Made by a program: the position numbers and the translations under genes. The notes beneath the pieces are model-generated. The model made no database searches and had not been told where the DNA came from. It worked only from the letters and a program-made list of their open reading frames with translations. This document shows, piece by piece, positions 1 through 64,000 of a DNA stretch of 64,000 bases (positions are counted from its first letter, which is position 1; every line of letters begins with the position of its first letter). The stretch lies in NCBI GenBank assembly GCA_052390115.1, contig JBQTHE010000035.1, forward strand, positions 13,088 to 77,087. The letters are read 5' to 3'. This stretch comes from Pseudonocardiales bacterium (lineage in GTDB: Bacteria; Actinomycetota; Actinomycetes; Mycobacteriales; Pseudonocardiaceae).

Positions 1-2691
1 TGGCGGCTACGCACCAAACTCACTGCGGTGCTGCTCGTGCCCCTGGTGCTTGCCGGGGTGCTCGGCGTGCTGCGGGTCACCGACCTGGTGCGCGAGGCCA
101 ACGTTCTCGCTGCGGTAGCGCGGCAGGTCGGGTTCGCCCAGCAGGTCGGCCTAGCCGTACACGATCTTCAGGGGGAACGGGTCGTGGCGACCGCGGCGCT
201 CGCCACAGGTCGTCCCGGGGACCGGTCCGCACTGCAGGCCCAGGCCCAGCGGGTGGATGCCGCCGTCACCATACTGCGGACCGCGGACTTCCGTGCCGAC
301 CCATTAGCCCCGGTCGCGGCCTACCGGGCCGTGATCGGGAGGCTGTCCGGGCTTGCCGCAGTACGGCAGAGCACACTGGAACGCAGCGCCGTTGCACGCG
401 ACGTCGTCTCGCGCAACGCGGTCAATGCCTATTCCGACCTCATCGCGGCGCTGCTGGACCTCGATCGCAGGGTGTTGGATGGCGCCAGCGACCCGCTGGC
501 GCGGCAAGCCGATGGCCTCACCGCGCTCGCCGTCGCCAAGGAGCAGGCCTCCCGGCAGCACGCGGTGCTGCTCGCGGCAATCTTGTCCGGTGTCCTGCCC
601 GCGGAGCAGCAGGCAGTGCTGCGCACCGCCGACGCCCGGTTCGACGCCGCTGCCGAAGAGTTCGGCGAGGCCGTGCCTGCCCCACAGCTCTTCAGCACCA
701 GGGCAGTCGTCGATCGCAAGCGGCTGCTGGAGGCCGCACTGGACCGGGCGGTGCAAGCAGCGCCACTCGCGACGGTCCCTGGCGACTGGAACTCCGCCGC
801 GGCCGGCACCGTCGAGGCGATCCGCCAGGGGGAGATCAGCCAGCTCAACGATTTGCGGGCGGCGGCTGCGGCGCGCAGCGACCAGGCGTGGCAGCAGGCG
901 GTGTGGAATGCCGCCGCGGTCGCCGCGCTGCTGATGCTCGCCGTTGCGATGCTGTTCGTCGTGGTGCGTTCGCTGCTGCAACCGCTACGTACGCTGCGCA
1001 CCGCCGCGTTCGATGTCGCTGACCGCAAGCTGCCCGAAGCGGTCGAGCAGATGCGCAGCGCCGACGGTACGGCCGGCCAGACGACTGTGGATCCGGTGCC
1101 GGTGCACTCCAGGGAAGAGGTCGGTCAGGTCGCCAGGGCGGTCGACACCGTGCACGCGCAGGCTGTCCGGCTGGCCGCCGAGCAGGCCGTGGCGCGCAGC
1201 AGTCTCAACGACACCTTCCTCAACCTGTCCGGGCGCAACCACGGCCTCGTTGAGCGGCAGCGGCGGCTGATCGACGAGCTGCGCAGCAGAGAACACGACC
1301 CCGAGCTGTCGAGCGGCTTGCTCCAGCTCGACCACCTCGCTGCCCGGATGCGCCGCCACAGTGACAACTTGCTGGTGCTGGCGGGGGGGACGTTGCCCCA
1401 TCGCGGCGATCAGCGGGTGGAGATGCTCGACGTCTTGCGTAGTGCGGTCTCGGAGGTGGAGCACTACCAGCGGGTGACCATGCGCCAGCCTCCGGCGGCC
1501 ATGGTGGCCGGCTCGGTGGTCAATGACCTGGTGCACCTGATCGCCGAGTTGCTGGACAATGCCGTCAATGCTGGGGCGCCCGACGCAACCACGGTGACCC
1601 TGAGCGGCACGGTCACCGAGGACGAAGGCCTGCTGGTGGAGATCATCGACTCGGGGCCCGGCCTGCCGCCCGACGAACTGCAGGTGATCAACGCCCGGCT
1701 CGCCTCACCACCGGCGGTCGATGCGTCGGTCTCCCGTCAGATGGGCCTGTTCGTGGTGAGCAGGCTGGCCGCGCAGCATGGCATCGCAGTGCAGCTGCGC
1801 CAGCGCGTCGGCCAGATCGGGATCACCGCGGCGGTGTCGCTGCCCTCCTCCCTGGTGTCGATCGACCCAGCATCGGTCGGCCCCCGCACCTGGAACGAAG
1901 AGGTCTCCGGGGCGCCGGCCAGCACCGAGTGGAGCGGAACCGGCGGGCAGCTGCCGCTGCAGGTGTCGGTGGTCGACGAGGCTGCCGCGGGGGATCTCTT
2001 CAGCCCGGCCTCGATCGGAATCGTGCCTTCGCAGCGCCCGCGCACTGCCGAGCAGGAGTGGCTCGAGCTCTTCGGCGAAGATCGCTCCCAGCCTGAGCGC
2101 GAGCCGGTGGCCGATGAGTTGGGCGGGGGCTCGGTTGCGTCCAGTTCCCGGTCTGCGAAGGCCACCGATCCCCTGCGAAGTCCGCTGCCACTGGGCGACA
2201 CCGCGGCAGCCGGGCAGCCGCAGGAGGTCCGTGAGCAGATCTTCGAGATGGTCTCTGCCTGGTTCCGCGAGCGACAGTCGGCGTCGGCGAGCAGCCACCA
2301 GCTCGGCGACACCACCGAGATGCCCGCACTGCCCAACGGCGTCCCCGCCAGCGCCAACACGGGCCGCACCAACGCGCACGAGTGGCGATCCCCGTTGGAC
2401 GGGGAGTGGCAAGCCGCGCAAGCGCTGCGCACCCCGGTCGACCACGGCGTCACCCCGGCCGGGCTGCCCAAGCGGCAGCCGCTGGCGCATCTCGTGTCCG
2501 GTGCGGACGGCACCGGCCGTTCCGTCCCGGCTCCGGTACCTGCCGGCCCGGCCCGCACCCCGGACGATGTGCGCGGCCGGTTGAGCAGATACCAGCACGG
2601 ATTGCGCGTCGGGCGGCACGCCCGCATCGGCCCTGACGAGCAGCCCACTGTTACCGACACCCGGCAAGAACGTTTCGAGGAGGATCAGTAG
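1..2691 (+). CDS. Sensor histidine kinase with nitrate/nitrite-sensing-type N-terminal domain, HAMP and HATPase (conservon CvnA-like); 5' end runs off the window
   Basis: The frame of ORF 28..2691 stays open to nt 1. N-terminal TM helix [14 protein letters not shown]; second TM plus HAMP around aa 295-350. H-box region [16 protein letters not shown]; ATPase boxes [21 protein letters not shown] and MGLFVV. Long Pro/Ala-rich tail. Confidence 0.8.
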
Positions 2692-3125
2692 TGACGACAG
2701 CAGCGCCGCAGCATCCGGTCCAGCCCGGTCAGTTCGGCTGGCTGGTGGACAGCTTCGTAGAGCGGGTGCCCGGTGTGGCGCACGCTGTCGTCGTCTCGTC
2801 CGACGGACTGCTCCTCGTCGCGTCATCGGGCTTGCCCCGAGATCGCGCCGATCAGCTTGCCGCGATCACCTCCGGTCTGGTGAGCCTCACACAAGGCGCG
2901 GCGCGGTGCTTCGAGGCGGGCGGGGTGATCCAGACCGTCGTGGAGATGGAGCACGGCATCGTCTTGACCATGGTCATCAGTGACGGGTCCAGCCTGGCCG
3001 TGCTGGCCTCGCCGAGCTGCGATATCGGCCTGATCGGCTACGAGATGACGTTGCTGGTCGACCGGGCAGGTAAGTTGCTGACCCCCGAGCTACGTGCCCA
3101 GCTGCAGCGCACTGCGCGCTCGTGA
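2691..3125 (+). CDS. Roadblock/LC7 domain protein (conservon CvnB-like)
   Basis: 144 aa. The GTG start overlaps the kinase stop by 1 nt (taGTG). Motif [17 protein letters not shown]...ITSGLVSL...MEHGIVLT is typical of Robl_LC7 proteins that follow this kinase type. Confidence 0.8.
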
Positions 3126-3410
3126 GTGGGGGAGTCTGTCAGCGAAGCCGTACCCGGTCTCCGGGAAGCAGGACTCCCACATTCACGCGCGCCGGTGTGC
3201 CGGGACAGGACGCGCGCTGTGGTGTTGCAGATGTCGGCGCACACCGCGTCGGAGTGAATGCACTACCCGCTGTTCATCCCCGGAAACCGATCGCCACTCG
3301 GTCCTCAGACATCACCGCGGCGCAACAGACACTCGCGACGACGAGTTACGCACCCTGATCGCGGGTACCCGGTGTGGGTCTGCCGGAACGATGAGACGAC
3401 GAGGAGGGCC

Positions 3411-3900
3411 CGTGCTACCGGAGATTCTCCGCGAGTCGGCCGTCCATCCCGGCCCGGTGGCCTCGGTTTATCTGGAGGTGCACCGCACCGAGGAGGTGTG
3501 GGCCCGCAACGCCCGCGATTTCGCGGCCGACGTCGACCGTGCGGTCTCCACGTTGCATGCCGGGCTGGTGCGCTGCAGCACAACCAGGTGGGCACGCTGC
3601 TGCTGGTTGACGACCCGTCCTCCGAGCTGCGGCTCTGGATCGGTCCGGAACCGCTCCAGCTGGCGCTCACCGAGGATGACCTGCGCGGGATCGGTGCACC
3701 GGTGCTCGGCCAAGACCGCGCGGACGCGGCGCTGCTGCGTGCCGTCGCCGGCAGCGGCGCCGATCTAGTGCTGTTGCCGCATCCCGCCGGAGGACCCGGA
3801 TCGCGCGGGCAGCGCCGCGGGTGGGGCACTGCCTCCCGGTGGGCCACCCGACCTCGCCGACGGCGTCGGCGCGCTACTCCGGTTCACCAGCATTTCGTGA
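3411..3900 (+). pseudogene. Remnant of a baeRF2-like (actinobacterial release-factor-like) gene: N-terminus fused to C-terminus, at least two frameshifts
   Basis: Frame of ORF 3094..3768 gives VLPEILRESAVHPGPVASVYLEVHRTEE (typical family N-terminus). Frame of ORF 3258..3989 gives VGTLLLVDDPSSELRLWIGPEPLQLA...DRADAALLRAVAGSGADLVLLP. A third frame gives the family-like C-terminal end GGALPPGGPPDLADGVGALLRFTSIS*. The central ~250 aa of a normal family member are absent. Confidence 0.5.
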
Positions 3901-3907
3901 GCGGCCT

Positions 3908-4114
3908 ATGGAGGACTCGATGCAACGAGGCAGTGACAAGCACAGCGCACGAAAGGACGACGCCCTCGCCCGCGACGTCGAGGGCATGATCCGCGGTACC
4001 CGCCCCACCCACGCCCAAGAATGGAAGGACCCCGAACCGCCCGCCGACGACGACCCGGAGCTGAACATCCGCTCCCCCATCGCGAACCGCGGCGATACTG
4101 GCCGATCGGCGTGA
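3908..4114 (+). CDS. Small hydrophilic conserved actinobacterial protein (function unknown)
   Basis: ATG at 3908, alternative ATG at 3920. MQRGSDKHSARKDDALARDVEGMIRGTRPTHAQEWKDPEPPADDDPE resembles small proteins I recall next to baeRF2-type genes. GC-rich third positions. Confidence 0.55.
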   Translation: MEDSMQRGSDKHSARKDDALARDVEGMIRGTRPTHAQEWKDPEPPADDDPELNIRSPIANRGDTGRSA

Positions 4115-4147
4115 TCGAGAGGCAGGTAACCACGCAGGAGACCAGGA

Positions 4148-4292
4148 CATCCCGTGGATCATCGGGTTTGATCAACCCTCCTGCTCCCGAACTCAACAGC
4201 AGTGCTGCCCAAGGTCGACCGAACAGCACTGCTGTTGAGTTCGGGAGGCTGAGAGCAGCGAAGATCCGGCCCTCTGACCCCGTCCATGGTTT
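4148..4292. repeat. MITE-like intergenic repeat, copy A (inverted relative to copy B), with central ~55-bp palindrome
   Basis: The reverse complement aligns along its length with 9950..10102. Shared blocks: ggtcaga.ggccggatct, gctctcagcctcccgaactcaacagcag.gctg ... cagcactgctgttgag.tcggga, and gagggttgatca.aaacccga.gatcc. Confidence 0.8.
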
Positions 4293-4330
4293 ACGGAGGA
4301 CAGGCCGTGCGGGGACCTGATCACGTATAC

Positions 4331-4996
4331 GTGGCCGAGGTGGAGGTGAGACCTGTGACGGTACCGGTAGTGATCGAATCCCGGGGCGGCGACTTACGCG
4401 GCGACCTCGCCGTACCCGCCCGGGCGGTGGGCATCGTGGTGTTCGCACATGGCTCAGGCAGCTCCCGGCACAGCAGGCGCAACCGTGCGGTGGCTGAGAT
4501 CCTGCAGCGAAGCGGTTTCGCCACGCTGTTGCTGGACCTGTTGACCGAGGCCGAGGAGCAGATGGATGCCCGCACCGCAGAGTTGCGCTTCAACATCGGG
4601 TTGCTGGCAGGTCGGGTGAGCACCGCTGTCGAGCAGATCAGGGAACAAGCCGTCGTTGCCACGCTCCCGGTGGGGTTGTTCGGCGCCAGCACCGGTGCGG
4701 CGGCCGCGTTGGTCGCGGCCGCACACGACTCCTCCATCCGGGCCGTGGTGTCGCGGGGTGGTCGGCCGGACCTCGCCGGCGATGCACTGCGTCGGGTGCA
4801 GGCGCCGACGTTGCTCATCGTCGGAAGCCTGGATGTGCAGGTTCTCGACCTCAACCGGCAGGCCAGCGTGCAGTTGGCTGCGGTGAGCAGGATCGAGGTG
4901 GTTCAGGGAGCAACTCACCTGTTCGAGGAGCCCGGCGCCCTGGAGGAGGTGGCACGCAGTGCCGCCGGATGGTTCGACGACCATGTGGCGACGTGA
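4331..4996 (+). CDS. Dienelactone hydrolase-family alpha/beta hydrolase
   Basis: GIVVFAHGSGSSRHSRRNRAVAEILQRSGFATLLLDLLTEAEE and GLFGASTGAAAAL (nucleophile elbow). Start uncertain: ORF opens at 4286 inside repeat A, so the GTG at 4331 was chosen. Confidence 0.7.
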   Translation: MAEVEVRPVTVPVVIESRGGDLRGDLAVPARAVGIVVFAHGSGSSRHSRRNRAVAEILQRSGFATLLLDLLTEAEEQMDARTAELRFNIGLLAGRVSTAVEQIREQAVVATLPVGLFGASTGAAAALVAAAHDSSIRAVVSRGGRPDLAGDALRRVQAPTLLIVGSLDVQVLDLNRQASVQLAAVSRIEVVQGATHLFEEPGALEEVARSAAGWFDDHVAT

Positions 4997-5133
4997 ACGG
5001 GAGGCGAGCACCGTGGATCCCGCAGCGCAAAAGTGGTACCACGACTTCGGCCAGACCTCCGATGAGGAGGTCGTCGCGCTGTTGCGGACGGCGCGAGACG
5101 GCGCGGCGTATCGGCGGAAAGGGTGCACCCACC

Positions 5134-6567
5134 GTGTTCCTTCAGCAGTTCTACCTGCAGAGCCTCGGTCACGCTTCCTATCTCGTCGGCGACGAGAAGA
5201 CCGGAAAGGCGCTGGTATTCGACCCGCGCCGCGACGTGGAGGTCTACCTGCGCGCGGCTCGCAAACAGGGCCTGCGGATTTCCTATGCCGCCGACTCGCA
5301 CGGCCACAATGACTACCTGTCAGGGCTGACCGAGCTGTGGTCCCGCACCGGAGCGGCCCTGTGGGGTTCAGCGGCCGGCGAGTTGGGCTATCCGCACCGA
5401 CCGCTCACGGACGGCGAGCTCATTGAGATCGGCGACGTCGGCATCGAGGTGCTGCACACGCCAGGACACACTCCTGAGCACATCAGCCTGCTCATCTACG
5501 ACCGGTCGGTCAGCGCGGATACCCCGGCACTGATGCTGTCCGGGGGAGCGCTGCTGGTCGGGGACCTGGCTCGGCCCGACCTGCTCGGCGGCCCCGAGCA
5601 GGCCCGGCAGGCCGGCGAGGTGTTCTGCAATACTGTCCACACCAAGCTGCTGCCGCTTCCCGACCACGTCGAGGTGTTCCCCACCCACGTTGCGGGGTCA
5701 CTGTGTGGCGGCAACATCGGTAGCCGGCTATCGACGACGGTGGGCTATGAGCGCCGGACGAACCCGATCCTCGCCGAGGCTGCGTCAGCGCAGGACGCTG
5801 ATGAGATCGTGAGCGAATGTCTGCGACTTGACAACCTCCCTGCGGTGCCGCCGTACTGGCGCCGGATGCGCACCCAGAACATGCAGGGAGTGGCCCCACT
5901 CGGGCTGCTCGCCGAACCGCCTGCGCTGACCGTGGACGAGTTCGCAGCACAGCAGGATGCCGGTGCGCTGGTCCTGGACACGCGGGTTCCGGAGGCGTTC
6001 GGCGGTTCCCACCTGCCCGGCGCGCTCAACGTCGGGCTGGGCCCGGCGTTTGCCACCTGGGCCGGCACGGTACTGCCCGACCAGGCTGGCGTGCTGCTGG
6101 TACTCGACCGGTCCGACGACGTCTGGGAGGTCAGCTGGCAGCTGCTGCGGATCGGCTACCCGTCCCCACTCGGCTGGCTGGCCGCCGGCATGACGGGCTG
6201 GCGCACGGCGGCACGGCCGCTGCAGAGCATCCCGCAGATCACTGTTCACGAACTCAAGCTGCTGCTGGAACGCGACGAGATCAGCCTGCTGGATGTGCGC
6301 CAACCCAACGAGTGGCAGGCCGGCCACGTGCCCGGCGCCCGCTACATCACCGGCGCCGAACTGCCAGACCGGCTTGGCGAGGTGCGCGACATCCGACCGC
6401 TTGCGGTCACCTGCGGCAGTGGATACCGCTCCTCGGTTGCGGCCAGCCTGCTTGCCCACCATGGCCATCCCGAGGTCGTCAACGTCGCCGGGGGGATGGC
6501 TGCCTGGAACAACGCGGGGTATCCGGTCGAGAGTCAAGAAAACCTCCGGATCGTGAGGAATGAATAG
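5134..6567 (+). CDS. MBL-fold hydrolase fused to two rhodanese domains (persulfide dioxygenase/sulfurtransferase-type)
   Basis: GTG at 5134 after ggaaaggg. VFLQQFYLQSLGHASYLVGD, metal motif DSHGHNDY, HTPGHTPEH. C-terminal rhodanese active-site loop VTCGSGYRSS. Confidence 0.8.
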   Translation: MFLQQFYLQSLGHASYLVGDEKTGKALVFDPRRDVEVYLRAARKQGLRISYAADSHGHNDYLSGLTELWSRTGAALWGSAAGELGYPHRPLTDGELIEIGDVGIEVLHTPGHTPEHISLLIYDRSVSADTPALMLSGGALLVGDLARPDLLGGPEQARQAGEVFCNTVHTKLLPLPDHVEVFPTHVAGSLCGGNIGSRLSTTVGYERRTNPILAEAASAQDADEIVSECLRLDNLPAVPPYWRRMRTQNMQGVAPLGLLAEPPALTVDEFAAQQDAGALVLDTRVPEAFGGSHLPGALNVGLGPAFATWAGTVLPDQAGVLLVLDRSDDVWEVSWQLLRIGYPSPLGWLAAGMTGWRTAARPLQSIPQITVHELKLLLERDEISLLDVRQPNEWQAGHVPGARYITGAELPDRLGEVRDIRPLAVTCGSGYRSSVAASLLAHHGHPEVVNVAGGMAAWNNAGYPVESQENLRIVRNE

Positions 6568-6573
6568 TGAGGC

Positions 6574-6937
6574 GTGCTCTCCGGGGTGAACGACGGCGCC
6601 AACATCGGGCGCGCCGTGCTGCACTCCGGGACCGTTGGGGTGGCCCTCACCGGCGCGTTGTACGGCGCTCCGGCGATGGCGGTGTCCCTGGCAGTGGGCC
6701 CGGAGCCGCACGGCCTCCGGCGGTGGGACAGCGTCCGGGGTGTGCTGCGTGTGGTGCTCCCGCTGGCTGCGGCAGGCCGCCGCGCCGCTACCCGACGACC
6801 CCGAGCCAGGCACCGACGCCGAGGCGCTCGCTGCCGGTCACCCCACGATCAGCGAATTGCGTCCGGTCGAAGACGCCGTCCCCACCGTGCTTCCCGTGCC
6901 GTTGCCCCGGTTACTCCGGGCAGACCCGGCCCGTTGA
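6574..6937 (+). pseudogene. surE: surE (5'/3'-nucleotidase) fragment: N-terminal third missing, internal frameshift
   Basis: LSGVNDGANIGRAVLHSGTVGVALTGALYGAPAMAVSLAVG matches the SurE core (SGIN.G.N.G..V.YSGTV.AA.EG...G.PA.AVSL). In another frame (ORF 6635..6937), GTDAEALAAGHPTISELRPV matches the SurE C-terminal GTD....G..S.TPL. No SurE N-terminus (DDG motif) lies upstream. Confidence 0.55.
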
Positions 6938-7169
6938 GTCCAACCTCACGGAACTGCCCGACAATGTCGATCCCGCCGACGCGAGCGTCGGCTACCCGTG
7001 GCTGCTGGATCTGAAACGCGGTTGCCGGCTGCCGGATCCGGTTTGCACAGTTCGGTCAGCTCAGACGTGCCACCGGCGTGCCCCGCGGGCCGGGAATGTG
7101 TAACAACCGGTCGGCGCGGTTATTCAGTGGTCTCAGTGGTCGACAACCGTGGCCGAAGGATGTGAGGAC

Positions 7170-7505
7170 ATGCCCCAACGTGCCTGGAGCGACAAGCGGG
7201 AACGCCAGTACGAGCACGTCAAGTCGTCGCAGGAGGAGCGCGGCGCGGGCGAAGGACGTGCCGAGGAGATCGCCGCTCGTACGGTGAACAAGAACCGGGC
7301 GCAGTCCGGCGAGGCCCGGCAGCGCAGCAAGACTTCCACCGAGGACATCTCCCCGCAGCGTCGGGGCGGTCTGCGTTCGGGCAACCGGCAAGGTCCGGGC
7401 GGCCGGACCAAGGCCCAGCTTTATCAGGATGCCCGCCGCGCTGGCCTCAAGGGCCGGTCGAAGATGACCAAGAAGCAGCTCCAGGAGGCACTGGACCGGG
7501 ACTGA
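7170..7505 (+). CDS. Rho_N-domain small basic protein (function unknown)
   Basis: MPQRAWSDKRERQYEHVKSSQEERGAGEGRAEEIAARTVNKNRA ... GRTKAQLYQDARRAGLKGRSKMTKKQLQEAL, a C-terminal SAP/Rho_N-like helix pair. Confidence 0.7.
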   Translation: MPQRAWSDKRERQYEHVKSSQEERGAGEGRAEEIAARTVNKNRAQSGEARQRSKTSTEDISPQRRGGLRSGNRQGPGGRTKAQLYQDARRAGLKGRSKMTKKQLQEALDRD

Positions 7506-7541
7506 CTGACCCTCGGTCCAGCGGCTGACTGCGCCAGACGT

Positions 7542-7600
7542 CCCGAGCTCGACAAGAGAGCTATTCGCGGTCCGCGGGACAGCTCTCTAGTTGAGCTCGG
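7542..7600 (+). terminator. Imperfect ~20-bp inverted repeat downstream of the Rho_N-domain gene
   Basis: cccgagctcgacaagagagct ... agctctctagttgagctcgg (two mismatches) with an inner cgcgg/ccgcg mini-hairpin. No T-tract. Confidence 0.35.
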
Positions 7601-8295
7601 CGAAGCGGCTGACGATGAGCGCCATCTGCGGCACCGACCTGCACATGGTGCGCGGCACGATGCCCGACATGGTGCCCGGGACCGTGCTGGGTCACGAGGT
7701 TCTTCGGCGGGCCGAAGTCCACCGGCCCGATCAACGGGCTGCAGGCCACCTTTGCGCGGATTCCTTACGCTGCGGCCAACCTCGTCCCACTGCCCGACGC
7801 GGTGACCGATGAGCAGGCCATCGTGCTCTCCGACATTTATCCGACGGCATGGTTCGGCGCGCAGTGCGCCGAGGTGTCCCGAGGTGACACGGTGGCGGTG
7901 TTCGGCTGCGGTCCGGTGGGCTGCTGGCCATCACCTCGGCGTGGCGTCTGGGCGCGGGCCGGGTGTTCGCGGTGGACAACGTGACTTCTCGGCTGGAGAT
8001 GGCCCGGTCGCAGCACGCGGAACCGGTCGACTTCGGTACCGAGGATCCGGTTGCGGTGATCGGCGAGCTCACCCACGGCATCAGTGCCGACCGGGCGATC
8101 GACGCGGTCGGCGTCGACGCCTACCGGCTGGTGGACCAGGTGGCCGCTGGTGTGTCCGACCCCGCACAGATTCTCACTCAGATCAAGCCGGTCGACGATG
8201 CGCTGGCGGCCTACCGGAGCTTCGACAGCCGTCAATCCGGTTGGGTGAAAGTGGCGGTCGCCCCGTGGCCTGACCCTGTGCGCAGGGTTGCATGA
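7591..8295 (+). pseudogene. Decayed Zn-dependent alcohol/formaldehyde dehydrogenase-family gene (N-terminus and structural-zinc lobe deleted, several frameshifts)
   Basis: Pieces lie in three frames. AICGTDLHMVRGTMPDMVPGTVLGHEV (7591 frame). ARIPYAAANLVPLPDAVTDEQAIVLSDIYPTAWFGAQCAEVSRGDTVAVFGCGPVG (7802 frame). RVFAVDNVTSRLEMARSQHAEPVDFGTEDPVAVIGELTHGISADRAIDAVGVDA...LAAYRSFDSRQSGWVKVAV (7963 frame). Confidence 0.6.
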
Positions 8296-8422
8296 GCATC
8301 CCGGCTGGTCACGCTCAGCAGCATCGAATTTGTTTTCACTCTTCCGAGCGATCGCCATCATGCTTGTGGGGTACCGATCGGTCAGGCTACCGCGCTGGCC
8401 AGGTCCATCCCAGGAGGAGACA

Positions 8423-8873
8423 GTGAGTACACAGCAGGAGTCTGAGCGTGACCGATTGGCGCGCAACCTTAACGAATTTCTGCAGGAACTGCGGGTGGCC
8501 CAAAGCGGCGTACAGATCCTCTTCGGCTTCCTCCTCACGGTGGCCCTTCACCCAACGTTACGCGTCAGCGGACTCATTCGTGCATGGGTTGCATCTGACT
8601 GCGGTCGTGCTGGCCGTAGCGGCGACCGCGCTGCTGAGCGCTACCGTCGCGTGGCACCGGCTGCTGTTCCGCCGGAGGCAACGGGAAGAGATCGTCCGCT
8701 CTGCCAACTGGATGGCCCTCGCCGGCCTGGGCTTTGTTGCCGGTGCGATGACCGCAACGCTCGGATTAGTCGTGGACGTCGCACTCGGCCACGGCTGGGC
8801 GATAGTCGTAGCAGGGGTCGCCGGGTTGGCCTTCGTGCTCTTGTGGTTTGTGCTGCCGCTTCGCCGGCGTTAG
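8423..8873 (+). pseudogene. DUF6328-type membrane protein with a single frameshift near 8545-8560 (true pseudogene or sequencing error)
   Basis: RBS aggagga plus GTG at 8423 gives VSTQQESERDRLARNLNEFLQELRVAQSGVQILFGFLLTVA. The reading frame then shifts to FTQRYASADSFVHGLHLTAVVLAVAATALLSATVAWHRLLFRRRQREEIV...LWFVLPLRRR (ORF 8448..8873). Confidence 0.55.
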
Positions 8874-9049
8874 ACGGCGGCCGCTGGCGACGACCAAACC
8901 GTTCCAACCCCGGCGCCGAGATCCTCGACGACTCGTAGTCGCTGTCCACCGCGCCTTCGAGCAGCGAGCGGCGGTACCGGCCATGCGCCGGAGGGTACCT
9001 CAGCCAAGGTACCGAGGACCTCGGACAGCGGGCTGTGGAGAGTTGATCA

Positions 9050-9658
9050 TCAGCTCGGCCATAGCTCGGTTGGACTGGCGGGCGGGGGGTCGCCGACCAG
9101 CTCGGCGAGCCGAGCGATCCTTCGCTGTCCCGAGACCCGCAGGGCCGGACCACCCGCTCGCGGACCAAGCAGGGTGGCCGTCAGCCCGGCCGCCGCCAGT
9201 GCCGCGGCCAGCGCGGCGTGGGTGCCCGGAGCGTGCGGATCCAAACCCAGCAGGTAGCCGCGGTCGTCCCGTCCCCCTGCGGCCAGCGCCCAGAGCCGCA
9301 GCGCTGCACCGTCGAGCTGCCAGCCAGGAGGAACTGCCTTGACCGCCCCGCGGATCCACTCGGTGGCCAGCGGTAGCAGGCCGGCCACGAACGCCGTGCG
9401 CACCCAGTGGCGGTCCCCAGTTTGGCCCCATCCAGCGGGCAGCCCGCGCTCTGTGCAGGCCCGCGCGATCTCAACGGCTCGCCACTGCTCAGCGACCACG
9501 GCTGACACCCGGGCGGCGGTGCCCCGCCCGAAACCGTGTACCTGACCCGGCGCGCAGAGCAGGCCAGCCAGATCGTCTGGGCCGGCTGCGCTGGCCTGGG
9601 TGGAGAACAACGACGGCTGCCGCACAGGGCAGACTGTAGAACGGACGTTCGACCACAT
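9050..9658 (-). CDS. Hypothetical protein (Ala/Gly/Leu-rich, no recognised motif)
   Basis: 202-aa ORF with strongly GC-biased third positions. Start uncertain. Confidence 0.45.
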   Translation of the reverse strand: MWSNVRSTVCPVRQPSLFSTQASAAGPDDLAGLLCAPGQVHGFGRGTAARVSAVVAEQWRAVEIARACTERGLPAGWGQTGDRHWVRTAFVAGLLPLATEWIRGAVKAVPPGWQLDGAALRLWALAAGGRDDRGYLLGLDPHAPGTHAALAAALAAAGLTATLLGPRAGGPALRVSGQRRIARLAELVGDPPPASPTELWPS

Positions 9659-9707
9659 CCACCGGCTCGCCGCAGCGCGACGTCAACGCGCTCCGGGCAG
9701 ACCACTG

Positions 9708-9854
9708 CTACGGACTGACCAGCTCTACCCGTTGCTCCTCGGGGGTCACCGTGACCTGCCAGCGGACGGCGTCCGGCTTGCCTTGGTCCACCCACCAGCG
9801 ATGTCGTCGTGCTTGCCCATGGTCTCGTCTCCTCGTCCATCGTGTGGGGTTCAC
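9708..9854 (-). CDS. Candidate 48-aa small ORF (below the ORF-track cutoff)
   Basis: GTG at 9854 immediately follows aaaggaagg. Translation VNPTRWTRRRDHGQARRHRWWVDQGKPDAVRWQVTVTPEEQRVELVSP*. GC3 is high in the second half. Confidence 0.3.
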   Translation of the reverse strand: MNPTRWTRRRDHGQARRHRWWVDQGKPDAVRWQVTVTPEEQRVELVSP

Positions 9855-9922
9855 CTTCCTTTTTCCCAGGTCAACACGTCGTTGAGCACGGTGAGCGCGT
9901 TACCGTGCGCCCGGCGCTCCAC

Positions 9923-10102
9923 TAGGCCCTGTCCGGTAGGCCCTGTCCCATAGATCGTGGACCGGGGTCAGATGACCGGATCTCGGGTGCTCTCAGCCTC
10001 CCGAACTCAACAGCAGCGCTGTCCGGCCGACCTTGGGCAGCACTGCTGTTGAGCTCGGGAACCCGAGGGTTGATCACAAACCCGAAGATCCGCGGGACGC
10101 GC
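9923..10102. repeat. MITE-like intergenic repeat, copy B (longest copy, with central palindrome)
   Basis: Sequence aggccctgtccggtaggccctgtccc ... ggtcagatgaccggatctcgggtgctctcagcc, then the hairpin tcccgaactcaacagcagcgctg / cagcactgctgttgagctcggga, then acccgagggttgatcacaaacccgaagatccgcgggacgcgc. Sits directly after the stop of the 10208..12475 gene. Confidence 0.8.
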
Positions 10103-10207
10103 CGACAGCTTGAGATGGTCCAGCAGCCGCATCGCGATCACCAGCTCCGGGCTGTCAGCGAGAGTGCTCATCGTGGCGGCCTCTGGTGCACCGAGGGGTG
10201 GCGCCTC

Positions 10208-12475
10208 TTACGAGTCCTGGGTGACCGCCGCCGAGGTGATCCGGTGCAGCGGGAAGCGGCGCAGCTCGCCCCGCGACCGGTCGAATCCCTCCAATACGCC
10301 ACCGCCTACGCTCACCGGCCGCACGATCCGCCTGCTGGCCACACCGTGCGAGTCCACGTAGCCGATCCATACGTTGCTGCCGGCGTGGGCGGCGCCCTGC
10401 AGTAACTCCAGCGTGTCGCCGGTGGACGCGCCACCGGTGATCACCGCAGGCCCGCGCCGTGTGGTGGCCGCGGCGTCCCCGGCCCGTATCCCTTGGACCA
10501 GTGTGGCGAGCTGCTCCGCGGAGGGAGCGGGGGGCAGCGCGGCACGGCGAGCCGCCACCGGCCGGACCCTGGCCCGGCGATCTACCGCGCGCAGCTCCAC
10601 CAACTGGCCGTCAGCCCCCTCGGCGACCGGGGTGAAGCCGGCGCCGCGCACCTCATCGAGCAGCGGGGCCAGCGCTAGCGGGCTGACCAGCACGGTGGGC
10701 GCAATCCTGCGCAGACCGCAGCGCGCGGCGACCGGATGTGCCAGTAGTTCAGCCAGCAGGACGGCGTCGTCGCAGCGCAGGAATGCGGCCGCGGTGCCAC
10801 CGCGCAGCCGCCCGTGCCGCCGGGCTACATCGTCGACGAGGTAGCTCAGCGACTGCGGGACCGGCGTCCGGGACCGGATCCGGAACAGCTCATGCAGGTC
10901 GGCGGCGCTGCGGCCGACGTCCAGGGCTCGGCGAACGGTGTCCTCGGTGACCCGGTAGACGGTGGCGCTGCCGGCTGACTCCACGTCGGCCACCAGGGCG
11001 ATCTCCCTGGCCAGTTCGGGTTCCAACGGTCCCGGTGCCACCACGGTACGGTCGCCCTGGATCAGCACGTGATCCACCGGCTCGGGGAGCACGGCCTCGA
11101 GAACGACCGCTGCCGCGCCCGCGCCGTCGTGTAGCAGTGCCCGGCCGGCCGACGACAGCGCCCCCAGCGCAAGCACACCGAGCACGGTGGCCTCCCGGAC
11201 GGTCCAGCTGACGATCTCATCGCGCCGCCGGCCGCCCCGGCGCGGGGCCCGCCAGGCGAGCACTGCGGCAAGCTCGTCGGACCGTTGGATACCGCTACCG
11301 GCCGGCAGATCAGCGAGTACATCGAGGATCCGGTGGCGCTGCGCCGCGGCGCGTGGCTGGCGCAACTCCTCAGCCAGCGGGGCCAGCGGCCGGTCCTTGT
11401 CGTCGCGGGTCCCGGCCAAACCCGGCAGCCGGGGCAGCTGGAGCCACGCGTCGGCCAGCATCGCCCAGCGCCGCTCGGGTCGCGCGGCGAGCCAGGAATC
11501 GACGGCAACGGTGGGTAACCACAATCTCCCGTCGACCCCCTCCTCGGACCCAGTGACCAGCCCGGCGGCGACGGTGACCTCGGCGAGCAGCGCCACCGTC
11601 GACTCCTCGACGTCCAGCTGTCGCGCGGTTCGCCGCACGTCCCGGACGCCCAGGCCACCCGAGCGCAACACCGCGGGCGGTTCCCGCGACCATTCGGTGA
11701 GCAGCGTCTCAGCGTGCCGTAGCAGATCGAGCACCGCACCGGCGGCCGTCGAGTCCACCATGGACGGATCGCGCTGCCGCGTGGGCAGCGCCGGCTCGTC
11801 CAGCTCAAGGGGCCCGAGCGGCTGGTCCCCGCGCAGCGCCAGGCCCACCTGCGCGGGCAACTCGACGGTGCTGGAGTCGATCCGGCGTAGCAGCCCGCGA
11901 GCCAGCAGGCGTTGCACCGGCGTGCGGGCCCGGCTCAGCGGGAGCGCCTCGGCGGCATCCCGGGTCGCGCCCACCGGCGACCCGTCGGCCAGGGCCCGCA
12001 GCACGCCCAGCTCGTCGTCGGCAAGCTGGACCAGCGCAGCGCCGATGTCGACGCCGACGAGATCCGCGGCCCGGCGGCCCAACCCGGCTGGATGTGGGCC
12101 GATGACCTGCCGCAGCGCCGGGACCACCGCGAGCGCCGCATCGTCACCCCAGACCAGCGCCCGGCACCGCAACGCGTCCAGGACCTGCCGGGTCCGGCCG
12201 GCGGTGACGTCACGACCGAGCAGAGCGGCGACGTCCTGGCGACGCACCGGTTCGGTGTCGGCACCGGCCACTACCAGCGCTGACAGCACGGCCAGCGTGA
12301 ATCGGTCCAGGTCCTCACAGGCGCGGGCGACGGATGCCTGGATCCCGGCTCGGGTGGCCAGCACCGTCGAGTCGGCCGGAGCGGGCACGGCAAGGTCCGG
12401 GCGGGCCCGCAGCAACGCGGCCAGCGTGCCGTCGTCGCGGGAGCTCAGCCAGTCGGCCAGTGCAGTGTGGGGCAT
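10208..12475 (-). CDS. Helicase-associated conserved protein (M. tuberculosis Rv0862c-like, usual partner of XPB/Ercc3 helicase)
   Basis: ATG at 12475 (MPHTALADWLSSRDDGTLAALLRARPDLAVPAP) gives 755 aa. Family assignment rests on size, composition and position upstream of a moaC/mog/moaE/moaD block, as I recall for mycobacteria. Confidence 0.65.
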   Translation of the reverse strand: MPHTALADWLSSRDDGTLAALLRARPDLAVPAPADSTVLATRAGIQASVARACEDLDRFTLAVLSALVVAGADTEPVRRQDVAALLGRDVTAGRTRQVLDALRCRALVWGDDAALAVVPALRQVIGPHPAGLGRRAADLVGVDIGAALVQLADDELGVLRALADGSPVGATRDAAEALPLSRARTPVQRLLARGLLRRIDSSTVELPAQVGLALRGDQPLGPLELDEPALPTRQRDPSMVDSTAAGAVLDLLRHAETLLTEWSREPPAVLRSGGLGVRDVRRTARQLDVEESTVALLAEVTVAAGLVTGSEEGVDGRLWLPTVAVDSWLAARPERRWAMLADAWLQLPRLPGLAGTRDDKDRPLAPLAEELRQPRAAAQRHRILDVLADLPAGSGIQRSDELAAVLAWRAPRRGGRRRDEIVSWTVREATVLGVLALGALSSAGRALLHDGAGAAAVVLEAVLPEPVDHVLIQGDRTVVAPGPLEPELAREIALVADVESAGSATVYRVTEDTVRRALDVGRSAADLHELFRIRSRTPVPQSLSYLVDDVARRHGRLRGGTAAAFLRCDDAVLLAELLAHPVAARCGLRRIAPTVLVSPLALAPLLDEVRGAGFTPVAEGADGQLVELRAVDRRARVRPVAARRAALPPAPSAEQLATLVQGIRAGDAAATTRRGPAVITGGASTGDTLELLQGAAHAGSNVWIGYVDSHGVASRRIVRPVSVGGGVLEGFDRSRGELRRFPLHRITSAAVTQDS

Positions 12476-12589
12476 CCCTCCCACGTTAGCGAGAGCCCGC
12501 GGCACGTCGGCTGGCGCCACTGGACACATGAGCCGCTGGGCACAATGGAACCCAGGGCAGAATGGAAGCCCACCGAGCGAGGAGGAGCT

Positions 12590-12784
12590 GTGGCGAAGCG
12601 CACCGACCGAATTGACCCCACCTGGCCGACCTGGTCGGAGGAGGACCACCCGGTCAGCGAACTTGCCGCGCCGATCCAGGGCGCGCTGTCGCCCTTCGGC
12701 GAGGTGACCTTCCCGCTGCCCGCTGACCAGCTCCCCTACCAGCACCCGCACACCGAAATCAACCGGAGTGACACCCCTGAGTAG
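12590..12784 (+). CDS. Small hypothetical protein (64 aa)
   Basis: RBS gaggagg then GTG at 12590. VAKRTDRIDPTWPTWSEEDHPVSELAAPIQGALSPFGEVTFPLPADQLPYQHPHTEINRSDTPE*. Clear GC3 bias. Confidence 0.45.
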   Translation: MAKRTDRIDPTWPTWSEEDHPVSELAAPIQGALSPFGEVTFPLPADQLPYQHPHTEINRSDTPE

Positions 12785-12926
12785 GGCACTGATTGCCATC
12801 CGTTAGGGTCCCGTCACCGCGCGGCCCCAGCGTCGTTTTCATTAGCGTCGTTGGGCCAGCGTGGGTCGCCCGATCGGGGAGGGCGAGTCATCCGCAAGGT
12901 CTGCTCGTCCGACTTCAGAAGAGGCC

Positions 12927-13796
12927 ATGGCTCAGCGTCCCGGATCTCCCCGCCTGCGCGATCGCCCCTACCTGATCGTCTGCGCGCTTGCCGGGGTTTT
13001 CCTGGTGGTGCTGGCGGTCGTGGCGGTGGCGTTCGTGGTTCCCTTCGGGGGGGCCGGGGACGGCGAGGTCCGCAAGGCCGCGCCTCCGCCCCCGGTGACC
13101 GTGACCACCACGATCCCACCGGCGGCCGTACCGGCGGATATCTCTGTACTGCCGCAGAGCACCACTTACACCATCCTCGATGAGGCGCCGCTGGACTCCG
13201 GTCCGCCGGAACCCACCGACGGCACCGTGGTCCACCCACGGCGAGAGGTCGTGGTGTATGCGGCCCCTGGCGGGGCTCCGATCGCCAGGATCGCTCCCCA
13301 GCAGCTTGGCGACACCTGGTTACCCGTGATCGCCCAGCAACCCGGATGGGTACAGGTGCTACTGCCCTCGCGACCCAACAACTCGGCCGGGTGGGTAACC
13401 GACGATGCACTCGATCGGGCGGTAACCCCGTATCTCATCCGGGTACACCTTCGTTCCCTCACTATGGAGCTGTTCAGGGGGGAACGCCGCCTGGGTACGT
13501 GGGCGGTGGGGATCGGCAAGAAGTCGGCGCCCACACCTGTGGGACGGACCTTCCTACTCGGGTCGTTCACCGATCCCAAGCAGACCTACTCCCCGGTGAT
13601 CCTGCCGCTGGGCACTCACAGCCCGACGCTGGACAGTTTTGGTGGCGGCCCGGGAACCGTCGCGATCCATACCTGGCCGACGTCCGATGTCTTCGGTACC
13701 CGCTCCAGTGATGGCTGCATCCGGGTTCCTTCGGACGCGCTGAACATGTTGACCGAGGTTCCGCTGGGGACGCTCGTGCTCATCGACGAGAACTGA
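12927..13796 (+). CDS. L,D-transpeptidase (YkuD domain) with N-terminal membrane anchor
   Basis: TM helix YLIVCALAGVFLVVLAVVAVAFVV. Catalytic motif IHTWPTSDVFGTRSSDGCIRVP (His ... Ser-x-Gly-Cys-Ile-Arg). Confidence 0.8.
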   Translation: MAQRPGSPRLRDRPYLIVCALAGVFLVVLAVVAVAFVVPFGGAGDGEVRKAAPPPPVTVTTTIPPAAVPADISVLPQSTTYTILDEAPLDSGPPEPTDGTVVHPRREVVVYAAPGGAPIARIAPQQLGDTWLPVIAQQPGWVQVLLPSRPNNSAGWVTDDALDRAVTPYLIRVHLRSLTMELFRGERRLGTWAVGIGKKSAPTPVGRTFLLGSFTDPKQTYSPVILPLGTHSPTLDSFGGGPGTVAIHTWPTSDVFGTRSSDGCIRVPSDALNMLTEVPLGTLVLIDEN

Positions 13797-13815
13797 ACGA
13801 ACGAGAGGACAGCAC

Positions 13816-14688
13816 GTGAACAGTAGGAAGCTCGCCGGCGCCAGTGCTGCCAGCGTCGGTGCTGCCACCGCCGTGGTGGCCCTGCTGCTGGGGACTGTGT
13901 CGGGCAACGCTGGGGAAGGAGATCCCAGATCTTCGGCCTACGGGATCTCCTCGGAAGGTCTCCTCCCCATCGATCCGACACCTTATGTTGAGGCTCCACC
14001 CGACGACCGTAAGGCACTTCTAGAGGTACCGGGGCCGGACGAGGAACTGCTCCACGTCGCTCTCCTCAAGGTTGAGGCCGAGGCCTTCAGGTCCAAGGCA
14101 ACTGCGGTCGACGTGGACGTTCTCGGGATCAGCATCGACCTCATCGAGGCACGCTGCGACCACGGGAAGGGTGATTCCTCGATCCTCGGCGGGAAGGGCA
14201 ACGGCAACGGCAAGGTATTGCCGTCGAATCCAGCCACCGGTCAGGAGCTGGACCTCTCACCAATTCTGAAGATCGAGTTCAACCGGCAGAAGCGGGACCG
14301 CGACAAGCTCACGGTCGACGCCCTGGTGGTCTCGCTCCTGCCAGGTGACAACGCGACCAAGGCGGTGACCGAGAAGGATCTCACCGATCTCCGGGGTCTC
14401 GCGCCCAACCTGAAGGTCCCGACCATGCAGGAGCTGGAGGCGGAGCGCACGAAGTCGGCGTCGCCGCAGCAGCAGTCGCCGCAGCCTGCGGCGCCTGCTC
14501 CCACCGTCGAGGACTTGGCCAAAGCGGTTGAGGGCCTCAACCCGGGGCTGGTGGCCAAGGGCGATGGCGATGCGTTGCTGGAGATCGTGATCTCGTCCGC
14601 TAGCTGCAGCGATGAGCGCAAGAAGGAAGACAAGGAAGAGGCGCCGAAGCCGAAGCCGGTGGAGGCGGACCTGCCGGTCACGCACTGA
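13816..14688 (+). CDS. Secreted hypothetical protein with charged Lys/Glu/Pro-rich C-terminus
   Basis: Signal peptide MNSRKLAGASAASVGAATAVVALLLGTVSGNAGEG. No recognised catalytic motif. Confidence 0.6.
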   Translation: MNSRKLAGASAASVGAATAVVALLLGTVSGNAGEGDPRSSAYGISSEGLLPIDPTPYVEAPPDDRKALLEVPGPDEELLHVALLKVEAEAFRSKATAVDVDVLGISIDLIEARCDHGKGDSSILGGKGNGNGKVLPSNPATGQELDLSPILKIEFNRQKRDRDKLTVDALVVSLLPGDNATKAVTEKDLTDLRGLAPNLKVPTMQELEAERTKSASPQQQSPQPAAPAPTVEDLAKAVEGLNPGLVAKGDGDALLEIVISSASCSDERKKEDKEEAPKPKPVEADLPVTH

Positions 14689-14703
14689 TCTGACTGGCAC
14701 ATT

Positions 14704-14742
14704 CCGAGGGGGTCGGCGCGCATCGCGTGTCGGCCCCCTCGG
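14704..14742 (+). terminator. GC-rich hairpin after the secreted-protein gene
   Basis: ccgagggggtcggc ... gtcggccccctcgg, a 14-bp stem including two G-U pairs. No T-tract, as is common in actinobacteria. Confidence 0.45.
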
Positions 14743-14792
14743 TCTACGCCCAGGTGCCCGCAGTTCCGGGCGGCCGGCCTTAGGATCGACTG

Positions 14793-15281
14793 GTGAGCTC
14801 GCAGCGAGGCCTGACCCACGTCGATGATCGTGGTGCAGCCCGGATGGTCGACGTATCGGATAAGCAGCCCTCCGCACGGGAGGCGGTCGCCTCCGGTGTT
14901 TTGCGCACCACCGAAGAGGTGGTGCGACTACTATGCGCCGAACAGCTACCCAAGGGCGATGCGCTCGCCACCGCCCGCATCGCGGGCATCATGGGCGCCA
15001 AGCGGACTCCTGACCTCGTCCCGTTGTGCCATCCCATCTCGCTGTCCGGGGTGACTGTGGACCTGCATGCCGCGGGCTCCGAGGTTCGGATCACCGCAAC
15101 GGTCCGGACCACCGACCGCACGGGCGTGGAGATGGAGGCGCTCACCGCCGTCGCCGTGGCCGGGCTGGCGCTGCACGACATGGTCAAGGCAATAGATCCC
15201 GCGGCGGTGCTGGACGCGGTGCGGGTGGAACGCAAGGAGGGTGGCAAGACCGGGCTGTGGACGCGTCAGGAGGATCGATGA
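14793..15281 (+). CDS. moaC: Cyclic pyranopterin monophosphate synthase MoaC
   Basis: LTHVDDRGAARMVDVSDK...GDALATARIAGIMGAKRTPDLVPLCHPISLSGV...TGVEMEALTAVAVAGLALHDMVKAID. Confidence 0.9.
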   Translation: MSSQRGLTHVDDRGAARMVDVSDKQPSAREAVASGVLRTTEEVVRLLCAEQLPKGDALATARIAGIMGAKRTPDLVPLCHPISLSGVTVDLHAAGSEVRITATVRTTDRTGVEMEALTAVAVAGLALHDMVKAIDPAAVLDAVRVERKEGGKTGLWTRQEDR

Positions 15282-16300
15282 CAACGACGACCCGCCGCGC
15301 TGTGGTAGTGGTGGCCTCCAACCGTGCAGCCGCCGGTGTGTACCCGGACCGCACCGGTCCTGTCATCGTCGGCTGGCTGTCCGAGCGTGGCTACCAGACC
15401 CCGGACCCGGTGGTGGTACCCGACGGCTCGCCAGTGCGTGAAGCCGTCGCGGTGGCGGTCGCCGACGCGGTCGACGTTGTGCTGACCACGGGCGGCACCG
15501 GGATCAGCCCCACCGACCGCACCCCGGAGGCCACCGCGCCACTGCTGGATCGGAACCTGCCTGGATTGGCCGACGCGATCCGCGCAGCCGGACTGCCTGG
15601 GGTACCGACCGCGGTGCTCTCCCGCGGGCTGGCGGGGGTGGCCGGTCGCACACTGGTGGTGAACTTGCCGGGTTCCACCGGGGGGGTCCGCGACGGCCTG
15701 GGTGTCCTCGACGGGGTGCTTGATCACGCCGTCGCGCAACTGCACGGCGCAGACCACGCCGGTAGTGGAACCGGCCAGCCGGCTTTATCCGGCCAGGAAC
15801 CCAGCCATCACGAACCCAGCCATCACGAACCCAGCCATAACGCGGCTGTCTCCGCACCTTCTGGCTCGCTAGCGTCGCGCGCAGTGCTTCGCGCGGTGGT
15901 TACCGAAGATCCGCTGGACGTCGAGGAGCACGCCCGGTTGGTCACCCGCCCCGACGCCGGCGCAGTGGTGAGCTTCTCCGGCGTGGTCCGCGACCATGAC
16001 GGTGGCCGGGAGGTCCGCGCGCTGGAGTACTCCAGCCATCCCGGCGCCGGCGACGTGATCATGAGGGTGGCGGCCCAGGTCGCTGCGAAGTATCCGGATG
16101 TGCACGCGCTGGCCGTCAGCCACCGGATCGGACCGCTGGTGATCGGCGACTCTGCCCTGGTCTGCGCGGTGTCCGCGGCCCACCGTGCGGAGGCCTTCAC
16201 GGTCTGCGCGGCGCTGGTCGACGAGGTCAAGCTGCAACTGCCCATCTGGAAGCGGCAGGACTTCGCCGACGGCTCGGAGGAGTGGGTCAACTGTCCCTGA
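15278..16300 (+). CDS. Fusion protein: MogA/MoaB-type molybdopterin adenylyltransferase domain plus MoaE (molybdopterin synthase large subunit)
   Basis: The ATG overlaps the moaC stop (ATGA). N-terminal half: AAGVYPDRTGPVIV...VLTTGGTGISPTDRTPEAT...VVNLPGSTGG. C-terminal half: FSGVVRDHDGGREVRALEYSSHP...LVCAVSAAHRAEAFTVCAALVDEVKLQLPIWKRQ. They are joined by a repeat-containing linker. Confidence 0.8.
   Translation: MTTTTRRAVVVVASNRAAAGVYPDRTGPVIVGWLSERGYQTPDPVVVPDGSPVREAVAVAVADAVDVVLTTGGTGISPTDRTPEATAPLLDRNLPGLADAIRAAGLPGVPTAVLSRGLAGVAGRTLVVNLPGSTGGVRDGLGVLDGVLDHAVAQLHGADHAGSGTGQPALSGQEPSHHEPSHHEPSHNAAVSAPSGSLASRAVLRAVVTEDPLDVEEHARLVTRPDAGAVVSFSGVVRDHDGGREVRALEYSSHPGAGDVIMRVAAQVAAKYPDVHALAVSHRIGPLVIGDSALVCAVSAAHRAEAFTVCAALVDEVKLQLPIWKRQDFADGSEEWVNCP
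15797..15841 (+). repeat. 15-bp in-frame tandem repeat x3 (EPSHH-EPSHH-EPSHN) in the Mog-MoaE linker
   Basis: gaacccagccatcac gaacccagccatcac gaacccagccataac. Confidence 0.9.
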
Positions 16301-16339
16301 GACGCCTGCCGTGGGGGCCCCGTAGCGGCCGATGCCGGT

Positions 16340-16588
16340 TCAGCCGCCGGCGAACGGAGGCAGTACGTCCAGCTCGGCACCGGGCTGTAGCGGCGTAGCG
16401 TGGTCCCGCACCGCGACAGAATCGAGCAGGAAACTGCAGGCGCCCAACACCTTGCGCAGTGCCTCACCATGCCGGCTGGCGATCGCATCCAGCGCGTCGG
16501 CCACCGTAGCGTCGTCGCCTACCTCGACGTCCTCGCTCGGCAAGCCCGCAGCGGCACGTGCCGCCGCGAAGTACCGCACGGTCACCAC
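16340..16588 (-). CDS. moaD: Molybdopterin synthase sulfur-carrier subunit MoaD
   Basis: C-terminal ...PGAELDVLPPFAGG*. GTG at 16588 lies 7 nt after GGAGG and gives 82 aa (VVTVRYFAAARAAAG...). The longer 133-aa ORF to 16741 is probably leader sequence. Confidence 0.75.
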   Translation of the reverse strand: MVTVRYFAAARAAAGLPSEDVEVGDDATVADALDAIASRHGEALRKVLGACSFLLDSVAVRDHATPLQPGAELDVLPPFAGG

Positions 16589-17032
16589 CGTCGCGCCTCC
16601 GATCGCACTCGCACCCTGGTTGTCAGTCTGGAATAACGGCACAGGAGCGTAGCCCAAGGTCTGTTCAAAGGCGCGACGCAACACCGGCTTGCCGCCGGTG
16701 AGGACGTTTCGCACCTGGATGCCTTGCGCCACAGGGGTCATCTACGTCAGATTACCTGTGATGCGCTCAACTTGGCATCCAGACGCGCGTTTACCCCTCG
16801 GGGATAACCGATGCCGACTGGTAAATAATCTTGTTTTTCCGATGTTTAACCGCATATGAGGGTTAGTCAGTAAATCGACTCCGCAGGTGCCGCTACAGCG
16901 AGGGTCGGCTGGTCGCGCCGCGTCCTGAAGTCTGATCCCCGGCGAGGTTCGCACGTTGGCCGTTGCTGCTCGGGGGACTGGCGAGCACCTTGCCGTGCTG
17001 GTTGCGGCGGCTGATCTGACGCAGCGCTTAGG

Positions 17033-17152
17033 GCGCGTCCCCGGATCTTCGGGTTTGTGATCAACCCTCGGGTTCGGGAGGCTGAGAGCACCCGAGATCC
17101 GGCCATCTGACCTGGTCCATGATCTACTGGACAGGGCCTACAGGACAGGGCG
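17033..17152. repeat. MITE-like intergenic repeat, copy C (same orientation as A; lacks the central palindrome)
   Basis: gcgcgtccccggatcttcgggtttgtgatcaaccctcgggttcgggaggctgagagcacccgagatccggccatctgacctggtccatgatctactggacagggcctacaggacagggcg. This equals the reverse complement of copy B minus ~55 bp between tcccgaa and cccgaggg. Confidence 0.8.
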
Positions 17153-17449
17153 TGGTCTGCGCCGGAAGTCCGTCGAGGGTCCTGAACTTGGCGTTACCGA
17201 CATCTCTGGTCCCTGCAAACGTCGGTGGTGTCTAGTTCATGGATGCACAATCCCTGCGCAGGCAGTGCCGGATGTTCGGCGCCGACCCACTCCAGGGTGC
17301 AGGGTCCAGCGAGTTGGTGGCCTGGTCCCGCCGGACCGCGACCAACGCCCGGGCGCGGCGATCGACGCCGTTCCGCAAAATGAGCATTTCAACGATCAGG
17401 CCAGTGCCAGTTAGGCGGACACACCGGGCAGGAGAGGCGGACACGCGGG

Positions 17450-18673
17450 TTAGTGGCGGGTGAGTTCCTGGTTGGCGACGGTGCGTAGGTGCACCTCGTC
17501 GGGGCCGTCGGCGAAGCGCAGTGCCCGGGCCCAGGCGTAGAAGGACGCGAGCGGGAAGTCGTCGGACATCGCCGCGCCGCCGTGGATCTGCATCGCCCGG
17601 TCGATCACCGCGCAGGCCATGCGGGGGACCACCACCTTGATCCCGGCGATCTCCGTCGCGGCGCCCTTGGCCCCGCCGTGCTGGTCGATCAGCCAGGCGG
17701 CCTTGAGCACCAGCAACCGGGCCTGCTCCACCTCGAGGCGCGACAGCGCGATCTGCTCGCGGACCACCCCTTGGTCAGACAATGGGCCGCCGAACGCGCG
17801 CCGGGACCGGGCGCGCTGGACCATCAGCGAGATCGCCCGTTCGGCCATCCCGATCAACCGCATGCAGTGGTGGACGCGGCCGGGCCCCAGCCGAGCCTGT
17901 GCGATGGAGAATCCGTCGCCCTCGGCGCCCAGCAGATTCGATGCAGGCACCCGCACGTCGGTGAAGATGATTTCGGAGTGCCCGTGCTGGTCGGAGTACC
18001 CGAAGGTCGGCAGATGCCGCACGATCTCGACCCCGTCTGCGTCCCTGGGCACCAGGATCATCGACTGCTGCCGGTGCGCGGCGGCGTCGGGGTTGGTCCG
18101 GCCCATCAGGATGAAGACCGCGCAGCGCTCGTCGGCGGTGCCCGAGATCCACCACTTGTGCCCGTTGATGAGGTAGTCGCGGCCGTCGCGGCGGATCGAG
18201 GTGGTGATGTTGGTGGCGTCGGAGCTGGCCACCTCGGGCTCGGTCATCGCGAACGCTGAGCGGATCTGACCTGCCAGCAGCGGCTCGAGCCATTGGTTGC
18301 GCTGCTCGTCGGTGCCGAACAGGTGCAGTATCTCCATGTTCCCGGTATCGGGCGCCTGGCAGTTGATCGCCTCGGGGGCGATCGTGGGTGACCAGCCCGA
18401 GACCTCGGCGACCGGCGCATAGTCCAGGTTGGACAGCCCGGACACGGCGGGCAGGAACAGATTCCACAGACCGCGGGACCGCGCATCGGTCTTGAGCTCC
18501 TCGACCACCGGCGGCAACTGGTGCTCGGCGGGGGTCCCACGGTGTTTCGCGCGCCAGCTGTTGTAGACCGGCTCGGCTGGGAGCACCCGCTCGTCCAGGA
18601 ACTGCTGCATCCGTTTCGTGTAATCGGCCGCCCGCGGGCTGGGGGAGAAGTCCACGCTGCGCGACTCTGCCAC
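17450..18673 (-). CDS. Acyl-CoA dehydrogenase (FadE-type)
   Basis: 407 aa. AFAMTEPEVASSDATNI, NGHKWWISG, and the C-terminal ACAD helices (QIHGGAAMSDDFPLASFYAWARALRFADGPDEVH). Confidence 0.85.
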   Translation of the reverse strand: MAESRSVDFSPSPRAADYTKRMQQFLDERVLPAEPVYNSWRAKHRGTPAEHQLPPVVEELKTDARSRGLWNLFLPAVSGLSNLDYAPVAEVSGWSPTIAPEAINCQAPDTGNMEILHLFGTDEQRNQWLEPLLAGQIRSAFAMTEPEVASSDATNITTSIRRDGRDYLINGHKWWISGTADERCAVFILMGRTNPDAAAHRQQSMILVPRDADGVEIVRHLPTFGYSDQHGHSEIIFTDVRVPASNLLGAEGDGFSIAQARLGPGRVHHCMRLIGMAERAISLMVQRARSRRAFGGPLSDQGVVREQIALSRLEVEQARLLVLKAAWLIDQHGGAKGAATEIAGIKVVVPRMACAVIDRAMQIHGGAAMSDDFPLASFYAWARALRFADGPDEVHLRTVANQELTRH

Positions 18674-18738
18674 TACTCCAGCGGATGGGGGAGGGCTCGC
18701 CTTTCATTTTCCGCAACTGCGGAGGTAACCTTCAAAGC

Positions 18739-19143
18739 GTGCCGCACTATCGGATATCAGAGATCGCTGAGCTGTTCGGCGTAAGCGATGACACCGTTCG
18801 GCGGTGGGCGGATTCCGGGCAGCTGACCGCGGTCCGGGATGCCGGTGGTCGCAAGGCGGTGGATGGTGCGGAGTTGGCGGCGTTCGCCAAGTCGCAGGCA
18901 CAGGCCGCGCCTGATCCGTCCCTGGTGGACCGGTCGGCGCGGAACCGTTTCGTCGGTCTGGTCACCGAGGTGGTCGTCGACCGGGTGATGGCGCAGGTGG
19001 AGATCCAGTGTGGGCCACATCGGGTGGTTTCACTGATGAGCAGCGAGGCAGTGCGCGAACTGGGGCTCGTGCCGGGGGTACTGGCGGTGGCTGTGGTGAA
19101 GTCGACCGAGGTCATGGTCGAGACCCCAGGAGGACGAGCATGA
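18739..19143 (+). CDS. Molybdate-responsive regulator candidate: MerR/excisionase-type HTH fused to a TOBE/Mop domain
   Basis: RBS ggagg, GTG at 18739. YRISEIAELFGVSDDTVRRWADSGQL (HTH) and ARNRFVGLVTEVVVDRVMAQVEIQCGPHRVVSLMSSEAVRELGLVPGVLAVAVVKSTEVMV (TOBE). Stop overlaps the modA start. Confidence 0.75.
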   Translation: MPHYRISEIAELFGVSDDTVRRWADSGQLTAVRDAGGRKAVDGAELAAFAKSQAQAAPDPSLVDRSARNRFVGLVTEVVVDRVMAQVEIQCGPHRVVSLMSSEAVRELGLVPGVLAVAVVKSTEVMVETPGGRA

Positions 19144-19907
19144 AGCGAGTGGTAGTGGTGGGGCTGGCGGCTGGGCTGGCGCTGGCGGGCTGCGGTGGTG
19201 CTGGGCAGACCGGACCGGGTGCCCCGGAGCGGGTGCCGGTCACGGTGCTGGCAGGGGCCTCCCTCACTGACGTGTTCACCAAGTTGGAACAGCAGTTCGA
19301 GGCCGCCAATCCCACCGCTGACCTGCGGTTTAGCTTCGGCGGCTCGTCGGATCTGGCTGCCCAGATCGTCAACGGTGCGCCCGCCGACGTGTTCGCGTCG
19401 GCCAACGTGAAGCAGATGAAGGTGGTAGCCGACGCTGGCAAGGTGGCTGGCGAACCGCAGCCGTTCACCAGCAACGTGCTGACCATCGTGGTGCCCCCGG
19501 GCAATCCGAAGGGCATCCGTTCGTTCGCCGATCTGGCCAAGCCGGATGTCACCGAGCTGGTGTGTGCTCCGCAGGTGCCCTGCGGCGCGGCTGCCGAGCA
19601 GATCGAGGAGGCCACCAACATCACGCTGAGCCCGGCCAGCGAGGAGCCTGACGTCAGGTCGGTACTGGCCAAGGTCCAGGCCAAGGAGGCCGACGCCGGG
19701 CTGGTCTACATCACCGATGCCCGCAGCGCCGCGGGCAAGGTCGAGCAGATCAACTTCCCGGAGGCCAAGGACGCGGTCAACGTCTACCCGATCGCTGCGA
19801 TCGAGGGTGCCCCGCAGGCTGAGCTCGCGGCGGCCTTCGTCGCGTTTATTCTGGGCCCGGAGGGTCAGCGAGAGCTGACCGCTGCTGGCTTCAGCCCGTC
19901 TTCTTGA
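19140..19907 (+). CDS. modA: Molybdate ABC transporter substrate-binding lipoprotein ModA
   Basis: Lipobox [19 protein letters not shown]...[26 protein letters not shown]...GLVYITDA. Confidence 0.85.
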
Positions 19908-20716
19908 CGCAAACAAGGGATTCGCACACCGTACGTACGGGGTTGCCCGGTGCGTTGTGGGTGCCCGCGCTAGCGGCCCTCGGGTTGATCCTGCTGCCGG
20001 TGATCGGGCTGGTCGTACGGGCGCCCTGGCCCCGGTTCGTCGAGCTGGTCACCAGCGACTCGGCGCTCGCGGCGTTGGAGTTGTCGCTGCGCACCGCCGT
20101 GGTGTCCACGTTGTTGTGTGTGGTGCTCGGTGGGCCGCTGGCGGTGGTGCTGGCCCGCGGTTCGGTGCCCGGTCTGCGGTTGCTGCGCTCGGTGGTGCTG
20201 CTGCCGCTGGTCCTGCCACCGGTGGTCGGCGGGCTGGCGCTGCTGTACCTGCTGGGGCGTAGCGGGTTCGCCGGGTATGCCCTGGACCTGGCCTTCGGTG
20301 TGAGCCTGCCGTTCACCACTGCGGCGGTGATCCTGGCGCAGACGTTCGTGGCGATGCCGTTTCTGGTGGTGAGCCTGGAGGGGGCGCTGCGCACCGGCGG
20401 CGAGCGCTACGAGGTGATCGCGGCGAGTCTGGGTGCGTCACCATGGACGGTGTTTCGCCGGGTCACCGTCCCGCTGGTGCTGCCGGGTCTGGGCTCGGGC
20501 ATGGTGCTCAGCTTCGCTCGTTGCCTGGGCGAGTTCGGGGCCACCATCGCGTTTGCGGGCAGCCTGCAGGGGGTGACCAGGACGCTGCCGCTGGAGGTCT
20601 ACCTGCAGCGCGAGGTCGACGCCGATGTGGCGATCGCGCTGTCGCTGTTGCTCGTGGTGGTGGCGATCGTGGTGATCGCGGTGGCCCGACCCCGCTCTGC
20701 GGAAGGTTTGGGATGA
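19904..20716 (+). CDS. modB: Molybdate ABC transporter permease ModB
   Basis: Multi-TM protein with the EAA-type loop [21 protein letters not shown]. Start (TTG 19904, overlapping the modA stop) is uncertain. Confidence 0.85.
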
Positions 20717-21780
20717 GTCCGGGGCTGGACATCGAGGTCGCCGTGCGCCGCGGCGACTTCGACCTGGATGCGACGGTGCGGGTGGAGCCCGGCGAGGTGG
20801 TCGCGGTGCTGGGACGCAACGGGTCGGGCAAGTCCACCCTGCTCGCTGCGATCGCCGGCCATCTGCGCCCGGACACCGGACGGATCGTCCTGGACGGTCG
20901 GGTGCTCACCGACACCGCTGCGGGGGTGCAGCTGGCGCCGCACCGCAGGCGCGTCGGGCTGCTGGCCCAGGAACCGCTGCTGTTCCCGCACCTGTCGGTG
21001 CTGGACAACGTCGCGTTCGGCCCGCGCTGCGCCGGTAGGCGCAAACAGCCGGCTCGGGAGGCCGCGATGCGCCGCCTCACCGAGGTCGACGCGGTGCAGT
21101 TCGCCCAGCGGCGCCCGCGCCGGCTGTCCGGTGGGCAGGCCCAGCGCATCGCGCTGGCTCGGGCCCTGGCCTCAGACCCCGACCTGCTGCTGCTGGACGA
21201 GCCCCTGTCCGCAGTAGACGTGGAGTTCGCCCCCGCCCTGCGGTCGCTGCTGCGCTCCGTGCTGCAAGACCGGCTCGCCGTCGTCGTGACCCACCAAGTG
21301 ATCGACGCGCTGGTGCTCGCGGACCGGGTGGTGGTGCTCGACGGTGGCCGCGTGGTGGAACAGGGCCCCACGCGCGACGTGCTCACCCGGCCGCGCAGCG
21401 CCTTCGCCGCGCGGTTGGCCGGGCTGAACCTGATATCCGGCATCGCGACGGCAACAGGGTTACGCGCCGAGGACGGCTCCGAGTTCACCGGTGCGACCGA
21501 ATCCACGGTCGTTGGTGCCGCGGCGGTCGCGGTGTTCACCCCCGCCGCGGTGGCCGTGTACATGGATCCGCCCAAGGGCAGCCCGCGCAATGTGATCCAA
21601 GACCGGGTCGAAGCGCTGGAGCCCAACGGCACACTCGTCCGGGTACGTGGTGCGGCTGGGCTGGCCGCGGACATCACGCCGGTCGCCGTGGTGGAACTGG
21701 GGCTGCACACCGGTGCCGGGGTGTGGTTCGTCGTCAAGGCCGCCGAGGTCGCCGTCTACCCCACGCACGCAGCGCAGTAG
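20713..21780 (+). CDS. modC: Molybdate ABC transporter ATP-binding protein ModC (with C-terminal TOBE-like domain)
   Basis: ATGA overlap with modB. Walker [12 protein letters not shown], signature [15 protein letters not shown], Walker B LLLLDEP. Confidence 0.85.
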
Positions 21781-21797
21781 CCATCCCGCTGCCAACC

Positions 21798-21859
21798 GCG
21801 ACATGGATGCTTGTCGCTGTCCAGAGGCCCTTCCAAAGGACGACATGGATGCTTGTCGC
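21798..21859. repeat. Left doublet of the 20-bp motif GCGACAtggatgctTGTCGC (two copies, 43 bp apart)
   Basis: 21798-21817 gcgacatggatgcttgtcgc and 21841-21859 cgacatggatgcttgtcgc. Each unit is a 6-bp inverted repeat with an asymmetric 8-nt spacer. Confidence 0.85.
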
Positions 21860-21893
21860 ACTTTCAGGGGCGCGAAGCGGGGGCGCTCGTGTG

Positions 21894-21931
21894 GTTGGGG
21901 GCTGTGGATAGGTGTTGGGGGCTGTGGATAG
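21894..21931 (+). repeat. Direct tandem repeat gttgggggctgtggatag x2 (20-bp period) just upstream of the DUF559 gene start
   Basis: 21894-21911 and 21914-21931 are identical 18-mers. Confidence 0.85.
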
Positions 21932-21971
21932 CGGTTGGACAGCTGGGCGTGCCTGCGGGATCTTGACCGGC

Positions 21972-22850
21972 ATGGAGACACGCTGGGGGCTCGAAGATCC
22001 TAGTGGGCCGTTCCGGGGCTCGGAGGCCGTCGCGACGGGGGCGGTGACCTGGGGTCAGCTGCGAGGACCGCAATTCCGGCGCATCTTCCGGGACGTCTAC
22101 CTGCCAGCGGCGCTGCCGCTGACCCACGAGGTGCGATGTGAGAGCGCGGCGCTCATCTTGCCTGCGGAAGCGGTGATCACCGGTAGGTCAGCTGCCACGC
22201 TGCGAGGCTTGCCATTGGCGCGCACTGAGGACCCGGTCGAAGCTGTCATCGGGCTGGACACCCGGGTATTCCGCCGAGCCGGTCTGGACCTGAGGCGGTG
22301 CGAGGTCCGCGACGATGAGACCGAAGAGTGGTCAGGAATCCGACTGGCGAGCCGCCGACGGATGGCTTTCGACCTGCTACTGGACCGATCCTTGCCCGAC
22401 GCAGTGGCCGATCTGGATGCCTCCTTGCGGGCGGGGCTGATCGGCCAGCGGGAGATGCAGCTTTACCTGCTCGAACGTCACGACCGGGGCATCGTCCAGG
22501 CCCGCCGTGCGCTCGAACTGGCTGACCCGCGGGCCGAGTCGCCTCCGGAGTCCCGGATGCGGGTGCACCTGGTGCTGGACGGGTTGCGTCCCGAGGTGCA
22601 GTACCGCATCCATCACCGCGGCGGCCTGGTTGCCAGGGCGGACCTCGCCTTCCCCGAGCGTCGGCTTGCTGTCGAGTACGACGGAGCTTGGCACGGTGCA
22701 CCGCTGCAGGTTGGGCAGGACCGTGACCGGTTGAACCGCCTGCACGCAGCGGGCTGGGACGTCGTCTTCGTCACCGCGCAGCACCTCCGGGAGCCTCGCC
22801 GCCTGGTGTGTACGGTCCGCGGAGCACTCGATGCGCGTCAAGCCGGGTGA
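21972..22850 (+). CDS. DUF559 / Vsr-like endonuclease-fold protein with AbiEi_4-like N-terminal domain
   Basis: N-terminus GPFRGSEAVATGAVTWGQLRGPQFRRIFRDVYL. C-terminus RPEVQYRIHHRGGLVARADLAFPERRLAVEYDGAWHG...DRDRLNRLHAAGWDVVFVT. Confidence 0.7.
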   Translation: METRWGLEDPSGPFRGSEAVATGAVTWGQLRGPQFRRIFRDVYLPAALPLTHEVRCESAALILPAEAVITGRSAATLRGLPLARTEDPVEAVIGLDTRVFRRAGLDLRRCEVRDDETEEWSGIRLASRRRMAFDLLLDRSLPDAVADLDASLRAGLIGQREMQLYLLERHDRGIVQARRALELADPRAESPPESRMRVHLVLDGLRPEVQYRIHHRGGLVARADLAFPERRLAVEYDGAWHGAPLQVGQDRDRLNRLHAAGWDVVFVTAQHLREPRRLVCTVRGALDARQAG

Positions 22851-22857
22851 GCACACA

Positions 22858-22919
22858 GCGATAAGCATCCATGTCGCTGCACCAGCATGGCCGGCGACAG
22901 CGACAAGCATCCATGTCGC
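22858..22919. repeat. Right doublet of the same 20-bp motif in inverted orientation (two copies, 42 bp apart)
   Basis: 22858-22877 gcgataagcatccatgtcgc and 22900-22919 gcgacaagcatccatgtcgc. The latter is the exact reverse complement of 21798-21817. Confidence 0.85.
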
Positions 22920-23053
22920 AGGAAAGAAGCGCCCGAAATGTGGCTTGAGGTCGTAAGGTGGGGGGTACGCGTCCCGGGTGCGCTCGGGGCGCGTTCGCCT
23001 TGCTGGTCGCCCACCCCCGGCAGGCGGTATTCCATGAGGGAGCGGTGAGGTCA

Positions 23054-23440
23054 GTGCCGACCGGCAAGGTCAAGTGGTACGACGCGGGTAAGGGCTTTGG
23101 TTTCGTCACCCAGGACGGTGGTGCCGACGTCTACGTTCGGGCGACCGCGCTACCAACGGGGGTGACCGACCTCAAGACCGGCCAGCGGGTCGAGTTCGGG
23201 CTGGCCGACGGGCGGCGCGGCCCGCAGGCCCTGTCGGTGCGGTTGCTGGAGCCGCCGCCGTCGGTGGCGGAGGCCCGCCGCCGACCGGCCGAGGAGCTGC
23301 ACGGCCTGATCGAAGACATGATCAAGTTGCTGGAGTCACGGGTGCAGCCCGACCTACGTCGCGGCCGCTACCCCGACCGTCGCAATACCAAGCGGGTCGC
23401 GGAGGTGGTGCGGGCCGTCGCCCGCGAGCTGGATCCGTGA
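23054..23440 (+). CDS. Cold-shock domain protein with long C-terminal extension (CspB-like)
   Basis: GTG at 23054. [30 protein letters not shown] (RNP1-type KGFGF). Confidence 0.8.
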
Positions 23441-23467
23441 CTGGGCAATCGACACACACCGGGCTCC

Positions 23468-23529
23468 GCATTCAGCGGGCTCAGCGGGGTTATTCGGTCG
23501 TCAACAGCCCCGCTGAGCCCGCTGAATGC
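23468..23529. terminator. Perfect 22-bp-stem hairpin between convergent csp and MFS genes (bidirectional terminator candidate)
   Basis: gcattcagcgggctcagcgggg (23468-23489) pairs with ccccgctgagcccgctgaatgc (23508-23529). Confidence 0.6.
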
Positions 23530-23535
23530 GCTTGG

Positions 23536-25110
23536 TCAGGTCTGCTGGTTTGCTCGGCGGGTAGCCGGGTGGGGGCGCAGCGGGGGGCCTGCACCGAGCC
23601 CGGGAATCAGTGACGATCCGCGCCGGGCCAGGACGGTCTGCGCCAACCCCAAGCCGAGCAGCACCGATACCGAGGCGAACCCGATCCAGTAGACGGGTGG
23701 CAGCAGCACGCCCAGCGCGCCACCCAACACCCAGGCTAGTTGGAGCACGGTCTCCGACCGGCCGAACGCAGAGGCGCGAGAGGCCTCCGGCATGTGTCGC
23801 TGGATCACCGAGTCCAGACAGACCTTGGCGATCGCGCTGCCGGTCGCTGCCACCAGGGCGGTGGCCGCCGCGACGGCGATCCCGGGCACCAGCGCAGCGA
23901 GCACCGCCATGGTGAGCCCAGCCGCCACACAGCTGAGGATGGCCTGATCAGGTCTGCCGAAGTGCATCTGGGCACCGACCGCATTGCCCAGGAAGCTGCC
24001 TGCGCCGGCGACCGCCCCGACGATGCCGAGCAGCAGTAGCTGCCGCCCAGGCGAGCCCTCGGCCTGCGCCTTCACCGCGAACGCCACGAACAGCGTGAGG
24101 AACCCGGTGAGCACCCGCGCGGTCCCGTTGCCCCACAGCGCGACGACCACGTGGCGACCCATCGGCTGCCGGCGCCGGGCCGAGGTGCCGGTGGTCTCGG
24201 TCCCCAGCGAGGCAGGCACCTCGCCCTCGGTCACCTCGACCCAGGACGGGATGCGTAGGCATAGGGCTGCCCCCGCCAGGCAGACCACCGCGGTGAACAG
24301 CAGCGCGCCTGGCGATCCGGCCAGCGCCGCCACCCCGGCGGCGAGGACTCCCGATATCCCACCGGCGACCAGCCCGAACACGGTGAGCCGCGAGTTGACC
24401 TTCACCAGGGTGATCTGCGGCGGGAGCAGCCGCGGGGTCACCGCCGCCTTGAGCACTCCGAAAGACTTGGCCAGCACCATGAAACCCAGCGCGGCCGGGT
24501 AGAGCAGCCAGTCGTTGACGTGGGTGGCCATCACGATCAGCAGCAGAGCGCGGCCGACGAATGACAGCGCCATCGCCACCCGCCTGCCGTGCTGCAGCCG
24601 GTCCAGTAGCGGGCCGATCACCGGGGCGACCACCGCGAACGGTGCCACCGTGATCAGCAGGTAGAGCGCCACGTTGGCCCGGCTCTCCGCGGTGCCGGCC
24701 GCGAAGAACAGCGTGTTGGCCAGGGCGACGGCGATGGCTGCGCTGGCCGCGTAGTCCATCATCGTCGTGTAGGTCAGCGAGGACAGCCCGGACCGCCCGG
24801 CACCGTCGGCCGTGGTGGCCCGGTGGAACAGTCGCACGCCGTCCCCGACCAGCTGCCGGCTCCGCCACGCCGCCACCCGGGTGACGGTGATCTTGCGCGG
24901 GTACGGCGGTCCGCTCGAAGGGGGCTGCGGGGGTACCGGAGCCGTCGCCGAGTCGTCTGCTGGGGGCGGGACATACCGATCGCTGGGTTGCCGACGGTGA
25001 TCGCTGGGTTGCCGGCGGTGAGCGTCCCGGTCATCCCACGGTGGATGCGGTATCCAGGTTGCCGACGGCGGTGGGGGACCGGTCGGGCTCGCCCGGTGGT
25101 CATCGGCCAT
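23536..25110 (-). CDS. MFS transporter with Pro-rich cytoplasmic N-terminal extension
   Basis: About 12 predicted TM helices. Start set at MADDHRASPTG (ATG 25110) and is uncertain. Confidence 0.7.
   Translation of the reverse strand: MADDHRASPTGPPPPSATWIPHPPWDDRDAHRRQPSDHRRQPSDRYVPPPADDSATAPVPPQPPSSGPPYPRKITVTRVAAWRSRQLVGDGVRLFHRATTADGAGRSGLSSLTYTTMMDYAASAAIAVALANTLFFAAGTAESRANVALYLLITVAPFAVVAPVIGPLLDRLQHGRRVAMALSFVGRALLLIVMATHVNDWLLYPAALGFMVLAKSFGVLKAAVTPRLLPPQITLVKVNSRLTVFGLVAGGISGVLAAGVAALAGSPGALLFTAVVCLAGAALCLRIPSWVEVTEGEVPASLGTETTGTSARRRQPMGRHVVVALWGNGTARVLTGFLTLFVAFAVKAQAEGSPGRQLLLLGIVGAVAGAGSFLGNAVGAQMHFGRPDQAILSCVAAGLTMAVLAALVPGIAVAAATALVAATGSAIAKVCLDSVIQRHMPEASRASAFGRSETVLQLAWVLGGALGVLLPPVYWIGFASVSVLLGLGLAQTVLARRGSSLIPGLGAGPPLRPHPATRRANQQT
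24978..25019 (-). repeat. 21-bp in-frame tandem duplication (HRRQPSD x2) in the MFS N-terminal tail
   Basis: gatcgctgggttgccgacggt / gatcgctgggttgccggcggt on the + strand. Confidence 0.85.
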
Positions 25111-25255
25111 CCTGCGGTCATCGGGCACCCAGCGCCGCCCGCGGCCTATCCGGCGCCGAGCACCGGGGTGCTCGGCGCCGGATGGGGATTCAGGCCGCTT
25201 CACAGGGCCCATCCTGCACCACCGGCAGCGCCTGAGTGTCGCACCCTGGGGTCCA

Positions 25256-26047
25256 TCAAGCCGGGACGAATCGGACCCGGAACAGCGACGGCCAATTCTT
25301 GCCGGTGACGAGGAACTCGTCTGTGCCCGGTATCGCCGCGATGCCGTTGAGCACGCCCGCGGCGGACCGCTGCGGCGGGCTGAGCAGCCCGGACGCGTTG
25401 ACCACGCCGGTCACTGCGCCGGTGCCGGGGTTGATCCGCAGGATGCGGTCGTCCTGGAAGACGTTGGCCCAGATGACGCCGCCCGCGCACTCCAGCTCGT
25501 TGAGCTTGCGCACCGGCTCGCCGTCGAGGCGGACCACGGCCTGGCCGGACGGGGCGAAGGTGACCGGGTCCCGGAAGGTGAGCCGGTCGCTGCCGTCGCT
25601 CATCACCAGCCGGTCTCCGTCGTGACACAAGCCCCAACCCTCGCCTTGGTAGGTCACTCGACGCCGCTCGGCCAGCGTCGCCGGATCGCGCTCGATAGCC
25701 AGACCGCTGGTATAGGTCAACTGCCACAACCGATCGCCGGCGACGGTGAGTCCCTCGCCGAACAGGGGGACGGGCAGCGTCTGCTCCTGCAGCACGGCGG
25801 CGCTGGACAGCGCGGTGGCCCGGACCCGGGACTGGCCGATCAGCCCGCTGCTCTCGTAGAGGACCCCGTCCCGGATCTCCAAACCCTGGGTGGACATCGT
25901 CGTGTCATGTGGCAGCGTGGCCTGGACCTGCACGCGAAGCTGCTCAGCGGCCGAATGCGTAGTGCAGCCGGCCAGCACCGCCGCCGACAGTCCGGCGACT
26001 GCCAGCACTGCAGCCGCCAACACGGCAGCGCTCGGGACAGGCAGCAC
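25256..26047 (-). CDS. Glutaminyl-peptide cyclotransferase (plant/bacterial beta-propeller type), probable lipoprotein
   Basis: LAGCTT lipobox. GLEIRDGVLYESSGLIGQSRV, LFGEGLTV, LWQLTYTSG, GEGWGLCHDGDRLVMSDGS, LNELECAGGVIWANVF, VLNGIAAIPGTDEFLVTGKNWP. Start uncertain. Confidence 0.75.
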   Translation of the reverse strand: MLPVPSAAVLAAAVLAVAGLSAAVLAGCTTHSAAEQLRVQVQATLPHDTTMSTQGLEIRDGVLYESSGLIGQSRVRATALSSAAVLQEQTLPVPLFGEGLTVAGDRLWQLTYTSGLAIERDPATLAERRRVTYQGEGWGLCHDGDRLVMSDGSDRLTFRDPVTFAPSGQAVVRLDGEPVRKLNELECAGGVIWANVFQDDRILRINPGTGAVTGVVNASGLLSPPQRSAAGVLNGIAAIPGTDEFLVTGKNWPSLFRVRFVPA

Positions 26048-26117
26048 GGGGACAGCGTCGCACAGCCTTGCTGGCCGGGTCGGCAGCGTGGACTGCTGGT
26101 ACGGCACAATTAGAGGT

Positions 26118-26861
26118 GTGACTCCCAATACCACCGAGCCCGGCTCCGACCTCGTTGAGGCCGTCGAGCTGGCCCGGCGGGCGGCGCAGGTCGACGCCGG
26201 TGACAGTCCGGTGGGTCGGCAGGTGGGGACACAGATTGAGGACGGCGGCGCGGTCACACACCTGTTCGAGGCCGACCTGCCCGGCTACCGAGGCTGGCGC
26301 TGGGCGGTCACGGTGGCTTCGGCGGGTCCGGCCGCTCCGGTGACGATCAGCGAGGTGGTGCTGTTGCCCGGGCCGGACGCGCTGGTCGCGCCGGCCTGGG
26401 TGCCGTGGACCCAGCGGGTCCGGGCAGGTGACCTCGGGGTCGGGGACCTGCTGCCGACCGACCCGGACGATCCGCGGTTGGTGCCCGGCTATCTCAGCGA
26501 CGATGACCCGGCAGTGGAGCAGCTCAGCCCGGAGCTGGGCCTGGGACGACCCCGGGTGCTGGGGCGGGAGGCTCGCCTCGCGCTGCTGCAACGATGGCGC
26601 GACAGTGACCGCGGCCCGGATTCCGAGATGGCCCGCAGCGCCCCCGATCGATGCGTGACCTGCGGCTTCTACCTTCCGCTCGGCGGGGCGCTCGGCGCGG
26701 CCCTCGGTGTCTGCGGCAATGACATGGCTCCGGCCGACGGGCAGGTGGTGCACGCCGAGTTCGGCTGCGGGGCGCACTCCGAGGTGCAGGTGGATACCAG
26801 CCCGAGCGTGCCGGTGGCCGAGCTGGTCTACGACGACGCCGAGCTGGAGATACTGACCTGA
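26118..26861 (+). CDS. DUF3027 domain protein
   Basis: C-terminal Cys cluster CVTCGFYLPLGGALGAALGVCGNDMAPADGQVVHAEFGCGAHSE. GTG start at 26118. Confidence 0.7.
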   Translation: MTPNTTEPGSDLVEAVELARRAAQVDAGDSPVGRQVGTQIEDGGAVTHLFEADLPGYRGWRWAVTVASAGPAAPVTISEVVLLPGPDALVAPAWVPWTQRVRAGDLGVGDLLPTDPDDPRLVPGYLSDDDPAVEQLSPELGLGRPRVLGREARLALLQRWRDSDRGPDSEMARSAPDRCVTCGFYLPLGGALGAALGVCGNDMAPADGQVVHAEFGCGAHSEVQVDTSPSVPVAELVYDDAELEILT

Positions 26862-26899
26862 ACGCCGATCCGTTCGGCACCGCAGCGCTGCGCGAGGGT

Positions 26900-29710
26900 G
26901 TGATCGCGGCCTGGCGCGGGTCCCCGACGCGGTTCCGGGAGGATGCCAACACCGAGTCCGACCTCGCTCTGCTTGGTTACGCAGACCGGTTGCTCGTCGA
27001 GCTGGCGCAGAACGCCGCCGACGCCGCGCAGCGTGCGGGGGTTGCGGGGTATCTCCGAGTCACCGTCGAGGAGGGCGAGCTGCGGGCCGCGAACACCGGG
27101 GCGCCGCTGGACTCAGCCGGGGTGGCCGCGCTGGCCGCGCTGCGCGCCTCGGCCAAACGGGAGGGCAGCAGCGTCGGCCGGTTCGGGGTGGGCTTCGCGG
27201 CGGTCCTCGGAGTCACCGACGAACCGTGGGTGGTCTCCCGCTCCGGCGGGGTGGCGTTCTCCGCGCAGCGCACCGCCCAAGCCGTCGCCTGCGACCCGGC
27301 GCTGGGTGCTGAGCTGCGGCGCCGCGGTGGCCGGCCCCCGGTGCTGCGGCTGGTGTGGCCCGCCGAAGGCGACCCGCCACCGGGGTTCGACACCGAGGTC
27401 CGGTTGCCGTTGCGCCCCGGGATCGAGCCGGACTCGCTGCTCACGGCGTTCGCCGACGAGGCCGGTGATCTGCTGCTGGCGTTGCCGTGGCTGCGCCGCA
27501 TCGACATCGGTGATCGGGCCCTGCGCCGCGAGGGTGCGGACCCGGTGCTGGTACACGACGGTCCCGGGCTGCGCAGGTGGCGAGTGGTGCGCCGGGCTGG
27601 GCTGCTGCCCACGGCCGCGCTGGCCGGGCTCGGCGCCGAGGCCAGGCCGGAATGGAGCCTGTGCTGGGCACTGCCGGTTGACCCAGACGGTGTCCCGGTA
27701 CCGCTGGCCGGTGAGGTGCTGCACGCACCCACCCCCACCGCAGAGCGGCTCACCCTGCCCGCCCGGCTGATCGGCACGGTGCCCGTCGACTCGTCGCGGC
27801 GGCATGTCCATCCCGGACCGGCCGCTGACCTGTTGTTGCACACCGCCGCGCAGGCGTACCCGGACCTGGCCGCTGCGCTGGCACCGGATCAGCGCACCGT
27901 GCTGGTGCCGGCACCCGGATTCCCGGCCGGGGAGATCGACGCTGCGCTGCGCGACGGGGTGCTCGCCGCGCTGCGCCAGGCCCGGTGGCTACCCGACGCT
28001 TCCGGCGGGCAGGCCGTTCCGGCAGAGGCCCTGGTGCTGGACGTGCCGTTGCCGAAGCTGGCTGAACTGCTCGCCGACGTCACACCCAAGCTGCTCGACG
28101 CCGAGCTGGCCGCACCCCGGCACGCCGCCGCGCTCGCCGCGCTCGGGGTGACCCGGTTGCGTCCGGCGGCCATCGCCGAGCTGTTGGCCGGGCTGGACCG
28201 GCCGCCGTCGTGGTGGCGGAGCTGTTACTCAGCGCTGGTGCCTCTGCTCGACGCCGATCCGGCGGCCCGCGAGGAGCTCGGCGCACTGCCGGTCCCGCTG
28301 GTCGACGGGCGCACCGTCACCGGTCCACGTGGGGTGCTGCTGGGCGCCGGCGGTGATGTCTCCGGTGCGGTAACCGGTGCCGTGACCGGGCAACTGCGGC
28401 TGGCGCACCCCGACGCCGTGCACCCACTGCTGGAGCGGCTCGGGGCCCGCCCGGTGGGGCCGGCGGAACTGCTGGACGCGCTGCGCCCCGCTGTCGAGCG
28501 CAGCGTCGATGACGCCGAAGACGGTGTCGACGTCACCGGTCTCGCCCGGGCGGCGCTGTCGCTAGCCGGCCAGATGGCCGGGCGGCTGGCTGAACCGGCC
28601 GGCGCCCGGCCCTGGCTGGGCGCGTTGGCGCTGCCCGACGACACCGGGCAACCGCGCCGCGCCGACGAGCTGGTGCTGCCCGGTGGAGCGTTGCGAGGGT
28701 TGCTCGCCCCGGACGCGCCGCTGGGCGTGCTGGACCCAGCCGTTGCCGCCGAACAACCCGCTGCGGCGCTGCGTGCGGTCGGGGTGCTGGATTCGTTCGC
28801 GGTGCTCGACGATCCCCACCCGCAGCGGCCGGACCATGATTTGGACGGCGAGGAGCTGTGGTGGGACCAGGCCGGTGGTGACCCGCCCACGCCGCTGCTC
28901 GCCGTCCGGGACCTGGACCTGGTCGACGACGGATGCTGGCCGGCTGCGCTGCGCCGGATCGCCGCCAATCCCGCAGGTCTTGCCGCGTTGCGCCAGCCCG
29001 GCGGTTACACCAGCTGGTGGCTGGCCCGGCACGCCCGGCTGGGCGGTCATCCGCCGCCGCACTGGAGGCTTGCCGGGGCTGTCGCGCTGGAGGGCCTCTA
29101 CGACGTGGTGCCGGTGTGCGACACCGGCGAGGCGTTGCTTGCCGCCGCCGGGGTGCGCACCGGGCTGAGCATCACCGAACCCGCCGACGCCGCCGACGTG
29201 CTGGCCCGGCTGGCCGACCCGGCCCGCGCGGTCACCCCCGCCACGGTGCACGCCGCGCATGCTGCGCTGGCCGGCGCCGACCTCGACCCGGCGGAGCTGG
29301 AGCCCCCGGCCCGGGTGCGGGCGGTGACCGGCGACGTGGTCGACGCCGAGGCGGCCATGGTGCTCGACGTGCCGTGGCTGGCCGCGGTGCTCCCGGTGGG
29401 ACAGCTGGTGTCCGGTGGCGACCCGAACACCCTGGCCGACCTGCTGGACCTGCCGCTGGCCTCGGAGCGGGTGACGCCCGAGCTGCTCGACGCCGGTGCC
29501 GGGGCAACCGTGCGGTGGGCCGAGCTGGTGGAGGTGGTCGCGGTATGCGCCGCCGCCGGTCTCGCCGTCCCGGAAGGGGAGCTGCGGCTGCACGAGCAGC
29601 TGCGGGTGCGTCACAGTGGTGCCGAGCATGCGGTGCCGTTCTGGGTTACCCCGGACGGAACGGTGCACGCCGCCGACCCCGTCCGGGCTGCCCTGTTCCT
29701 GCGCTCTTGA
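26900..29710 (+). CDS. Large GHKL/sacsin-like ATP-binding protein (conserved actinobacterial partner of DUF3027)
   Basis: N-terminal Bergerat-fold motif LLVELAQNAADAA ... GRFGVGFAAVL. 936 aa, Ala/Leu/Pro-rich. Confidence 0.7.
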   Translation: MIAAWRGSPTRFREDANTESDLALLGYADRLLVELAQNAADAAQRAGVAGYLRVTVEEGELRAANTGAPLDSAGVAALAALRASAKREGSSVGRFGVGFAAVLGVTDEPWVVSRSGGVAFSAQRTAQAVACDPALGAELRRRGGRPPVLRLVWPAEGDPPPGFDTEVRLPLRPGIEPDSLLTAFADEAGDLLLALPWLRRIDIGDRALRREGADPVLVHDGPGLRRWRVVRRAGLLPTAALAGLGAEARPEWSLCWALPVDPDGVPVPLAGEVLHAPTPTAERLTLPARLIGTVPVDSSRRHVHPGPAADLLLHTAAQAYPDLAAALAPDQRTVLVPAPGFPAGEIDAALRDGVLAALRQARWLPDASGGQAVPAEALVLDVPLPKLAELLADVTPKLLDAELAAPRHAAALAALGVTRLRPAAIAELLAGLDRPPSWWRSCYSALVPLLDADPAAREELGALPVPLVDGRTVTGPRGVLLGAGGDVSGAVTGAVTGQLRLAHPDAVHPLLERLGARPVGPAELLDALRPAVERSVDDAEDGVDVTGLARAALSLAGQMAGRLAEPAGARPWLGALALPDDTGQPRRADELVLPGGALRGLLAPDAPLGVLDPAVAAEQPAAALRAVGVLDSFAVLDDPHPQRPDHDLDGEELWWDQAGGDPPTPLLAVRDLDLVDDGCWPAALRRIAANPAGLAALRQPGGYTSWWLARHARLGGHPPPHWRLAGAVALEGLYDVVPVCDTGEALLAAAGVRTGLSITEPADAADVLARLADPARAVTPATVHAAHAALAGADLDPAELEPPARVRAVTGDVVDAEAAMVLDVPWLAAVLPVGQLVSGGDPNTLADLLDLPLASERVTPELLDAGAGATVRWAELVEVVAVCAAAGLAVPEGELRLHEQLRVRHSGAEHAVPFWVTPDGTVHAADPVRAALFLRS

Positions 29711-29976
29711 GTCGCACTGTGCTGCGATACTCAACCTAGGAACCATCTCTGCTACAACTTTTGAAGTGTTGCGGCAGCGCCGGCCTCATCGCTAACGTGA
29801 TACTCGGACTCGAACCATACGTCCTGCGCCGTGACTTTCCTATGCACACTGCCGTGCTTGGGCTCATGGCGACCGTGCACGGTGGCGTGATCGTCTCATT
29901 ACCAGCTGCCTGGCGGTGACCGGACTGACTGTTGGGCGGCCGAGTGAATGGTTCGTCCTGACGTAGGTAACTGGAG

Positions 29977-30993
29977 TTGACGGGGAAACCGGGCATGATA
30001 AACACAATGGCGTCACTGGATTTTGCGCTCGACGCGGCACGGACAAACACATACGCGGACAACCCGGGTGCCTTCTTGGCTATCAACGACGGAAACTCGT
30101 ACTTCACCGAGCCCGACCTACCTGGCGTCGTCGTCTACCGCACGGCGGGCAGCTTTCTGGTCCAGTTCGGTGGTCCGTTCGCATCAGTCGATTCCTACGT
30201 CGAGCTGTTGCGGGCGTTTCGCGGGTTCGCCCGTGGGCAGAACCGGAGGATTGTTGGCATCCAGCTACAACGTGTCGACGCGGAGATCTACGCACGTAAC
30301 GATTTCACGGTTAATCAGGTCGGTGCATCGTATGCGGTGGACCTGAACCGATTCTCGCTGCAGGGTACCCGGTTCATGCGGTTGCGCAACAAGATCGCGC
30401 GGGCGCACAAGGCCGGCCTTGTCGTGTGCGAGACCAGTCTCGACAAGTGGAATGACGCCATGCGCGCCCTGGACCAAGTGTGGCTGCGCAGCAAGGGCGA
30501 GCACGTCAAGCAGCTTGAGTTCCTGGTGGGCCAGTACGGCGATGAGATGCAGCAGCACCGGCGGCTGTTCGTCGGGATGATAGATGGCGACCTGGCCGGC
30601 TACATCTCGTACGCGCCGGTGTACGGCACCCGGCCCGGCTGGATGCACGATCTGAGCCGGCGCATCCCCGGCAAACTGCCGGGAATCATGGAGGCTATCA
30701 ACAAGGCGGCCATCGTGACTTTCGTCGGCGAGGGCGTCGACTGGCTGCACTTCGGTTTCACGCCGTTCACCGGCCTCGACGACGCTTTGGAAATACCTGG
30801 ACACAGCCGAGGATTCAACAAGCTTATGCACCTGCTGTGGCAGCACGGCGAGGCCGTCTACCCGGCCCGGACCCAGCTGGCCTACAAAGAGAAGTGGGCG
30901 CAGCACGTGGTACTTCCTGAGTACATCGCCTTCGACGGGCCCGCAGACATCGCAGGGTTCGTGCACGTTTTTCGGGCGGCAGGCGCTCTGTGA
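29977..30993 (+). CDS. Standalone DUF2156 / MprF C-terminal-type (LPG_synthase_C) aminoacyl-tRNA-dependent transferase; VlmA-like candidate
   Basis: No TM flippase domain. VVVYRTAGSFLVQFGGPFAS, FSLQGTRFMRLRNKIARAHKAGLVV, LDQVWLRSKGEHVKQLEFLVGQY, GYISYAPVYGTRPGWMHDLSRR, YPARTQLAYKEKWAQHVVLPEYIAF. Start could be 29977, 29995 or 30007. Confidence 0.7.
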   Translation: MTGKPGMINTMASLDFALDAARTNTYADNPGAFLAINDGNSYFTEPDLPGVVVYRTAGSFLVQFGGPFASVDSYVELLRAFRGFARGQNRRIVGIQLQRVDAEIYARNDFTVNQVGASYAVDLNRFSLQGTRFMRLRNKIARAHKAGLVVCETSLDKWNDAMRALDQVWLRSKGEHVKQLEFLVGQYGDEMQQHRRLFVGMIDGDLAGYISYAPVYGTRPGWMHDLSRRIPGKLPGIMEAINKAAIVTFVGEGVDWLHFGFTPFTGLDDALEIPGHSRGFNKLMHLLWQHGEAVYPARTQLAYKEKWAQHVVLPEYIAFDGPADIAGFVHVFRAAGAL

Positions 30994-31052
30994 GCCACGC
31001 CGCCCGTCCCACGAATCGCCCGCTCAATCGAAGAAGGAAGGTGGGGTAGCCC

Positions 31053-31262
31053 ATGCCCATGGACGTCGAGCACGACACGACCGGCAGCGGCCGCGAGCAC
31101 GTCGACCAGCCGCGAGACCAGGCAGGGCACCACATGCTGGAGATGTTCGCGGCCGTCTGCGCCGCACCGGATGATCCGGGGGTGGCCGACCGCGCCAACG
31201 AGGCATTGCGTGCGCTGGAGGCCCCTCCACCAGCGACGTCTGCCCACGGATCCTTGACGTAA
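31053..31262 (+). CDS. Small acidic hypothetical protein (69 aa)
   Basis: RBS aaggaagg upstream of the ATG; GC3-biased; no motif recognised. Confidence 0.35.
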   Translation: MPMDVEHDTTGSGREHVDQPRDQAGHHMLEMFAAVCAAPDDPGVADRANEALRALEAPPPATSAHGSLT

Positions 31263-31270
31263 CGAGGAAC

Positions 31271-31357
31271 ATGCTTATGCAAGGCAAACGCCTGCTCGCC
31301 ACCGGCGTCCTCAACGAGAAGCCGATCGCCTACACCGCTGCGGGGCTCGCCCGATGA
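31271..31357 (+). pseudogene. 28-codon remnant of an enoyl-ACP reductase (FabI/InhA-type) N-terminus
   Basis: MLMQGKRLLATGVLNEKPIAYTAAGLAR* resembles the FabI/InhA start (L.GKR.LVTG....SIA..IA). Its stop overlaps the ATG of the next gene (ATGA). Confidence 0.4.
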
Positions 31358-31812
31358 GACAGTTCGCGGGGCTGGTCGAGCTCGGCGAGGCCGTGGGTCA
31401 GAGCCTCGGTACCAGCGACTGGCACGGGATCACCCAGGAGATGGTGGACCGGTTCGCCGAGAACACCGGTGACCGTCAGTGGATTCACGTCGATCTGGAC
31501 CGTTGCGCGGCCGGGCCGTTCGGCGCTCCGGTGGCCCACGGGTACCTCACATTGGCAATGGTCCCTGGCCTGATGGCCGAGGTGTTCCGTGTCGACGGTG
31601 TTGGTCTGGTACTGAATAAGGAGTTGCGCAAACTACGATTTTTCTCCCCAGTGCGGGTGGGCGACCGGGTAAGAACCAGCGTGGACCTGATCTCGGCCCG
31701 GCCGCGCCCGCGCGACTACTGGGAAGCGAGCTTCCGAGTCACCGCGGAGATCGAAAATAATGAAGCCCCCGCATTCAGGGCCGAAACTGTGTTCCTCTAC
31801 CAGCAGAGCTAG
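31354..31812 (+). CDS. MaoC-like (R)-specific enoyl-CoA/ACP hydratase-dehydratase
   Basis: FAENTGDRQWIHVDLDRCAAGPFGAPVAHGYLTLAM (hot-dog hydratase motif). Confidence 0.8.
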   Translation: MRQFAGLVELGEAVGQSLGTSDWHGITQEMVDRFAENTGDRQWIHVDLDRCAAGPFGAPVAHGYLTLAMVPGLMAEVFRVDGVGLVLNKELRKLRFFSPVRVGDRVRTSVDLISARPRPRDYWEASFRVTAEIENNEAPAFRAETVFLYQQS

Positions 31813-31822
31813 TGAGTCGACG

Positions 31823-32692
31823 ATGAGCCCAGAACAGGTACCTGACTCGACCACTATCCGGCCGGGGGACGCCGACTCAACGACAGACCGAGGTAACCAG
31901 GAGAGAATCAGGTTCCTGTACCTCGGCGCGTTGGAGTGCTGGCTCGGTCGCCGGCCGGTGGAGATACGCGGCACCATCCAACGAACATTGCTGGCCGCGC
32001 TGCTTGCCGCCGGTTCCAAGCCGGTCTCGGTGGACGCGCTCGTTGAGGAGCTGTGGGGGGATAACCCACCGGCCAGGGCGGAGAATGCATTGCAGGCCCA
32101 CGTCAGCCGGTTGCGGAGAAAACTCCGCTGCGCCGGCGGCAATACCTCGGTCAGCTTGTCAAGCTTGCCATCAGGATACCGGCTGATGGTGTCCGAGGAG
32201 GACGTGGACGCGACCGCGTTCATGCGCGAACTCAACGACGGGCGTGGCCGGCCGAACACCGACGCCACCACGACCATCGCCAAGCTGCGTTCGGCGGTGG
32301 CGTTGTGGCGTGGTCCGGTGTTCGGCGGGCCACTTGGCGGTCCGATCTGCCAGGCCGCCGCCGCCAGGTACGAGGCCGCCCGGTCGGTCGCCGTTGAGCT
32401 GCTGTTCGACCTCGAGCTGGGGTGCGGCCGCCACACCGAGGTCATTCCGGAACTGAGTGAGTTGGTCGAGTCACCGTCGTTGAACGAACGGTTCTGCGAG
32501 CAGCTGATGGTCGCGCTGTACCGGTCCGGCCGGCAGACCGAGGCGCTGGAGGTGTACCGGCGGATGCGGATACGGCTCGACGCCGATCTCGGTGTCGAGC
32601 CCTCACCCACTCTGCGCAAGTACGAACGGGCGGTCCTGGTACATGATCCAGCGTTATGCACCGGCGCCAACTATGCCGTGTTGCGCGACTGA
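31823..32692 (+). CDS. SARP-family pathway regulator (OmpR-type winged helix plus BTAD)
   Basis: IRFLYLGALECWLGRRPVEIRGTIQRTLLAALLAAG, ALQAHVSRLRRKL, GYRLMV, LRSAVALWRGPVFGG, EQLMVALYRSGRQTEALEVYRRMRIRLDADLGVEPSPTL. Contains a TTA codon at 32654-32656. Confidence 0.85.
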   Translation: MSPEQVPDSTTIRPGDADSTTDRGNQERIRFLYLGALECWLGRRPVEIRGTIQRTLLAALLAAGSKPVSVDALVEELWGDNPPARAENALQAHVSRLRRKLRCAGGNTSVSLSSLPSGYRLMVSEEDVDATAFMRELNDGRGRPNTDATTTIAKLRSAVALWRGPVFGGPLGGPICQAAAARYEAARSVAVELLFDLELGCGRHTEVIPELSELVESPSLNERFCEQLMVALYRSGRQTEALEVYRRMRIRLDADLGVEPSPTLRKYERAVLVHDPALCTGANYAVLRD

Positions 32693-32717
32693 GTGTCACT
32701 GCGGTAGTACGTCGCGT

Positions 32718-33164
32718 CTACCGTAGCACCGCCTGTGACTGAGTGACCTGCGCGACCCGGCGGCGACCGCCGTCCGGGTCAACGCGGTACAGGTCGGTCT
32801 GCACCACGATCACGGTGCGTCCGCTGTGAAGCGGGTGGGCTACGGCGACCACCACGCCCTCTCGGACGGCCGCGAAGAAGTTCGTCTTCAGCTCGATCGT
32901 CGAAGTCGCCGTGCCCGGTGGCAGGTTGAGGTAGGCACACATGCCAGCCACCGAATCGGCGAGACTGACCAGGGCACCGCCGTGCAGCACACCGGCCGCG
33001 GTGCACAGTTCGGCCGACCAGGGCAGCCGGCCGACCACCTCTGCCGGGGTGGCCGTGTCGATCTCGATGCCGAGTGTGCGGGCGAGCGGCATCATGTCTA
33101 GCAGGGTCTGCGCGTCAGCCGCCACATTCGCCTCCGGATGGTGAACGGGTTCACAGCGCACCAC
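32718..33164 (-). CDS. PaaI/4HBT-type hot-dog thioesterase
   Basis: GVLHGGALVSLADSVAGMCAYLNLPPGTATSTIELKTNFFAAV. Its start overlaps the stop of the upstream thioesterase gene. Confidence 0.75.
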   Translation of the reverse strand: MVRCEPVHHPEANVAADAQTLLDMMPLARTLGIEIDTATPAEVVGRLPWSAELCTAAGVLHGGALVSLADSVAGMCAYLNLPPGTATSTIELKTNFFAAVREGVVVAVAHPLHSGRTVIVVQTDLYRVDPDGGRRRVAQVTQSQAVLR

Positions 33165-33948
33165 GGACCGACCAGGTCAGCGCTTTGTTCTCGGCCAGCA
33201 GCCGGTGCAGATGCCTGCAGAAGTCCGAGGTGACGGCGAGGGCGTGGCTGTCGATGAAGAAGTGGCCGCCAGGGTACTCGCTATGACCTAAGTACCGTGG
33301 GCTGCGGGAGACCCAGGCCGTCATTGCGTCCGGTTCCTCCATCAGCGGGTCGGACTTGCCGCCATAGGACACCAACGTGCAGGACACCGGGGTGCCGTCG
33401 TCGCGGTACTGAGCGGCCACCGACAGATCGGCCCGCAGCGCCGGGATGACCATCGCGAGCATCTCCGGATTGTCATAGATGGCCGCCGGGAACGAGCCGA
33501 GTTTCTTGATCCACCCCACCATCTCGGACTCGGGCATCTTGACCTGCTCCTCGGTGGGTGCGAAGAAGCCCTTCGGCGCCCAGCCGGACATCCCGATCAG
33601 GACTGGACCGTTGATCCCGTCCTCGTCCATCCGAACCGTGAGCCGGTAGGCCAACTGCGCACCGAGACAGTGTCCGAAGAATGCAAAAGGGCGATCGTCC
33701 AGTTCATCGAGCACGGCGTGATACAACGCGTCCAGCAACGGGTCCCAGTCCGCATAGGTCATTTCCTCGCGGCGGTGGTGCCGACCGGGCAGCGTGACGG
33801 CCTGCGGGGCGATGTCCGCCGGCATCAGGTCGCTCCACTCCCGGTAGATAATCGCCCCGCTGCCGGCGTGCGGAAACAGGAACAGCCGGGCCTCCGCAGT
33901 TGGGGAGGGCTCGATGGGCTCGAACCAATGGCAGGCTGGAACAGTCAT
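33151..33948 (-). CDS. Type II thioesterase-family alpha/beta hydrolase with Cys in the nucleophile position
   Basis: ARLFLFPHAGSGAIIYREW; nucleophile elbow FFGHCLGAQLAY (canonical GHSMG); C-terminal YPGGHFFI. ATG at 33948. Confidence 0.75.
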   Translation of the reverse strand: MTVPACHWFEPIEPSPTAEARLFLFPHAGSGAIIYREWSDLMPADIAPQAVTLPGRHHRREEMTYADWDPLLDALYHAVLDELDDRPFAFFGHCLGAQLAYRLTVRMDEDGINGPVLIGMSGWAPKGFFAPTEEQVKMPESEMVGWIKKLGSFPAAIYDNPEMLAMVIPALRADLSVAAQYRDDGTPVSCTLVSYGGKSDPLMEEPDAMTAWVSRSPRYLGHSEYPGGHFFIDSHALAVTSDFCRHLHRLLAENKALTWSVRGAL

Positions 33949-34015
33949 CCCGGTGGCAGTGTTACTGATCACGTCACGATCTCCTTCGACAGGTGAGCCC
34001 TGTGGTTGTGGTACG

Positions 34016-35014
34016 TCAGCTGAGTGCACGCAGCGCCGGTAGCACAAACTCGGCGATGTCCTTCAACTGCGGCTCGGGGTTCAGCGAGCCGATCCGGATG
34101 ACGATGTGCCGGACGCCGGCACGCACGTAGTCGGCCAGCCATTCGGCGGAGTGTTCGGCAGTACCCCACCAGTACGCCTGGATCGCCGACATCATGTCCA
34201 GCGAACGACCGTAGTAGTGCTGAATGTAGTGCTCCAGCTCGGCTCGGGCCGCGGCCTGGTCCTGGTTCACGGTGATCGTCGCGTACAGTCCGGCGGTCAC
34301 CGCGTCGGCCGGCCGGCCGGCCTCCTGGGCGTTGGCCAGGATCTGCTGCCACGCCTGCCGATAAGCCGAGGCGGAGGGCAGGAAGGGCAGCCAGCCGTCG
34401 TAGTGCCTGGCCACTCGGCGCAACACCTGCGGTGTGTCGCTACCAGCCAACCACAGCGGCGGGCCCCCGGGCCGCAGCGGCCGAGGCAGCCGGTCCAGAC
34501 CATCTGCCGTGCAGTACCGGCCGGTGAAGTCGGTCGGGGACCCGGGCTCGCCGCTATCCCAGGCCCGTCGCCACAGCGCGACGATCTCGTCTAACCGCCC
34601 GGCGCGACCGCGGAAGGACACGCCCACCGCCGCGAACTCCTCCTCGGTCTCCGGGATCGGGAAGCCGGAACCGAGGCCGAGCACCAGGCGCATACCTGCC
34701 ACGTGATCGAGACTGGCGATCATGTTGGCGCCGATCAGCGGGTGCCGCAGGGCAGGGGTCAGCGCCGCGGTGCCCAGGGTGATTCGATTGGTCACCGCGC
34801 CGGCCGCGGCGAGCACGACTATGGGGTCGAGGCGTGGCCGGGCTACCAGGGAGTCGCCGGTCCACAGCGAGTCGAAACCGAGCAGTTCGGCCTGTCGGGC
34901 GAAGTCGAGCAACGGCGAGGCCGCATGGGTTCCGATGATGGCCTGCTCCCTGGTCGGTAGCAGGACACCGATGCGTGGCGGTTCCTTGGGGGTGACCACG
35001 GTTGGTTCCTCCAC
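34016..35014 (-). CDS. Luciferase-like monooxygenase (LLM) family oxidoreductase, probably F420-dependent
   Basis: RIGVLLPTRE...GFDSLWTGDSLVARPRLDPIVVLAAAGAVTNRITLGTAALTPALRHPL...LVLGLGSG. Confidence 0.75.
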   Translation of the reverse strand: MEEPTVVTPKEPPRIGVLLPTREQAIIGTHAASPLLDFARQAELLGFDSLWTGDSLVARPRLDPIVVLAAAGAVTNRITLGTAALTPALRHPLIGANMIASLDHVAGMRLVLGLGSGFPIPETEEEFAAVGVSFRGRAGRLDEIVALWRRAWDSGEPGSPTDFTGRYCTADGLDRLPRPLRPGGPPLWLAGSDTPQVLRRVARHYDGWLPFLPSASAYRQAWQQILANAQEAGRPADAVTAGLYATITVNQDQAAARAELEHYIQHYYGRSLDMMSAIQAYWWGTAEHSAEWLADYVRAGVRHIVIRIGSLNPEPQLKDIAEFVLPALRALS

Positions 35015-35026
35015 GGTCTGGTCGAA

Positions 35027-36631
35027 TCAGGCCCCGACAGTCCGCGGTTCGGTGCTGGAGGCCTCGGCCAGCAGCCTCGTGCGAACCTCGCGCCGGAGGA
35101 CCTTGCCGGACGGATTGCGCGGCAGGTCGGTCGCGAAGTGGTAAGCGGTGGGGATCTTGTAGTCGGCGAGGGGGCGACGCAGGAACAGCATCAACTCGCG
35201 AGGGGTGACCGAGGCGCCGGGCCGGAGCACGACGCACGCATGCACCGCCTCGCCCCACCGCGGATCCGGCATTCCCACCACGGCGACATCGGCCACCGCG
35301 GGATGGTCACCGAGCTGTTTCTCCACCTCGGCCGGGTAGATGTTCTGCCCGGCCACGATGATGGTGTCGTTGATCCGGTCGCACAGATACAGGTACCCGT
35401 TCTCGTCAAGGTATCCTGCGTCGCCCATGTGCAGCCAGCCGTCGATGATGGTGCGCGCGGTGGCCTCCGGCTTGTTCCAGTAGCCGAGCATCCTGGCCGG
35501 GGTGCGGATGCACACCTGCCCGATCTGACCGGGCGGCAACATCCGGCCGTTCTGGTCGATCACCTTCAGTTCGTTGCCCGGGCAGGCTTTCCCCGCCGCC
35601 CGCAACAGCGGGCTGCCTGGCTTATGTGCCTCCGGCGGTAGGCACACCGCGACGCTGCCGGCCTCGGTGCTGGAATAGATCTGCCCGAACTCGCAGGCGA
35701 ACATGTCAAGGCACCGGCGCAGCAGTGCCTCGGAAATCGGCGCCGCGCCGTAGGCGATCTTGCGCAGGGAAGCGAACGTCTCCCTGGTCACTCCGCGTTC
35801 GGCCAGCATCATCTGCAGCATCGCCGGTGCGGCGAAGGTGGTCGTCACGCCCAGGGTCCGCACTAGCCGAACCGCTTCTTGAGGCTGGAAAAACCGCATG
35901 ACCACATTGGTCGCACCGGCGTTGAACCCGTGCATGAACCAGCCGATGCCAGCGATGCCCAAACCGGGCAGCGAGATGAGATTGACGTCGTCGGGCAGCC
36001 AGTCGATCCAGGACAGGCGGGCGTCTCGCATCGCGGCCGGCAACGTGAAGAAGGCGCGGTTGGCCAACACCACGCCCTTGGGCAGGCCGGTGGTACCGCT
36101 GGTGTAAATCTGAACCACCGCGTCATCCGGCCCAGCGCCGTCATCCACATCGGACTCCACAGCGCTGGCGCTCCAAGCACGCAGGCCGGAACCGTGGTCG
36201 CGGTCCCCGGGCTCATCGAGCCGGACTACGTCGCGAAGGCCGGCTAGGTCCGCCCGCACGCCCTCGACGACCCCCCAGAAGTCGCTTTCCACGAACAGGA
36301 GCTCGGCTCCTGAGTCGCGCAGTATGTGGTCCACCTCGTCGGCTGTCAGCCGCCAGTTCACCGGTACCAGCACCGCACCCAGTTTGGCGCAGGCCAGGAT
36401 CGCGGCGTAGTAATGCTCGGACTCTCGGGCGAGATAGCCCACTCGGGTTCTCCGGCCGACGCCCGCGCAGCGCAGCGCATGCGCGATGCGGTTGCTCGCC
36501 AGGTGAAGCTCCCGGTACGTGACGGTCCGGTCCTCGCAGATGATCGCAGGATGGTCGGTGCGATCGCGGGCATGGGCCGAGGAGGTCGCAGCAAGAGTCC
36601 ATCGCCTCGTCTGGTTCACCGGGTCCTCCAT
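35027..36631 (-). CDS. AMP-dependent acyl-CoA / acyl-AMP ligase (FadD-type)
   Basis: IYTSGTTGLPKGV, YGAAP, GWLHMGDAGYLDENGYLYLCDRINDTII, PRNPSGKVLRREV. Start at 36631 or 36655. Confidence 0.85.
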   Translation of the reverse strand: MEDPVNQTRRWTLAATSSAHARDRTDHPAIICEDRTVTYRELHLASNRIAHALRCAGVGRRTRVGYLARESEHYYAAILACAKLGAVLVPVNWRLTADEVDHILRDSGAELLFVESDFWGVVEGVRADLAGLRDVVRLDEPGDRDHGSGLRAWSASAVESDVDDGAGPDDAVVQIYTSGTTGLPKGVVLANRAFFTLPAAMRDARLSWIDWLPDDVNLISLPGLGIAGIGWFMHGFNAGATNVVMRFFQPQEAVRLVRTLGVTTTFAAPAMLQMMLAERGVTRETFASLRKIAYGAAPISEALLRRCLDMFACEFGQIYSSTEAGSVAVCLPPEAHKPGSPLLRAAGKACPGNELKVIDQNGRMLPPGQIGQVCIRTPARMLGYWNKPEATARTIIDGWLHMGDAGYLDENGYLYLCDRINDTIIVAGQNIYPAEVEKQLGDHPAVADVAVVGMPDPRWGEAVHACVVLRPGASVTPRELMLFLRRPLADYKIPTAYHFATDLPRNPSGKVLRREVRTRLLAEASSTEPRTVGA

Positions 36632-36651
36632 GATTGAGGTGTGCAGGAGTC

Positions 36652-39600
36652 TCAACTCGTCGGCTCGGCCGCCAACTGCCCGTTGACGAATTCGGTCAGC
36701 TGTTGCACTGACGGGTAGTCGAAAGCCAGCGAAGCCGGCAATGCCAGCCGGAAGGCCGACTCGAGGCCGCTCTTGACTTCCATGGCCATGAGCGAGTCGA
36801 ATCCGAGCGACACCAGTTCCGCCGTGGTGTCCACCGACTCCGCGTCGTCACAGTGCAGTGCGGCGGCGACCTTGCCGCGCACCAGCTCGGTGACCACGGC
36901 CAGCCGCTCCGCCTTCGGCTTGGCCAGCAGCGCCGTCAGATCCAGACCACTGTCCGGTGTCTCGGCGCGGCGCGCCAGCCGGGAATACAGCGCGTTCACG
37001 TTCGAGGAGGCCCTAGCGATCCGGTCCCAGTCGTACTCACCCACCACCCGCTGCGCCACCGACCGGGACAGCAACTGCCCCAGTGCGCGCAACCCTCGCG
37101 CTGGCGAGAAGAACCGGATACCGCCCCGTTCGACCTCGCGGCTGAGGTTGTCGTCAAGCCGGGCGGACATGCCGACGCTGGCCCAGGCGCCCCAGTTCGT
37201 GGCGAGTCCGGGCAAGCCCTGCCGTTCGCGCCAGGTGGCCAGGCCGTCCAAGAAGGCGCTCGCCGCAGCATAGTGGGCCTGAGTCACGCCACCGATCACC
37301 GAGGCGATCGAGGAGTACACCACGAAGAAATCGAGGTCGGGCAGGTCCCGGCTGGCTTCGTGCAGCAGCCAGCCGCCGTACATCTTCGGCCGTAACTGCT
37401 CGTCGATGACGTCCCAGGTCAGCGAGCTGATCAGCGACTTTCCGATCTCACCCGCCGCGTGCACGATTCCGCCCAGCGGATGTTCCCCGGCCCGCAGTTG
37501 GGCGAAGACCCTGGCGACGTCGTCCGCCGAGGCGATGTCGGCGGACAGCACGGTCACCTCGGCCCGCTCTGACAGCGCGTCCAACACCCCGCTCGCCTCC
37601 GGGGCCGGTGTACCGCGCCGGCTGAGCAGGGCCACGTGGCGCGCCCCCAGGTCGACCAGTTTCCGGGCGGTGACCAGACCGAGACCGCCGAGACCGCCGG
37701 TCACCAGGTAGGTCCGGTCAGCCCGCACCGCGAATTCGCCGGCCAAGGCCGGTGTGGTCTCGTCGGCGAGCAACCGTCGGACGTAACGCTGGCCGTCCCG
37801 GTAGGCCACTTGGAACTCGTCTGTGTTCTCCGCCCGCCACTCGGCGAGCAGGGCCGACGGATCGCTGTCCGCGGGCAGGTCGACCAAGGTGGCGCCGTAA
37901 CGCGGGTATTCGTTGAGCAGTGTGGGACCGAAACCCCAGAGGCTGCTGGCGGCCAGCCGCTCGCCACCGTCCGGCCGGTCGACGGGCAGCAATTGGGCGC
38001 CTTCGGTGACCAGCCACAGCCGCAGCGCCCGGCTGGGCGCGCCGTCCAGGGCGGCCACCACATCGAGCAGCTCCCGGTAGTTCTGCTCGCACTCGGTGCG
38101 CAGGCGGTCCGCGGACACCGCTCCGCCGGCCGGCCGCCAGAACCAGCAGGCGTCGGTCACTGACGGATCTGCGAGCGCCGCGGGCAAGGCGACCACACCA
38201 TCTACCGTGGACACCCGGATGCCGACTAAGTCCTCTTGCTCTGCGAGTTCCGGCAGGCGGTACCGATCGCCGTTGACGACCACCACATGTCGAGCCCGGA
38301 TCGTCGGCTGCGTGGTCGCGCTCTGCCGCAACCAACTCAGCCGGTGCAGGAAGTGCCCATGGCGGGCCGACCCGGTCGCGCGGGTCAGCATCACTCCGGT
38401 CAGCTCGGCGACCGGCGCCTCCCCCTCCAGCAGCAGGAGGTCCGCGACCCGCCGATCGTCCATATCGGATCGACCGGCACGCACCTTGGCCACCAGCCGC
38501 AACCGCCGACCGCGCGGCTTCTTGAACAGCCGGACCGCCTCGACACCGGTCGGACTGAACACCGGACCGTCACGGTCTACAGCGGTGAGCGCCTGCATCG
38601 CGCCGTCGAGCACCTCCACCGGCAGGTGCTCGACGGCGGCGGCATCCCGGCAGCCCAGGTCAGCAGTCAGCACTCCCTCCGGATTCGCGCGTACCTCGGT
38701 GAGCAGCCGGAACCGCTGGCCGTACCGCCGGTCGACCGAGGCGAAGTCGGTGTAGATGTCCTCGTGGCCGACCACCTCCTCGGTCGCACCTGCCTCGTCC
38801 AGCAGTGCCCGCAGCCGATCGCAGGGCACTGCAGGCGTCGCCGCGGTCGCCAGGGTCGCGGTGGCGTGGCGACGCTCCTGGTCGTCGACGGTGCTGACCA
38901 ACTCGACGTCGACATCGCCCTCGGCCGTGGGCACCAACCGCGTCCGCAGTGCGACGACGGCGTCCTCGGCCAGCGACAGCGGCTCGTGCAGCACCAGGTC
39001 GCGGATGACCCGCCCGGTGTGGCCGTAGACGGCGTCCTGCAGTGCCAGCAGGGCCTCGACGTATCCGGCGGCGGGCAGCATGACCGACCCGTCCACCACA
39101 TAGTCGGCCAGGTACTCCGGGCGGGTGGCCGAGCACTCGGTGCGGAATTCCCGGCTTCCGGCCGGCCGGCCCTCCGCGGCCGGCACCTCCTGACCAAGTA
39201 ACGGGTGGTGCACTGGACCACCCGTTACCGGACCCCGGCCGGTCTTCGCGGCTCCGTTGATCGGCAGCCAGCACCGCTTGCGCTGGAACGGATAGGTGGG
39301 CAGGGCCAGCTTCTCCAGCCGTCGGTTGGCATGCACGCTGGCCCAGGACACCGGCATGCCTGCGGTATACAGCTCGGCCAGCGAGCGCAAGGTGGTGTTC
39401 CCGGCCCGGTCGCGACGGTGCAGGCTGGCGAACCAGAGATGGTCCTCGCCCTGCAGACACCGCTTGGCCAGCGCGGTCAGCGCGGTAGCCGGACCGATCT
39501 CGATGAAGGCGTGGCGGCCTCGCCGTGCGGCCGCCCGCATGCCCTCCATAAACAGCACCGGCGCACCGATATGCCGCACCCAGTACTCCGGGTTGGCCAC

Positions 39601-41973
39601 GTCTACCCGCTTGGCGATCTTGCCGGTGAGGTTGGAGATCAGAGTGATGACGGGTTCGCGGAACGAGATAGGGGCGATGGCCGCGCGAAAGTCGTCGAGC
39701 ACCTCGGCCATCAGCGGGGAGTGGAACGCGTGGGAGACGGACAGCTCGTCGACCCTGATGGCGCGCTCGCGCAAGGTCCCGACGACCTTCGCCAGCGCGC
39801 CGGCCCCACCCGAGATGACGCACTGGTCCGGTGCGTTGATCGCGGCCAGTGCCAGGTCGGTGTGGTTGGCCAGCAGCGGAACGACTTCCTCCGCTGGGGC
39901 ACTGACTGCGGCCATGCCACCGGGCTCGGTGACCGACTGCATCAACCGGGCGCGGGCGACCACCAGCCTGACCGCGTCGGGCACGGAGAACAACCCGGCC
40001 ACGGTGGCGGCCACCACCTCGCCGATGCTGTGCCCGATGAGCACGCTCGGCCGGACACCCCAGGACATCCACAGCTGGGCTAGGGCGTACTCCAGGGTGA
40101 ACAACGCGGGCTGGGTGTAGCCGGTCTGATCGATTCGGCCGGCGTCGGCCTGCTCGCCGAGCAGCAGCGCGCGCACCGACTGGCCCAACAACGGGGCGAA
40201 CAGCAGGTCACACTCGTCGACCCGTTCGGCGAACACCGGGAACCGCCAGTAGAGCGTGGCGCCCATACCGGGGTACTGCGAGCCCTGCCCGCTGAACAGG
40301 AAGCCGACCTTGCGGACGCCGGCGGCCGGTGGCCGCTCGGTGCGGGCGATCTCCCGGTCGAGCACTCTGGCCAGGTCCTCACGCTCGCCGACCACGGCCG
40401 CCACCCGCCGGTTGAAGTGTGCCCGGCCCACGTTGCCGCTGTAGCAGAGCCGTCCGACGTCCACGTCCGGATGATTCGCCAGGAACCGCTGGTACTGCTG
40501 CATCTGGTCGCGGAGTGCCGCGTCGCTCTTGGCTGACATGGTGAAGACGGCCGGTTCGGACGCCGAGTCCGGCTCGACGAGTTCCTTGGTCGGTGGGGCC
40601 TGCTCCACGACAACGGCCGCGATAGTCCCGGCGAAACCGAAGCTGTTCACTACCGCGCGGCGGACCGGAGCCTCCCACGGTTGGCACTCGGTGGACACGC
40701 TGACTGGGTAGGTGGCCCACGGGATGCGACCGGAGGGCGTGTGCAGGTTCAGGTGCGGGTAGATAGTCCCCGACCGCAACTGCGACACCACCTTGATCAG
40801 TCCGACGAGACCGGACACCGGCTCCATATGCCCTAGGTTGGTCTTCACCGATCCGACGAGCAGCGGTTCATCCTTGGTGTGCGATTCGGCGAACACGTCG
40901 TTGATGGCGCCAAGTTCGATCGGATCGCCCAGCGGGGTCCCGGTGCCGTGCGCTTCGACGTACTGGATGTCGCCCGGGGCCAGCTGCGCGATGGCCAACG
41001 CGTTACGGATCACGACCTCCTGCGCGGCCCCGTTGGGCACGGTGAGACCGGCGCTATCGCCGTCCTGGCCGACCGCAGTGCCGCGCACCACGGCCAGGAT
41101 GTTGTCGCCGTCGCGCCGCGCAACCGACAGCCGCTTGAGGACGATCACGCCGCAGCCCTCGGCGCGCGCGTAACCGTCGGCCGCCTCGTCGAAGGTCTTG
41201 CACTGACCGTCCGGCGCGAGCATCTGGGCGTGGGAGAACATCACCGGGATACGCGGGTGGTGCAGCGCGTTGACACCACCGCACAGCGCGATGTCGCACT
41301 CGCCCCTGCGCAGGCCCTGCACGGCCATGTGCAGCGCGACCAGCGAGGACGAGCACGCTGTGTCGACGCTGACGCTCGGGCCGCGCCAGCCCAGGAAGTA
41401 GGACAGCCGCCCGGAAAGCGGGAACATGGTGATACCGGAGGCGAGGTGCCCGTCCAGCTCAGCGTAGGGCAGGGCGTCCAGTTCGAGTGCGTAGTCGATC
41501 GAGCTGGCCCCGATGTACACTCCGCCGTTGCCCCGCCGTAGCGGGGTCGGGTCGATGTTGGCATTCTCCAGGGTCTGCCAGGCGGTCTCCAGCAACATCC
41601 GCTGCTGCGGATCGACGTACTGCGCCTCCTTGGGTGAAATGTTGAAGAAGGCCGGGTCGAACAGGTCGATCCGGTCAAGGAAGCCGCCGCTCGTGGTCCG
41701 GATCTTGCCCCGATCGTCGGAGCCGTCCGGAGTGAATGCGGCTACGTCCCAACGGTCCTCCGGGATGGGTCGAATGCCGGAACGGCCGTCGCGGAGGAAC
41801 TCGCCGAACTCGTCGAAGGATTCACAGCCGCCGGGAAACCGCAGGCCGATGCCGATGATTGCGATCGGCTCGTACTTCTCCATCAGCAACCCGTGCACGG
41901 TGTCCCCGTACTTGCCGAGCAGGGTGGTACAGGCTTCGGGATCCGGCACGGTGTCGGTCAACTCGTACGGCAT
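36652..41973 (-). CDS. Single-module type I polyketide synthase, KS-AT-DH-KR-ACP
   Basis: KS: DTACSSSLVALH, EAHGTGT, KTNLGH. AT: GHSIGE and SHAFHS (malonyl-type HAFH). DH: HHPLLGQEVP and LDGAMQ. KR: YLVTGGLGGLGL and YSSIASVIGGVTQAHYAAA. ACP: LGFDSLMAMEV. No ER or TE domain. Confidence 0.9.
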   Translation of the reverse strand: MPYELTDTVPDPEACTTLLGKYGDTVHGLLMEKYEPIAIIGIGLRFPGGCESFDEFGEFLRDGRSGIRPIPEDRWDVAAFTPDGSDDRGKIRTTSGGFLDRIDLFDPAFFNISPKEAQYVDPQQRMLLETAWQTLENANIDPTPLRRGNGGVYIGASSIDYALELDALPYAELDGHLASGITMFPLSGRLSYFLGWRGPSVSVDTACSSSLVALHMAVQGLRRGECDIALCGGVNALHHPRIPVMFSHAQMLAPDGQCKTFDEAADGYARAEGCGVIVLKRLSVARRDGDNILAVVRGTAVGQDGDSAGLTVPNGAAQEVVIRNALAIAQLAPGDIQYVEAHGTGTPLGDPIELGAINDVFAESHTKDEPLLVGSVKTNLGHMEPVSGLVGLIKVVSQLRSGTIYPHLNLHTPSGRIPWATYPVSVSTECQPWEAPVRRAVVNSFGFAGTIAAVVVEQAPPTKELVEPDSASEPAVFTMSAKSDAALRDQMQQYQRFLANHPDVDVGRLCYSGNVGRAHFNRRVAAVVGEREDLARVLDREIARTERPPAAGVRKVGFLFSGQGSQYPGMGATLYWRFPVFAERVDECDLLFAPLLGQSVRALLLGEQADAGRIDQTGYTQPALFTLEYALAQLWMSWGVRPSVLIGHSIGEVVAATVAGLFSVPDAVRLVVARARLMQSVTEPGGMAAVSAPAEEVVPLLANHTDLALAAINAPDQCVISGGAGALAKVVGTLRERAIRVDELSVSHAFHSPLMAEVLDDFRAAIAPISFREPVITLISNLTGKIAKRVDVANPEYWVRHIGAPVLFMEGMRAAARRGRHAFIEIGPATALTALAKRCLQGEDHLWFASLHRRDRAGNTTLRSLAELYTAGMPVSWASVHANRRLEKLALPTYPFQRKRCWLPINGAAKTGRGPVTGGPVHHPLLGQEVPAAEGRPAGSREFRTECSATRPEYLADYVVDGSVMLPAAGYVEALLALQDAVYGHTGRVIRDLVLHEPLSLAEDAVVALRTRLVPTAEGDVDVELVSTVDDQERRHATATLATAATPAVPCDRLRALLDEAGATEEVVGHEDIYTDFASVDRRYGQRFRLLTEVRANPEGVLTADLGCRDAAAVEHLPVEVLDGAMQALTAVDRDGPVFSPTGVEAVRLFKKPRGRRLRLVAKVRAGRSDMDDRRVADLLLLEGEAPVAELTGVMLTRATGSARHGHFLHRLSWLRQSATTQPTIRARHVVVVNGDRYRLPELAEQEDLVGIRVSTVDGVVALPAALADPSVTDACWFWRPAGGAVSADRLRTECEQNYRELLDVVAALDGAPSRALRLWLVTEGAQLLPVDRPDGGERLAASSLWGFGPTLLNEYPRYGATLVDLPADSDPSALLAEWRAENTDEFQVAYRDGQRYVRRLLADETTPALAGEFAVRADRTYLVTGGLGGLGLVTARKLVDLGARHVALLSRRGTPAPEASGVLDALSERAEVTVLSADIASADDVARVFAQLRAGEHPLGGIVHAAGEIGKSLISSLTWDVIDEQLRPKMYGGWLLHEASRDLPDLDFFVVYSSIASVIGGVTQAHYAAASAFLDGLATWRERQGLPGLATNWGAWASVGMSARLDDNLSREVERGGIRFFSPARGLRALGQLLSRSVAQRVVGEYDWDRIARASSNVNALYSRLARRAETPDSGLDLTALLAKPKAERLAVVTELVRGKVAAALHCDDAESVDTTAELVSLGFDSLMAMEVKSGLESAFRLALPASLAFDYPSVQQLTEFVNGQLAAEPTS

Positions 41974-42278
41974 CCCACGCCCCCTCGGGACAACAGATCG
42001 GTCAGGTGTGTCACCAGGTCGCCGACCGTCGGGCGGTTGAACAGCACGGTCGCGTCGATGCCGATGTCCAGCGCGTCCTCCAGACGCTGTCTGATCTCGG
42101 TCAGTCGCAGCGAGGTCAGACCCAGATCGAAGTAGCTGGCGTCCAGCCGGAGTTCCTCGTCCTCCGGCATCAGCAGGAGACTCTTGAACTGCGCGATCAC
42201 GAGGTCCTCGAGTGCGTCACGACGCTCAGACCCGGGCAGTTGACTGAGCTGAGTGCGGGTGCGGAATGGTTGAGTCAT
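41958..42278 (-). CDS. Discrete carrier protein (ACP/PCP)
   Basis: FDLGLTSLRLTEI (phosphopantetheine Ser). 16-nt overlap with the PKS start. Confidence 0.75.
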   Translation of the reverse strand: MTQPFRTRTQLSQLPGSERRDALEDLVIAQFKSLLLMPEDEELRLDASYFDLGLTSLRLTEIRQRLEDALDIGIDATVLFNRPTVGDLVTHLTDLLSRGGVGCRTS

Positions 42279-42653
42279 CTCATATACGGTCTTTCGACGA
42301 GCGAACCGGACCAGTCTTCAGTGGCATCTGCCGCATTCGTCGATCCCAACAGTGCTCGCTGACACGCCGCTGACCGGGCGCTGATTGCCTGGCCGGGGAA
42401 CACGGTCGCCGTTGCGACGGACAGTGTCGGCAGCAGGCCGAGCCAACGCTCTGACGTCTGTTGGACCGCCAAGCAGGGCGCGTTGGACGCGCTGGCGGCC
42501 CCCACTCCTTCAGGGATGACCGGCGACGAGTAAAGTTTTACCACAAAGGTAATCGACGCCAGTCCGCCGCTGGGTCATACTCGAACATGCGGACGATGCA
42601 GTAATTCGGAAACCATTCTGGATATGTCCCATGAGTGTTACGGGGAGAGAGGC

Positions 42654-43025
42654 ATGAGCGACCTGAGTGCGATTATCGACAAGTATCTGGCTGTCTGGAA
42701 CGAGGTGGACGGGCGTGCGCGGCGCCAGAAAATTGACGAGTTGTGGGCGGAAGACGGCGTCTACGTTGACCCACTGGCGTCGGTGTCCGGCCCCGATGCC
42801 TTCGATCAGGTGGTCGGCGGTGCCCAAGGGCAGTTCAAGGGTTTGAAGTTCGTTCGCGGTGACACGTTCGATGAGCACCACAACATCGTCCGATTCACCT
42901 GGAACCTGGTACCCACCGAAAACGCCGAGCCTATTGCGATCGGTTTCGATGTGGCCGTCGTCGGCGAGGACGGTCGGATCCAAGGTGTCTACGGCTTTAT
43001 CGACAAGATGCCGGCGACCGCCTAG
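42654..43025 (+). CDS. NTF2/SnoaL-like small protein
   Basis: MSDLSAIIDKYLAVWNEVDGRARRQKIDELWAEDGVYVDP...RFTWNLV. Confidence 0.7.
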   Translation: MSDLSAIIDKYLAVWNEVDGRARRQKIDELWAEDGVYVDPLASVSGPDAFDQVVGGAQGQFKGLKFVRGDTFDEHHNIVRFTWNLVPTENAEPIAIGFDVAVVGEDGRIQGVYGFIDKMPATA

Positions 43026-43136
43026 ATAGTGATGTTCGCCGCGCTTTCGGTTCGCCGGGCGCGATAGGGCTGACACGGCTCTCATTGCGCCCGGCGGATT
43101 CCACCAACACCATATGGACGCACTGGTGCCGTCGTC

Positions 43137-43922
43137 TCAGAGATTCCGGAAGTACTCCGATGTCTCCTGGTCGGATGGGTAGAAGCTTTCGATGGCGAGT
43201 TCATCGACGGTGATGTCCTTGGGTGTGCCGAAGGTGGTCACCGTACTGAACAGCGACAGTTTACGGCCGTTGTGCAGAAGCTGCAACGGCACGATGACGT
43301 CTCCGGAATCACCTGCGTAATCATCCGACCCGTTCTCGCCGGGATAACCGACCAACTCCTGGTACAGCTCGCCAAGCTGGCGGTCGCCGGTCGCTCGCGT
43401 CTGCCTTTCCAGCCGGTCAAGCAGGTGTGTTCGCCACTCGCCCAGGTTGAGGATGCGCGACGCCAGTCCGCGCGGGTGCAGGCTGAACCGCAACACGTTG
43501 AACGGCTTGGTCAACAGATCGTTCGGTGCACCCTCGGTCAGAATGGCAACGCTGGAGTTGGCATCAACGAGGTTCCATCCGCGGTCCACCACGACCGCCG
43601 GATAGGGATCGTGTCCGGACAGCACCTTACGGATCGCCGTACGCACCATGGATAGTCGAGGCGCGTCAAGCTTGGACTCCGCGTAGACGGGTGCGTAACC
43701 GGCTGCCAACAGCAACTGGTTGCGCTCACGCAGCGGCACTTCAAGGTGCTCCGCCAACCGAAGGACCATGCCACGGCTGGGCACGGAACGTCCGGTTTCG
43801 ACGAAGCTCAGATGCCGGGGGGACACCTCGGCCTGCGACGCGAGCGCCAACTGGCTGATCTTGCGTTCCGCTCGCCATTTCCGCAACAGGTCCCCGACCA
43901 GGTGTTGTGGTAGCTGTGTCAC
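43137..43922 (-). CDS. MmyB-like XRE-family transcriptional regulator
   Basis: LRKWRAERKISQLALASQAEVSPRHLSFVETGRSVPSRGMVLRLAEHLEVPLRERNQLLLAAGYAP, plus a C-terminal ligand-binding-type domain (PYPAVVVDRGWNLVDAN). Confidence 0.8.
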   Translation of the reverse strand: MTQLPQHLVGDLLRKWRAERKISQLALASQAEVSPRHLSFVETGRSVPSRGMVLRLAEHLEVPLRERNQLLLAAGYAPVYAESKLDAPRLSMVRTAIRKVLSGHDPYPAVVVDRGWNLVDANSSVAILTEGAPNDLLTKPFNVLRFSLHPRGLASRILNLGEWRTHLLDRLERQTRATGDRQLGELYQELVGYPGENGSDDYAGDSGDVIVPLQLLHNGRKLSLFSTVTTFGTPKDITVDELAIESFYPSDQETSEYFRNL

Positions 43923-44146
43923 CAGAGCCCGGCTCCTGTCCCTGCACTGTCAAGCCACACTGAGACGCAAGCTCACCTAAGACGCAGAGTTCCCAGCTCA
44001 GCCCCCGGAGGCGGCCCAGGCTCAACGGTCTCGACCCGCTGGTCACAGTATGCCAGAGGACTTTACCCGCAATGTGCTTCCTCGAGGTGATCCCAGGAGG
44101 CGATCCCCAGCGCCGCCGGCTGAACGAGGGGGATTGCGGGGATCGT

Positions 44147-44190
44147 CCCACCGTACCGGACCTGGGCTGATGCAGGTCCGGTACGGTGGG
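44147..44190. other. Perfect 18-bp-stem hairpin in the divergent MmyB/TetR intergenic region
   Basis: cccaccgtaccggacctg (44147-44164), loop ggctgatg, caggtccggtacggtggg (44173-44190). Confidence 0.7.
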
Positions 44191-44294
44191 GCGCTCGGTG
44201 GCGGTCACTCGTTTGCGTGGTCGGACTCGCGCTGAGCAGGCTCCTTACCTCTGACGTAATCGATGTGCCAGACGTTCTCTGCGATCGTGTTTTC

Positions 44295-45014
44295 ATGACA
44301 CAGCCGCACGCCATGACACAGCCGCACGCACAGGGTGATGACGGAGCCAACTCCATGCGTCGGGTGAAGCATGAGGCGGTCCGCCGCCTCGCGCGCCGGC
44401 GGCACGTCGACCTGGAGCTGCCGGCAGTGGCACATGCCTTGGGCACCCACCCTGCCCAGGTGCGCCAGTACTTTCCGACCGAGGAGGACCTGCTGACGGC
44501 GCTCATCCTCGACGCGTACAACGCGATGGGCGAAAGCGCGGAGGAAGGCGGCAGGGAAGTCGAGGTCGCCGGAAGCCTGCTTGATCGATGGATCGCGGTC
44601 TGCCGAGGGGTGCGCCGATGGGCGTTGGACCACCGGGACGAATACGCGCTGATATGGGGCCAGCCGGTTCCCGGCTACAGCGCCCCACCGGAGACGATGG
44701 TTGCCGGTGCGCGTACTGTGCTGGCGCTGCTCGCGCTTCTCCGCGAGGCCCAGAAAAACGGTGAACTTGCGGAGCGCCCGGATAGCCCGCCGCTGACCGA
44801 TGGCATGTTTCGCAATGTGGAGATTCTCGCCAGTGGCTTGCTGAACGGGCTGCCGCATCCCGTCATCGCCCGCATGCTCGTCGTCTGGACCCAACTTCAC
44901 GGAATGATCGGCTTCGAGGTGTACGGGCACATCGTGGGCGTCGCCGCGGATCCCGCCGAATTCTTCGACTACGCGGCTGCATCCATGGGGGAGTACGTCG
45001 GACTGTCGCGTTGA
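44295..45014 (+). CDS. TetR-family regulator (WHG-type C-terminal domain)
   Basis: LPAVAHALGTHPAQVRQYFPTEEDLLTALILDAYNAMG, WALDHRDEYALIWGQPVPGY, VWTQLHGMIGFEVYGH. Start ambiguous (44295, 44313 or 44355) because of an 18-bp tandem duplication (MTQPHA x2) at 44294-44329. Confidence 0.75.
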   Translation: MTQPHAMTQPHAQGDDGANSMRRVKHEAVRRLARRRHVDLELPAVAHALGTHPAQVRQYFPTEEDLLTALILDAYNAMGESAEEGGREVEVAGSLLDRWIAVCRGVRRWALDHRDEYALIWGQPVPGYSAPPETMVAGARTVLALLALLREAQKNGELAERPDSPPLTDGMFRNVEILASGLLNGLPHPVIARMLVVWTQLHGMIGFEVYGHIVGVAADPAEFFDYAAASMGEYVGLSR

Positions 45015-45096
45015 ACGTCGTCAGCAGCACATCGATACCGTGCCGGCACCGGCGAAATAATCGAAGAAATCTTTTCTTTCTGAAGGAGATTTGGCT

Positions 45097-46317
45097 GTGC
45101 TCGAAACTGAGGAAAAAGTTCTCGACTGGCCATTCGACCTGACGAGTTCCGGATGTCATCCGACTATTTTCGCCGAACTGCGGAAGAATTCGCCGTGCGC
45201 GGTCAGGATTCCGGCCGGTGCGGCGGAACCGCGACGCGCATGGCTGGTGACGAGGTACCCCGACGTCCGTCGGGCACTCATGGACACCCGCCTGAGTGCC
45301 GACGAAACCCTGCCGGGCGCTCCGGTGCGTATCCAGTTGCCCCCGGGCCAGAGACCGTCATCCTTCTTGCGGATGGACGATCCGGAACATGCCAGGCTGC
45401 GTGGAATGATCGCGACAGAATTCACGGCCCGCAGGGTCCGCACATTACGCTCCGCGATTCAGAAGCTGATCGATGAACTGCTCGACGACCTGGCCACCCG
45501 ACCGCAACCGGCAGATCTTCATGACTCTTTCTCCAGAAAGCTGCCGACCTTGGTCATCGCGCGATTGCTGGGTGTGCCGGACGAGGACTCACCGTTTTTC
45601 ATGGAGAAGACGAGAGTCACCATTTCACAGGGAAATCCCAAGCGGTCCTATGCGGCGTTCCAGGAGATGTCGGAATACTTGGGAGCGCTGGCCATCAGGA
45701 AGCAGAAGGACCCCCAGGGGGACTTGATGAGCCGGTTGGCCGTCAATCACCTCGCGAAGGGCGACATCACTCTCGATGAGTTTGTCGGCATAGTGCGACT
45801 CGTGCTGGTGGCCGGCCACGAGACTACCACCAACCAGATCGCTCTCAGCGTCCTTAGCATTCTACTTGACGACGACCTCCGCGCCACGGTACTCCTCGAC
45901 GACGGTGCCCTGATCCCCCGGTACGTCGAGGAATCGATGCGCTACTGGTCGATCTCGAAAGACGCCATGGTCCGCCTGGTCATCGAGGATTTGGAACTCG
46001 GCGGTGTGGTCATGAAAAAGGGCGATGCTGTGGTCATCTCGATACCCGCCGCCAACCACGACGAGTCGATGTTTCCCGACCCCGACCGTATTGATATCCA
46101 CCGCGATACCGGCAGCCACCTGCAGTGGGGCATCGGGCCGCACTACTGTCAAGGTGCTCCGCTGGCGCGGCTGGAAATGGAGCTTTCCCTGAGGACACTG
46201 TTCCAGCGCTTTCCTGATCTACGCTTGGCCGTCGATGCCCCCGACAGCTTGTTCCGTAGGGGCACCGTGTTCCACGGCCTCGAGCGTCTGCCAGTCACCC
46301 TATTACCTCTCGCGTAA
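45097..46317 (+). CDS. Cytochrome P450
   Basis: AGHETT (I-helix), ESMR (ExxR), heme loop LQWGIGPHYCQGAPLA. TTA codons at 45445-45447 and 46303-46305. Confidence 0.85.
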   Translation: MLETEEKVLDWPFDLTSSGCHPTIFAELRKNSPCAVRIPAGAAEPRRAWLVTRYPDVRRALMDTRLSADETLPGAPVRIQLPPGQRPSSFLRMDDPEHARLRGMIATEFTARRVRTLRSAIQKLIDELLDDLATRPQPADLHDSFSRKLPTLVIARLLGVPDEDSPFFMEKTRVTISQGNPKRSYAAFQEMSEYLGALAIRKQKDPQGDLMSRLAVNHLAKGDITLDEFVGIVRLVLVAGHETTTNQIALSVLSILLDDDLRATVLLDDGALIPRYVEESMRYWSISKDAMVRLVIEDLELGGVVMKKGDAVVISIPAANHDESMFPDPDRIDIHRDTGSHLQWGIGPHYCQGAPLARLEMELSLRTLFQRFPDLRLAVDAPDSLFRRGTVFHGLERLPVTLLPLA

Positions 46318-46395
46318 TTGACGTGATGGCGTCGGATGAGGAAGCGTTGCGACGGCAGAGAAGAAATAGCGGGTCGACCGGCAGGAGTACCGCGA

Positions 46396-47901
46396 ATGAC
46401 CTCTGATGCAAGCCCGTCCACCTCCGCAGAGGAGGCCGCGAAGGAGCCTGCGGCGACAGCCGACGCCCCCTCGTGGGGTGCCTTGGCTGTCGTGATGGTA
46501 GGGACCTTTATCACCGTCCTTGACTACTTCATCGCCAACGTGGCCGTTCCCGAGATTCAGCGGAGTCTGGATGCCAGTTCGGCGCAGACCCAGATGGTCA
46601 TCGTCGGTTACGGTGTGGCGTTCACTGCGGGCATGATCACCGGTGGCCGGATCGGAGACCTCTACGGCCGTCGGCGCATGTTCACCCTGGGGATGGCGGT
46701 GTTCACGCTCGCCTCCTTGGCGTGCGGCATCGCTCCGTCCGCTGATGCCCTGGTCATTGCCCGCGTGGTGCAGGGAGTCGCGGCGGCGCTCATGGTTCCA
46801 CAGGTGCTCGGCATCCTCGGCACCGTGTACACCGGCCCGAGCCGCGCCCGAGCCTTCGCCATCTACGGCCTTGTGATCGGGTTGGCCGGCGTCTTGGGAC
46901 AGGTGATCGGCGGTGTGCTGATCACAGTGGACGTGGCAGGTCTCGGCTGGCGGACCGTCTTCCTGATCAACGTCCCGATCTGTCTCGCGGCGCTGGCCTT
47001 CGTGTCGCGCGTGGTGCCGGAGTCCCGCGGCGCGGATGGGGCACGTCTGGACCTGGTGGGGGCGCTCCTGGTGACGGCTCCGCTGGTCCTCATCGTGTAC
47101 TCGCTGGTAGAGGGCCGAGAGCAAGGCTGGCCGTCGTGGAGTTGGGTGTGCCTGATCGCGGCAGCCGTGCTGCTCGCACTGGCCGTCGCGCACCTGCGCA
47201 GGCGCAAGAGCCGGGGCCGTAGCCCGCTGATCGACCCGGCGCTGTTCCGCGGGCGGAGTTTCTCGGTCGGTCTGGCCGCTACTGTGACCTACTTCCTGGC
47301 CATGGGCTCCTTCTTCTTCCTGCTCGCGCTCTACCTACAGCAGGGGCGCGGGCTGTCCCCGCTGGAATCCGGTCTGCTGTTCCTCGCTCTCGGTGCGGGC
47401 TACTTCGGATCCTCTCTGATGTCCGTACGACTCGCTGCCGAACTGGGTCGCCAGTTGGTGGCACTCGGGCCGCTGACGCTGGCCGCCGGCTACGTACTGG
47501 TCGGCATCACGGTGGCCAAGACCGGAATGACCGGCAACATCTTATGGTTGGTACCCGTGCTCCTGATCGCCGGCATAGGCATGGGAATGACCACCGGTCC
47601 GCTGACCAACGTCGTGCTGACGGGCGTCGACCCAGAACACGCCGCCTCTGCCTCCGGAGCGGTCAATACGGCGCAGGAAGGGGGCGCGGCGATCGGTGTC
47701 GCGATCGTCGGCACCGTCTTCTACCCCGCCCTCAGTACCGCCGCCGCCGATCCTGCCGCCTACTCCTACGCCTTTGATGTCGCGCTGATCCCGCTCGTGG
47801 TTTTCTGTGTCGCGACCGCAGCCATGGTGCAGTTGCTGCCGCGTCGTACCCGGGCGGTGACTCCTGTGCGTGTTGCCATGCCACCGCCCGGCAATCCCTG
47901 A
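46396..47901 (+). CDS. DHA2 (EmrB/QacA-type, 14-TM) MFS efflux transporter
   Basis: LAVVMVGTFITVLDYFIANVAVPEIQRSL, GRIGDLYGRRRMF. TTA codon at 47542-47544. Confidence 0.85.
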   Translation: MTSDASPSTSAEEAAKEPAATADAPSWGALAVVMVGTFITVLDYFIANVAVPEIQRSLDASSAQTQMVIVGYGVAFTAGMITGGRIGDLYGRRRMFTLGMAVFTLASLACGIAPSADALVIARVVQGVAAALMVPQVLGILGTVYTGPSRARAFAIYGLVIGLAGVLGQVIGGVLITVDVAGLGWRTVFLINVPICLAALAFVSRVVPESRGADGARLDLVGALLVTAPLVLIVYSLVEGREQGWPSWSWVCLIAAAVLLALAVAHLRRRKSRGRSPLIDPALFRGRSFSVGLAATVTYFLAMGSFFFLLALYLQQGRGLSPLESGLLFLALGAGYFGSSLMSVRLAAELGRQLVALGPLTLAAGYVLVGITVAKTGMTGNILWLVPVLLIAGIGMGMTTGPLTNVVLTGVDPEHAASASGAVNTAQEGGAAIGVAIVGTVFYPALSTAAADPAAYSYAFDVALIPLVVFCVATAAMVQLLPRRTRAVTPVRVAMPPPGNP

Positions 47902-47936
47902 CAAGCAGGGCCGCCGCCACAACTCGAGGACTCTCA

Positions 47937-48776
47937 ATGCCGTTCGTAACCACCAGAGACGGTACGAACCTCTTCTACAACGACTGGGGCACAGGCCGGC
48001 CGGTTGTCCTGCTGGGTACTGCCATGATGAATTCGCGCATGTGGGAGTTCCAGGCGCCCTACCTCGTGAAACACGGCCTGCGCTGTATCACCTACGACCG
48101 GCGTGGTTGCGGACGCTCGGACTGGCCCTGGGAAGGCTACGGTTATGACACCCTCGCGGACGATCTTGTGGACTTGATTGAGCATCTCGATCTCCGCAGG
48201 GCTAATCTCGTCGGGTATGCGGTCGGCGGCGGCGAGGCCGCCCGATATCTGGCACGACACGGTACCGAACGCGTGGCTAAGCTCGCCCTCGTCAGCTCGA
48301 CCACACCATTCATGATGAGAACGGAGAACAGTCCAGACGGCGTGGAAGTAGCCGCCTTTGACGAGATGGTCAGCGCCATGATTAAAGACCGGGCACGGTG
48401 GATGGCCAGCCTCGTCGCACCGTTCTTCGGTGGTTCTGACACGGATCCGGCCGACCTCCCCCTCTCACCCGAACTCGCACGGTGGATGGTGGAGATAGCC
48501 CTAGATAGTTCACCGAGAGCCGCGCTCGAGATCTATCGAACGCTCTTCACTGCCGACCAGCGTGACGAGCTGAGCAAGATCACCTTGCCAACTCTGATCA
48601 TCCACGGTGAAGCCGACGTGGGTGCACCCATCGAACTCTGCGGGCGCAGGTCCGCAGCGTTGATCCCGAACAGCAGGTTCGTCAGCTACGAGAACGCCGC
48701 ACACGGGTTGTTCGCTACTCATGCGGATCGACTCAACAGAGACCTGCTCTCCTTCCTGGGGGATGACCTCCCCTGA
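47937..48776 (+). CDS. Alpha/beta hydrolase of the non-haem haloperoxidase/arylesterase type, with Ala replacing the nucleophile Ser
   Basis: MPFVTTRDGTNLFYNDWGTGRPVVLL...YDRRGCGRS. Elbow LVGYAVGGGEAARYL where the family has LVGFSMGGGEVARY. Asp (HGEADVG) and His (AAHGL) positions are retained. Confidence 0.75.
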   Translation: MPFVTTRDGTNLFYNDWGTGRPVVLLGTAMMNSRMWEFQAPYLVKHGLRCITYDRRGCGRSDWPWEGYGYDTLADDLVDLIEHLDLRRANLVGYAVGGGEAARYLARHGTERVAKLALVSSTTPFMMRTENSPDGVEVAAFDEMVSAMIKDRARWMASLVAPFFGGSDTDPADLPLSPELARWMVEIALDSSPRAALEIYRTLFTADQRDELSKITLPTLIIHGEADVGAPIELCGRRSAALIPNSRFVSYENAAHGLFATHADRLNRDLLSFLGDDLP

Positions 48777-49048
48777 CACAGGCGTGGGAAGAACCACACG
48801 GTGTCCGGAAATTCGGTGTCGCCATGGGCCATCGCCTTCCCGAGTATCCAGGCGATGGTGGCCCCCATCGCGCCGAGCACCACCGCGAAACCGAGTACCA
48901 CGGCGCCGATCAGATCAGCGGGTGCATTTATGATGATCAGGAGCGGCACCGCTGCCAACAACAGGGCAGGCATCGCAGCCGAGCCCAGCGCATCGAGTAC
49001 CAGGACCACGCGAAGTACCCTGCTTCGGTGTGCCTGCCGTGTCGCCAT
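48719..49048 (-). CDS. Small two-TM membrane protein (hypothetical)
   Basis: LGSAAMPALLLAAVPLLIII and LIGAVVLGFAVVLGAMGATIAWIL. The 3' end overlaps the convergent hydrolase gene by 58 nt, so the call is weak. Confidence 0.35.
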   Translation of the reverse strand: MATRQAHRSRVLRVVLVLDALGSAAMPALLLAAVPLLIIINAPADLIGAVVLGFAVVLGAMGATIAWILGKAMAHGDTEFPDTVWFFPRLCQGRSSPRKESRSLLSRSA

Positions 49049-49174
49049 CGGGCACCTACTTTCTCGCTGCCATGAGCACGGTGCTCAGGAGGTAGGATAC
49101 CCACGCCAACGAGCTGCGCCGATTACCTCCGAGGTCACTCTCTGCTCGCTGAAGTGGTCACCGAAACGCTGGGG

Positions 49175-50269
49175 TCAGGCGGCAGCCACGGTGCCCTCGC
49201 GCACCGGTTTGCTCACGTCGTGCAGGAACGACGCTACCTCACGGTAGGAGGCGAGCAAGCCGACCTCGTAGTAAGGAATACCGTTCTGCTCGCAGTACGC
49301 CCGTACAATCTTCTGGCACTTGCTAAAATTCATCTGCGGCATCGTCGGAAACAGGTGGTGCTCGATCTGGTAGTTCAGGCCGCCGTAGATGAAGTCGACC
49401 AGCAGCGACGGCTTGATGTTGCGCGAGGTCAGCACCTGCCGCTCGAACCATTCCAGCGATTCCTCGCCAGTGCGCACCGGCATACCCTTGTGGTTGGGTG
49501 CGAACAGCATGCCAAAGTACACACCGAGCACCGCCTGCTGCACCAGCACGAACACGATGGCCTTCACCGGCGAAAGTACGGTGAACACGCAACCGAGCAA
49601 AATGGCAACGTGGGCAAACAGTAGCAAGGCTTCGATCCACGGGTAGCGTACGATGCGTTGGTGCAGCGCCTTGATCGCGGTGAGGTGCATTTTCATGCCT
49701 TCCAGCACAAGCAGCACGAAGAACAGCACGCTCTGGTAGCGCACCACGAACTTCTGCGTGCGGCGGCGGGACGGATACTGGGAGATGTCGAAGATCGCTG
49801 TGCGTCGGCCGATGTCTGAGTCGTTCTCCAGATGGTTGGGGAAGCTGTGGTGGCGGTTGTGGTGGTTGATCCACCAGCCATAGCTCACTCCGTTCACCAG
49901 GTTGGCGTGGAACCAGCCAACCAACGTGGCCGCGGTTTTGTTGCGGAACATGGCCTTGTGTCCGGCGTCGTGCCACAGGAACGCGCTCTGCCCCCCGCAG
50001 AAGCCCATCCACACGGCGACCGCGAGCTGCCACCAGGAGTCGCCGATCAAGAAGAACGCTACTAGTCCGGCGACCAGCAGCAGAGTGTTGAATGCGATCT
50101 TGAGGACGTAGCGCCCCAGGCGCGGGTCGAGTAACCCGGCGTCCTTGACCAGCTTGGACAGCTCGCGAAAATTTCGGCCGGTCTCGGCTACGTGCGATCG
50201 GTTGAAGTCGAGTTCTGGTGCATTGGCGACTGACACCGAACTGGCGTCGGTGGATCCACGAACTTGCAT
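49175..50269 (-). CDS. Membrane fatty-acid desaturase (three His boxes)
   Basis: RBS aaggag 8 nt before ATG 50269. HDAGH, HNRHH, QIEHHLFP. Confidence 0.85.
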   Translation of the reverse strand: MQVRGSTDASSVSVANAPELDFNRSHVAETGRNFRELSKLVKDAGLLDPRLGRYVLKIAFNTLLLVAGLVAFFLIGDSWWQLAVAVWMGFCGGQSAFLWHDAGHKAMFRNKTAATLVGWFHANLVNGVSYGWWINHHNRHHSFPNHLENDSDIGRRTAIFDISQYPSRRRTQKFVVRYQSVLFFVLLVLEGMKMHLTAIKALHQRIVRYPWIEALLLFAHVAILLGCVFTVLSPVKAIVFVLVQQAVLGVYFGMLFAPNHKGMPVRTGEESLEWFERQVLTSRNIKPSLLVDFIYGGLNYQIEHHLFPTMPQMNFSKCQKIVRAYCEQNGIPYYEVGLLASYREVASFLHDVSKPVREGTVAAA

Positions 50270-50291
50270 TCTGAAGCTCCTTTCGAGCAGG

Positions 50292-51755
50292 TCACTGCGG
50301 CAGGTTGTCGTGCCGGTAGTGCGGCTGATTGGCACCGGACAGCGCGCGTAGCGTCGCGGCAACCACCGCTGGGGTCTGCTGCGGCTGGATGATCTCGTCC
50401 ACGGACATCCGTTCCGCAGCGAGATGCACGGCCGTGGCCTCCGCCCGGTAACGCGAGACCAGGGCGTCCCGGGCGTCCGGATCGGCGGCAAGCTCCCGCC
50501 GGAAGATCACGTCGACAGCGCCCTCGGCGCCCATCACCGTCAGTTCCGCGCCCGGCCAGGCGAATACCGCGTCCGCGCCGAGCGACTTGGAGTTCATGAC
50601 GATGTACGCGCCGCCGAACGCCTTGCGCAGCACCACCGTCACCCGCGGCACTGTCGCTTCGGCGTAGGCGTACAACAGCTTGGCACCCTTGCGGATCACC
50701 CCGCCGTTCTCCTGGCTGGTGCCGGGCAGGAAACCGGGCGTGTCCACCAGGGTCACCAACGGCAGGCCGAAAGCGTCACACATGCGCACGAACCGGGCCG
50801 CCTTCTCCGCGGACCTGATGTCCAGCGTGCCGGCCAGCTCCTGGGGCTGGTTGGCCACCACACCGACCGGCGCGCCCTCGACTCTGGCGAAGCCGATCAC
50901 GATGTTGGGGGCGAACCGCGGCTGCAGCTCGAGGAAGCTGCCGGCGTCCACCACACCGCGAATCACGCCCCGCACGTCGTAGGACTTGCGGTGGTCGGCG
51001 GGCACCTCGGGTACCGGTTCCGGCTCGCACGGCAGCGTCATGGGCGGCCGGTCCCAGCAGGACGCCGGCAGGTAGGACAGCACCTGGCGGGCCAGTGCGA
51101 TGGCCTTGCACTCGTTCTCAGCCTCCAGGTGAACCACCCCGGAGTGCCTTGTGTGCACGTCGATCCCGCCGAGTTCCTCGCCGGTGACGTCTTCGAAGGT
51201 GACCGCCTTGACCACCCTGGGACCGGTGAGGAACATCTGCGCCCTCGGTCGCTGCATGATCACCACGTCGGTGAGGGCCGGCGAGTACACGGCGCCGCCC
51301 GCGCACGGGCCGAGGATCACCGAGATCTGCGGAATCCGGCCGGACTGCAGCACGTTGGCCCGGAAGATGCCGCCGTAGCCGTCCAGCGCGCCGACACCCT
51401 CCTGGATGCGGGCACCGCCGGAGTCCAGCAATCCCACCACAGGCATCCGGGAACGGGCCGCGCACCCCATGATCCGGATGATCTTGGCGGCATGCACCTC
51501 GCCGAGCGAGCCGCCGAGCACGGAGGAGTCCTGGGCGAACAGCGCCAGAGGGCAGCCGCCAACTCGTGCCAGTCCGGTGAGCACACCGTCGCCGGCCGGA
51601 CGGCGGTGCTGCATGTCGAACGCTGTGCTGCGGTGCCGGGCCTGGCTGCCCAGCTCGGCGAAGGAGTCGGGATCAGCCAACTGGGCCAGTCGCTGCCGCG
51701 CGGACAGCTGCACCGGCGGGTGGGCGGCCACGGCGTCCGGCGCGACGGCGGTCAT
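50292..51755 (-). CDS. Acyl-CoA carboxylase carboxyltransferase (beta) subunit, AccD/PccB-type
   Basis: The ATG shares ATGA with the KS stop. GGSLGEVHAAKIIRIM, DSGGARIQEGV, GPCAGGAVYSPALTD, FAWPGAELTVMGAEGAV. No biotin-carboxylase partner in the window. Confidence 0.85.
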   Translation of the reverse strand: MTAVAPDAVAAHPPVQLSARQRLAQLADPDSFAELGSQARHRSTAFDMQHRRPAGDGVLTGLARVGGCPLALFAQDSSVLGGSLGEVHAAKIIRIMGCAARSRMPVVGLLDSGGARIQEGVGALDGYGGIFRANVLQSGRIPQISVILGPCAGGAVYSPALTDVVIMQRPRAQMFLTGPRVVKAVTFEDVTGEELGGIDVHTRHSGVVHLEAENECKAIALARQVLSYLPASCWDRPPMTLPCEPEPVPEVPADHRKSYDVRGVIRGVVDAGSFLELQPRFAPNIVIGFARVEGAPVGVVANQPQELAGTLDIRSAEKAARFVRMCDAFGLPLVTLVDTPGFLPGTSQENGGVIRKGAKLLYAYAEATVPRVTVVLRKAFGGAYIVMNSKSLGADAVFAWPGAELTVMGAEGAVDVIFRRELAADPDARDALVSRYRAEATAVHLAAERMSVDEIIQPQQTPAVVAATLRALSGANQPHYRHDNLPQ

Positions 51756-52969
51756 GGTGCGGTCACCACCAACACCGCGTTCTGCCCACCGAAGCCGAAC
51801 GAGTTGCTCACCGCGACCTCGATGCGTCGGCGGACCGGATGATCCGCCACCTGGATGCTGATGCGGGGGTCCAGGTGATTCAGGTTGGCAGTTGGTGGAA
51901 CCAGCTGGCATTCGAGCGCGAGCACCGAGAACGCCGCCTCCGCGGCGCCCGCCGCGCCGAACATGTGGCCGGTCACTCCCTTGGTCGAGGTGACCACGGG
52001 TCGGTCGCCGAGCACCCGGTCGATCACTTGAGCCTCGATGATGTCGTTGAGCGGGGTCGACGTGCCGTGCGCATTCACGTGATCGACCTGGTCGGGTCCG
52101 ATCCGAGCGTCGGCCAGCGCCGTTCGCAGTGCCTGTTCGCACCCCCGACCGGCCGGATCCGGCGCGGTGACGTGGTGTGCATCGGCGCTTGCGCCGAAGC
52201 CGGCCACCATCCCGCGCACCCGGGCACCCCTGGCCCGCGCGTCTGCTGGTCGTTCCAGCACTAGCACCGCACCACCCTCGCCGGCCACAAAGCCGTCCCG
52301 CGCCTCGTCGAACGGCCGGGACGCCGACGACGGATCACCGACCCGGCCCGACAGCGCGCCCATCTGGGCGAATCCGGCCATCACCAGCGGGGTGATCATC
52401 GCCTCGCTGCCGCCGGCGAGCACGACGTCACACCGGTCCAGCGTGAGCAGGTCACGCGCCAACCCGATGGCGGTGGCGCCCGAGGCGCACGCGGTGGCCA
52501 CCACCAGGCTCGGGCCGGTGAGGCCGAGGTCGATGGACACCTGGCCGGCCGACATATTCGGCAGCTGCATGGGCAGCAGCAACGGCGACACCCTGGTCGG
52601 CGCCTCATCGAGCAGCACGCGGTGCTGCTGCTCCACCGTGCCGGGGCCGCCGTCGGCGCACCCCAGCACCACTGCGATCCGGGCGCTGTCCCAGGCCACC
52701 GGGTCGAGACCGGCGTCGGCCACCGCCTCTCGCGCGGCCACCACGGCGAACTGTACGAACCGGTCCATCCTTCTGGCCACCCGGCCACCGAGCAGCTCGG
52801 TTGGCTCGACCGAGACCCGGGAACTGAAGTTCACCGGCAGGCCGGCCAGCGTCGGGTCGGGTCGCGCGGTCGGTATGCCGGTGCTGACGCCGGCCCAGGA
52901 CGCCGCGACGTCGGCTCCGGCCGGCGTGTACATGCCGAGGCCGGTGACCGCGACAGGACACCCCGCCAT
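51752..52969 (-). CDS. Beta-ketoacyl-ACP synthase II (FabF-like elongating KS)
   Basis: ATACASGATAIG (Cys), NAHGTSTPLND, TGHMFGAAG. 1-nt overlap (TGATG) with the ACP gene. Confidence 0.9.
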   Translation of the reverse strand: MAGCPVAVTGLGMYTPAGADVAASWAGVSTGIPTARPDPTLAGLPVNFSSRVSVEPTELLGGRVARRMDRFVQFAVVAAREAVADAGLDPVAWDSARIAVVLGCADGGPGTVEQQHRVLLDEAPTRVSPLLLPMQLPNMSAGQVSIDLGLTGPSLVVATACASGATAIGLARDLLTLDRCDVVLAGGSEAMITPLVMAGFAQMGALSGRVGDPSSASRPFDEARDGFVAGEGGAVLVLERPADARARGARVRGMVAGFGASADAHHVTAPDPAGRGCEQALRTALADARIGPDQVDHVNAHGTSTPLNDIIEAQVIDRVLGDRPVVTSTKGVTGHMFGAAGAAEAAFSVLALECQLVPPTANLNHLDPRISIQVADHPVRRRIEVAVSNSFGFGGQNAVLVVTAP

Positions 52970-53202
52970 CAGACCGTCGCACTCCGGCTTGTGACCAGGT
53001 CCACGACCGACTCCAGCCGACCGGCTTGCGCTAGGTCGTCGTCGGTCACCCGGACGCCGATCTCCTTCTCGATGACCAGGGCGAGCTCGACCAGGTCCAG
53101 CGAGTCGAGGCCGAGGTCCCTCAGCGTGGCCTCCGGCTCGATGTCCTCGGTCGGCACCTGGAACTTGCGCTCCATGATTTGCTTGAGGTGCTCGTACATC
53201 AA
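52969..53202 (-). CDS. Acyl carrier protein
   Basis: LRDLGLDSLDLVELAL. ATGA overlap with KASIII. Confidence 0.85.
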   Translation of the reverse strand: MMYEHLKQIMERKFQVPTEDIEPEATLRDLGLDSLDLVELALVIEKEIGVRVTDDDLAQAGRLESVVDLVTSRSATV

Positions 53203-54323
53203 TTTCTCCTAGGTGGTGGCGACGGGGAATCGGTCGGCTCCGCCTCGTCGCATGAGCTGGCCAGCTGGTCGCCGGTCGCGGCGAACGCAGTGATGTCGGG
53301 CCAGCGCAGGGTGGCCGCGCCCCAGGTGAGGCCACCGCCGAAGCCGGCGACCAGAACTCGGTGACCGGCTCGCAGCTCGCCGGCCACCGCGGCCTGGGCC
53401 AGCAGCAGTGGGATGGACGCCGCGGCGGTGTTGCCGACCCGGTCGATGTTGCTGACCTGCCGGTCCCTGGTGATACCCAGCCCTGACGCGACCGAGGCGC
53501 AGATCCGAATGTTGGCCTGGTGCGGGACGAACCTGTCGACGTCTTCGACACGCCAGCCGGCTCGGCGCAGCGCGCGCAGCGAACAGTCGGTGATCCGCTC
53601 GACCGCATTCCGGTAGACTTCGCCGCCGCGCATCTGGAAGTAGCGGTCGGCCTCGGCCATCTGCTCGCCGGAGGAACGCTGCCGCGCTCCCCCGGACGGG
53701 ATGCAGATCAGCTCGCTACCGCCACCGTCGCTGCCCAGCACGCACGGCCCGACCACGCCCGGCTCGCCGGCCGTGCCGGCCCGCAGCACCACCGCTCCGG
53801 CGCCGTCGGCGAAGATCACCGCGGTGTTCCGGTCGTTCGGGTTGATGATCGTGGAAAACGCCTCGGCACCAATCAGCAGCACCCGGTCGGCGGTGCCGCT
53901 GGCGATCACACCGACCGCGCTGGCCAGCCCGTAGAGGAATCCGCTGCACACCGCGGACACGTCCCAGGCCGCCACCCCGGTCAGCCCGAGCCGGGCGGCC
54001 ACCGCGGGCGCGGTCGCCGGGCACAGGCAGTCGGGCGTGGTGGTGGCCAGCACCACCGCGTCCACGTCGACTCCACCGGCGGACTTAAGCGCCAGCGCGC
54101 CGGCCTCTGTGGCCAGGTCGCCGGTGGCCATGCCCCGGTCGACCACGTGCCGGGCCCGGATGCCGGTCCGGCTGGTGATCCACTCGTCCGAGGTGTTCAG
54201 GTGGGTGGCCAGGTCGTCGTTGGTCACCACCCGAGGTGGGAGCCAGGCGCCCGCACCGCAGATCACCGCGTGCCGGTCCGCGGCGGGACCCCGACGGGCG
54301 GTTGACGTTGCCACGGTGGTCAT
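53199..54323 (-). CDS. Beta-ketoacyl-ACP synthase III (FabH-like) with ~30-aa C-terminal extension
   Basis: AVCSGFLYG (Cys), VPHQANIRI (His), VGNTAAASIP (Asn). ATGA overlap with the di-iron gene. Confidence 0.85.
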   Translation of the reverse strand: MTTVATSTARRGPAADRHAVICGAGAWLPPRVVTNDDLATHLNTSDEWITSRTGIRARHVVDRGMATGDLATEAGALALKSAGGVDVDAVVLATTTPDCLCPATAPAVAARLGLTGVAAWDVSAVCSGFLYGLASAVGVIASGTADRVLLIGAEAFSTIINPNDRNTAVIFADGAGAVVLRAGTAGEPGVVGPCVLGSDGGGSELICIPSGGARQRSSGEQMAEADRYFQMRGGEVYRNAVERITDCSLRALRRAGWRVEDVDRFVPHQANIRICASVASGLGITRDRQVSNIDRVGNTAAASIPLLLAQAAVAGELRAGHRVLVAGFGGGLTWGAATLRWPDITAFAATGDQLASSCDEAEPTDSPSPPPRRN

Positions 54324-55300
54324 GGAGCGGACCGTGCACTCGAGAGCACGCCGTCCAGACCCATATAGGTCATCCGGACCTCGGCCATCTGGTCTGTCCA
54401 CCGCTGAGCCATGTCGTAGCGCTCCTCGGGCGTGGTATCCAGCATCCGCTGGCCCGGCCAGATCTCGTAGTCGCCGATCAGTCCCGCATGCTGTGCCATG
54501 CCCTGCTGGAATAGTTCCTCGCGGGTCATCACGTACTTGCGGTCCGGCACCGCGTCCCACAGCCGCTCACCCTCGGCGAGTATCTCCAGCAGCCGGGGCC
54601 GGTACTCTGGGTGCGCGCTCAGGTGGTCTCGGATGATCGAGCTGCCGACGGTGAGGTGGCGGATCTCGTCGATGGCCGCGCCGCGAGCGATCTCGCTGGC
54701 CGCCGGGTCGAGACGATCCCATTTGCGTTCGCTGAGCTCGGCCGCCGGCGCGAGCACACCCTCGATCACGATGGTGAAGATGGCGACTCCGCCGACGAAG
54801 TCGCCCTCGTCGCGCATCACTCGCAGGGCGAACTCCTCCACTGGGTCGAGCACCTCCGCGGTGTAGTCCGCGGACATCTCGGCGATGGTGGGCAGCAGCT
54901 TGTTCGCCGGCACACCTATGTCGACCAGATGGTTGCGGAACACCATGGCGTGCCGGGCCTCGTCGACCAGCTGCGTGGTGTAGAACTCGATCTCCGGAAT
55001 ACCCGGCGCTGAAGCGACGTAGTGGGCCAGAATGCGGGTCGCCTTCTCCTCGGCTACCGAGCGGTATCCAAGCTCAAGCAACAGAGCTTCGCGCAGCGGG
55101 CCCGGTTCGCGCATGTGGTCTGGGGTGATCACGCCGACCGCATACCCTTTCGCCGCCCTGCCGCGCAGGGTGCCCTGGGCGACCGAGCTGAGCCAGTACG
55201 CAAGATCGCACTGCTTCGCGGTCAGGACGAGGTTCATCGCGCCGTCCAGCAGCCCGGGAGCGGTGTCCCAGCCTGCCTCGCGCGGGATGGCGTCGGTCAT
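54320..55300 (-). CDS. Ferritin-like di-iron carboxylate oxygenase (candidate N-oxygenase / azoxy-forming enzyme)
   Basis: Two E...ExxH units: EIEFYTTQLVDEARHAMVF and IEGVLAP...AIDEIRHLTVG. RBS gaggaagg. ATGA overlap with the flavin reductase stop. Confidence 0.7.
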   Translation of the reverse strand: MTDAIPREAGWDTAPGLLDGAMNLVLTAKQCDLAYWLSSVAQGTLRGRAAKGYAVGVITPDHMREPGPLREALLLELGYRSVAEEKATRILAHYVASAPGIPEIEFYTTQLVDEARHAMVFRNHLVDIGVPANKLLPTIAEMSADYTAEVLDPVEEFALRVMRDEGDFVGGVAIFTIVIEGVLAPAAELSERKWDRLDPAASEIARGAAIDEIRHLTVGSSIIRDHLSAHPEYRPRLLEILAEGERLWDAVPDRKYVMTREELFQQGMAQHAGLIGDYEIWPGQRMLDTTPEERYDMAQRWTDQMAEVRMTYMGLDGVLSSARSAP

Positions 55301-55887
55301 CGCGTAAGCCTTCCTCTCGGTGTCAGCTGGATTCCGAGGTGCGGACCGAGGCAGCCGAGGTGGTTGGTCGGGCGGAAATCGTCGGAAAGGGCGCACAGCG
55401 ACCCGCCGTGCAGGGTGCTGGCGAAACTGAGCAGTGGGGAACCGACGCCGGTTTCGCCCGACGCCACGACGGCGAGCAGGAGGCAGTGGTCGCCGGCCGG
55501 CAGCCAGCGGCTGAGCCGGCACGTCAGGTAGGACAGCGAGCCGTTGATCAACGGGGCATCGCTGGTCGAGTCGGTCCGGCAGCGGATGCCGTCGAACTGC
55601 GCGCTGCCGCGGGGCCGGTCGGGGTGGGCAAACCATCGGGCCAGGGCAGCCTGCTCGGTGTTCAGCACGTTCACCGAGAACCATTGCCGGTCGCGAACGC
55701 GCCGGAGAAACGACGAGCTTCGGGCCAGGCTCACTCCGATGAGCAACGGTTCCCTGGACACCGCGGCCAGCGCGCTGACCGTCGTGCCGTGTGCGCCGCG
55801 CTCGTCGGCGAGGGTGAGCACCGAAACCCCGGAGGTGAACCGGCGGACCGCTCTATGGTGGTTTTTGGTCACTACCTCGGTGATCAT
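55297..55887 (-). CDS. NAD(P)H:flavin reductase (HpaC/VlmR-type)
   Basis: RAVRRFTSGVSVLTLADERGAHGTTVSALAAVSREPLLIGVSL...FSVNVL. Confidence 0.8.
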   Translation of the reverse strand: MITEVVTKNHHRAVRRFTSGVSVLTLADERGAHGTTVSALAAVSREPLLIGVSLARSSSFLRRVRDRQWFSVNVLNTEQAALARWFAHPDRPRGSAQFDGIRCRTDSTSDAPLINGSLSYLTCRLSRWLPAGDHCLLLAVVASGETGVGSPLLSFASTLHGGSLCALSDDFRPTNHLGCLGPHLGIQLTPRGRLTR

Positions 55888-55901
55888 CAGTGGTCTCCGG
55901 T

Positions 55902-56414
55902 TCAGCCGGCCGCGGTCTGCCGGGCGGTACGGGAGGCCTCCGGTGTGTCCTGGGCGGTCGGCTCGACGTCGCTGCGGGATTCCAAGGCGGCACGCAGCTT
56001 CAGGTACGCCGGGTGCGGCTGGGGTTCGAAGGACAGGTTGAACGGCTTGAGGAAGTTGCCGAACAGTCCCCGGTCACCGAACAGGTGGATGGGGATGGCC
56101 AGTAGGGCCCACTCCCACCCGACGAACAGCACCCACAGCGCTATCACCGCGCTCTGGGTGATCAGGCTGTGCATGGTGTTGTAGAGCACGTAGTAGATCT
56201 TGGGGATCCGTTTGGTGCTGCTGCGGTGCCAGGCGATGGCGCCAGGGAGGTAACCGATGAGATCGATGTAGACGAACAGGACCACCGCCGGCAGCCAGCG
56301 GACCTGGTCGATGTGCACGACGAACAGGGCGACTGCGACGGCGAACAACACCAGGTACTCGGCGCGGTGCAGGCGGTAGGTCGTGCGACTCTCAAAGGGA
56401 TTGGCCTGGTCCAT
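55902..56414 (-). CDS. Small integral membrane protein (DUF4260-like, ~4 TM); candidate VlmO-type N-N-forming component
   Basis: RLHRAEYLVLFAVAVALFVVH, LPAVVLFVYIDLIGYLPGAI, YYVLYNTMHSLITQSAVIALWVLF, ALLAIPIHLFGDRG. Assignment to a VlmO-like role is by context only. Confidence 0.55.
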   Translation of the reverse strand: MDQANPFESRTTYRLHRAEYLVLFAVAVALFVVHIDQVRWLPAVVLFVYIDLIGYLPGAIAWHRSSTKRIPKIYYVLYNTMHSLITQSAVIALWVLFVGWEWALLAIPIHLFGDRGLFGNFLKPFNLSFEPQPHPAYLKLRAALESRSDVEPTAQDTPEASRTARQTAAG

Positions 56415-56420
56415 GATCAG

Positions 56421-56921
56421 TCACCTCTCAGCGGGCGCGCCGGCGACCGGGGCCGGCACGAGTTCCAGTTCGCCGTCCAGGTGCACGTCGTCGAACATGC
56501 CGACCACGACCCAGGCGACGGTCTCCTTGATGACGCGTTCGGCGATCGGGTCGAGAATGCCCTCCAAACTCGGGATGCCGAAGTCGAAGTCGACCTCGAA
56601 GTGCAACTCGGTGTCCTCGCCGGAGTGGCGCAGTGTCCAATGTCCGGTGAACTCGTCGAAATCCCCGTTCTGCTGTTCGAACTTGATCACCAGATCGTCC
56701 CGCAGGAACTGCTCCTGTTCGGTCCAACGCAGTAGTCCGCTGCGGAAGCGCAGCACCCAACTCGACCGGCCGGTCGGCGCGGGCCGTGTCTGGTGCACGA
56801 CCGCGGACTGCACGTGCGGGGCCAGTTCCGGGTACCGTTCGAACTTGACCACCGAGTCATAGACCGTCTCCGGGGACACGCCCCTGATCAGCGCGTTCAG
56901 CTGGACATGCCGCATGGTCAT
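56421..56921 (-). CDS. SRPBCC (START/cyclase-dehydrase fold) protein
   Basis: VSPETVYDSVVKFERYPELAPHV...WVLRFRSGLLRWTEQEQF...FEQQNGDFDEFTGHWTL. ATGA overlap with the aminotransferase stop. Confidence 0.7.
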   Translation of the reverse strand: MTMRHVQLNALIRGVSPETVYDSVVKFERYPELAPHVQSAVVHQTRPAPTGRSSWVLRFRSGLLRWTEQEQFLRDDLVIKFEQQNGDFDEFTGHWTLRHSGEDTELHFEVDFDFGIPSLEGILDPIAERVIKETVAWVVVGMFDDVHLDGELELVPAPVAGAPAER

Positions 56922-58204
56922 TTACCGCCTTCCGGCATGCGAGCACGCCGGGAGATCAGATCTCTGGTCGCGCGGTCGAATGATCGGATCAGGAACTCCA
57001 CGTCGGAGTCGGTGAGAATGGCCGGTGGGGTGAATCGGACCGTCGCGATGCCGTTCATCGAATGGTTGGCTATCACGCCGTGGTTGAACAGCTCGATCAA
57101 CATCTCGCCGGCAAGGCCGGCCTCGACGAATTCGACACCGATCAGCAGGCCTTTGCCGCGGACGTCGACCACCAGGTCGCCGCAGTTCTCGCGCGCGATG
57201 CGCTCGATCTCCGGCAGCAGTAGGGCGCCGAGTTCGGCGGCCTTGGTGATCAATCGGTCCTCCTTGATAGCCTGGATCGCGCCCCGCACGGCGGCCATCA
57301 GCACCGGCGCCCCGGAGAAGGTGGCGGTGTGCACGTACGGGTCCTTGTCGAACGGCGAGAAGATCTGCCGGTTGGCCACCGCGGCGGACACCGGCAGCAC
57401 GCCGCCGCCCAGTGCCTTGCCGGTCAGCAGCACGTCCGGCACCACACCTTCGAGGTCGACACCCCACCATTCGCCGAGTCGGCCCATGCCGCTCTGCACC
57501 TCGTCGATGATCAGGAAACCGTCGTGCTTACGGCACAAGTCCGCGACGCTGGTCAGGTAGCCGGGCGGCGGGATGATCACGCCACCCTCGCCCTGCACCG
57601 GTTCGACGATCACGCCGACCTCACCTGGATGCGCCGCCAGTTCGCGTTCCAGCGCCTCGTTGTGGCCGAACGGCACGTGCGTCACGTCGGGCAGCAGCGG
57701 CTGGAACGGCTTCTGGTAGACGTCCTTGGCTGTCACGGACAGAGCACCGAGCGTCTTTCCGTGATAGCCGTGGTGCATCGAGACCAGCCGCCGCTTGCCG
57801 TGCGCCCTGGCCAGCTTCAGGCCGGTCTCCACAGCTTCGGCGCCGGAGAGCGCGAAGTGCACCCGGTCCATGCCGGGTGGGGTGACCGAGGCCAGCGCCT
57901 CGGCCGCCCTGGCCACCGTCGGTTCGAGCAGGATCCTGGTGGAGATCGGGTGGGCGTGCAGTTGGCTGAGCACGGCGTCCATCACGATCGGATGCCGTGC
58001 GCCCATGATGAACACGCCGTACCCGCCGCAGTTGAGGAACTCCCCGGCATCGCTAGTGCGCAGCCACGCGCCGGCGGAGGCGACCTCCATGTGGCTGCCG
58101 AAAAGTTCGGCGAGCGTGGCCCGCCCCTTGCTCAGATGCGCCCGGTACAGGTCGAGGATCTCCGCCCCGGAGTCGACCGGCGCGGCTGTGTCGATCACGG
58201 TCAC
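56918..58204 (-). CDS. Class III PLP-dependent (omega-)aminotransferase
   Basis: GGYGVFIMGARHP, HGYHGKTLGALS, IIDEVQSGMGRLG, LLTGKALGGG (PLP Lys). Confidence 0.85.
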   Translation of the reverse strand: MTVIDTAAPVDSGAEILDLYRAHLSKGRATLAELFGSHMEVASAGAWLRTSDAGEFLNCGGYGVFIMGARHPIVMDAVLSQLHAHPISTRILLEPTVARAAEALASVTPPGMDRVHFALSGAEAVETGLKLARAHGKRRLVSMHHGYHGKTLGALSVTAKDVYQKPFQPLLPDVTHVPFGHNEALERELAAHPGEVGVIVEPVQGEGGVIIPPPGYLTSVADLCRKHDGFLIIDEVQSGMGRLGEWWGVDLEGVVPDVLLTGKALGGGVLPVSAAVANRQIFSPFDKDPYVHTATFSGAPVLMAAVRGAIQAIKEDRLITKAAELGALLLPEIERIARENCGDLVVDVRGKGLLIGVEFVEAGLAGEMLIELFNHGVIANHSMNGIATVRFTPPAILTDSDVEFLIRSFDRATRDLISRRARMPEGGK

Positions 58205-58249
58205 CGTGTGCTCCCTTGGTCAGTCGCCGGACTCAGGAAAGTCCCGGAA

Positions 58250-59386
58250 TCAGGAAAGTCGCAGTGGCCCGCCGGCGAAGTAATCCAGAAGCGGTTCGGC
58301 CGCGCTGCTCCGCGACGGCGGGTGGAAGGCCAATGCACGCACCGCGCAGGACAGGTAGGCGATATCGGAGGACCGGATGAAGGCGATGCCGCCGAGCAGC
58401 TCCACGGCCAGATCGGTGGTGGCCGCCAAGGCTGCCTGCACGGCGTAGCGGGCCACCAGCACGGCGGCGACCGCGTCGTCGCCGGACAGCCCGTCGTCGA
58501 CGGCGCGGGCCACTCCCTCCAACTGGCCGACGGCGGACTCGAGGCCCACCGCGACCGCGGCCCGGTCGGTCACGCTTCCCCTGCCACCATCCAGCACTTG
58601 GGCGGCAAGCGCGCTGGCCGCGCCGACGTAGACCGACGAGATCAGCATGACGAACCACACGAAGCCCGCGGTCTGCAGGTCGTCCAGGCGGTGCGGATCG
58701 TCGGGCCTGGTACGGATGACCAACTCGTCGGGCACTCGGACGTCGGTCAGCCGGACCTCGTCGCTCTGCGCGGCGGCCAGCACCCAGCTGGACCAGAAGG
58801 GATGCACCGAGATCCCCGGCGAGTGCGCCGGAACTAGCGCGACCGCCAGGGAATCCGTACCTTCCGTGGACAGCGCGACGCTCGCGGTCAGCAAGTCCAT
58901 CGACCCGGACAGGCTGCAGGGCTTCTTGCTGCCACTGAGCATCCAGTTGTCGCCGTCGGGTCGGGCGGACACGCTGGGCAGCAGGATGTTCTGGTTCGGC
59001 TTGCCCTCCGCCCAGCCCGAGGCCATCAGCAGGCCGTCCGGTACCACCCTGGACAGCAGGTCGATCTGCAGGCCGGTGAGCCGGTCGGCGGTGCGGGCAA
59101 GGGAGAACAGCATCGCCGCGGTGAAGTGGTGCATGGTGACGGCGGCACCGAGCGACGGCGAGCACGAGGACAGGCCGCGCATCACGCGGATCGCTTCCAA
59201 CGCGCCGGCGCCCGCTCCGGAGTACTCCGGCGGCACCAGCAGACCGACGCCGCCGAACTTGCGAAACAGCCCGATCACCGGGCTGCCGACGGCCTCGCGT
59301 TCCAGCAACGGAATCTCGTCGAGGGCCGCGCACAGCCCGGGGTGGTGCTTCTCGCAGACCTGCCGTGCCGCGTCCAGCGAGCGCAT
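58250..59386 (-). CDS. Acyl-CoA-dehydrogenase-fold flavoprotein; candidate two-component amine N-hydroxylase (VlmH-like)
   Basis: RBS aaggag before ATG 59386. ACAD-like architecture (FGGVGLLVPPEYSGAGAG..., WMLSGSKKPCSLS, C-terminal helical bundle). A flavin reductase is encoded in the same operon. Confidence 0.65.
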   Translation of the reverse strand: MRSLDAARQVCEKHHPGLCAALDEIPLLEREAVGSPVIGLFRKFGGVGLLVPPEYSGAGAGALEAIRVMRGLSSCSPSLGAAVTMHHFTAAMLFSLARTADRLTGLQIDLLSRVVPDGLLMASGWAEGKPNQNILLPSVSARPDGDNWMLSGSKKPCSLSGSMDLLTASVALSTEGTDSLAVALVPAHSPGISVHPFWSSWVLAAAQSDEVRLTDVRVPDELVIRTRPDDPHRLDDLQTAGFVWFVMLISSVYVGAASALAAQVLDGGRGSVTDRAAVAVGLESAVGQLEGVARAVDDGLSGDDAVAAVLVARYAVQAALAATTDLAVELLGGIAFIRSSDIAYLSCAVRALAFHPPSRSSAAEPLLDYFAGGPLRLS

Positions 59387-59457
59387 GTGGATCTCCTTGG
59401 GTCGGGGCGGGAAAGGTCGGGGTAGGGCAACGTCGTGGTCCGGCGATGGCCGCACCT

Positions 59458-61113
59458 TCAGCAGCCGAACATGGCGTCACGCGGGCGTATACCGGTGGCG
59501 ATGCTGACCCCCTGCAGATGGGAGGTCTTGAGGATCGGGTAGTTGGCCTCGCCGAACACACCGCCGGTCAATCCCGTGCCACCGTGGGTGGGCAGGATCG
59601 GCAGGAAGCCGATGTGCGAGTCATTGATCTTGAGCAGGCCGGCGTTGCGGACGTCGCGCACGAAGCGGTCGATGACCTCGGTCGAGGCCGACCACAGCGA
59701 GTTGCGCAGCCCGTACTCGTTGGCGTTGACGAACCCGATGACCAGATCGAGCAACACCTCGTCGGGTGCGTGTTCGGGCACCACCACCGGCAGCATCGGG
59801 TAGAAAGTCTCGTGCCTGACCACCGCCAGTTCCCGCGCGCCGGACATCCCGTCGACCCGCAGCACGGTCGGTTCCAGGAACACCCCGGTCTCCGACGGCG
59901 TGCCGTCCAGCTCCACCCGCCGGCCGCCGGTGATTACCCGCGCGCCCTGCTCGAGCGCCTGGCGCAATTGGGCGAAGAACTTCTCGCTGCGGCGGACCGG
60001 GGACAGCAGCACGTCCTCGTCGTCGGGATAACCGGGCCGGATCCGGGCGGCCTGCTCCCGGAGCCTGGCTAGCAGCTCGTCAGCGATGTCGGGGTGGGCC
60101 ACCACGTACTTGGGCACCATGCAGATCTGGCCGGACCCGAAGAAGCACTCGGTGATGGCTTCGGCCGCCATGTCCAGGTCGCCGTCGTGCCACACGACGA
60201 GGCCGTCGTTGCCGGCGAGTTCAAGGATCGGCTTCTTGCCCCTGGCCACGCACTCGGTTTGCAGCCGCAGACCCTCTTCGCTGCCGCCGATGTAGAAGAT
60301 GTCGTTGACGAGCGGGTGTTGCAGCCATCGATCGAGGATCTGGCGCGGCGGCCCGCAGACAACGTTCAGCGTGCCGGCAGGCGCGTCCAGATCCTCCAGC
60401 AGCGGCACCACCAGATCCCGGAGCACGTACATGCTGCTCAGCGCGATGCTGCGGGGCGCCCGCACCACCACGGCGTTGCCAGCCATCAGCGCCAGCACGG
60501 CCAGCGCTGCGCTGGGCGCCGGCGCGTTCTGCGGCGGATTCAAGCACACCACACCGTCGGGCTGGTACCGCACGATCAGCCGACGCGAGCCGTACGCGAA
60601 CTCGGTGTACATCTGCTGCGCGTACCAGGAGCAGCTCTCCTGGCTGAACACCTGCATCAGACAGGTGAACTCCCATTCGGCCAGCTTGCGGGGGTGCGCC
60701 TCGGCCACGAGCATGCCCAGGAACTCCTCACGGTGGCGCACGAGCTTGTGCCGGAACAGTTCGCCGAGGCGCAGCCGCTCGGCCAGCGGTACGCCAGCCC
60801 ACACCGGTGCGGCGGCCGCCGCGGCCTCGATGGAGGCGTCCACCTGCTCCGCGCTGGCTACCGCGCAGCGGCCGACCACGTAGGGGTGGCCGCCGGCGTC
60901 GGAGTGCGGGTCCTGCTCGAGTGCCCGCTTGAGGCGCACGCTAGTGAACACGTCCTCCAGCAGGGAGCGGGCGGTCACCGTGTACACCCAGGCGATTCCC
61001 TCCACGTCCCTGCCGGCGATATAGGAATGGTAACTTCGCAATCCGACAGTATTAATCGCCTCGGCGTCCTCCAGATCCACACTGAGGATTTGGACGTTAT
61101 AGTCGGCAACCAC
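59458..61113 (-). CDS. Aldehyde dehydrogenase-superfamily enzyme (possible acyl-thioester reductase / aldehyde-forming)
   Basis: ILELAGNDGLVV (catalytic Glu region) and FFGSGQICMVPKYVV (catalytic Cys). 551 aa with N- and C-terminal extensions. Confidence 0.75.
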   Translation of the reverse strand: MVADYNVQILSVDLEDAEAINTVGLRSYHSYIAGRDVEGIAWVYTVTARSLLEDVFTSVRLKRALEQDPHSDAGGHPYVVGRCAVASAEQVDASIEAAAAAAPVWAGVPLAERLRLGELFRHKLVRHREEFLGMLVAEAHPRKLAEWEFTCLMQVFSQESCSWYAQQMYTEFAYGSRRLIVRYQPDGVVCLNPPQNAPAPSAALAVLALMAGNAVVVRAPRSIALSSMYVLRDLVVPLLEDLDAPAGTLNVVCGPPRQILDRWLQHPLVNDIFYIGGSEEGLRLQTECVARGKKPILELAGNDGLVVWHDGDLDMAAEAITECFFGSGQICMVPKYVVAHPDIADELLARLREQAARIRPGYPDDEDVLLSPVRRSEKFFAQLRQALEQGARVITGGRRVELDGTPSETGVFLEPTVLRVDGMSGARELAVVRHETFYPMLPVVVPEHAPDEVLLDLVIGFVNANEYGLRNSLWSASTEVIDRFVRDVRNAGLLKINDSHIGFLPILPTHGGTGLTGGVFGEANYPILKTSHLQGVSIATGIRPRDAMFGC

Positions 61114-61226
61114 TCGCGCATTCTCCTAGCAGCTAACACGCCCGCTCACCCGAGCGACAGTCTGAATTCTTTCAGTCGCACCTGACCATCGGCTGACATA
61201 CTTCTGACCGAGACGGCCGGGGCGGA

Positions 61227-62732
61227 TCAGCCGGCGAGCGCCAGGGTTAGTAGTCGGGACAGCTCTTCGGCCGAACAGGTGGAAAGCGAAGCGAATGTGT
61301 CCGCCACCTCGACCGGCCCACCGTGAGTGAGGAACTTGGTGCGCATCAGTTCGGCGTGCGCGGCGCGGGTGTGGGGGCCGGCGGCACCGATCGGGATGTC
61401 CCGCTGCCTGGTGAACGACCGGCCGTCTGCGAGGTGCACGGTGACTCGGGCCGGGGTGCTCTTGGTCGCGGTCTGGTAGGTCTCAGCAGCCGGGCCGATC
61501 TCGCCGGCCAGCGTCGCTAACTCGGCGCCGCCGAACTTCGCCAGCCAGCAGACAGCGCGTTTCCCGGCCTGGCGGACCGCCTCGCCGAAGGGCGCGACGG
61601 ACTCGAGTAGGCACCTGGTCATCTCCGGGTCGTGCACCAACTGGACCGCTTCGGCCAGCGCCCACCTGCGTGGATCGCTGATCGCGGGCTCAGCGAAGTC
61701 GGCGACGGTCAGGTCACCGGTCAGCAGCGTGGTGGCCACCGCATAGGGGGTGGCCAGCAGCAGCGAGCTGATGGGGGTATCCGCACCGTTGAGGTAGTCT
61801 TCGGCCTTCCGGCCGACGAAGAGGGTATACAGCGAAACGTCGACCACGATCCGTGTCACGTGACGTTGCGGGGATGCGTTGACCGCGACGAGATCGCGGT
61901 GCAGTTCGATGGCGCAGTCCACCGCCGCATCGATACCCGGCCCACCCGGACGGACCTTGAACGACAGCGTGTCGGTATGCCACCGGTGCCCCAGCCCGTC
62001 GGTCACCGCCTCGGGCAACGGCACCGAGGCGAACCGAGCGAGGAAACCGTCCGGATGCTCAAGGATGTCCGGCAAGCCCACCATCTCGGCCGCTGCCGCA
62101 TCGCACGCGTCCATGGCCGTACGCACCGGCGTGAACGCGTGCAACGCCTTGGCATCGCTGCCAAGGAAGCCGTGCATCGACGGCCACATCGGCGTGGTGA
62201 ACGACAGGCCAAGCGCGTCCACCCACCGCCGGGCTGGCGCAGACTCGCTGCGCAGACGGCCGGCCACAGCGCCGGCCAGGTGCGTGTGCAGGGCGCTCTG
62301 TCCTCGGAACGGTCCGAGCGTAGCCGCCGCGGTGATACGGGCGGCGCACTCGTTCGCGGCGATCACCGCGGTGAGCAGCGCGGGGCCGTCCATCCCCAGA
62401 GCGTAGGTGTAGGCAGTCGGGACGGACACGGTCGAACCGCCGAGGTGGCCGGCGTAGGCGGTGTCGTCCAGGTTCAGCCAGGAACCCAGGCCGGCCAGCA
62501 CGCACGCCGACTGGCGTGGATCGGCCTGCAGCGGGGGCCCGAAGGCCCGGACCAGCTTGCGGCCCAACGGATGGATCAGCCCAGCCCGGATGGCGGCGAG
62601 TTGCGAGAGCACCTGACTGCCGGCCAGCGCGACCACTCTCGGCGGTACGTCCGCCAACCGTAGGGTGCTGGCCCACTCGGAGAGTTCCCCTGTCAGCGTC
62701 GCGTGCGCGGTCCGGGTTCCCATGGTGGTCAT
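61227..62732 (-). CDS. MmgE/PrpD-family protein (VlmK-like candidate lyase/dehydratase)
   Basis: The ATG shares ATGA with the kinase stop. LSEWASTLRLADVPPRVVALAGSQVLSQLAAIRAG is a typical PrpD-family N-terminus; 501 aa. Confidence 0.75.
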   Translation of the reverse strand: MTTMGTRTAHATLTGELSEWASTLRLADVPPRVVALAGSQVLSQLAAIRAGLIHPLGRKLVRAFGPPLQADPRQSACVLAGLGSWLNLDDTAYAGHLGGSTVSVPTAYTYALGMDGPALLTAVIAANECAARITAAATLGPFRGQSALHTHLAGAVAGRLRSESAPARRWVDALGLSFTTPMWPSMHGFLGSDAKALHAFTPVRTAMDACDAAAAEMVGLPDILEHPDGFLARFASVPLPEAVTDGLGHRWHTDTLSFKVRPGGPGIDAAVDCAIELHRDLVAVNASPQRHVTRIVVDVSLYTLFVGRKAEDYLNGADTPISSLLLATPYAVATTLLTGDLTVADFAEPAISDPRRWALAEAVQLVHDPEMTRCLLESVAPFGEAVRQAGKRAVCWLAKFGGAELATLAGEIGPAAETYQTATKSTPARVTVHLADGRSFTRQRDIPIGAAGPHTRAAHAELMRTKFLTHGGPVEVADTFASLSTCSAEELSRLLTLALAG

Positions 62733-63715
62733 CGACGAGAACCGTCCAGGGTGGCCATGCCGCTTCGGCACAGTGCGGGAAGGACCCTCGGCAGCACCTG
62801 CAGGGTGAACCGGGTCGCCGTGCCCGTGCGCAGCTCACCGTCGTGCTCGAAGCTCAGCGGCTCGCCGTCGGTCCGTTCGACGGTGACGCGCCGGCCCCGC
62901 GCATACACCACACCCGGCTCGCGCAGGTGTGCACCATTGCGTGTCAGATCGGGTACGTCCACGGGATCGATCTCGCTACCGATCACGCACACATCCAGCA
63001 AACCGTCGTCGAGCACCGAACGGGGCAACACCTGGTAGCTACCGCCACGATGGCGGCCCCCGCCTACGTTGGCCAGCACGGTCTTGCCTGCGTGAACCAC
63101 GGCACCGTCGACGAGGACGCGACCGGGATACGGCACGTACTCAGCCGCGGTCCTGGCCAGCGCGATCCGGTAACGTTCCCGGCCCACGATCGGGACGGAC
63201 CTGACTGTGATCAGAGCGTCGGCGATCAGGCCCGAGCACGCACCGAGCAAGACCAGGGCGTCGAGTTCGACCAGCCGGGCGATGTCGAGCAGGCAACGCC
63301 GGGAACCGTTGCCGCTCAACGCGGCGGGCACCGCCTCCGGCCACGGCAAGTCGCCCCACTGCGCGAGGTAGCTGGAGTTGCCGGTACCGGCCGGGATGAT
63401 CAGCAACGCAGGAAACACGTCCCCGGTGCCCGCCGACAGCAGACCTTGTACCACCTCGCGGACCGTGCCGTCGCCGCCAACCGCGATCACCACGTCGGGT
63501 CGGCGGCTGACCGCCTCGGTGGCCGCCTCGGTGGCCGCCTCGGTGGCCGCCAGGGTGGCGTCACCGCGCTCGGTAGTCCAGCGGACCGACAGCCGGTGGA
63601 CGTGCGGCCGACACAGCTCGACCAGTTCTGCGACTAGATCTGGGCTCACTGTGCCCGCAGCCGGATTCGCTATGACCAGAGCGGCGGAGAACGGCCGACC
63701 GTTCACGTCAACCAT
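62729..63715 (-). CDS. Diacylglycerol-kinase catalytic-domain (LCB5/YegS-type) kinase (VlmJ-like candidate)
   Basis: ALVIANPAAG ... VVIAVGGDGTVREVVQGL (GGDGT motif). RBS gggag upstream of ATG 63715. Confidence 0.8.
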   Translation of the reverse strand: MVDVNGRPFSAALVIANPAAGTVSPDLVAELVELCRPHVHRLSVRWTTERGDATLAATEAATEAATEAVSRRPDVVIAVGGDGTVREVVQGLLSAGTGDVFPALLIIPAGTGNSSYLAQWGDLPWPEAVPAALSGNGSRRCLLDIARLVELDALVLLGACSGLIADALITVRSVPIVGRERYRIALARTAAEYVPYPGRVLVDGAVVHAGKTVLANVGGGRHRGGSYQVLPRSVLDDGLLDVCVIGSEIDPVDVPDLTRNGAHLREPGVVYARGRRVTVERTDGEPLSFEHDGELRTGTATRFTLQVLPRVLPALCRSGMATLDGSRR

Positions 63716-63776
63716 GACTCAGAACTCCCTCGCGGCCATCGTGTGCGGGTGGGATGCACACCGAACGGGCTAGCTG

Positions 63777-63863
63777 CGGAGAGGGCAGGATTCGAACCTG
63801 CGCAGGCACCAGCCTTCCGGACGCACGCGCCCAGACCCGATAGGCCACTACGGGTACCTCTCC
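63777..63863 (-). tRNA. Class II (Ser-type) tRNA-like gene with non-canonical 8-nt anticodon loop; anticodon undeterminable (specialised tRNA or pseudo-tRNA)
   Basis: Hand fold of the minus strand: GGAGAGG-TA-CCCG-TAGTGGCCTAT-CGGG-T-CTGGG-CGCGTGCG-TCCGG-AAGGCTGGTGCCTGC-GCAGG-TTCGAAT-CCTGC-CCTCTCC-G. The acceptor stem (7 bp), D arm, long variable arm (AGGC/GCCT), T arm and G73 are all good. The anticodon stem has two G-U pairs; the loop has 8 nt, no U33 and no Ser anticodon. CCA is not encoded. Confidence 0.6.
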
Positions 63864-64000
63864 ATGACCGACCTCGCCGGGGACCGTTCGTCCTCGTCGC
63901 GGTCTGCAGCCAGCATGGAGCGTTGTGTTGACGGCTCGCTGACCGCCACCTGACACGATTCGTCCACCAGCCCATACCGGTCGTTGTGACGGATACGGCA

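Follow-up and report, generated by a model that had tools for sequence, protein, structure and literature searches.

A VlmO/VlmB-type gene set at the centre of a probable aliphatic azoxy operon in a Pseudonocardiales bacterium

Four neighbouring genes in the window, the whole 64,000-nucleotide stretch of Pseudonocardiales DNA that was analyzed, very probably lie at the heart of an operon for aliphatic azoxy biosynthesis, of the KA57-A/elaiomycin type, with the homology-based pathway outlined below. All four are encoded on the minus strand and lie at the coordinates given in the first-pass annotation: a VlmB-like di-iron oxygenase (54320-55300, 326 aa), predicted to oxidize a hydrazine to the azoxy group; a VlmR-like NAD(P)H:flavin reductase (55297-55887, 196 aa), the predicted partner of a VlmH-like N-hydroxylase; a VlmO-like four-helix membrane metalloenzyme (55902-56414, 170 aa), predicted to be the N-N bond-forming hydrazine synthase; and an Ady5-type SRPBCC/START-fold protein (56421-56921, 166 aa), the proposed carrier of a lipophilic aldehyde or amine. 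Given a third-position GC of 0.75-0.90 and hundreds of homologues per open reading frame (60-99% identity), these are genuine genes rather than chance reading frames. The ATGA overlaps previously read on both sides of the di-iron gene, with the reductase stop and with the start of a KASIII gene, are present in the sequence, and a further one joins the aminotransferase stop to the SRPBCC start. Overall, start/stop overlaps of 1-4 bases connect the aminotransferase and SRPBCC genes and, separately, the succession VlmR-VlmB-KASIII-ACP-KASII-carboxyltransferase.

The di-iron protein contains two units typical of this class, D113-E114-A-R-H117 (DEARH) and D211-E212-I-R-H215 (DEIRH), as noted before, and the putative ligands E84, E114, H117, E180, E212 and H215 are invariant in 20 sequences. 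In a comparison with the PDB, residues 2-319 matched 6d9f/8wvr, an entry itself labelled only “Putative VlmB homolog”, with E = 3.3e-138, whereas R2-like oxidases and small subunits of ribonucleotide reductase (RNR) reached E ≥ 0.017 at best. Close homologues carry the NCBI name “VlmB-like protein”, and relatives are encoded in at least 366 species genomes. The VlmB role proposed earlier by family thus holds up, the search having returned neither an RNR-like placement nor an absence of homology. VlmB has been confirmed in vitro as the hydrazine-to-azoxy oxidase (review PMC11705231), and knockout of azdB leads to the build-up of hydrazine and azo intermediates. An alternative identity as an arylamine N-oxygenase of the AurF/CmlI/AzoC type, an RNR-like protein or a ligand-binding oxidase of the R2-like kind, with a nitroso/nitro group or radical cofactor as the product in place of an oxidized hydrazine, is most improbable: the Pfam AurF match (24 bits, residues 90-158) and the NCBIfam R2lox match (37 bits) are weak and fall under the curated cut-offs (29.6 and 194 bits, respectively), the distant matches in the PDB, to R2lox and to small subunits of RNR (E = 0.017-0.4), are some 136 orders of magnitude worse in E-value than that to the VlmB homolog, the gene lies between VlmR/VlmO and the fatty-acid synthase genes, and the open reading frames scanned in the window revealed no aromatic-amine pathway.

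In the membrane protein, the motifs YNTMHS (residues 78-83) and IHLFGDRG (109-116) are found as previously described. The accompanying claim of four transmembrane segments fares less evenly: the AlphaFold model, of moderate confidence (mean pLDDT 74), has four long helices (10-33, 40-64, 72-97 and 100-118), whereas hydropathy gives three clear hydrophobic stretches, and the InterPro prediction reported for the homologue AzdO has three helices. The positively charged loop 62-73 fits an N-in/C-in topology. Apart from a weak similarity to DUF4260, likewise reported for Ady6, no Pfam or NCBIfam family was matched, and neither sequence nor fold comparison found a relative in the PDB. Four residues reported as essential in VlmO, D51, H82, H110 and D114 (review PMC11705231), are present here with identical numbering and are invariant in all 80 sequences compared, 79 of them genome homologues. 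In a broader tally, on the best 120 representatives (50%-identity clusters) of 152 relatives drawn from 1.84 billion proteins, the expected residue was found, where the position was covered, in 100 of 101, 97 of 98, 85 of 88 and 83 of 83 cases, respectively. Furthermore, in 79 of the 80 loci the VlmO-like gene has a VlmB gene as a neighbour, and natural VlmO-VlmA fusion proteins tie VlmO to the enzyme making its substrate. These observations agree with the family role suggested by the first-pass annotation, and the assignment to VlmO, the hydrazine-forming enzyme confirmed in vitro (review PMC11705231), is supported by synteny, by conservation across the family and by the residue numbers reported, rather than by alignment with VlmO (Q84F35/E4N6B1), KaO, ElaO and Ady6.

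The four proteins had been viewed together as an N-N/azoxy-forming core. Homology sustains this view for the di-iron and membrane proteins but not for the flavin reductase, and the distribution of the SRPBCC gene, described below, sets that protein apart as well. The reductase (Pfam Flavin_Reduct, E = 1e-25) has as its nearest PDB and NCBIfam matches the reductase components of two-component monooxygenases, and its homology to VlmR supports a predicted role as the partner of the VlmH-type N-hydroxylase, outside the N-N/azoxy step. Its gene is located between those of VlmO and VlmB in 71 of the 80 related loci. Knockouts of azdH and azdR cause un-hydroxylated amide shunt products to build up.

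The surrounding minus-strand genes supply most of the remaining functions. Upstream of the SRPBCC gene are a class III aminotransferase (56918-58204, 428 aa; Pfam Aminotran_3, E = 3.5e-83), the equivalent of Ady4/AzdQ, predicted to convert a fatty aldehyde to a fatty amine; a VlmH-like flavin monooxygenase of the acyl-CoA-dehydrogenase fold (58250-59455, ~401 aa; Acyl-CoA_dh N-terminal and middle domains), a predicted amine N-hydroxylase equivalent to Ady3/AzdH, with DszC-type flavin monooxygenases as its nearest PDB relatives and present in 75 of the 80 loci; and an aldehyde-dehydrogenase-family protein (59458-61113, 551 aa; Pfam Aldedh, E = 3e-61), the Ady2 equivalent, predicted to supply the aminotransferase with aldehyde and found, in fixed gene order, in 60 of the 80. 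Next come a VlmK-like MmgE/PrpD-family protein (61227-62771, start uncertain; MmgE_PrpD N- and C-terminal domains) and a VlmJ-like diacylglycerol-kinase-family kinase (62729-63715; DAGK_cat and YegS_C, PF19279). On the other side, the di-iron gene is followed by a FabH-like KASIII (53199-54323, 374 aa; NCBIfam beta-ketoacyl-ACP synthase 3, E = 1e-112), whose start forms the ATGA overlap with the VlmB stop; an acyl carrier protein (52969-53199, 76 aa), too short for the list of open reading frames and read from the sequence by its LGLDSL motif, with one-base overlaps with both flanking ketosynthase genes; a KASI/II-type ketosynthase (51752-52969, ~405 aa; ketoacyl-synt and Ketoacyl-synt_C); an acyl-CoA carboxylase carboxyltransferase subunit (50292-51755, ~487 aa; Carboxyl_trans, E = 6e-160), whose start, placed by hand from the translation, shares an ATGA with the stop of the KASII gene; and a membrane fatty-acid desaturase (49175-50269, ~364 aa, start likewise placed by hand; FA_desaturase, E = 4e-42), equivalent to Ady9 and to AzdT, for which knockout data are published. 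A VlmA-like aminoacyl-tRNA-dependent transferase is encoded on the plus strand (29971-30993, a stop-free frame with the true start a few codons inside; LPG_synthase_C, E = 7e-53) and is 77% identical to its counterpart in the closest genome locus; its distance of ~24 kb from VlmO/VlmB counts against the cluster reading. The window also holds FAAL and PKS genes, including a type I PKS.

By homology at every step, the pathway would start with the KASIII, ACP and KASII of the cluster producing a medium-chain acyl thioester, which the aldehyde-dehydrogenase-family protein and the aminotransferase would convert to a fatty amine. The VlmH-like monooxygenase, with reduced flavin from the VlmR-like reductase, would N-hydroxylate this amine, and the VlmA-like transferase would then move an amino acid from aminoacyl-tRNA to the hydroxylamine oxygen. 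The presence of VlmJ and VlmK homologues suggests that this amino acid is probably serine, a guess given that scans of the window found no seryl-tRNA synthetase gene. The unstable O-aminoacyl-hydroxylamine would be turned into a hydrazine, with formation of the N-N bond, by the VlmO-like protein, presumably a four-helix bundle with a predicted metal site at D51/H82/H110/D114, and the VlmB-like enzyme would oxidize the hydrazine first to the azo and then to the azoxy form. Tailoring of the two arms may fall to the desaturase, VlmJ/K and the FAAL/PKS genes. The SRPBCC protein is predicted to take no part in the N-N/azoxy chemistry.

For the SRPBCC protein, previously considered to be without a nameable counterpart, there is one, namely, Ady5, which is encoded in both azodyrecin clusters and annotated “Unknown”. 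The protein matches Pfam Polyketide_cyc (PF03364, E = 8e-22), and its AlphaFold model (pLDDT 84) adopts a helix-grip START fold, with TTHA0849 (PDB 2d4r) as the best match and ligand-binding START proteins among the others. In most homologues, translation begins at the second ATG (56915), two codons downstream of the start given above. The gene is present in 69 of the 80 related loci, in every one of them between the aminotransferase gene and that of VlmO, directly upstream of the latter with gaps of 1-165 bases, and is absent from 11 minimal VlmA/H/O/R/B loci. Because it always accompanies the aminotransferase and is missing from the minimal loci, we assign it to the fatty-amine supply arm, not to the N-N core.

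As for its function there, the likeliest of the roles considered, which we suggest only tentatively, is that the protein might take the water-insoluble, reactive fatty aldehyde, amine or hydroxylamine into its pocket and pass it between soluble and membrane enzymes. CoxG, an SRPBCC protein ferrying lipid between the membrane and a soluble enzyme, is a precedent for such a carrier, but the family here is uniformly acidic (median pI 4.6), in contrast to the lysine-rich membrane-docking face of CoxG, which counts against the idea. Another problem is posed by the many invariant polar residues (H36, R60, E68, Q83, D87, D124 and R129), as these are compatible with an enzyme or with a surface for protein docking as well. 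It is conceivable, if rather unlikely, that the protein serves the fatty-amine arm as an enzyme, for example, one catalyzing or chaperoning release, dehydration or isomerization of the aldehyde or imine intermediate of the aldehyde dehydrogenase and aminotransferase. The strict co-occurrence with the aminotransferase, an adjacency kept in the rearranged A1C6 azodyrecin cluster, the 34 positions invariant across 70 sequences, many of them polar or charged, and the existence of START-fold enzymes such as ZhuI and TcmN all agree with this possibility; however, no catalytic motif could be mapped on the protein, TTHA0849 has no known activity, and the currently proposed chemistry requires no additional enzyme.

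Also unlikely is a role as an auxiliary subunit for VlmO, alone or together with VlmA, that is required only for long-alkyl hydroxylamines and brings substrate to the active site in the membrane or takes product away. The constant position directly upstream of VlmO is compatible with such a subunit, as is the absence of the SRPBCC gene from the minimal loci, which also lack matches to the aminotransferase and to the fatty-acid synthase genes of the cluster, bar one weak KASII match, and the acidic surface could dock on the basic loop 62-73 on the cytoplasmic side of VlmO. Conversely, in the A1C6 cluster, Ady5 adjoins the aminotransferase but lies seven genes from the VlmO homologue, and VlmO is reported to be active in vitro, the valanimycin pathway having no reported SRPBCC partner (PMC11705231). 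A reading in which the protein has nothing to do with azoxy formation, being either a ribosome-associated toxin of the RatA type or an aromatase/cyclase of a type II PKS, has very little to commend it. It draws on the names given by NCBI and JGI to homologues, such as “aromatase/cyclase” or “type II toxin-antitoxin system RatA family toxin”, on the span of PF03364 across RatA, Coq10 and cyclases, and on fold matches that include the aromatase/cyclases ZhuI, TcmN and StfQ. Against it, no NCBIfam model was matched at E ≤ 0.001, and the gene is translationally coupled within a biosynthetic operon and keeps its place in 69 of 80 VlmB loci. A type I module (KS-AT-DH-KR-ACP) was the only PKS found in the window, 33 of the 69 SRPBCC loci have no match to a PKS within 10 kb, and no PKS is listed in the gene tables of the ady clusters, which do include Ady5.

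Compared with known azoxy clusters, the arrangement is familiar. The block ALDH-VlmH-AT-SRPBCC-VlmO-VlmR-VlmB-KASIII-ACP-KASII recurs in 69 of the 80 genome loci, in many actinomycete genera, and KASIII-like and VlmJ/K-like genes often occur in certain VlmA groups. Homologues of VlmA, VlmH, VlmJ and VlmK of the valanimycin pathway are all encoded in the window, and the KA57-A cluster is described as “azoxyalkene and type I PKS”, both of which the window has as well. The comparison supports a predicted KA57-A/elaiomycin-like azoxyalkene cluster in this Pseudonocardiales MAG, in which the four genes would represent a new example of the described pathway, of the valanimycin, KA57-A and azodyrecin type, rather than a new pathway.

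The gene set between 54320 and 56921 is confirmed as an observation, and its interpretation as an azoxy gene set is supported. All four open reading frames claimed by the first-pass annotation were found on the minus strand, each with the third-position GC bias typical of real genes, in a window whose GC content (0.61-0.74) is that of high-GC actinomycete DNA. They encode a 326 aa di-iron protein (54320-55300), a 196 aa flavin reductase (55297-55887; Pfam Flavin_Reduct, E=1e-25), a 170 aa membrane protein assigned to no Pfam family (55902-56414) and a 166 aa SRPBCC protein (56421-56921; Pfam PF03364, Polyketide_cyc/SRPBCC, E=8e-22). The motifs noted earlier are present as well, DEARH (residues 113-117) and DEIRH (211-215) in the di-iron protein, and YNTMHS (78-83) and IHLFGDRG (109-116) in the membrane protein, as are the two ATGA overlaps, between the reductase stop and the di-iron protein start and between the di-iron protein stop and the KASIII start. 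ATGA overlaps also join the aminotransferase stop to the SRPBCC start, and the KASII gene to the carboxyltransferase gene, and single-base overlaps are found at the KASIII/ACP and ACP/KASII junctions. The acyl carrier protein (ACP) encoded between KASIII and KASII (52969-53199, minus strand; 76 aa, with an LGLDSL motif) falls below the 80 aa limit of the ORF list and is absent from the first-pass text.

The best PDB match of the di-iron protein, covering residues 2-319, is the "Putative VlmB homolog" 6d9f/8wvr (E=3.3e-138), and the next matches, R2-like oxidases and ribonucleotide reductase (RNR) small subunits, have E-values of at least 0.017. Homologues with 67-99% identity are common and carry the NCBI name "VlmB-like protein". 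The putative ligands E84, E114/H117, E180 and E212/H215, an E, ExxH, E, ExxH ferritin-like set, are invariant in a diverse alignment of 20 members; in the alignment with an R2-like oxidase, E114/H117, E180 and E212/H215 fall on its EA-H, EGV and DE-RH motifs. Two other identities were rejected, that of an AurF/CmlI N-oxygenase, with a Pfam AurF score of 24 bits (curated cut-off 29.6), and that of an R2-like ligand-binding oxidase, with an NCBIfam R2lox score of 37 bits (curated cut-off 194). Because the VlmB match is so far ahead of the RNR matches and both of these scores lie below the cut-offs, the protein does not group with desaturases or RNR-like proteins. The VlmB role proposed for it earlier is supported by the PDB match, the NCBI names and the invariant putative ligands and, judged from its sequence, it is a member of the VlmB family. 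Knockout of the corresponding gene of an azodyrecin producer, azdB, leads to accumulation of hydrazine and azo compounds. When one genome per species was scanned, a VlmB relative was found to be encoded in 366 genomes, of which the best 80 loci (numbered from L001) were taken for comparison; these 80 include none from the producers for which VlmO, KaO, ElaO, Ady5 and Ady6 are named.

VlmO has been reported to form the hydrazine in vitro, and four of its residues, D51, H82, H110 and D114, are essential (2024 review, PMC11705231). The same four residues occupy identical positions in the membrane protein of the window; the numbering carries over because the family alignment contains no gaps up to residue 130. 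All four are invariant in 80 of 80 sequences, namely, the window protein and 79 homologues from the genome loci, and they provide a practical signature of a small family: just 152 relatives were recovered when 1.84 billion representative proteins were searched with a profile, and among the best 120 of these, where the respective position is covered, D51 is present in 100 of 101, H82 in 97 of 98, H110 in 85 of 88 and D114 in 83 of 83, with truncated proteins among the few exceptions. The protein also shows a weak similarity to DUF4260 (E=0.08, below the cut-off), and the same sub-threshold similarity has been reported for Ady6, the VlmO-like protein of the azodyrecin pathway. Its gene adjoins the VlmB gene in 79 of the 80 loci (best 80 of 366). 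An AlphaFold model (mean pLDDT 74) contains four long helices (10-33, 40-64, 72-97 and 100-118) and a C-terminal amphipathic helix, and an N-in/C-in topology fits both the hydropathy and the +4 charge of the loop 62-73. No relative of solved structure was detected by a PDB sequence profile search, and Foldseek found none better than E=5, in agreement with the review, according to which VlmO has no crystal structure so far (PMC11705231). The VlmO role assigned earlier by family and context is borne out by the four essential residues, the DUF4260 likeness and the VlmB neighbourhood; membership in the VlmO family, judged by published residue positions and gene neighbourhood, is thus supported. 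The azdO knockout of the azodyrecin producer yields no intermediates.

As expected of a VlmH/VlmR-type N-hydroxylase, the same operon encodes, along with the Flavin_Reduct protein, a monooxygenase with the N-terminal and middle Acyl-CoA_dh domains. The nearest structures of this VlmH-like acyl-CoA-dehydrogenase-fold protein (58250-59455, minus strand) are DszC-type monooxygenases, and those of the reductase are HpaC/StyB-type reductases. In the azodyrecin producer, azdH and azdR mutants give amide shunt products. The reductase gene is a non-obligatory neighbour because it is absent between VlmO and VlmB, with VlmB directly following VlmO, in nine related loci (L002, L018, L023, L031, L049, L053, L054, L070 and L072), where the reductase is presumably supplied from elsewhere.

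The remaining genes complete a large biosynthetic locus. A VlmK-like MmgE/PrpD protein (61227-62771) and a VlmJ-like DAGK/YegS_C kinase (62729-63715), both on the minus strand, were identified by Pfam, and the operon also encodes a class III aminotransferase (56918-58204), an aldehyde-dehydrogenase-family protein (ALDH; 59458-61113), KASIII-ACP-KASII, a carboxyltransferase and a membrane desaturase. Upstream lie a type I PKS (KS-AT-DH-KR-ACP), a fatty-acyl-AMP-ligase-like enzyme, a luciferase-like monooxygenase, two thioesterases, a MaoC dehydratase and a SARP regulator. The VlmA-like LPG_synthase_C protein (29971-30993, plus strand; E=7e-53) is encoded on the other side of the PKS arm, where the cluster ends, some 24 kb away from VlmO/VlmB. 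In L001, the closest locus among the best 80 of 366, and in many others, VlmA directly adjoins the 5' end of VlmJ or ALDH and is transcribed divergently from it; because the window ends 285 bases past the start of VlmJ, a second VlmA copy may lie beyond 64000. The cluster as a whole extends from about 29.9 kb past 64 kb, with its right edge outside the window. A search of the window gave no seryl-tRNA synthetase (VlmL), and 30000-64000 contained no other aminoacyl-tRNA synthetase; the cellular pool would supply the aminoacyl-tRNA, as has been proposed for azodyrecin. The stretch 26723-29710 (plus strand) is a candidate gene, a stop-free frame of 996 codons with the highest GC content of the window (0.73-0.74), long ORFs on the opposite strand and no Pfam match. 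Positions 1-3125 (plus strand) encode a NIT-domain sensor histidine kinase and, after it, a Roadblock/LC7 protein, a pair that is unrelated to the azoxy cluster and that we take to be the start of a conservon-type signalling operon.

A tblastn search with the window proteins detected VlmO in 79, VlmH in 75, VlmR in 71, KASIII in 67, SRPBCC and the aminotransferase in 69 each and ALDH in 60 of the best 80 of 366 loci. The gene order, ALDH-VlmH-AT-SRPBCC-VlmO-VlmR-VlmB-KASIII-ACP-KASII (AT, aminotransferase), is essentially fixed in these loci across Streptomyces, Kitasatospora, Micromonospora, Salinispora, Parafrankia, Microbispora, Jatrophihabitans and Pseudonocardiaceae, and the closest of the best 80 loci, from a Pseudonocardiaceae MAG, has a VlmB that is 83% identical and shares the operon layout. 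Streptomyces olivoverticillatus (L007) and Micromonospora sp. SH-82 (L014) are examples of tractable hosts in which this operon occurs. A minimal type consisting of VlmA, VlmH, VlmO, VlmR and VlmB only, in a valanimycin-like order, is represented by L026, L036, L037, L038, L040, L044, L047, L048 and L051, with L042 and L070 partly similar. It occurs mainly in Actinomadura, Streptosporangiaceae, Actinosynnema and Dactylosporangium and lacks the aminotransferase, SRPBCC and fatty-acid synthase genes; the source of the amine is not obvious from the matched genes. According to the literature, azoxy clusters are present in 22% of 1535 Streptomyces genomes, and azoxy detection rules are said to have been prepared for a future antiSMASH release. 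Given this record and the spread over 366 genomes, the cluster is a further case of a well-populated, described kind.

The SRPBCC protein, for which the first-pass annotation could name no counterpart, does have one, Ady5, which is encoded in both published azodyrecin clusters; the cluster tables list it as an "SRPBCC family protein" (157/160 aa) adjoining Ady4, with the proposed function "Unknown". Nor did the suggestion that this protein is part of the N-N/azoxy core hold, given that its distribution follows that of the aminotransferase and that it is missing from minimal loci. Among the best 80 of 366 loci, the SRPBCC and aminotransferase genes co-occur side by side in 69 of 69, neither being found without the other, and 11 loci of the plain VlmA/H/O/R/B layout lack both of these as well as KASIII. 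In the rearranged azodyrecin cluster of strain A1C6, Ady5 has the aminotransferase and the flavin reductase as neighbours and is seven genes distant from the VlmO homologue. Based on this co-occurrence, the absence from minimal loci and the A1C6 layout, we place the SRPBCC protein in the fatty-amine arm of the pathway, which offers a testable hypothesis for the "unknown" gene of azodyrecin.

The SRPBCC protein is 100% identical to one encoded by a Pseudonocardiales MAG, a match that establishes the lineage from which the window comes. Its AlphaFold model (pLDDT 84) adopts a canonical helix-grip START fold. Its closest structure is TTHA0849 (2d4r; Foldseek E=4.5e-11, TM 0.70-0.79; profile search E=6e-12), followed by more distant matches to aromatase/cyclases, YPO0625 and PYR/PYL receptors. 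The profile search also matched 1t17, which we take to be a Coq10-like protein. The simplest reading of these features would be that the protein handles the lipophilic, reactive aldehyde, amine or hydroxylamine as a carrier. In a more specific form, which we consider possible and put forward tentatively, it would be a dedicated carrier that delivers these fatty intermediates from the soluble enzymes (the reductase, the aminotransferase and VlmH) to VlmA and VlmO at the membrane. There is a precedent in CoxG, which shuttles menaquinone between the membrane and a soluble enzyme, extracting the lipid and presenting it to the latter. The lipid-binding proteins of the CoxG/Coq10/TTHA0849 type share the helix-grip START fold with the SRPBCC protein of the window, but their identity to it is about 25% or less, the window protein has no membrane anchor, and its surface is acidic, unlike the lysine-rich membrane-docking face of CoxG. 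Acidity is uniform across the family (median pI 4.6), in which many polar residues are invariant, and for this reason the protein may instead be an enzyme, or may serve as a docking subunit of VlmO/VlmA.

Two further identities have been attached to this family by public records, which label homologues "aromatase/cyclase", "type II toxin-antitoxin system RatA family toxin" or "ribosome-associated toxin RatA" (for the SRPBCC and the membrane protein alike, the homologues considered are the best 120 matches, each at least 60% identical). The aromatase/cyclases of type II PKS recur among the distant structural matches; this identity was rejected because the sole PKS found in the window is of type I, and 33 of the 69 SRPBCC-containing loci (best 80 of 366) have no PKS match within 10 kb. 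The RatA toxin identity was likewise rejected, given that the protein matches no NCBIfam model, RatA included, at E<=0.001 and that its gene has a fixed place, flanked by the class III aminotransferase and the VlmO homologue. This place in azoxy operons, together with the lack of an NCBIfam match, points to systematic mis-annotation of the family.

At least four apparently complete VlmO-family representatives from the profile search (P0371, P0374, P0393 and P0385) consist of an N-terminal VlmO and a C-terminal, VlmA-like LPG_synthase_C domain, about 470-490 aa in total, and three that are shorter or partial (P0380, P0384 and P0408) look like the same fusion. This architecture, presumably similar to that of MprF, would put the tRNA-dependent transferase on the cytoplasmic face, beside the VlmO site. 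The natural fusions support coupling of the O-aminoacyl transfer to the VlmO step and, with the N-N-forming enzyme tied to the maker of its substrate, direct hand-over of the unstable O-aminoacyl-hydroxylamine. If SRPBCC is indeed a carrier, the fusions would represent the point where this channelling route reaches the membrane, and SRPBCC itself would be a START protein that is specific to azoxy pathways with lipid tails and indispensable there for shuttling the substrate. The family also includes two odd proteins, P0382, in which an amino-acid permease carries a VlmO domain (residues 451-568) at its C-terminus, and P0377, whose N-terminal VlmO domain precedes an AEP-TOTE primase-like domain and which may be an assembly or gene-calling chimera.

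From homology and the literature, the following pathway can be proposed. The dedicated fatty-acid synthase would produce an acyl thioester, which the ALDH-family protein and the aminotransferase would convert to the aldehyde and then to the amine, with SRPBCC handling the intermediate. The amine would be N-hydroxylated by VlmH and VlmR, VlmA would add an O-aminoacyl group from aminoacyl-tRNA, and VlmO would rearrange the product to a hydrazine, which VlmB would take, by a four-electron oxidation, through the azo to the azoxy compound; tailoring by the desaturase, VlmJ/K and the PKS genes would follow. The N-hydroxylation, rearrangement and oxidation steps fit the azdH/azdR, azdO and azdB knockouts, respectively. 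The cluster probably makes an alkenyl-azoxy compound, one arm of which would derive from serine and may be extended by the PKS. Because the enzymology of N-N and azoxy formation has already been published, the core finding brings no new mechanism; what it contributes is a Pseudonocardiales case of a pathway that has mostly been investigated in Streptomyces and Kitasatospora.

Among the named azoxy systems, valanimycin (Streptomyces viridifaciens, Kitasatospora setae) shares with the window all seven of VlmH/R/A/O/B/J/K, including the four essential VlmO residues at the same numbers, and its plain VlmA/H/O/R/B layout recurs in the 11 related loci among the best 80 of 366. The H...O-R-B order of the window matches the vlmH-O-R-B order that Garg and Parry are said to have described. 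In contrast to valanimycin, where the amine is isobutylamine derived from valine (PMC11705231), the window encodes a dedicated fatty-acid synthase, ALDH, aminotransferase and SRPBCC, which would supply a lipid amine, and a search of the window gave no cluster-encoded counterpart of VlmL, the seryl-tRNA synthetase. The azodyrecin clusters, ady (Streptomyces sp. RM72/A1C6) and azd (S. mirabilis P8-A2), are like the window in encoding a desaturase and a flavin reductase, and the order ady2 (ALDH)-ady3 (VlmH-like)-ady4 (aminotransferase)-ady5 (SRPBCC)-ady6 (VlmO-like) of RM72 is that of the window from 61113 down to 55902. The roles assigned in this system are supported by azdB, azdH, azdO and azdA knockouts. 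Azodyrecins are made from long iso-fatty amines from primary metabolism and alanine, with the methyltransferase Ady1, and the azd fatty acid synthase is reported to lie outside the BGC; the ady gene tables contain no KASIII, ACP, KASII, PKS or VlmJ/K, whereas all of these are present in the window. The combination of azoxy genes with a type I PKS is found in the KA57-A cluster (azx) of Streptomyces rochei 7434AN4, listed as "azoxyalkene and type I PKS", and in the elaiomycin type (KaO/KaB, ElaO/ElaB). In azx, the homologues of VlmO and VlmB (SRO_1835 and SRO_1837) have a single gene between them, which parallels the VlmO-VlmR-VlmB arrangement of the window, and the VlmA homologue (SRO_1850) is many genes away, the VlmA-like gene of the window being likewise distant; certain VlmA groups often have KASIII-like genes as neighbours. 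The likeness, drawn from published gene descriptions, is between a Streptomyces and a Pseudonocardiales MAG, and the window differs from this type in that its operon also includes VlmJ/K homologues as well as genes for a carboxyltransferase and a desaturase. KA57-A-like clusters have been described as combining a short-chain fatty acid with an amino acid, and the gene composition of the window is that described for these clusters.

Follow-up and report, generated by a model that had tools for sequence, protein, structure and literature searches.

Near one end of a 64,000-nucleotide stretch of a Pseudonocardiales genome (the window), a gene for a kinase of the diacylglycerol-kinase fold is followed directly by a gene for a member of the MmgE/PrpD family. 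Are these enzymes of primary metabolism, or do they act together in making a natural product? The initial annotation took the second view, and saw in the pair a phosphorylation-elimination module like VlmJ and VlmK of valanimycin biosynthesis.

An overlapping kinase and PrpD-like gene pair

The kinase gene (62729..63715, minus strand; 328 aa) matches Pfam DAGK_cat (1e-18) and YegS_C (6e-17), and residues 80-84 of its product form a GGDGT motif that is invariant in the 12 clade members compared; we class its product as a VlmJ-like kinase. The second gene (61227..62732, minus strand; start ATG at 62732) encodes a 501-aa VlmK-like protein, equal in length to its closest homologues, which matches MmgE_PrpD_N (2e-12) and MmgE_PrpD_C (2e-15). 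The minus strand over the junction reads ...cgtcgATGAccacc..., so that the stop codon of the kinase gene (TGA, 62731-62729) and the start codon of the PrpD-like gene (ATG, 62732-62730) share nucleotides as ATGA. The adjacent, co-directional arrangement first described for this pair, with its overlap at 62729-62732, is thus confirmed by open reading frames, Pfam and sequence. Both genes are intact, their nearest relatives showing 85-89% identity across 100% of the length. The pair had also been placed at the head of the operon, and it does lead the protein-coding part; but the operon's first gene is probably not the kinase gene but a co-oriented tRNA-like gene, tRL (63776..63863, minus strand; 88 nt), 60 nt upstream and 137 nt from the end of the window.

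Distance from enzymes of primary metabolism

The Pfam families (DAGK_cat/YegS_C and MmgE/PrpD) and the JGI automatic names ("diacylglycerol kinase (ATP)" and "2-methylcitrate dehydratase PrpD") would suit a lipid or diacylglycerol kinase lying beside the 2-methylcitrate dehydratase of the methylcitrate cycle, but model scores point the other way. The PrpD-like protein reaches 23.2 bits against the NCBIfam prpD equivalog TIGR02330, whose cutoff is 458, and 22.1 bits against PRK09425 (cutoff 575); the kinase reaches 84.7 bits against YegS, its best lipid-kinase model (cutoff 284), and 77 bits against the subfamily model TIGR00147 (cutoff 119). YegS is also the best solved structure for the kinase by sequence (E 2e-14), and sequence comparison places both proteins far from every solved family member. 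An AlphaFold2 model of the PrpD-like protein (pLDDT 80) found its best Foldseek matches in CAD/IRG1, PrpD, MmgE and IDS epimerase (TM 0.6-0.7, 15-19% identity), confirming the PrpD fold at the level of the predicted structure. A search at E <= 1e-3 retrieved only 1180 of 1.84 billion representatives, which marks a narrow, divergent subfamily, and some relatives of the PrpD-like protein bear the UniRef or NCBI name "VlmK-like".

Context agrees with the scores. There is no prpB or prpC among the window ORFs scanned, which comprised all genes at 29977-63715 and the larger ORFs below ~30 kb, nor does the annotation of the mapped plasmid loci show either gene; the pair's neighbours in mapped loci are always secondary-metabolite genes. 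The initial annotation had set against its own proposal a grouping with primary-metabolism enzymes and a prpBC context elsewhere, and neither shows in the scores or in the ORFs and loci covered. Judged by sequence, neither of the two is orthologous to PrpD or YegS, and neither is an enzyme of primary metabolism; that they serve the methylcitrate cycle and lipid phosphorylation we regard as extremely improbable.

An azoxy gene set surrounds the pair

Downstream of the pair, the minus strand carries a run of genes that resemble those of known azoxy pathways. The first encodes an aldehyde dehydrogenase family protein of the fatty-amine branch (59458..61113; Pfam Aldedh 3e-61), collinear in the Kitasatospora locus L081, in L083 and in others. 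It is followed by a VlmH-like flavin N-hydroxylase of the acyl-CoA-dehydrogenase fold (58250..59455), whose Acyl-CoA_dh N and M matches are weak and accompanied by DszC/SfnB-type matches, and whose place in minimal cores, L086 and L091 among them, is that of VlmH. A class III aminotransferase (56918..58204; Aminotran_3 3.5e-83), with NCBIfam matches that include putrescine aminotransferase and prodigiosin PigE, would convert aldehyde to alkylamine; an SRPBCC (polyketide cyclase-like) protein conserved in the operon (56421..56921) comes next. The small membrane protein encoded at 55902..56420 has no Pfam or NCBIfam match, but is 64% identical to a Kitasatospora protein and keeps all four published iron ligands; in the Kitasatospora homologue these are D51/H82/H110/D114, which match the residues named essential for VlmO in a review that cites the K. 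setae entry E4N6B1 (PMC11705231); it is the candidate for N-N bond formation. Beyond it lie a VlmR-like flavin reductase (55297..55887; Flavin_Reduct 1e-25, with NCBIfam flavin reductase matches) and a VlmB-like ferritin-fold di-iron oxygenase (54320..55303), the putative hydrazine-to-azoxy enzyme, which has weak AurF and R2-like matches, is 69% identical to its L081 counterpart and has homologues called "VlmB-like protein" in RefSeq. A single 454-aa "AurF-like" ORF considered for this region was rejected, as it corresponds to the flavin reductase plus the VlmB-like gene. A FabH-like KAS III (53199..54320; start codon uncertain, the L081 homologue having 354 aa) and an acyl carrier protein (52969..53208) complete the run.

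Farther away on the same strand are a membrane fatty-acid-desaturase family gene (49175..50491; FA_desaturase 4e-42), a type I PKS module KS-AT-DH-KR-ACP (36652..42216 as ORF limits, its start not fixed) and an AMP-dependent ligase (35027..36655). By analogy with Ady9/AzdT, whose role has been described (PMC9379638; bioRxiv 2023.10.13.562208), the first is probably the alkyl-chain 1',2'-desaturase. The plus strand carries an NTF2-family gene (42624..43025; tblastn, 50% identity to the annotated L083 NTF2 protein), to which a rejected minus-strand ORF at 42510-43085 is antisense, and a VlmA-like aminoacyl-tRNA-dependent transferase (29977..30993; LPG_synthase_C / DUF2156, Pfam 6.5e-53), 63% identical to its L081 homologue and with 1198 relatives. 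A thioesterase, a luciferase-like oxidoreductase and a P450 also belong to the cluster.

By sequence, then, the conserved azoxy set of VlmA-, VlmH-, VlmR-, VlmO- and VlmB-like genes is complete in the window. The kinase and PrpD-like pair had been held to be the strongest single pointer to an azoxy product, a rank that we give instead to the VlmA/VlmO/VlmB set; the pair argues for a dehydration step only.

Recurrence of the pair in other genomes

Of 80 genome loci, 77 have a homologue of the kinase gene no more than 10 kb from the PrpD-like gene and nearly always right beside it; 182 species genomes carry the pairing. On all seven plasmids (7/7, counted with the kinase gene listed under the same match or in the mapped locus) the PrpD-like gene is inside a VlmA/VlmB-like azoxy cluster. 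In one of these, L086, the pair is accompanied by serS, ilvBNC, DUF2156, VlmH-type and VlmO-type genes, a flavin reductase, a PLP decarboxylase and a "VlmB-like protein", a gene set that by its sequence annotation is valanimycin-like; the PrpD-like proteins of L086 and the window share 58.6% identity. The claim that such a pairing is rare outside valanimycin-type pathways therefore holds as to specificity, the pair being specific to azoxy clusters, but within them it is common. It is also no novelty: VlmJ/VlmK-like pairs recur beside VlmA (PMC9379638; bioRxiv 10.1101/2023.10.13.562208), a pairing already published in 2022, and the present one is an ordinary further example of the known type.

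The arrangement of the two genes varies. An NTF2-family gene separates them in ~58 related loci; in four loci the kinase gene is ~3.7 kb from the PrpD-like gene and on the opposite strand, and in two plasmid loci they are apart. Conservation does not extend to translational coupling. In some 45 Streptomyces loci of the form PKS...kinase-NTF2-PrpD, VlmA was not found within the 10-kb flanks, which end within the PKS, and the genomes concerned are absent from the best 120 of the 1198 VlmA relatives. The sister clusters L087-L089, L090 and L091 have the same operon without the pair, which fits a role of the pair as an optional tailoring module.

A close comparison is with L081, which is collinear with the window at 58-74% identity and runs desaturase, VlmA, two tRNA-like genes, kinase, PrpD-like, ALDH, VlmH-like, aminotransferase, SRPBCC, VlmO, VlmR, VlmB, KAS III, ACP. 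The window differs in having one tRNA-like copy, an overlap rather than 72 nt between kinase and PrpD-like genes, and a VlmA-like gene 33 kb from the operon head.

A proposed dehydration step

Like the window, the valanimycin cluster of Streptomyces viridifaciens has adjacent genes for a YegS-type kinase and an MmgE/PrpD protein, VlmJ and VlmK, in company with VlmA, VlmH, VlmR, VlmO and VlmB. Valanimycin hydrate is reported to be phosphorylated by VlmJ and dehydrated by VlmK (PMC9379638; bioRxiv 10.1101/2023.10.13.562208). We consider the pair, with a probability of roughly 0.78, to be functionally equivalent to VlmJ and VlmK and to dehydrate a serine-derived hydroxyl, an assignment drawn from domains, gene context and homologue names. 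All the checks run—score cutoffs, synteny, plasmid clusters and the Vlm-like gene set—agree, and the phosphorylation-elimination reading of the initial annotation is thereby supported. Its two-step chemistry is carried over from valanimycin: the kinase would use ATP to place a phosphate on the primary hydroxyl of the serine unit (the serine-derived CH2OH) of an aliphatic azoxy intermediate, and the PrpD-fold protein would eliminate that phosphate, creating a 2,3-double bond (exo-methylene) beside the azoxy group.

The same logic, conversion of a serine hydroxyl to a phosphate ester followed by beta-elimination, is used by the lanthipeptide synthetases LanM, LanL and LanKC and by PSTK/SepSecS acting on Ser-tRNASec. 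The folds are unrelated, and the substrates there are peptide or tRNA-bound serine, not a small azoxy acid.

The remaining genes suggest how such an intermediate might arise. KAS III, ACP, the ALDH-family enzyme and the aminotransferase would supply an alkylamine, where valanimycin draws its amine from valine decarboxylation; the VlmH/VlmR-like pair would N-hydroxylate it, the VlmA-like enzyme would move serine from seryl-tRNA onto the N-hydroxylated amine, the VlmO-like protein would make the N-N bond and the VlmB-like protein would turn the hydrazine into the azoxy group. The carboxyl end would probably be extended by ligase, PKS module and thioesterase and the alkene put in by the desaturase, with the pair as an optional tailoring module at the head of the conserved operon. 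These last genes, with the luciferase-like oxidoreductase and the P450, are additions relative to valanimycin; conversely, no seryl-tRNA synthetase gene belongs to the cluster in the window. The VlmH/R-A-O-B cascade, a fatty-amine origin and the azoxyalkene desaturase are shared with KA57-A (azx), elaiomycin and azodyrecin (PMC9379638, PMC11705231, PMC6662830), but azodyrecin uses alanine, and its published gene sets, as far as consulted, list no VlmJ/VlmK pair.

The presence of the AMP-ligase, KS-AT-DH-KR-ACP module, thioesterase and desaturase makes the product probably a chain-extended azoxyalkene and not a simple 2,3-dehydro acid. The predicted dehydro-amino-acid azoxy warhead thus stands as far as the azoxy island is concerned, its VlmA/H/R/O/B-like set being present, and less well as a description of the end product. 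Moreover, if the pathway includes PKS extension, the substrate of the pair may differ from valanimycin hydrate. A second explanation is that the pair belongs to the same pathway but acts with other timing or chemistry: on a hydrazine-stage or PKS-extended substrate, in a decarboxylation or isomerisation (giving, for example, a vinyl-azoxy group), or with the NTF2 protein as third partner. The ligase/PKS branch, present here and not in the mapped stretches of the tRNA-like-gene clusters L090 and L091, would fit this, as would the NTF2-family gene so often lying between the two, and the nearest structural neighbours of the PrpD-like protein are cis-aconitate decarboxylases (CAD/IRG1), not dehydratases. 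Identity to CAD is, however, no better than to PrpD or MmgE, and published genetics and enzymology put VlmJ and VlmK on the free azoxy hydrate (PMC9379638; bioRxiv 2023.10.13.562208). We hold this second explanation to be unlikely, and dehydration of the VlmJ/VlmK type to be the better account.

An upstream tRNA-like gene lacking the anticodon loop

The unexpected element of the locus is the conserved tRNA-like gene just upstream of the pair, which lacks an anticodon loop. It folds as a class II cloverleaf: the acceptor stem has 7 bp (GGAGAGG/CCUCUCC), the T arm is perfect, a D arm and a long variable arm are present, and the discriminator is G, but in place of the anticodon stem-loop there is an 8-bp hairpin with a 4-nt loop. 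ARAGORN and Rfam at its gathering threshold both miss it; in E-value mode Rfam ranks tRNA-Sec first for it, with 30.4 bits and thus below the gathering score of 47, and a covariance model built in this analysis (R1) scores it at 84.6 bits. With R1 we found one to three copies in 21 related loci, often two or three in tandem. The gene is present on 14 of 14 VlmA-bearing Streptomyces plasmids and is conserved across at least four actinomycete families.

Structure was assessed by per-sequence folding and on an in-register alignment subset; a plain MAFFT alignment misplaced the variable-length arms, so that the consensus drawn from it by RNAalifold was not a cloverleaf. In the in-register subset 100% of cells are paired in the acceptor, D and T helices, these arms being near-invariant across genera, and covariation supports the structure, including the hairpin that replaces the anticodon loop. 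Folded one by one, the 32 copies have at the anticodon position an arm of 18-27 nt, in which 6-10 bp close a loop of 3-7 nt, and none has the canonical 5-bp stem and 7-nt loop; the "anticodons" that ARAGORN assigns to copies are contradictory or 2-4 nt long. A tRNA remnant or att site is ruled out by the tandem copies, the covariation and the conservation across families. In RNA-run searches the window sequence matched only DNA runs (cave, soil and other metagenomes), and no RNA run was found for an S. mashuensis copy.

Does the pair act on this RNA? By analogy with PSTK and Ser-tRNASec, the kinase might phosphorylate a seryl ester on it, with the PrpD-like protein eliminating the phosphate while the substrate is still RNA-bound. 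The gene does lie directly upstream of a co-oriented kinase gene in most of the 19 mapped loci, even where the kinase has parted from the PrpD-like gene or VlmA (the window, L044, L064-type), and its best Rfam match is to the PSTK substrate. But it is also found in clusters that have neither member of the pair (L087, L090, L091), in L084, L085, L009 and L032 it stands beside VlmA and far from the kinase, the kinase fold is unrelated to that of PSTK, and the published accounts give a small-molecule substrate. An RNA-bound substrate is very improbable, and we retain the free azoxy intermediate as substrate of the pair.

By sequence the RNA looks like a derivative of tRNASer: its discriminator is G73, its variable arm is long and its D arm resembles that of tRNASer. 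The anticodon stem-loop would have given way to a covarying hairpin of variable length, capped in the manner of a tetraloop. We would give about even odds that it is a cluster-encoded RNA of that origin which is charged by a SerRS, housekeeping or VlmL-type, and serves only as seryl donor to the VlmA-type enzyme. A donor dedicated in this way, with no part in ribosomal decoding, would spare the pathway from competing with translation. In staphylococcal cell-wall synthesis by FemXAB, non-proteinogenic tRNAGly species are dedicated to a Fem/MprF-type transferase and not to the ribosome; these tRNAs have a normal anticodon loop, whereas the tRNA-like RNA has none, and is cluster-encoded, often in two or three tandem copies. 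VlmA is itself a member of the Fem/MprF-type aminoacyl transferase superfamily (PMC12945691).

Significance

The pair chiefly aids annotation, marking the island as an aliphatic azoxy cluster in which the serine unit probably loses water to give a reactive alkene beside the azoxy group, and natural sister clusters with and without it can be compared directly to relate genes to structures. The tRNA-like gene is invisible to protein-based neighbourhood surveys. If the proposed role is true, it would carry more weight than the pair: it would be a cluster-encoded aminoacyl carrier without decoding function, which would explain the second seryl-tRNA synthetase of some azoxy clusters; RNA and transferase would form a natural orthogonal tRNA/transferase pair, and the RNA would be a simple marker for mining genomes for azoxy clusters.

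Overlapping kinase and PrpD-like genes

The window has the G+C content usual for an actinomycete, about 68%, and carries the two genes on its minus strand. The kinase gene (62729-63715) encodes 328 aa with the Pfam domains DAGK_cat (1.1e-18) and YegS_C (5.8e-17); the PrpD-like gene, running from an ATG at 62732 to 61227, encodes 501 aa with MmgE_PrpD_N (2e-12) and MmgE_PrpD_C (2e-15). Both are intact and match their nearest relatives along the whole length at 85-89% identity. The minus strand across the junction reads cgtcgATGAccacc, so that kinase stop and PrpD-like start overlap as ATGA (62732-62729). The GGDGT motif of the kinase, at residues 80-84, is unchanged in 12 clade members, as is its P-x-GTGNS motif. 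The ORFs, domains and junction thus bear out the initial annotation's description of a GGDGT kinase coupled to an MmgE/PrpD protein; its location of the pair at the operon head holds for the conserved protein-coding operon, but the true head is a tRNA-like gene further upstream.

The pair is distinct from primary metabolism

The initial annotation had raised the alternative of a lipid kinase and a 2-methylcitrate dehydratase. The PrpD-like protein scores 23 bits on the NCBIfam prpD equivalog (cutoff 458) and the kinase 85 bits on NCBIfam YegS (cutoff 284), and both identities were rejected. Among solved structures, the PrpD-like protein comes closest in sequence to cis-aconitate decarboxylase/IRG1 (E 2e-4), followed by E. 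coli PrpD (E 0.02), and the kinase to YegS (E 2e-14). Modelled with AlphaFold2 (pLDDT 80, pTM 0.85), the PrpD-like protein adopts the MmgE/PrpD fold; its structural matches to CAD, PrpD, MmgE and iminodisuccinate epimerase reach TM 0.6-0.7 with only 15-19% identity. Of 1.84 billion cluster representatives in a library, only 1180 match at E <= 1e-3, and the count falls to 108 when E <= 1e-30 is required; the subfamily is narrow and divergent. No prpB or prpC was found among the window ORFs scanned. The low equivalog scores, the distant structures and this lack of prpB and prpC in the scanned ORFs thus go against a primary-metabolism grouping in a prpBC context, and neither protein is a primary-metabolism enzyme.

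The pair belongs to azoxy clusters

Relatives at E <= 1e-5 among scored candidates number 682 for the PrpD-like protein, a few already named "VlmK-like protein", and 1085 for the kinase; the top 120 of each, spread over many genera of actinomycetes, show 51-100% identity. Among species genomes, a Pseudonocardiaceae MAG is closest to the window (78% protein identity), and the window sequence is present in sequencing runs with cave and soil metagenome labels, as well as in several coded organisms. When one genome was scanned for each species, 182 genomes contained relatives, and the best 80 loci were fetched; with the window proteins as probes, a kinase homologue is close to the PrpD-like gene in 77 of these 80, adjoining it in nearly all. 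Two layouts recur. The first, that of the window, runs kinase, PrpD-like, ALDH, VlmH-like, aminotransferase, SRPBCC, VlmO-like, VlmB-like, KAS III, ACP; the second, in about 45 Streptomyces loci, comprises PKS, AMP-ligase, luciferase-like oxidoreductase, thioesterase, (MFS, P450), kinase, NTF2-family protein and PrpD-like. Since both gene sets occur together in the window and in loci L001, L002 and L080, the two layouts belong to a single cluster family.

On plasmids, the PrpD-like matches lie inside clusters with DUF2156 (VlmA-type) genes in 7 of 7 cases; of the seven loci mapped or matched, five have genes named "VlmB-like protein" in RefSeq. One plasmid locus, L086, has a valanimycin-like set: kinase, PrpD-like (58.6% identical to that of the window), serS, ilvBNC, DUF2156, VlmH-type, VlmO-type, flavin reductase, VlmB-like and PLP decarboxylase. 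The pairing had been called rare outside valanimycin-type pathways, and this holds throughout our sample (87 of 87 loci); inside the azoxy cluster family it is common. A 2022 protein-family neighbourhood survey had reported VlmJ-like kinases (PF19279) and VlmK-like proteins (PF03972), along with KAS III and seryl-tRNA synthetase, among families co-occurring with VlmA (PMC9379638), so that a pair of this kind was already known.

The ATGA overlap is not general: the genes are 72 nt apart in the Kitasatospora azoxy locus (L081), on opposite strands in four loci, and split by an NTF2-family gene in about 58, from which the NTF2-family protein may be a third partner of the module. The window copy (SnoaL-like; 42624-43025, plus strand) adjoins the PKS, away from the pair; others lie at L022 9422-9790, L044 9434-9802 and L083 31549-31920.

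Azoxy cascade and predicted product

The conserved azoxy cascade is, by predicted function, complete in the window: a VlmA-like transferase (29977-30993, plus; LPG_synthase_C, 6.5e-53) and, on the minus strand, a VlmH-like flavoenzyme (58250-59455), a VlmO-like small membrane protein (55902-56420), a flavin reductase (55297-55887; 1e-25) and a VlmB-like di-iron protein (54320-55303). Treating 54320-55887 (minus) as a single gene (longest ORF 454 aa, weak AurF match) was rejected in favour of the last two. The operon is collinear with the Kitasatospora locus at 58-74% identity, and D51, H82, H110 and D114 of the Kitasatospora VlmO-type protein are all kept in the window; the essential iron ligands of VlmO carry these residue numbers (review PMC11705231). 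Regulators are a SARP (31760-32692, plus), kept beside VlmA in many loci, an MmyB-like protein (43137-43922, minus) and a TetR-family protein (44217-45014, plus).

In the valanimycin pathway the serine-derived hydroxyl of valanimycin hydrate is phosphorylated by VlmJ and the product then dehydrated by VlmK (PMC9379638; bioRxiv 10.1101/2023.10.13.562208). In the window the kinase would phosphorylate, and the PrpD-like protein dehydrate, the serine-derived hydroxyl of its own azoxy intermediate. The family placement and synteny of the pair, with the full cascade, support the proposal of a phosphorylation-elimination module in an azoxy island, and from homology and context we put the probability that the pair performs this chemistry at a little under 0.8.

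The product itself was proposed to be a dehydro-amino-acid azoxy warhead. A short fatty acyl chain is the putative source of an alkylamine, judging from the KAS III, ACP, carboxyltransferase, ALDH-family enzyme and class III aminotransferase genes. Carboxyl-end extension and alkyl-chain desaturation, the latter proposed for Ady9/AzdT in azodyrecin (PMC9379638; bioRxiv 10.1101/2023.10.13.562208), are suggested by genes for an AMP-ligase, a KS-AT-DH-KR-ACP module, thioesterases, a luciferase-like oxidoreductase, a P450 and a membrane desaturase. The azoxy island and predicted dehydration agree with the proposal, but the ligase/PKS branch makes a chain-extended azoxyalkene more likely than a plain 2,3-dehydro acid. 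The same operon occurs without the pair in Actinoplanes teichomyceticus, Actinokineospora, Frankia, S. lavendulae pSA3239 and Streptomyces sp. NBC_00158 (L087-L091); the pair at the operon head is thus an optional addition for tailoring, and these clusters are natural controls for its effect on product structure.

A tRNA-like gene upstream of the kinase

An 88-nt tRNA-like gene (63776-63863, minus strand, like the kinase) lies 60 nt upstream of the kinase start. It was missed by ARAGORN and by Rfam at gathering threshold; in E-value mode Rfam ranks tRNA-Sec first, with 30.4 bits where the gathering score is 47. In its RNA the acceptor stem (7 bp, GGAGAGG/CCUCUCC) and the T arm are perfect, the D arm resembles that of an actinomycete tRNASer, the variable arm is long and the discriminator is G, with an 8-bp helix and 4-nt loop in place of the anticodon stem-loop; the gene is apparently derived from tRNASer. 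The "anticodons" given by ARAGORN for such genes are contradictory or 2-4 nt long.

Among 32 copies, pairwise identity is 90% in the acceptor, D and T parts and only 62% in the middle, which nevertheless forms a hairpin of 18-27 nt (6-10 bp, loop 3-7 nt) in every copy, followed by a variable-arm hairpin of 4-6 bp; the mean folding z-score against shuffles is -2.8. Covariation was tested on a subset of nine sequences aligned in register: pairing extends to 98.4% of cells, and nine pairs are changed on both sides, six within the eight pairs of the extended helix. None of 500 shuffles reached these values, and slid controls paired at only 34-57%.

A covariance model built from 20 copies found 33 full-length copies (73-106 bits), which the window shares with 21 of the first 82 loci, in tandem, 1-3 per locus; a genuine tRNASer(UGA) scored 51 bits and no other tRNA passed. 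Copies occur in L001, L003, L005, L006, L009, L010, L019, L032, L035, L044, L047, L061, L064, L065, L067, L069, L075, L077, L078, L081-L087 and L090-L093. They nearly always adjoin the kinase or VlmA-like gene of azoxy clusters: in most of 19 mapped loci they lie immediately upstream of the kinase, and in L084, L085, L009 and L032 beside VlmA. Clusters without kinase or PrpD-like gene (L087, L090, L091) have them as well. Only 17 of 72,556 plasmids match, 12 at full length, and a VlmA-like gene is present on 11 of these 12; at least one copy occurs on every one of the 14 Streptomyces plasmids that have a VlmA-like gene. The L092 plasmid (NZ_CP108456.1, linear) has three more near-identical copies (59589-59676 and 69575-69761), 8-18 kb past its azoxy cluster, two of them near a neighbouring cluster encoding alanine-tRNA ligase. 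An orphan copy lies among mobile-element genes on a Kitasatospora sp. NBC_00070 plasmid (L093 10001-10097) with no VlmA-like gene at E <= 1e-30. To judge by gaps in its locus-tag series, RefSeq seems to treat some copies as genes and to leave others out. The literature searched, which included a 2026 review on tRNA-dependent enzymes of natural-product biosynthesis, does not mention such an RNA.

The anticodon is not read by seryl-tRNA synthetase. A cluster synthetase was counted in nine related loci, and many related clusters have a VlmL-type one of their own (L002, L009, L010, L035, L069, L077, L083, L086, L087, L091); tblastn found none in the 64-kb window. We give even odds to the RNA being a dedicated seryl carrier for the VlmA-type transferase, unable to decode on the ribosome. 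The pair itself is only modestly interesting, and what deserves follow-up is the tRNA-like gene that heads the operon.

Follow-up and report, generated by a model that had tools for sequence, protein, structure and literature searches.

The main roles of tRNA-Other from Bacillus cereus and of bldA from Streptomyces lie outside bulk translation or are tied to secondary metabolism. The non-proteinogenic tRNA(Gly) species of Staphylococcus have a normal Gly anticodon loop and escape from translation through T-stem changes that weaken the binding of EF-Tu. Allo-tRNAs possess 8/4 or 9/3 acceptor/T branches along with functional, decoding 7-nt anticodon loops (PMC5389517). In the valanimycin pathway, the transferase VlmA, which has been grouped with the FemABX-like GNAT-fold transferases (review PMC12945691), uses seryl-tRNA, and the vlm cluster possesses a seryl-tRNA synthetase (SerRS) of its own, VlmL (PMC9379638, PMC12945691). 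In those published accounts of this pathway that can be searched, the donor named is only ever cellular tRNA(Ser) or seryl-tRNA, and a tRNA encoded by the cluster itself is not mentioned. In published in vitro work with VlmA, ordinary tRNA(Ser) reportedly sufficed.

In the window, by which we mean the whole 64,000-nt stretch of DNA that was analysed, we find a gene for a tRNA-shaped RNA that retains all features required for carrying serine but lacks a usable anticodon loop. Since it recurs in azoxy (antibiotic-type) clusters of many soil actinomycetes, the RNA probably brings serine to a biosynthetic enzyme of its own and not to the ribosome. The gene, its arms and the spacer hairpin downstream of it, as read from the sequence, are the following:

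63777..63863, minus strand: tRNA(Ser)-like non-decoding RNA gene, 87 nt (sequence, minimum-free-energy [MFE] cloverleaf and family covariation)
63863-63857, minus strand: acceptor stem, 5' strand
63854-63836, minus strand: D arm
63834-63817, minus strand: 'anticodon' hairpin
63816-63802, minus strand: variable arm, 15 nt
63801-63785, minus strand: T arm
63784-63778, minus strand: acceptor stem, 3' strand
63777, minus strand: G73
63741..63761, minus strand: spacer hairpin GTGTGC-ATCCCACCC-GCACAC, lacking a U tract and hence an unconvincing terminator

Read from 63863 to 63777 on the minus strand, the 87 nt form a class II cloverleaf whose acceptor stem (GGAGAGG/CCTCTCC, followed by G73) is of the Ser type, with G1-C72, G2-C71, A3-U70 and G73. 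C74 is genome-encoded in the window copy (position 63776), and CCA is not encoded. The D arm reads CCCG-TAGTGGCCTAT-CGGG, the T arm (GCAGG-TTCGAAT-CCTGC) is perfectly paired, and the nucleotides that make tertiary contacts in the cloverleaf fold, U8, A14, G15/C48, G18G19 and T54-T55-C56, are kept. The MFE structure is the same cloverleaf (-45.5 kcal/mol; z = -3.3 against shuffled sequences). Drawn with a 5-bp stem, the anticodon arm (CTGGG-CGCGTGCG-TCCGG) leaves a loop of 8 nt, CGCGUGCG; in the MFE fold of the window copy, this arm is zipped up to 7-8 bp and capped by a CGUG tetraloop. The preliminary description, a hand fold, had set out a class II RNA of 87 nt with these arms and an 8-nt anticodon loop devoid of U33 and of any Ser anticodon; each detail of the fold is present in the sequence and in the MFE structure, and the loop is as described. 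It had also placed a spacer of 61 nt, with a small hairpin and a ribosome-binding site, between the RNA and the ATG of a kinase gene at 63715, and both elements are found there (hairpin, 63761..63741; AGGGAG, 63730..63725). A generic scan for sigma-70 promoters and terminators returned no sites around the RNA gene. A 90-aa open reading frame that overlaps the RNA (63703..63975, minus strand) was dismissed; it is uncalled in the public assembly and failed a GC3-based screen.

Compared with an elongator tRNA-Ser, the RNA shows the full cloverleaf: a 7-bp acceptor stem, a 5-bp T stem, a TTCRANY T-loop, G18G19 and a long variable arm. What serves decoding is missing, namely a 7-nt loop with U33, a Ser anticodon and a purine at position 37. 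The identity set of the E. coli SerRS comprises G73, G1-C72, G2-C71, A3-U70, C11-G24 and a variable arm of at least 3-4 bp; this set is complete in the window copy and is retained in family members with variant acceptor stems. Recognition by SerRS is not guaranteed, because canonical tRNA-Ser has a D stem other than the one present here (C10-G25 ... G13-C22). Tools built on curated tRNA models do not recognise the RNA: ARAGORN reports 0 tRNA genes in the window, Rfam yields 0 matches at the gathering score in the window and in six member loci, and a standard 7-nt loop with a Ser anticodon, for which the preliminary description had proposed a search, is found by neither. When Rfam is searched by E-value, tRNA-Sec comes out on top with 30.4 bits (E = 3e-4; gathering score 47); an assignment to tRNA-Sec (RF01852) was rejected in view of this sub-threshold score, the 7/5 instead of the bacterial 8/5 geometry and the lack of a UCA loop. 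Matches in the window to Plastid-psbl-rps4 and SorX, obtained in the same mode, are due to chance. Membership of the family among the allo-tRNAs was likewise rejected, as the acceptor/T geometry is 7/5 in all members and not 8/4 or 9/3. Collectively, these results show that tRNA annotation pipelines miss such genes or assign them arbitrary isotypes.

The RNA has many relatives. We obtained 107 covariance-model matches that represent 86 distinct sequences, and the window copy, whose sequence was part of the seed, scores 99.9 bits with the family model. Paired cells amount to 98.3% across the family alignment, and compensatory double changes are present in 5/5 anticodon-stem pairs, 4/4 variable-stem pairs and two D-stem pairs, with covariation values that were reached by none of 500 shuffles. 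The acceptor, D and T arms are almost invariant, an invariance that is partly built in for the acceptor and T arms, as the metagenome loci had been retrieved by exact matching to a 25-mer of the 3' half. In three members recovered by a search that placed no constraint on the acceptor (L011, L213 and L220), G1-C72, G2-C71, A3-U70 and G73 are kept while pairs 4-7 change in a compensatory manner. The recurrence of the RNA in more than 100 loci with covarying stems is far beyond chance. Tandem arrays of two to three copies occur, and one plasmid carries four, three of which reside in identical cassettes composed of a promoter, the tRNA-like gene and a terminator hairpin. One covariance-model match of 18.9 bits (L006), located inside a coding sequence and with many mismatches, was set aside as noise.

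As an alternative to a functional RNA, the preliminary description had considered a decayed tRNA left behind by integration of the island. The failure of general tRNA detectors and of Rfam to see the RNA, and its position at the border of the azoxy operon, would suit a tRNA-Ser pseudogene in decay or the remnant of an integration site at the island edge. Such an origin is contradicted, however, by the more than 100 relatives, in which the acceptor, D and T arms are invariant and the remaining stems change in a compensatory way, as well as by the linkage to clusters, the consistent place inside them, the tandem copies and the conserved promoter. The copy in the closest relative (L002) is, moreover, 87% identical to that of the window while the flanking DNA is unconserved. 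We consequently give almost no credence to decay.

The broken anticodon loop is the norm in this family and not damage peculiar to the window copy. The anticodon arm varies in length between 14 and 22 nt, with the canonical 17 nt present in only 11 of 82 members. MFE loops range from 3 to 7 nt (4 nt in 50 and 3 nt in 13 of the 82), and many members have UUCG/UNCG or GNRA loops. The nominal 'anticodons' that ARAGORN assigns to members are scattered over 2-nt, 4-nt and many non-Ser triplet forms. Some members have 7-nt loops, a U33-like base and triplet anticodons in the ARAGORN output, and these could be taken to indicate a decoding tRNA with an odd loop, a quadruplet/frameshift or missense suppressor that controls the translation of cluster genes in a way comparable to bldA. 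Yet no anticodon is conserved, only 4 of 82 MFE folds have a 7-nt loop, nominal anticodons vary between close relatives and between tandem copies, and the window copy has an 8-nt loop without U33 that folds to a tetraloop; we regard a decoding function as very improbable. With its anticodon arm being a plain hairpin, the RNA should not pair with codons, and a pool of its seryl form would therefore neither be drained by ribosomes nor lead to misinsertion of serine. Since SerRS ignores the anticodon, a duplicate that drifted while keeping a working loop would misinsert serine, and this offers a rationale for selection toward closed loops.

The cluster genes of the window to which the RNA can be related are listed here:

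62729..63715, minus strand: VlmJ-like kinase of the diacylglycerol-kinase family, first protein gene downstream of the RNA (Pfam DAGK_cat, YegS_C)
61227..62771, minus strand: VlmK-like MmgE/PrpD-family protein (Pfam, synteny)
54320..61113, minus strand: azoxy core operon (Pfam, called genes of L001), with the genes given in the next lines
59458-61113, minus strand: aldehyde dehydrogenase (ALDH)
58250-59455, minus strand: VlmH-like N-hydroxylase of acyl-CoA-dehydrogenase fold
56918-58204, minus strand: class III aminotransferase
56421-56921, minus strand: SRPBCC protein
55902-56414, minus strand: VlmO-like protein, weak DUF4260 match
55297-55887, minus strand: flavin reductase
54320-55300, minus strand: VlmB-like diiron protein (RefSeq plasmid homologs annotated 'VlmB-like')
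29971..30993, plus strand: VlmA-like aminoacyl-tRNA-dependent transferase, DUF2156 / LPG_synthase_C (Pfam PF09924, 6.6e-53)

Homologs of the VlmJ-like kinase are found in azoxy clusters. The kinase gene of the window contains one 12-nt repeat more than the assembly record. The aminoacyl-tRNA-dependent transferase that the preliminary description had noticed in the island is the VlmA-like PF09924 protein; its gene is 79% identical to that of L002, which directly adjoins the tRNA-like gene of L002. In most relatives the two genes are adjacent and divergent, whereas 33 kb separate them in the window. The same description had contrasted a window without SerRS with the valanimycin cluster. Its first part stands, as a tBLASTN search of the window with an E. 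coli SerRS sequence detected none; the contrast does not extend to the family, since many related clusters do possess a SerRS paralog. The distance of 33 kb to VlmA and the lack of a SerRS in the window speak against a carrier role.

Most copies reside in aliphatic azoxy clusters of the VlmA/DUF2156 type. Azoxy genes are present on the contig in 46 of 66 metagenomic tRNA-like loci, and in these VlmA is mostly located 100-300 bp away and is divergent from the RNA. Among the remaining 34 loci that share the 3' 25-mer, azoxy genes are found in only one (L169), whose sequence is a mis-binned tRNA-like member, and none are found near any true tRNA-Ser locus sharing this 25-mer. The question of whether the RNA also exists in relatives lacking the island had been raised in the preliminary description; the RNA is nearly always accompanied by VlmA-type cluster genes, and the loci with genuine tRNA-Ser genes that have its 3' 25-mer are not. 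Homologous azoxy clusters, which it had proposed to inspect, carry the RNA, though not every VlmA cluster does. The RNA is present in 14/14 Streptomyces plasmids whose VlmA homolog reaches 50% identity or more, compared with only 3/8 chromosomal VlmA loci; it was not found within 10 kb on either side in the other 5/8 (Jatrophihabitans, Actinokineospora, Frankia, S. polygonati and a Streptosporangiaceae MAG), where SARP-type repeats are nonetheless present. Relatives recovered in the VlmA protein search are all at least 61% identical, and none stems from a known azodyrecin producer. No tRNA-like gene was found within 20 kb on either side of the distant VlmA homologs of Paraburkholderia phymatum and Embleya, nor in Streptomyces loci with VlmJ/K but no other azoxy genes (L004, L008-L010 and L013). 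Three members (L104, L202 and L087) have no recognisable azoxy genes on the available DNA. The RNA is also present in Pseudonocardiaceae, Micromonospora, Actinoplanes and Microbispora, and the pair of VlmA and tRNA-like gene persists in L174 and L099 despite otherwise different clusters. As the RNA is missing from some VlmA clusters, we consider it accessory; given that it is not universal and that ordinary tRNA(Ser) is said to be sufficient in vitro, it should serve only as an enhancer or insulator and not as a requirement.

Candidate promoter elements and a candidate activator were found in the window as follows:

63928..63954, minus strand: SARP-box-like triple repeat GTCAG-N6-GTCAG-N6-GTCAA, 11-bp period, upstream of the RNA (exact motif search)
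63912..63917, minus strand: -10-like hexamer CATGCT, 10 nt past the last repeat (sequence)
61182..61208, minus strand: second box, GTCAG-N6-GTCAG-N6-GTCAG, then 10 nt and AAGAAT (motif search)
42359..42385, minus strand: third box, preceding the type I PKS operon: ATCAG-N6-GTCAG-N6-GTCAG, followed after 10 nt by TGGGAT (motif search, PKS domains)
31691..32692, plus strand: SARP-family regulator (Trans_reg_C + BTAD; Pfam), candidate activator at the three boxes

The consensus of these boxes is three RTCAR repeats with 11-bp spacing, as in a SARP-type promoter, and the exact triple-repeat motif has three matches in the window against 0.00 expected. The second box fronts the ALDH / VlmH / aminotransferase / VlmO / VlmR / VlmB operon. 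Upstream of the first or solo family copies, the triple repeat is present in 55/76 cases, compared with 5/76 on the control strand; it recurs within the repeated cassettes of plasmid NZ_CP109120, and a CAnnnT-type hexamer is found at equivalent spacing across the family. SARP genes occur in nearly all related clusters. The position of these elements would imply that transcription starts some 40 nt ahead of the mature 5' end of the RNA, with the leader then being cut off by RNase P. Given that the RNA has a SARP-type promoter to itself, any joint transcription with the kinase operon would amount to read-through.

An RNA that often comes first after a SARP-type promoter, ahead of varied operons (kinase, ALDH, PKS), and that is separated from the kinase gene in the window by no terminator, could also be a structured but uncharged element: a module for 5' processing or stability in which RNase P sets the 5' end of the mRNA, or a decoy for a tRNA-binding protein, for instance SerRS, EF-Tu or some regulator, which it would titrate. 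We consider this unlikely. Many copies stand alone with a terminator hairpin of their own or occur in tandem; a processing signal would have no need to keep strictly to the SerRS identity positions, to G73 and C74 or to a long variable arm; and the gene with which the RNA is most strongly linked encodes an aminoacyl-tRNA-dependent transferase, whereas no particular downstream operon stands out.

We favor, with fair confidence, a reading in which the RNA is a dedicated, non-decoding, tRNA(Ser)-like aminoacyl carrier of the azoxy cluster that is charged with serine and serves VlmA as donor. Its transcription would start at a SARP-type promoter of its own, alongside that of the rest of the cluster, and in the window probably continues into the VlmJ/VlmK genes. 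Processing would follow that of tRNAs, with RNase P acting at the 5' end, 3' trimming and addition of CCA. SerRS, which disregards the anticodon and reads the acceptor stem and G73 together with the long variable arm, would subsequently charge the RNA with serine; the charging enzyme may be a SerRS paralog in many related clusters and would be the housekeeping SerRS here. The VlmA-like DUF2156 enzyme would then move the seryl group onto an alkyl-hydroxylamine, a step toward the N-N bond. On balance, we also lean toward the broader view of a widespread, unrecognised family of 'anticodon-less' tRNA(Ser) encoded by actinomycete azoxy clusters and related VlmA-type clusters, in which a SARP-switched and ribosome-blind seryl pool, sometimes accompanied by a cluster SerRS, feeds a tRNA-dependent transferase and thereby uncouples the aminoacyl supply of secondary metabolism from translation.

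The partner of a serylated RNA may be another than VlmA. SerRS paralogs adjoin the RNA in several loci, with the gene order SerRS, desaturase, tRNA-like gene, and the extra copies on plasmid NZ_CP109120 have an alaS paralog and NRPS-like genes as neighbours, at a distance of some 30-47 kb from VlmA. The RNA could accordingly be envisioned to serve a different cluster enzyme, or to act as a sensor or as insulation for the cluster SerRS paralog during production. This appears unlikely to us as well, as VlmA is the sole known user of aminoacyl-tRNA in azoxy clusters (PMC9379638, PMC11705231) and as the differing clusters of L174 and L099 retain the pair that it forms with the tRNA-like gene.

A published report of this RNA family was not found. 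If charged and used by VlmA, the RNA would be the first known cluster-encoded tRNA that serves only a biosynthetic transferase, and the first known instance of translation exclusion through loss of the anticodon loop. It would explain how producers can use seryl-tRNA without starving or corrupting translation. In addition, it would provide a new marker for the mining of azoxy and N-N clusters, a missing component whose addition may raise titres in heterologous hosts and in reconstitution in vitro, and a natural, ribosome-orthogonal tRNA scaffold.

Among the systems described to date, the valanimycin pathway, with VlmL and VlmA (seryl-tRNA : isobutylhydroxylamine seryl transferase), shares enzyme family and chemistry with the locus studied here. 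The window contains VlmA-, VlmH-, VlmR-, VlmO-, VlmB-, VlmJ- and VlmK-like genes but, unlike the valanimycin cluster, no SerRS paralog; in L210, a plasmid cluster resembling that of valanimycin, the RNA is present as two copies in tandem. In its make-up, the region between 30 and 64 kb of the window corresponds to the KA57-A-type 'azoxyalkene and type I PKS' cluster of Streptomyces rochei (PMC6662830), with which it has the azoxy operon, a type I PKS, a fatty-acyl-CoA ligase and a luciferase-like monooxygenase in common.

With canonical bacterial tRNA-Ser of class II, the RNA shares the 7/5 acceptor/T geometry, G73 and the long variable arm, and exactly the same 3' 25-mer occurs in real tRNA-Ser(CGA/GCU/GGA/UGA) genes. 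It differs from them by a 4-bp D stem, CCCG/CGGG, in place of the usual G10-started one, by the lack of a 7-nt loop, U33 and a Ser anticodon, and by a score that does not reach the Rfam gathering value. Both tRNA-Other and bldA have a working anticodon loop that pairs with codons or a T-box, and neither is known to be linked to a tRNA-dependent transferase. The allo-tRNAs and tRNA-Sec-like species (Mukai et al. 2016/17, PMC5389517) resemble the RNA in being of SerRS type with a long variable arm and unconstrained anticodons; in contrast to the allo-tRNAs, the RNA of the window combines a 7/5 geometry with a non-decoding hairpin.

The non-proteinogenic tRNA(Gly) species that supply FemXAB in Staphylococcus are likewise encoded by extra tRNA genes that keep their synthetase identity, stay away from translation and provide for an aminoacyl-tRNA-dependent transferase, the role that we propose for the RNA. 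Three hallmarks of such Fem-type, translation-excluded tRNAs, retained synthetase identity, a feature that blocks decoding and, in most loci of the family, close genetic linkage to a transferase, are present here, and a fourth, charging and use as donor by the transferase, is predicted. The T stem of the window RNA is, however, identical to that of genuine tRNA-Ser, and it is the anticodon loop that has been destroyed instead; furthermore, the gene resides in a secondary-metabolite cluster and is preceded by the promoter motif of a pathway regulator.

The preliminary description of a Ser-type tRNA-like gene with a crippled anticodon loop upstream of the azoxy operon is borne out by both sequence and fold.

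63863..63777, minus strand, tRNA-like RNA: GGAGAGG-TA-CCCG-TAGTGGCCTAT-CGGG-T-CTGGGCGCGTGCGTCCGG-AAGGCTGGTGCCTGC-GCAGG-TTCGAAT-CCTGC-CCTCTCC-G

All arms previously drawn by hand are present, and the minimum free energy (MFE) fold is a cloverleaf with a long variable arm (-45.5 kcal/mol; z = -3.3 versus shuffles), in which the "anticodon" arm closes to a 7-8 bp stem with a CGUG cap. The D stem (CCCG/CGGG) is unlike that of standard tRNA-Ser. As to tRNA detectors and covariance models, ARAGORN reports zero tRNAs across the 64-kb window, Rfam yields zero matches for it at the gathering score, and in E-value mode the top match to the RNA is tRNA-Sec, with 30.4 bits versus a gathering score of 47. 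Hence, this is a tRNA-shaped RNA rejected by standard detectors, and its departure from a standard tRNA lies in the anticodon loop.

The same RNA recurs in homologous azoxy clusters, as the preliminary description had proposed to check. Four loci reached by way of genomic kinase homologs hold a tRNA-like gene of class II length. It lies just upstream of the kinase gene in L002 (a Pseudonocardiaceae MAG) and in the Streptomyces loci L005 and L012, and 4.3 kb upstream of it in a third Streptomyces locus, L011; the gene for VlmA, the DUF2156 aminoacyl-tRNA-dependent transferase, is immediately divergent from it in L002 and L005. When the window is compared with L002 by BLAST, only the RNA aligns (87%), the flanking DNA being without alignment. 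A covariance model seeded from these four sequences and that of the window detects the RNA in 14/14 Streptomyces plasmid records of PLSDB with a VlmA homolog of at least 50% identity. One VlmA plasmid (NZ_CP109120) has four copies, and the plasmid L210, with a valanimycin-like cluster, carries a tandem pair. Tandem copies also occur in Micromonospora siamensis (three), Actinoplanes teichomyceticus and Microbispora (two each), where the RNA sits between VlmA and the neighbouring operon. A metagenome scan with the 3' 25-mer of the RNA returned at least 120 loci; among the matches listed, ARAGORN makes 74 tRNA-like calls, with 58 unique sequences, and picks up about 24 genuine tRNA-Ser genes with normal loops; most loci that it missed also contain family members. 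Azoxy genes share the same, often short, contig in 46 of the 66 tRNA-like loci among the matches listed, and in only one locus binned as canonical (L169, a mis-binned family member). Since five of eight chromosomal VlmA loci are without the RNA within 10 kb on either side, and distant VlmA homologs are without it within 20 kb on either side, the RNA is accessory. A few family members have no azoxy gene visible on the available DNA around them:

L104 4444-4539: family member near Fur and catalase-peroxidase genes
L202 5521-5603: family member near a sirohaem synthase gene
L087 20001-20095: family member in a plasmid region with transposases and dnaE

An alignment of 107 members (86 of its rows distinct) has paired bases in 98.3% of cells and twelve pairs with changes on both sides; its covariation score is 0.242, compared with 0.106 for shuffles and no more than 0.044 for slid partners. 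The covarying pairs comprise 5/5 of the anticodon stem, 4/4 of the variable stem and two of the D stem. The acceptor and T arms are constant, partly because the exact 25-mer with which metagenome members were found builds this in; members found by protein or model are free of this constraint. Among the latter, L011, L213 and L220 change acceptor pairs 4-7 and one T-stem pair compensatorily, with G1-C72, G2-C71, A3-U70 and G73 fixed despite the acceptor changes. C74 is encoded in 107/107 members, the full CCA in only 7. The "anticodon" arm spans 14-22 nt (the canonical 17 nt in only 11/82 members), its MFE loop is mostly of 4 nt (50 members), with 3 nt in 13 and 7 nt in 4, and often a UUCG/UNCG or GNRA tetraloop, and the nominal ARAGORN anticodons are of many kinds (2-nt, 4-nt, Arg, Gln, Val, Met, Leu, Phe and others). 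Consequently, the "crippled" loop of the window is the family norm.

On plasmid NZ_CP109120, three identical copies lie within a repeat that takes in about 115 bp upstream, the RNA itself and a GC-rich hairpin with a T-rich stretch behind it (cassette coordinates within L084, NZ_CP109120.1 60000-109000):

L084 20130-20216: promoter, tRNA-like gene and terminator cassette
L084 26190-26276: identical cassette
L084 36185-36271: identical cassette

Interspersed with these cassettes are genes for an alaS paralog, a condensation-domain protein, a PCP, a PPTase, a LOG-family protein and a phosphoribosyltransferase; the azoxy operon of that plasmid, with the fourth copy and a serS paralog, lies about 30-47 kb from the cassettes. 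Upstream of the RNA, both this repeat and the window have three repeats of the GTCAG type at an 11-bp period and, 10 nt further on, a hexamer of the form CAnnnT. Of the first or solo copies, 55/76 are preceded by the relaxed motif RTCAR x3, mostly 80-100 nt 5' of the mature RNA end, versus 5/76 on the control strand; in the window this motif occurs three times (0.00 expected), each time with a -10-like hexamer at equal spacing:

63954..63928, minus strand, box before the tRNA-like RNA
61208..61182, minus strand, box before the aldehyde dehydrogenase operon
42385..42359, minus strand, box before the type I PKS operon

Direct repeats overlapping the -35 region are typical of SARP activators, and nearly all related clusters inspected contain a SARP gene. 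This pattern suggests one SARP regulon across the whole 30-64 kb region of the window, and we infer that the RNA behaves as an expressed gene co-regulated with the cluster. As no terminator-like site lies between the RNA and the kinase gene of the window, read-through into vlmJ/K is plausible.

The genes served by this putative regulon, and those around them, are as follows:

downstream of the RNA, same strand: VlmJ-like kinase and VlmK-like MmgE/PrpD protein
next, same strand: aldehyde dehydrogenase, VlmH-like flavoenzyme, class III aminotransferase, SRPBCC protein
then, same strand: VlmO-like protein, flavin reductase, VlmB-like protein
then, same strand: fatty-acid-synthase-type genes and desaturase
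farther along the window: type I PKS, acyl-CoA ligase, luciferase-like monooxygenase, thioesterase, P450
29971..30993: VlmA-like DUF2156 transferase, adjoining a SARP regulator gene
31053-31262, plus strand: small ORF after VlmA (counterparts: L220 11017-11175; L217 11039-11200)
L001 5840-9474, past the window end, upstream of the RNA: two LuxR-family regulators (AAA_16 + GerE; response regulator + GerE)

This make-up matches the description of the KA57-A cluster as "azoxyalkene and type I PKS" (PMC6662830). Window and public contig GCA_973402845.1 CCXEVC010000135.1 (L001) match, the sole difference seen being a 12-nt in-frame tandem repeat, GGCGGCCACCGA, in the VlmJ-like kinase gene (63519-63554, minus strand), present three times in the window and twice in L001, and hence a length difference of four residues. 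The LuxR-family genes run divergently to the tRNA-like gene and the kinase operon; they occupy the place of VlmA in relatives, which suggests that in this genome VlmA was carried 33 kb off by a rearrangement. A small ORF of about 50-70 aa directly follows the VlmA gene in most VlmA-containing loci with gene tables inspected; the three translated copies (window, L220, L217) have a common core like F.AVCA.PD(D/N)P.V...A, fall into no Pfam family, and could represent a VlmA partner. In agreement with the preliminary description, tBLASTN with an E. coli seryl-tRNA synthetase (SerRS) sequence gives no SerRS match in the window.

The anticodon plays no part in recognition by SerRS. Because L-shape nucleotides and SerRS identity positions are kept and the codon-reading loop is lost, because the RNA is tied to the VlmA gene, multiplied in tandem and shares the cluster promoter motif, and because a SerRS paralog often accompanies it, we consider it rather probable that the RNA is a dedicated, ribosome-blind seryl carrier for VlmA, presumably charged with serine and donating it to the transferase; the comparative evidence thus favours the initial interpretation. 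The donor for VlmA is seryl-tRNA, whose serine it passes to an alkyl-hydroxylamine, and a dedicated SerRS, VlmL, is encoded within the vlm cluster itself (PMC9379638, PMC12945691, PMC11705231). A tRNA-Ser duplicate with a drifting anticodon would put serine at wrong codons; only non-decoding copies would be harmless, and these would also not be drained by translation, a possible rationale for ablation of the loop.

A large subgroup of the RNA has a GUCAGC-type loop and adjoins VlmA in clusters of other make-up:

L174 6871-6959: member beside VlmA, metagenome contig
L099 2036-2127: member beside VlmA, metagenome contig

Their genes encode a PLP decarboxylase, a prenyltransferase-like protein, an FkbM methyltransferase and a KS, with no VlmH, VlmB, VlmJ or VlmK on 12-15 kb of contig. 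The VlmA/tRNA-like pair may be a module in use beyond known azoxy pathways.

RefSeq locus-tag numbering has gaps exactly at the positions of family members, which suggests that, for many, PGAP has placed an RNA gene there; they have thus been "seen" already, without interpretation. In the open full-text literature searched on azoxy/valanimycin biosynthesis, VlmA/VlmL, allo-tRNAs and aminoacyl-tRNA-dependent natural-product enzymes, a 2026 review among it, no cluster-encoded tRNA turned up. The idea that a transferase may have a tRNA of its own, excluded from translation, already has an example in the tRNA-Gly species of the staphylococcal Fem system, which escape translation through EF-Tu evasion. 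Since our RNA and genuine tRNA-Ser genes have the same T stem, such evasion is not its distinguishing feature. Our RNA differs from the Fem tRNA-Gly in being Ser-type, anticodon-ablated, cluster-encoded and putatively under pathway-regulator control and, if our reading is true, would be a new variant on that concept.
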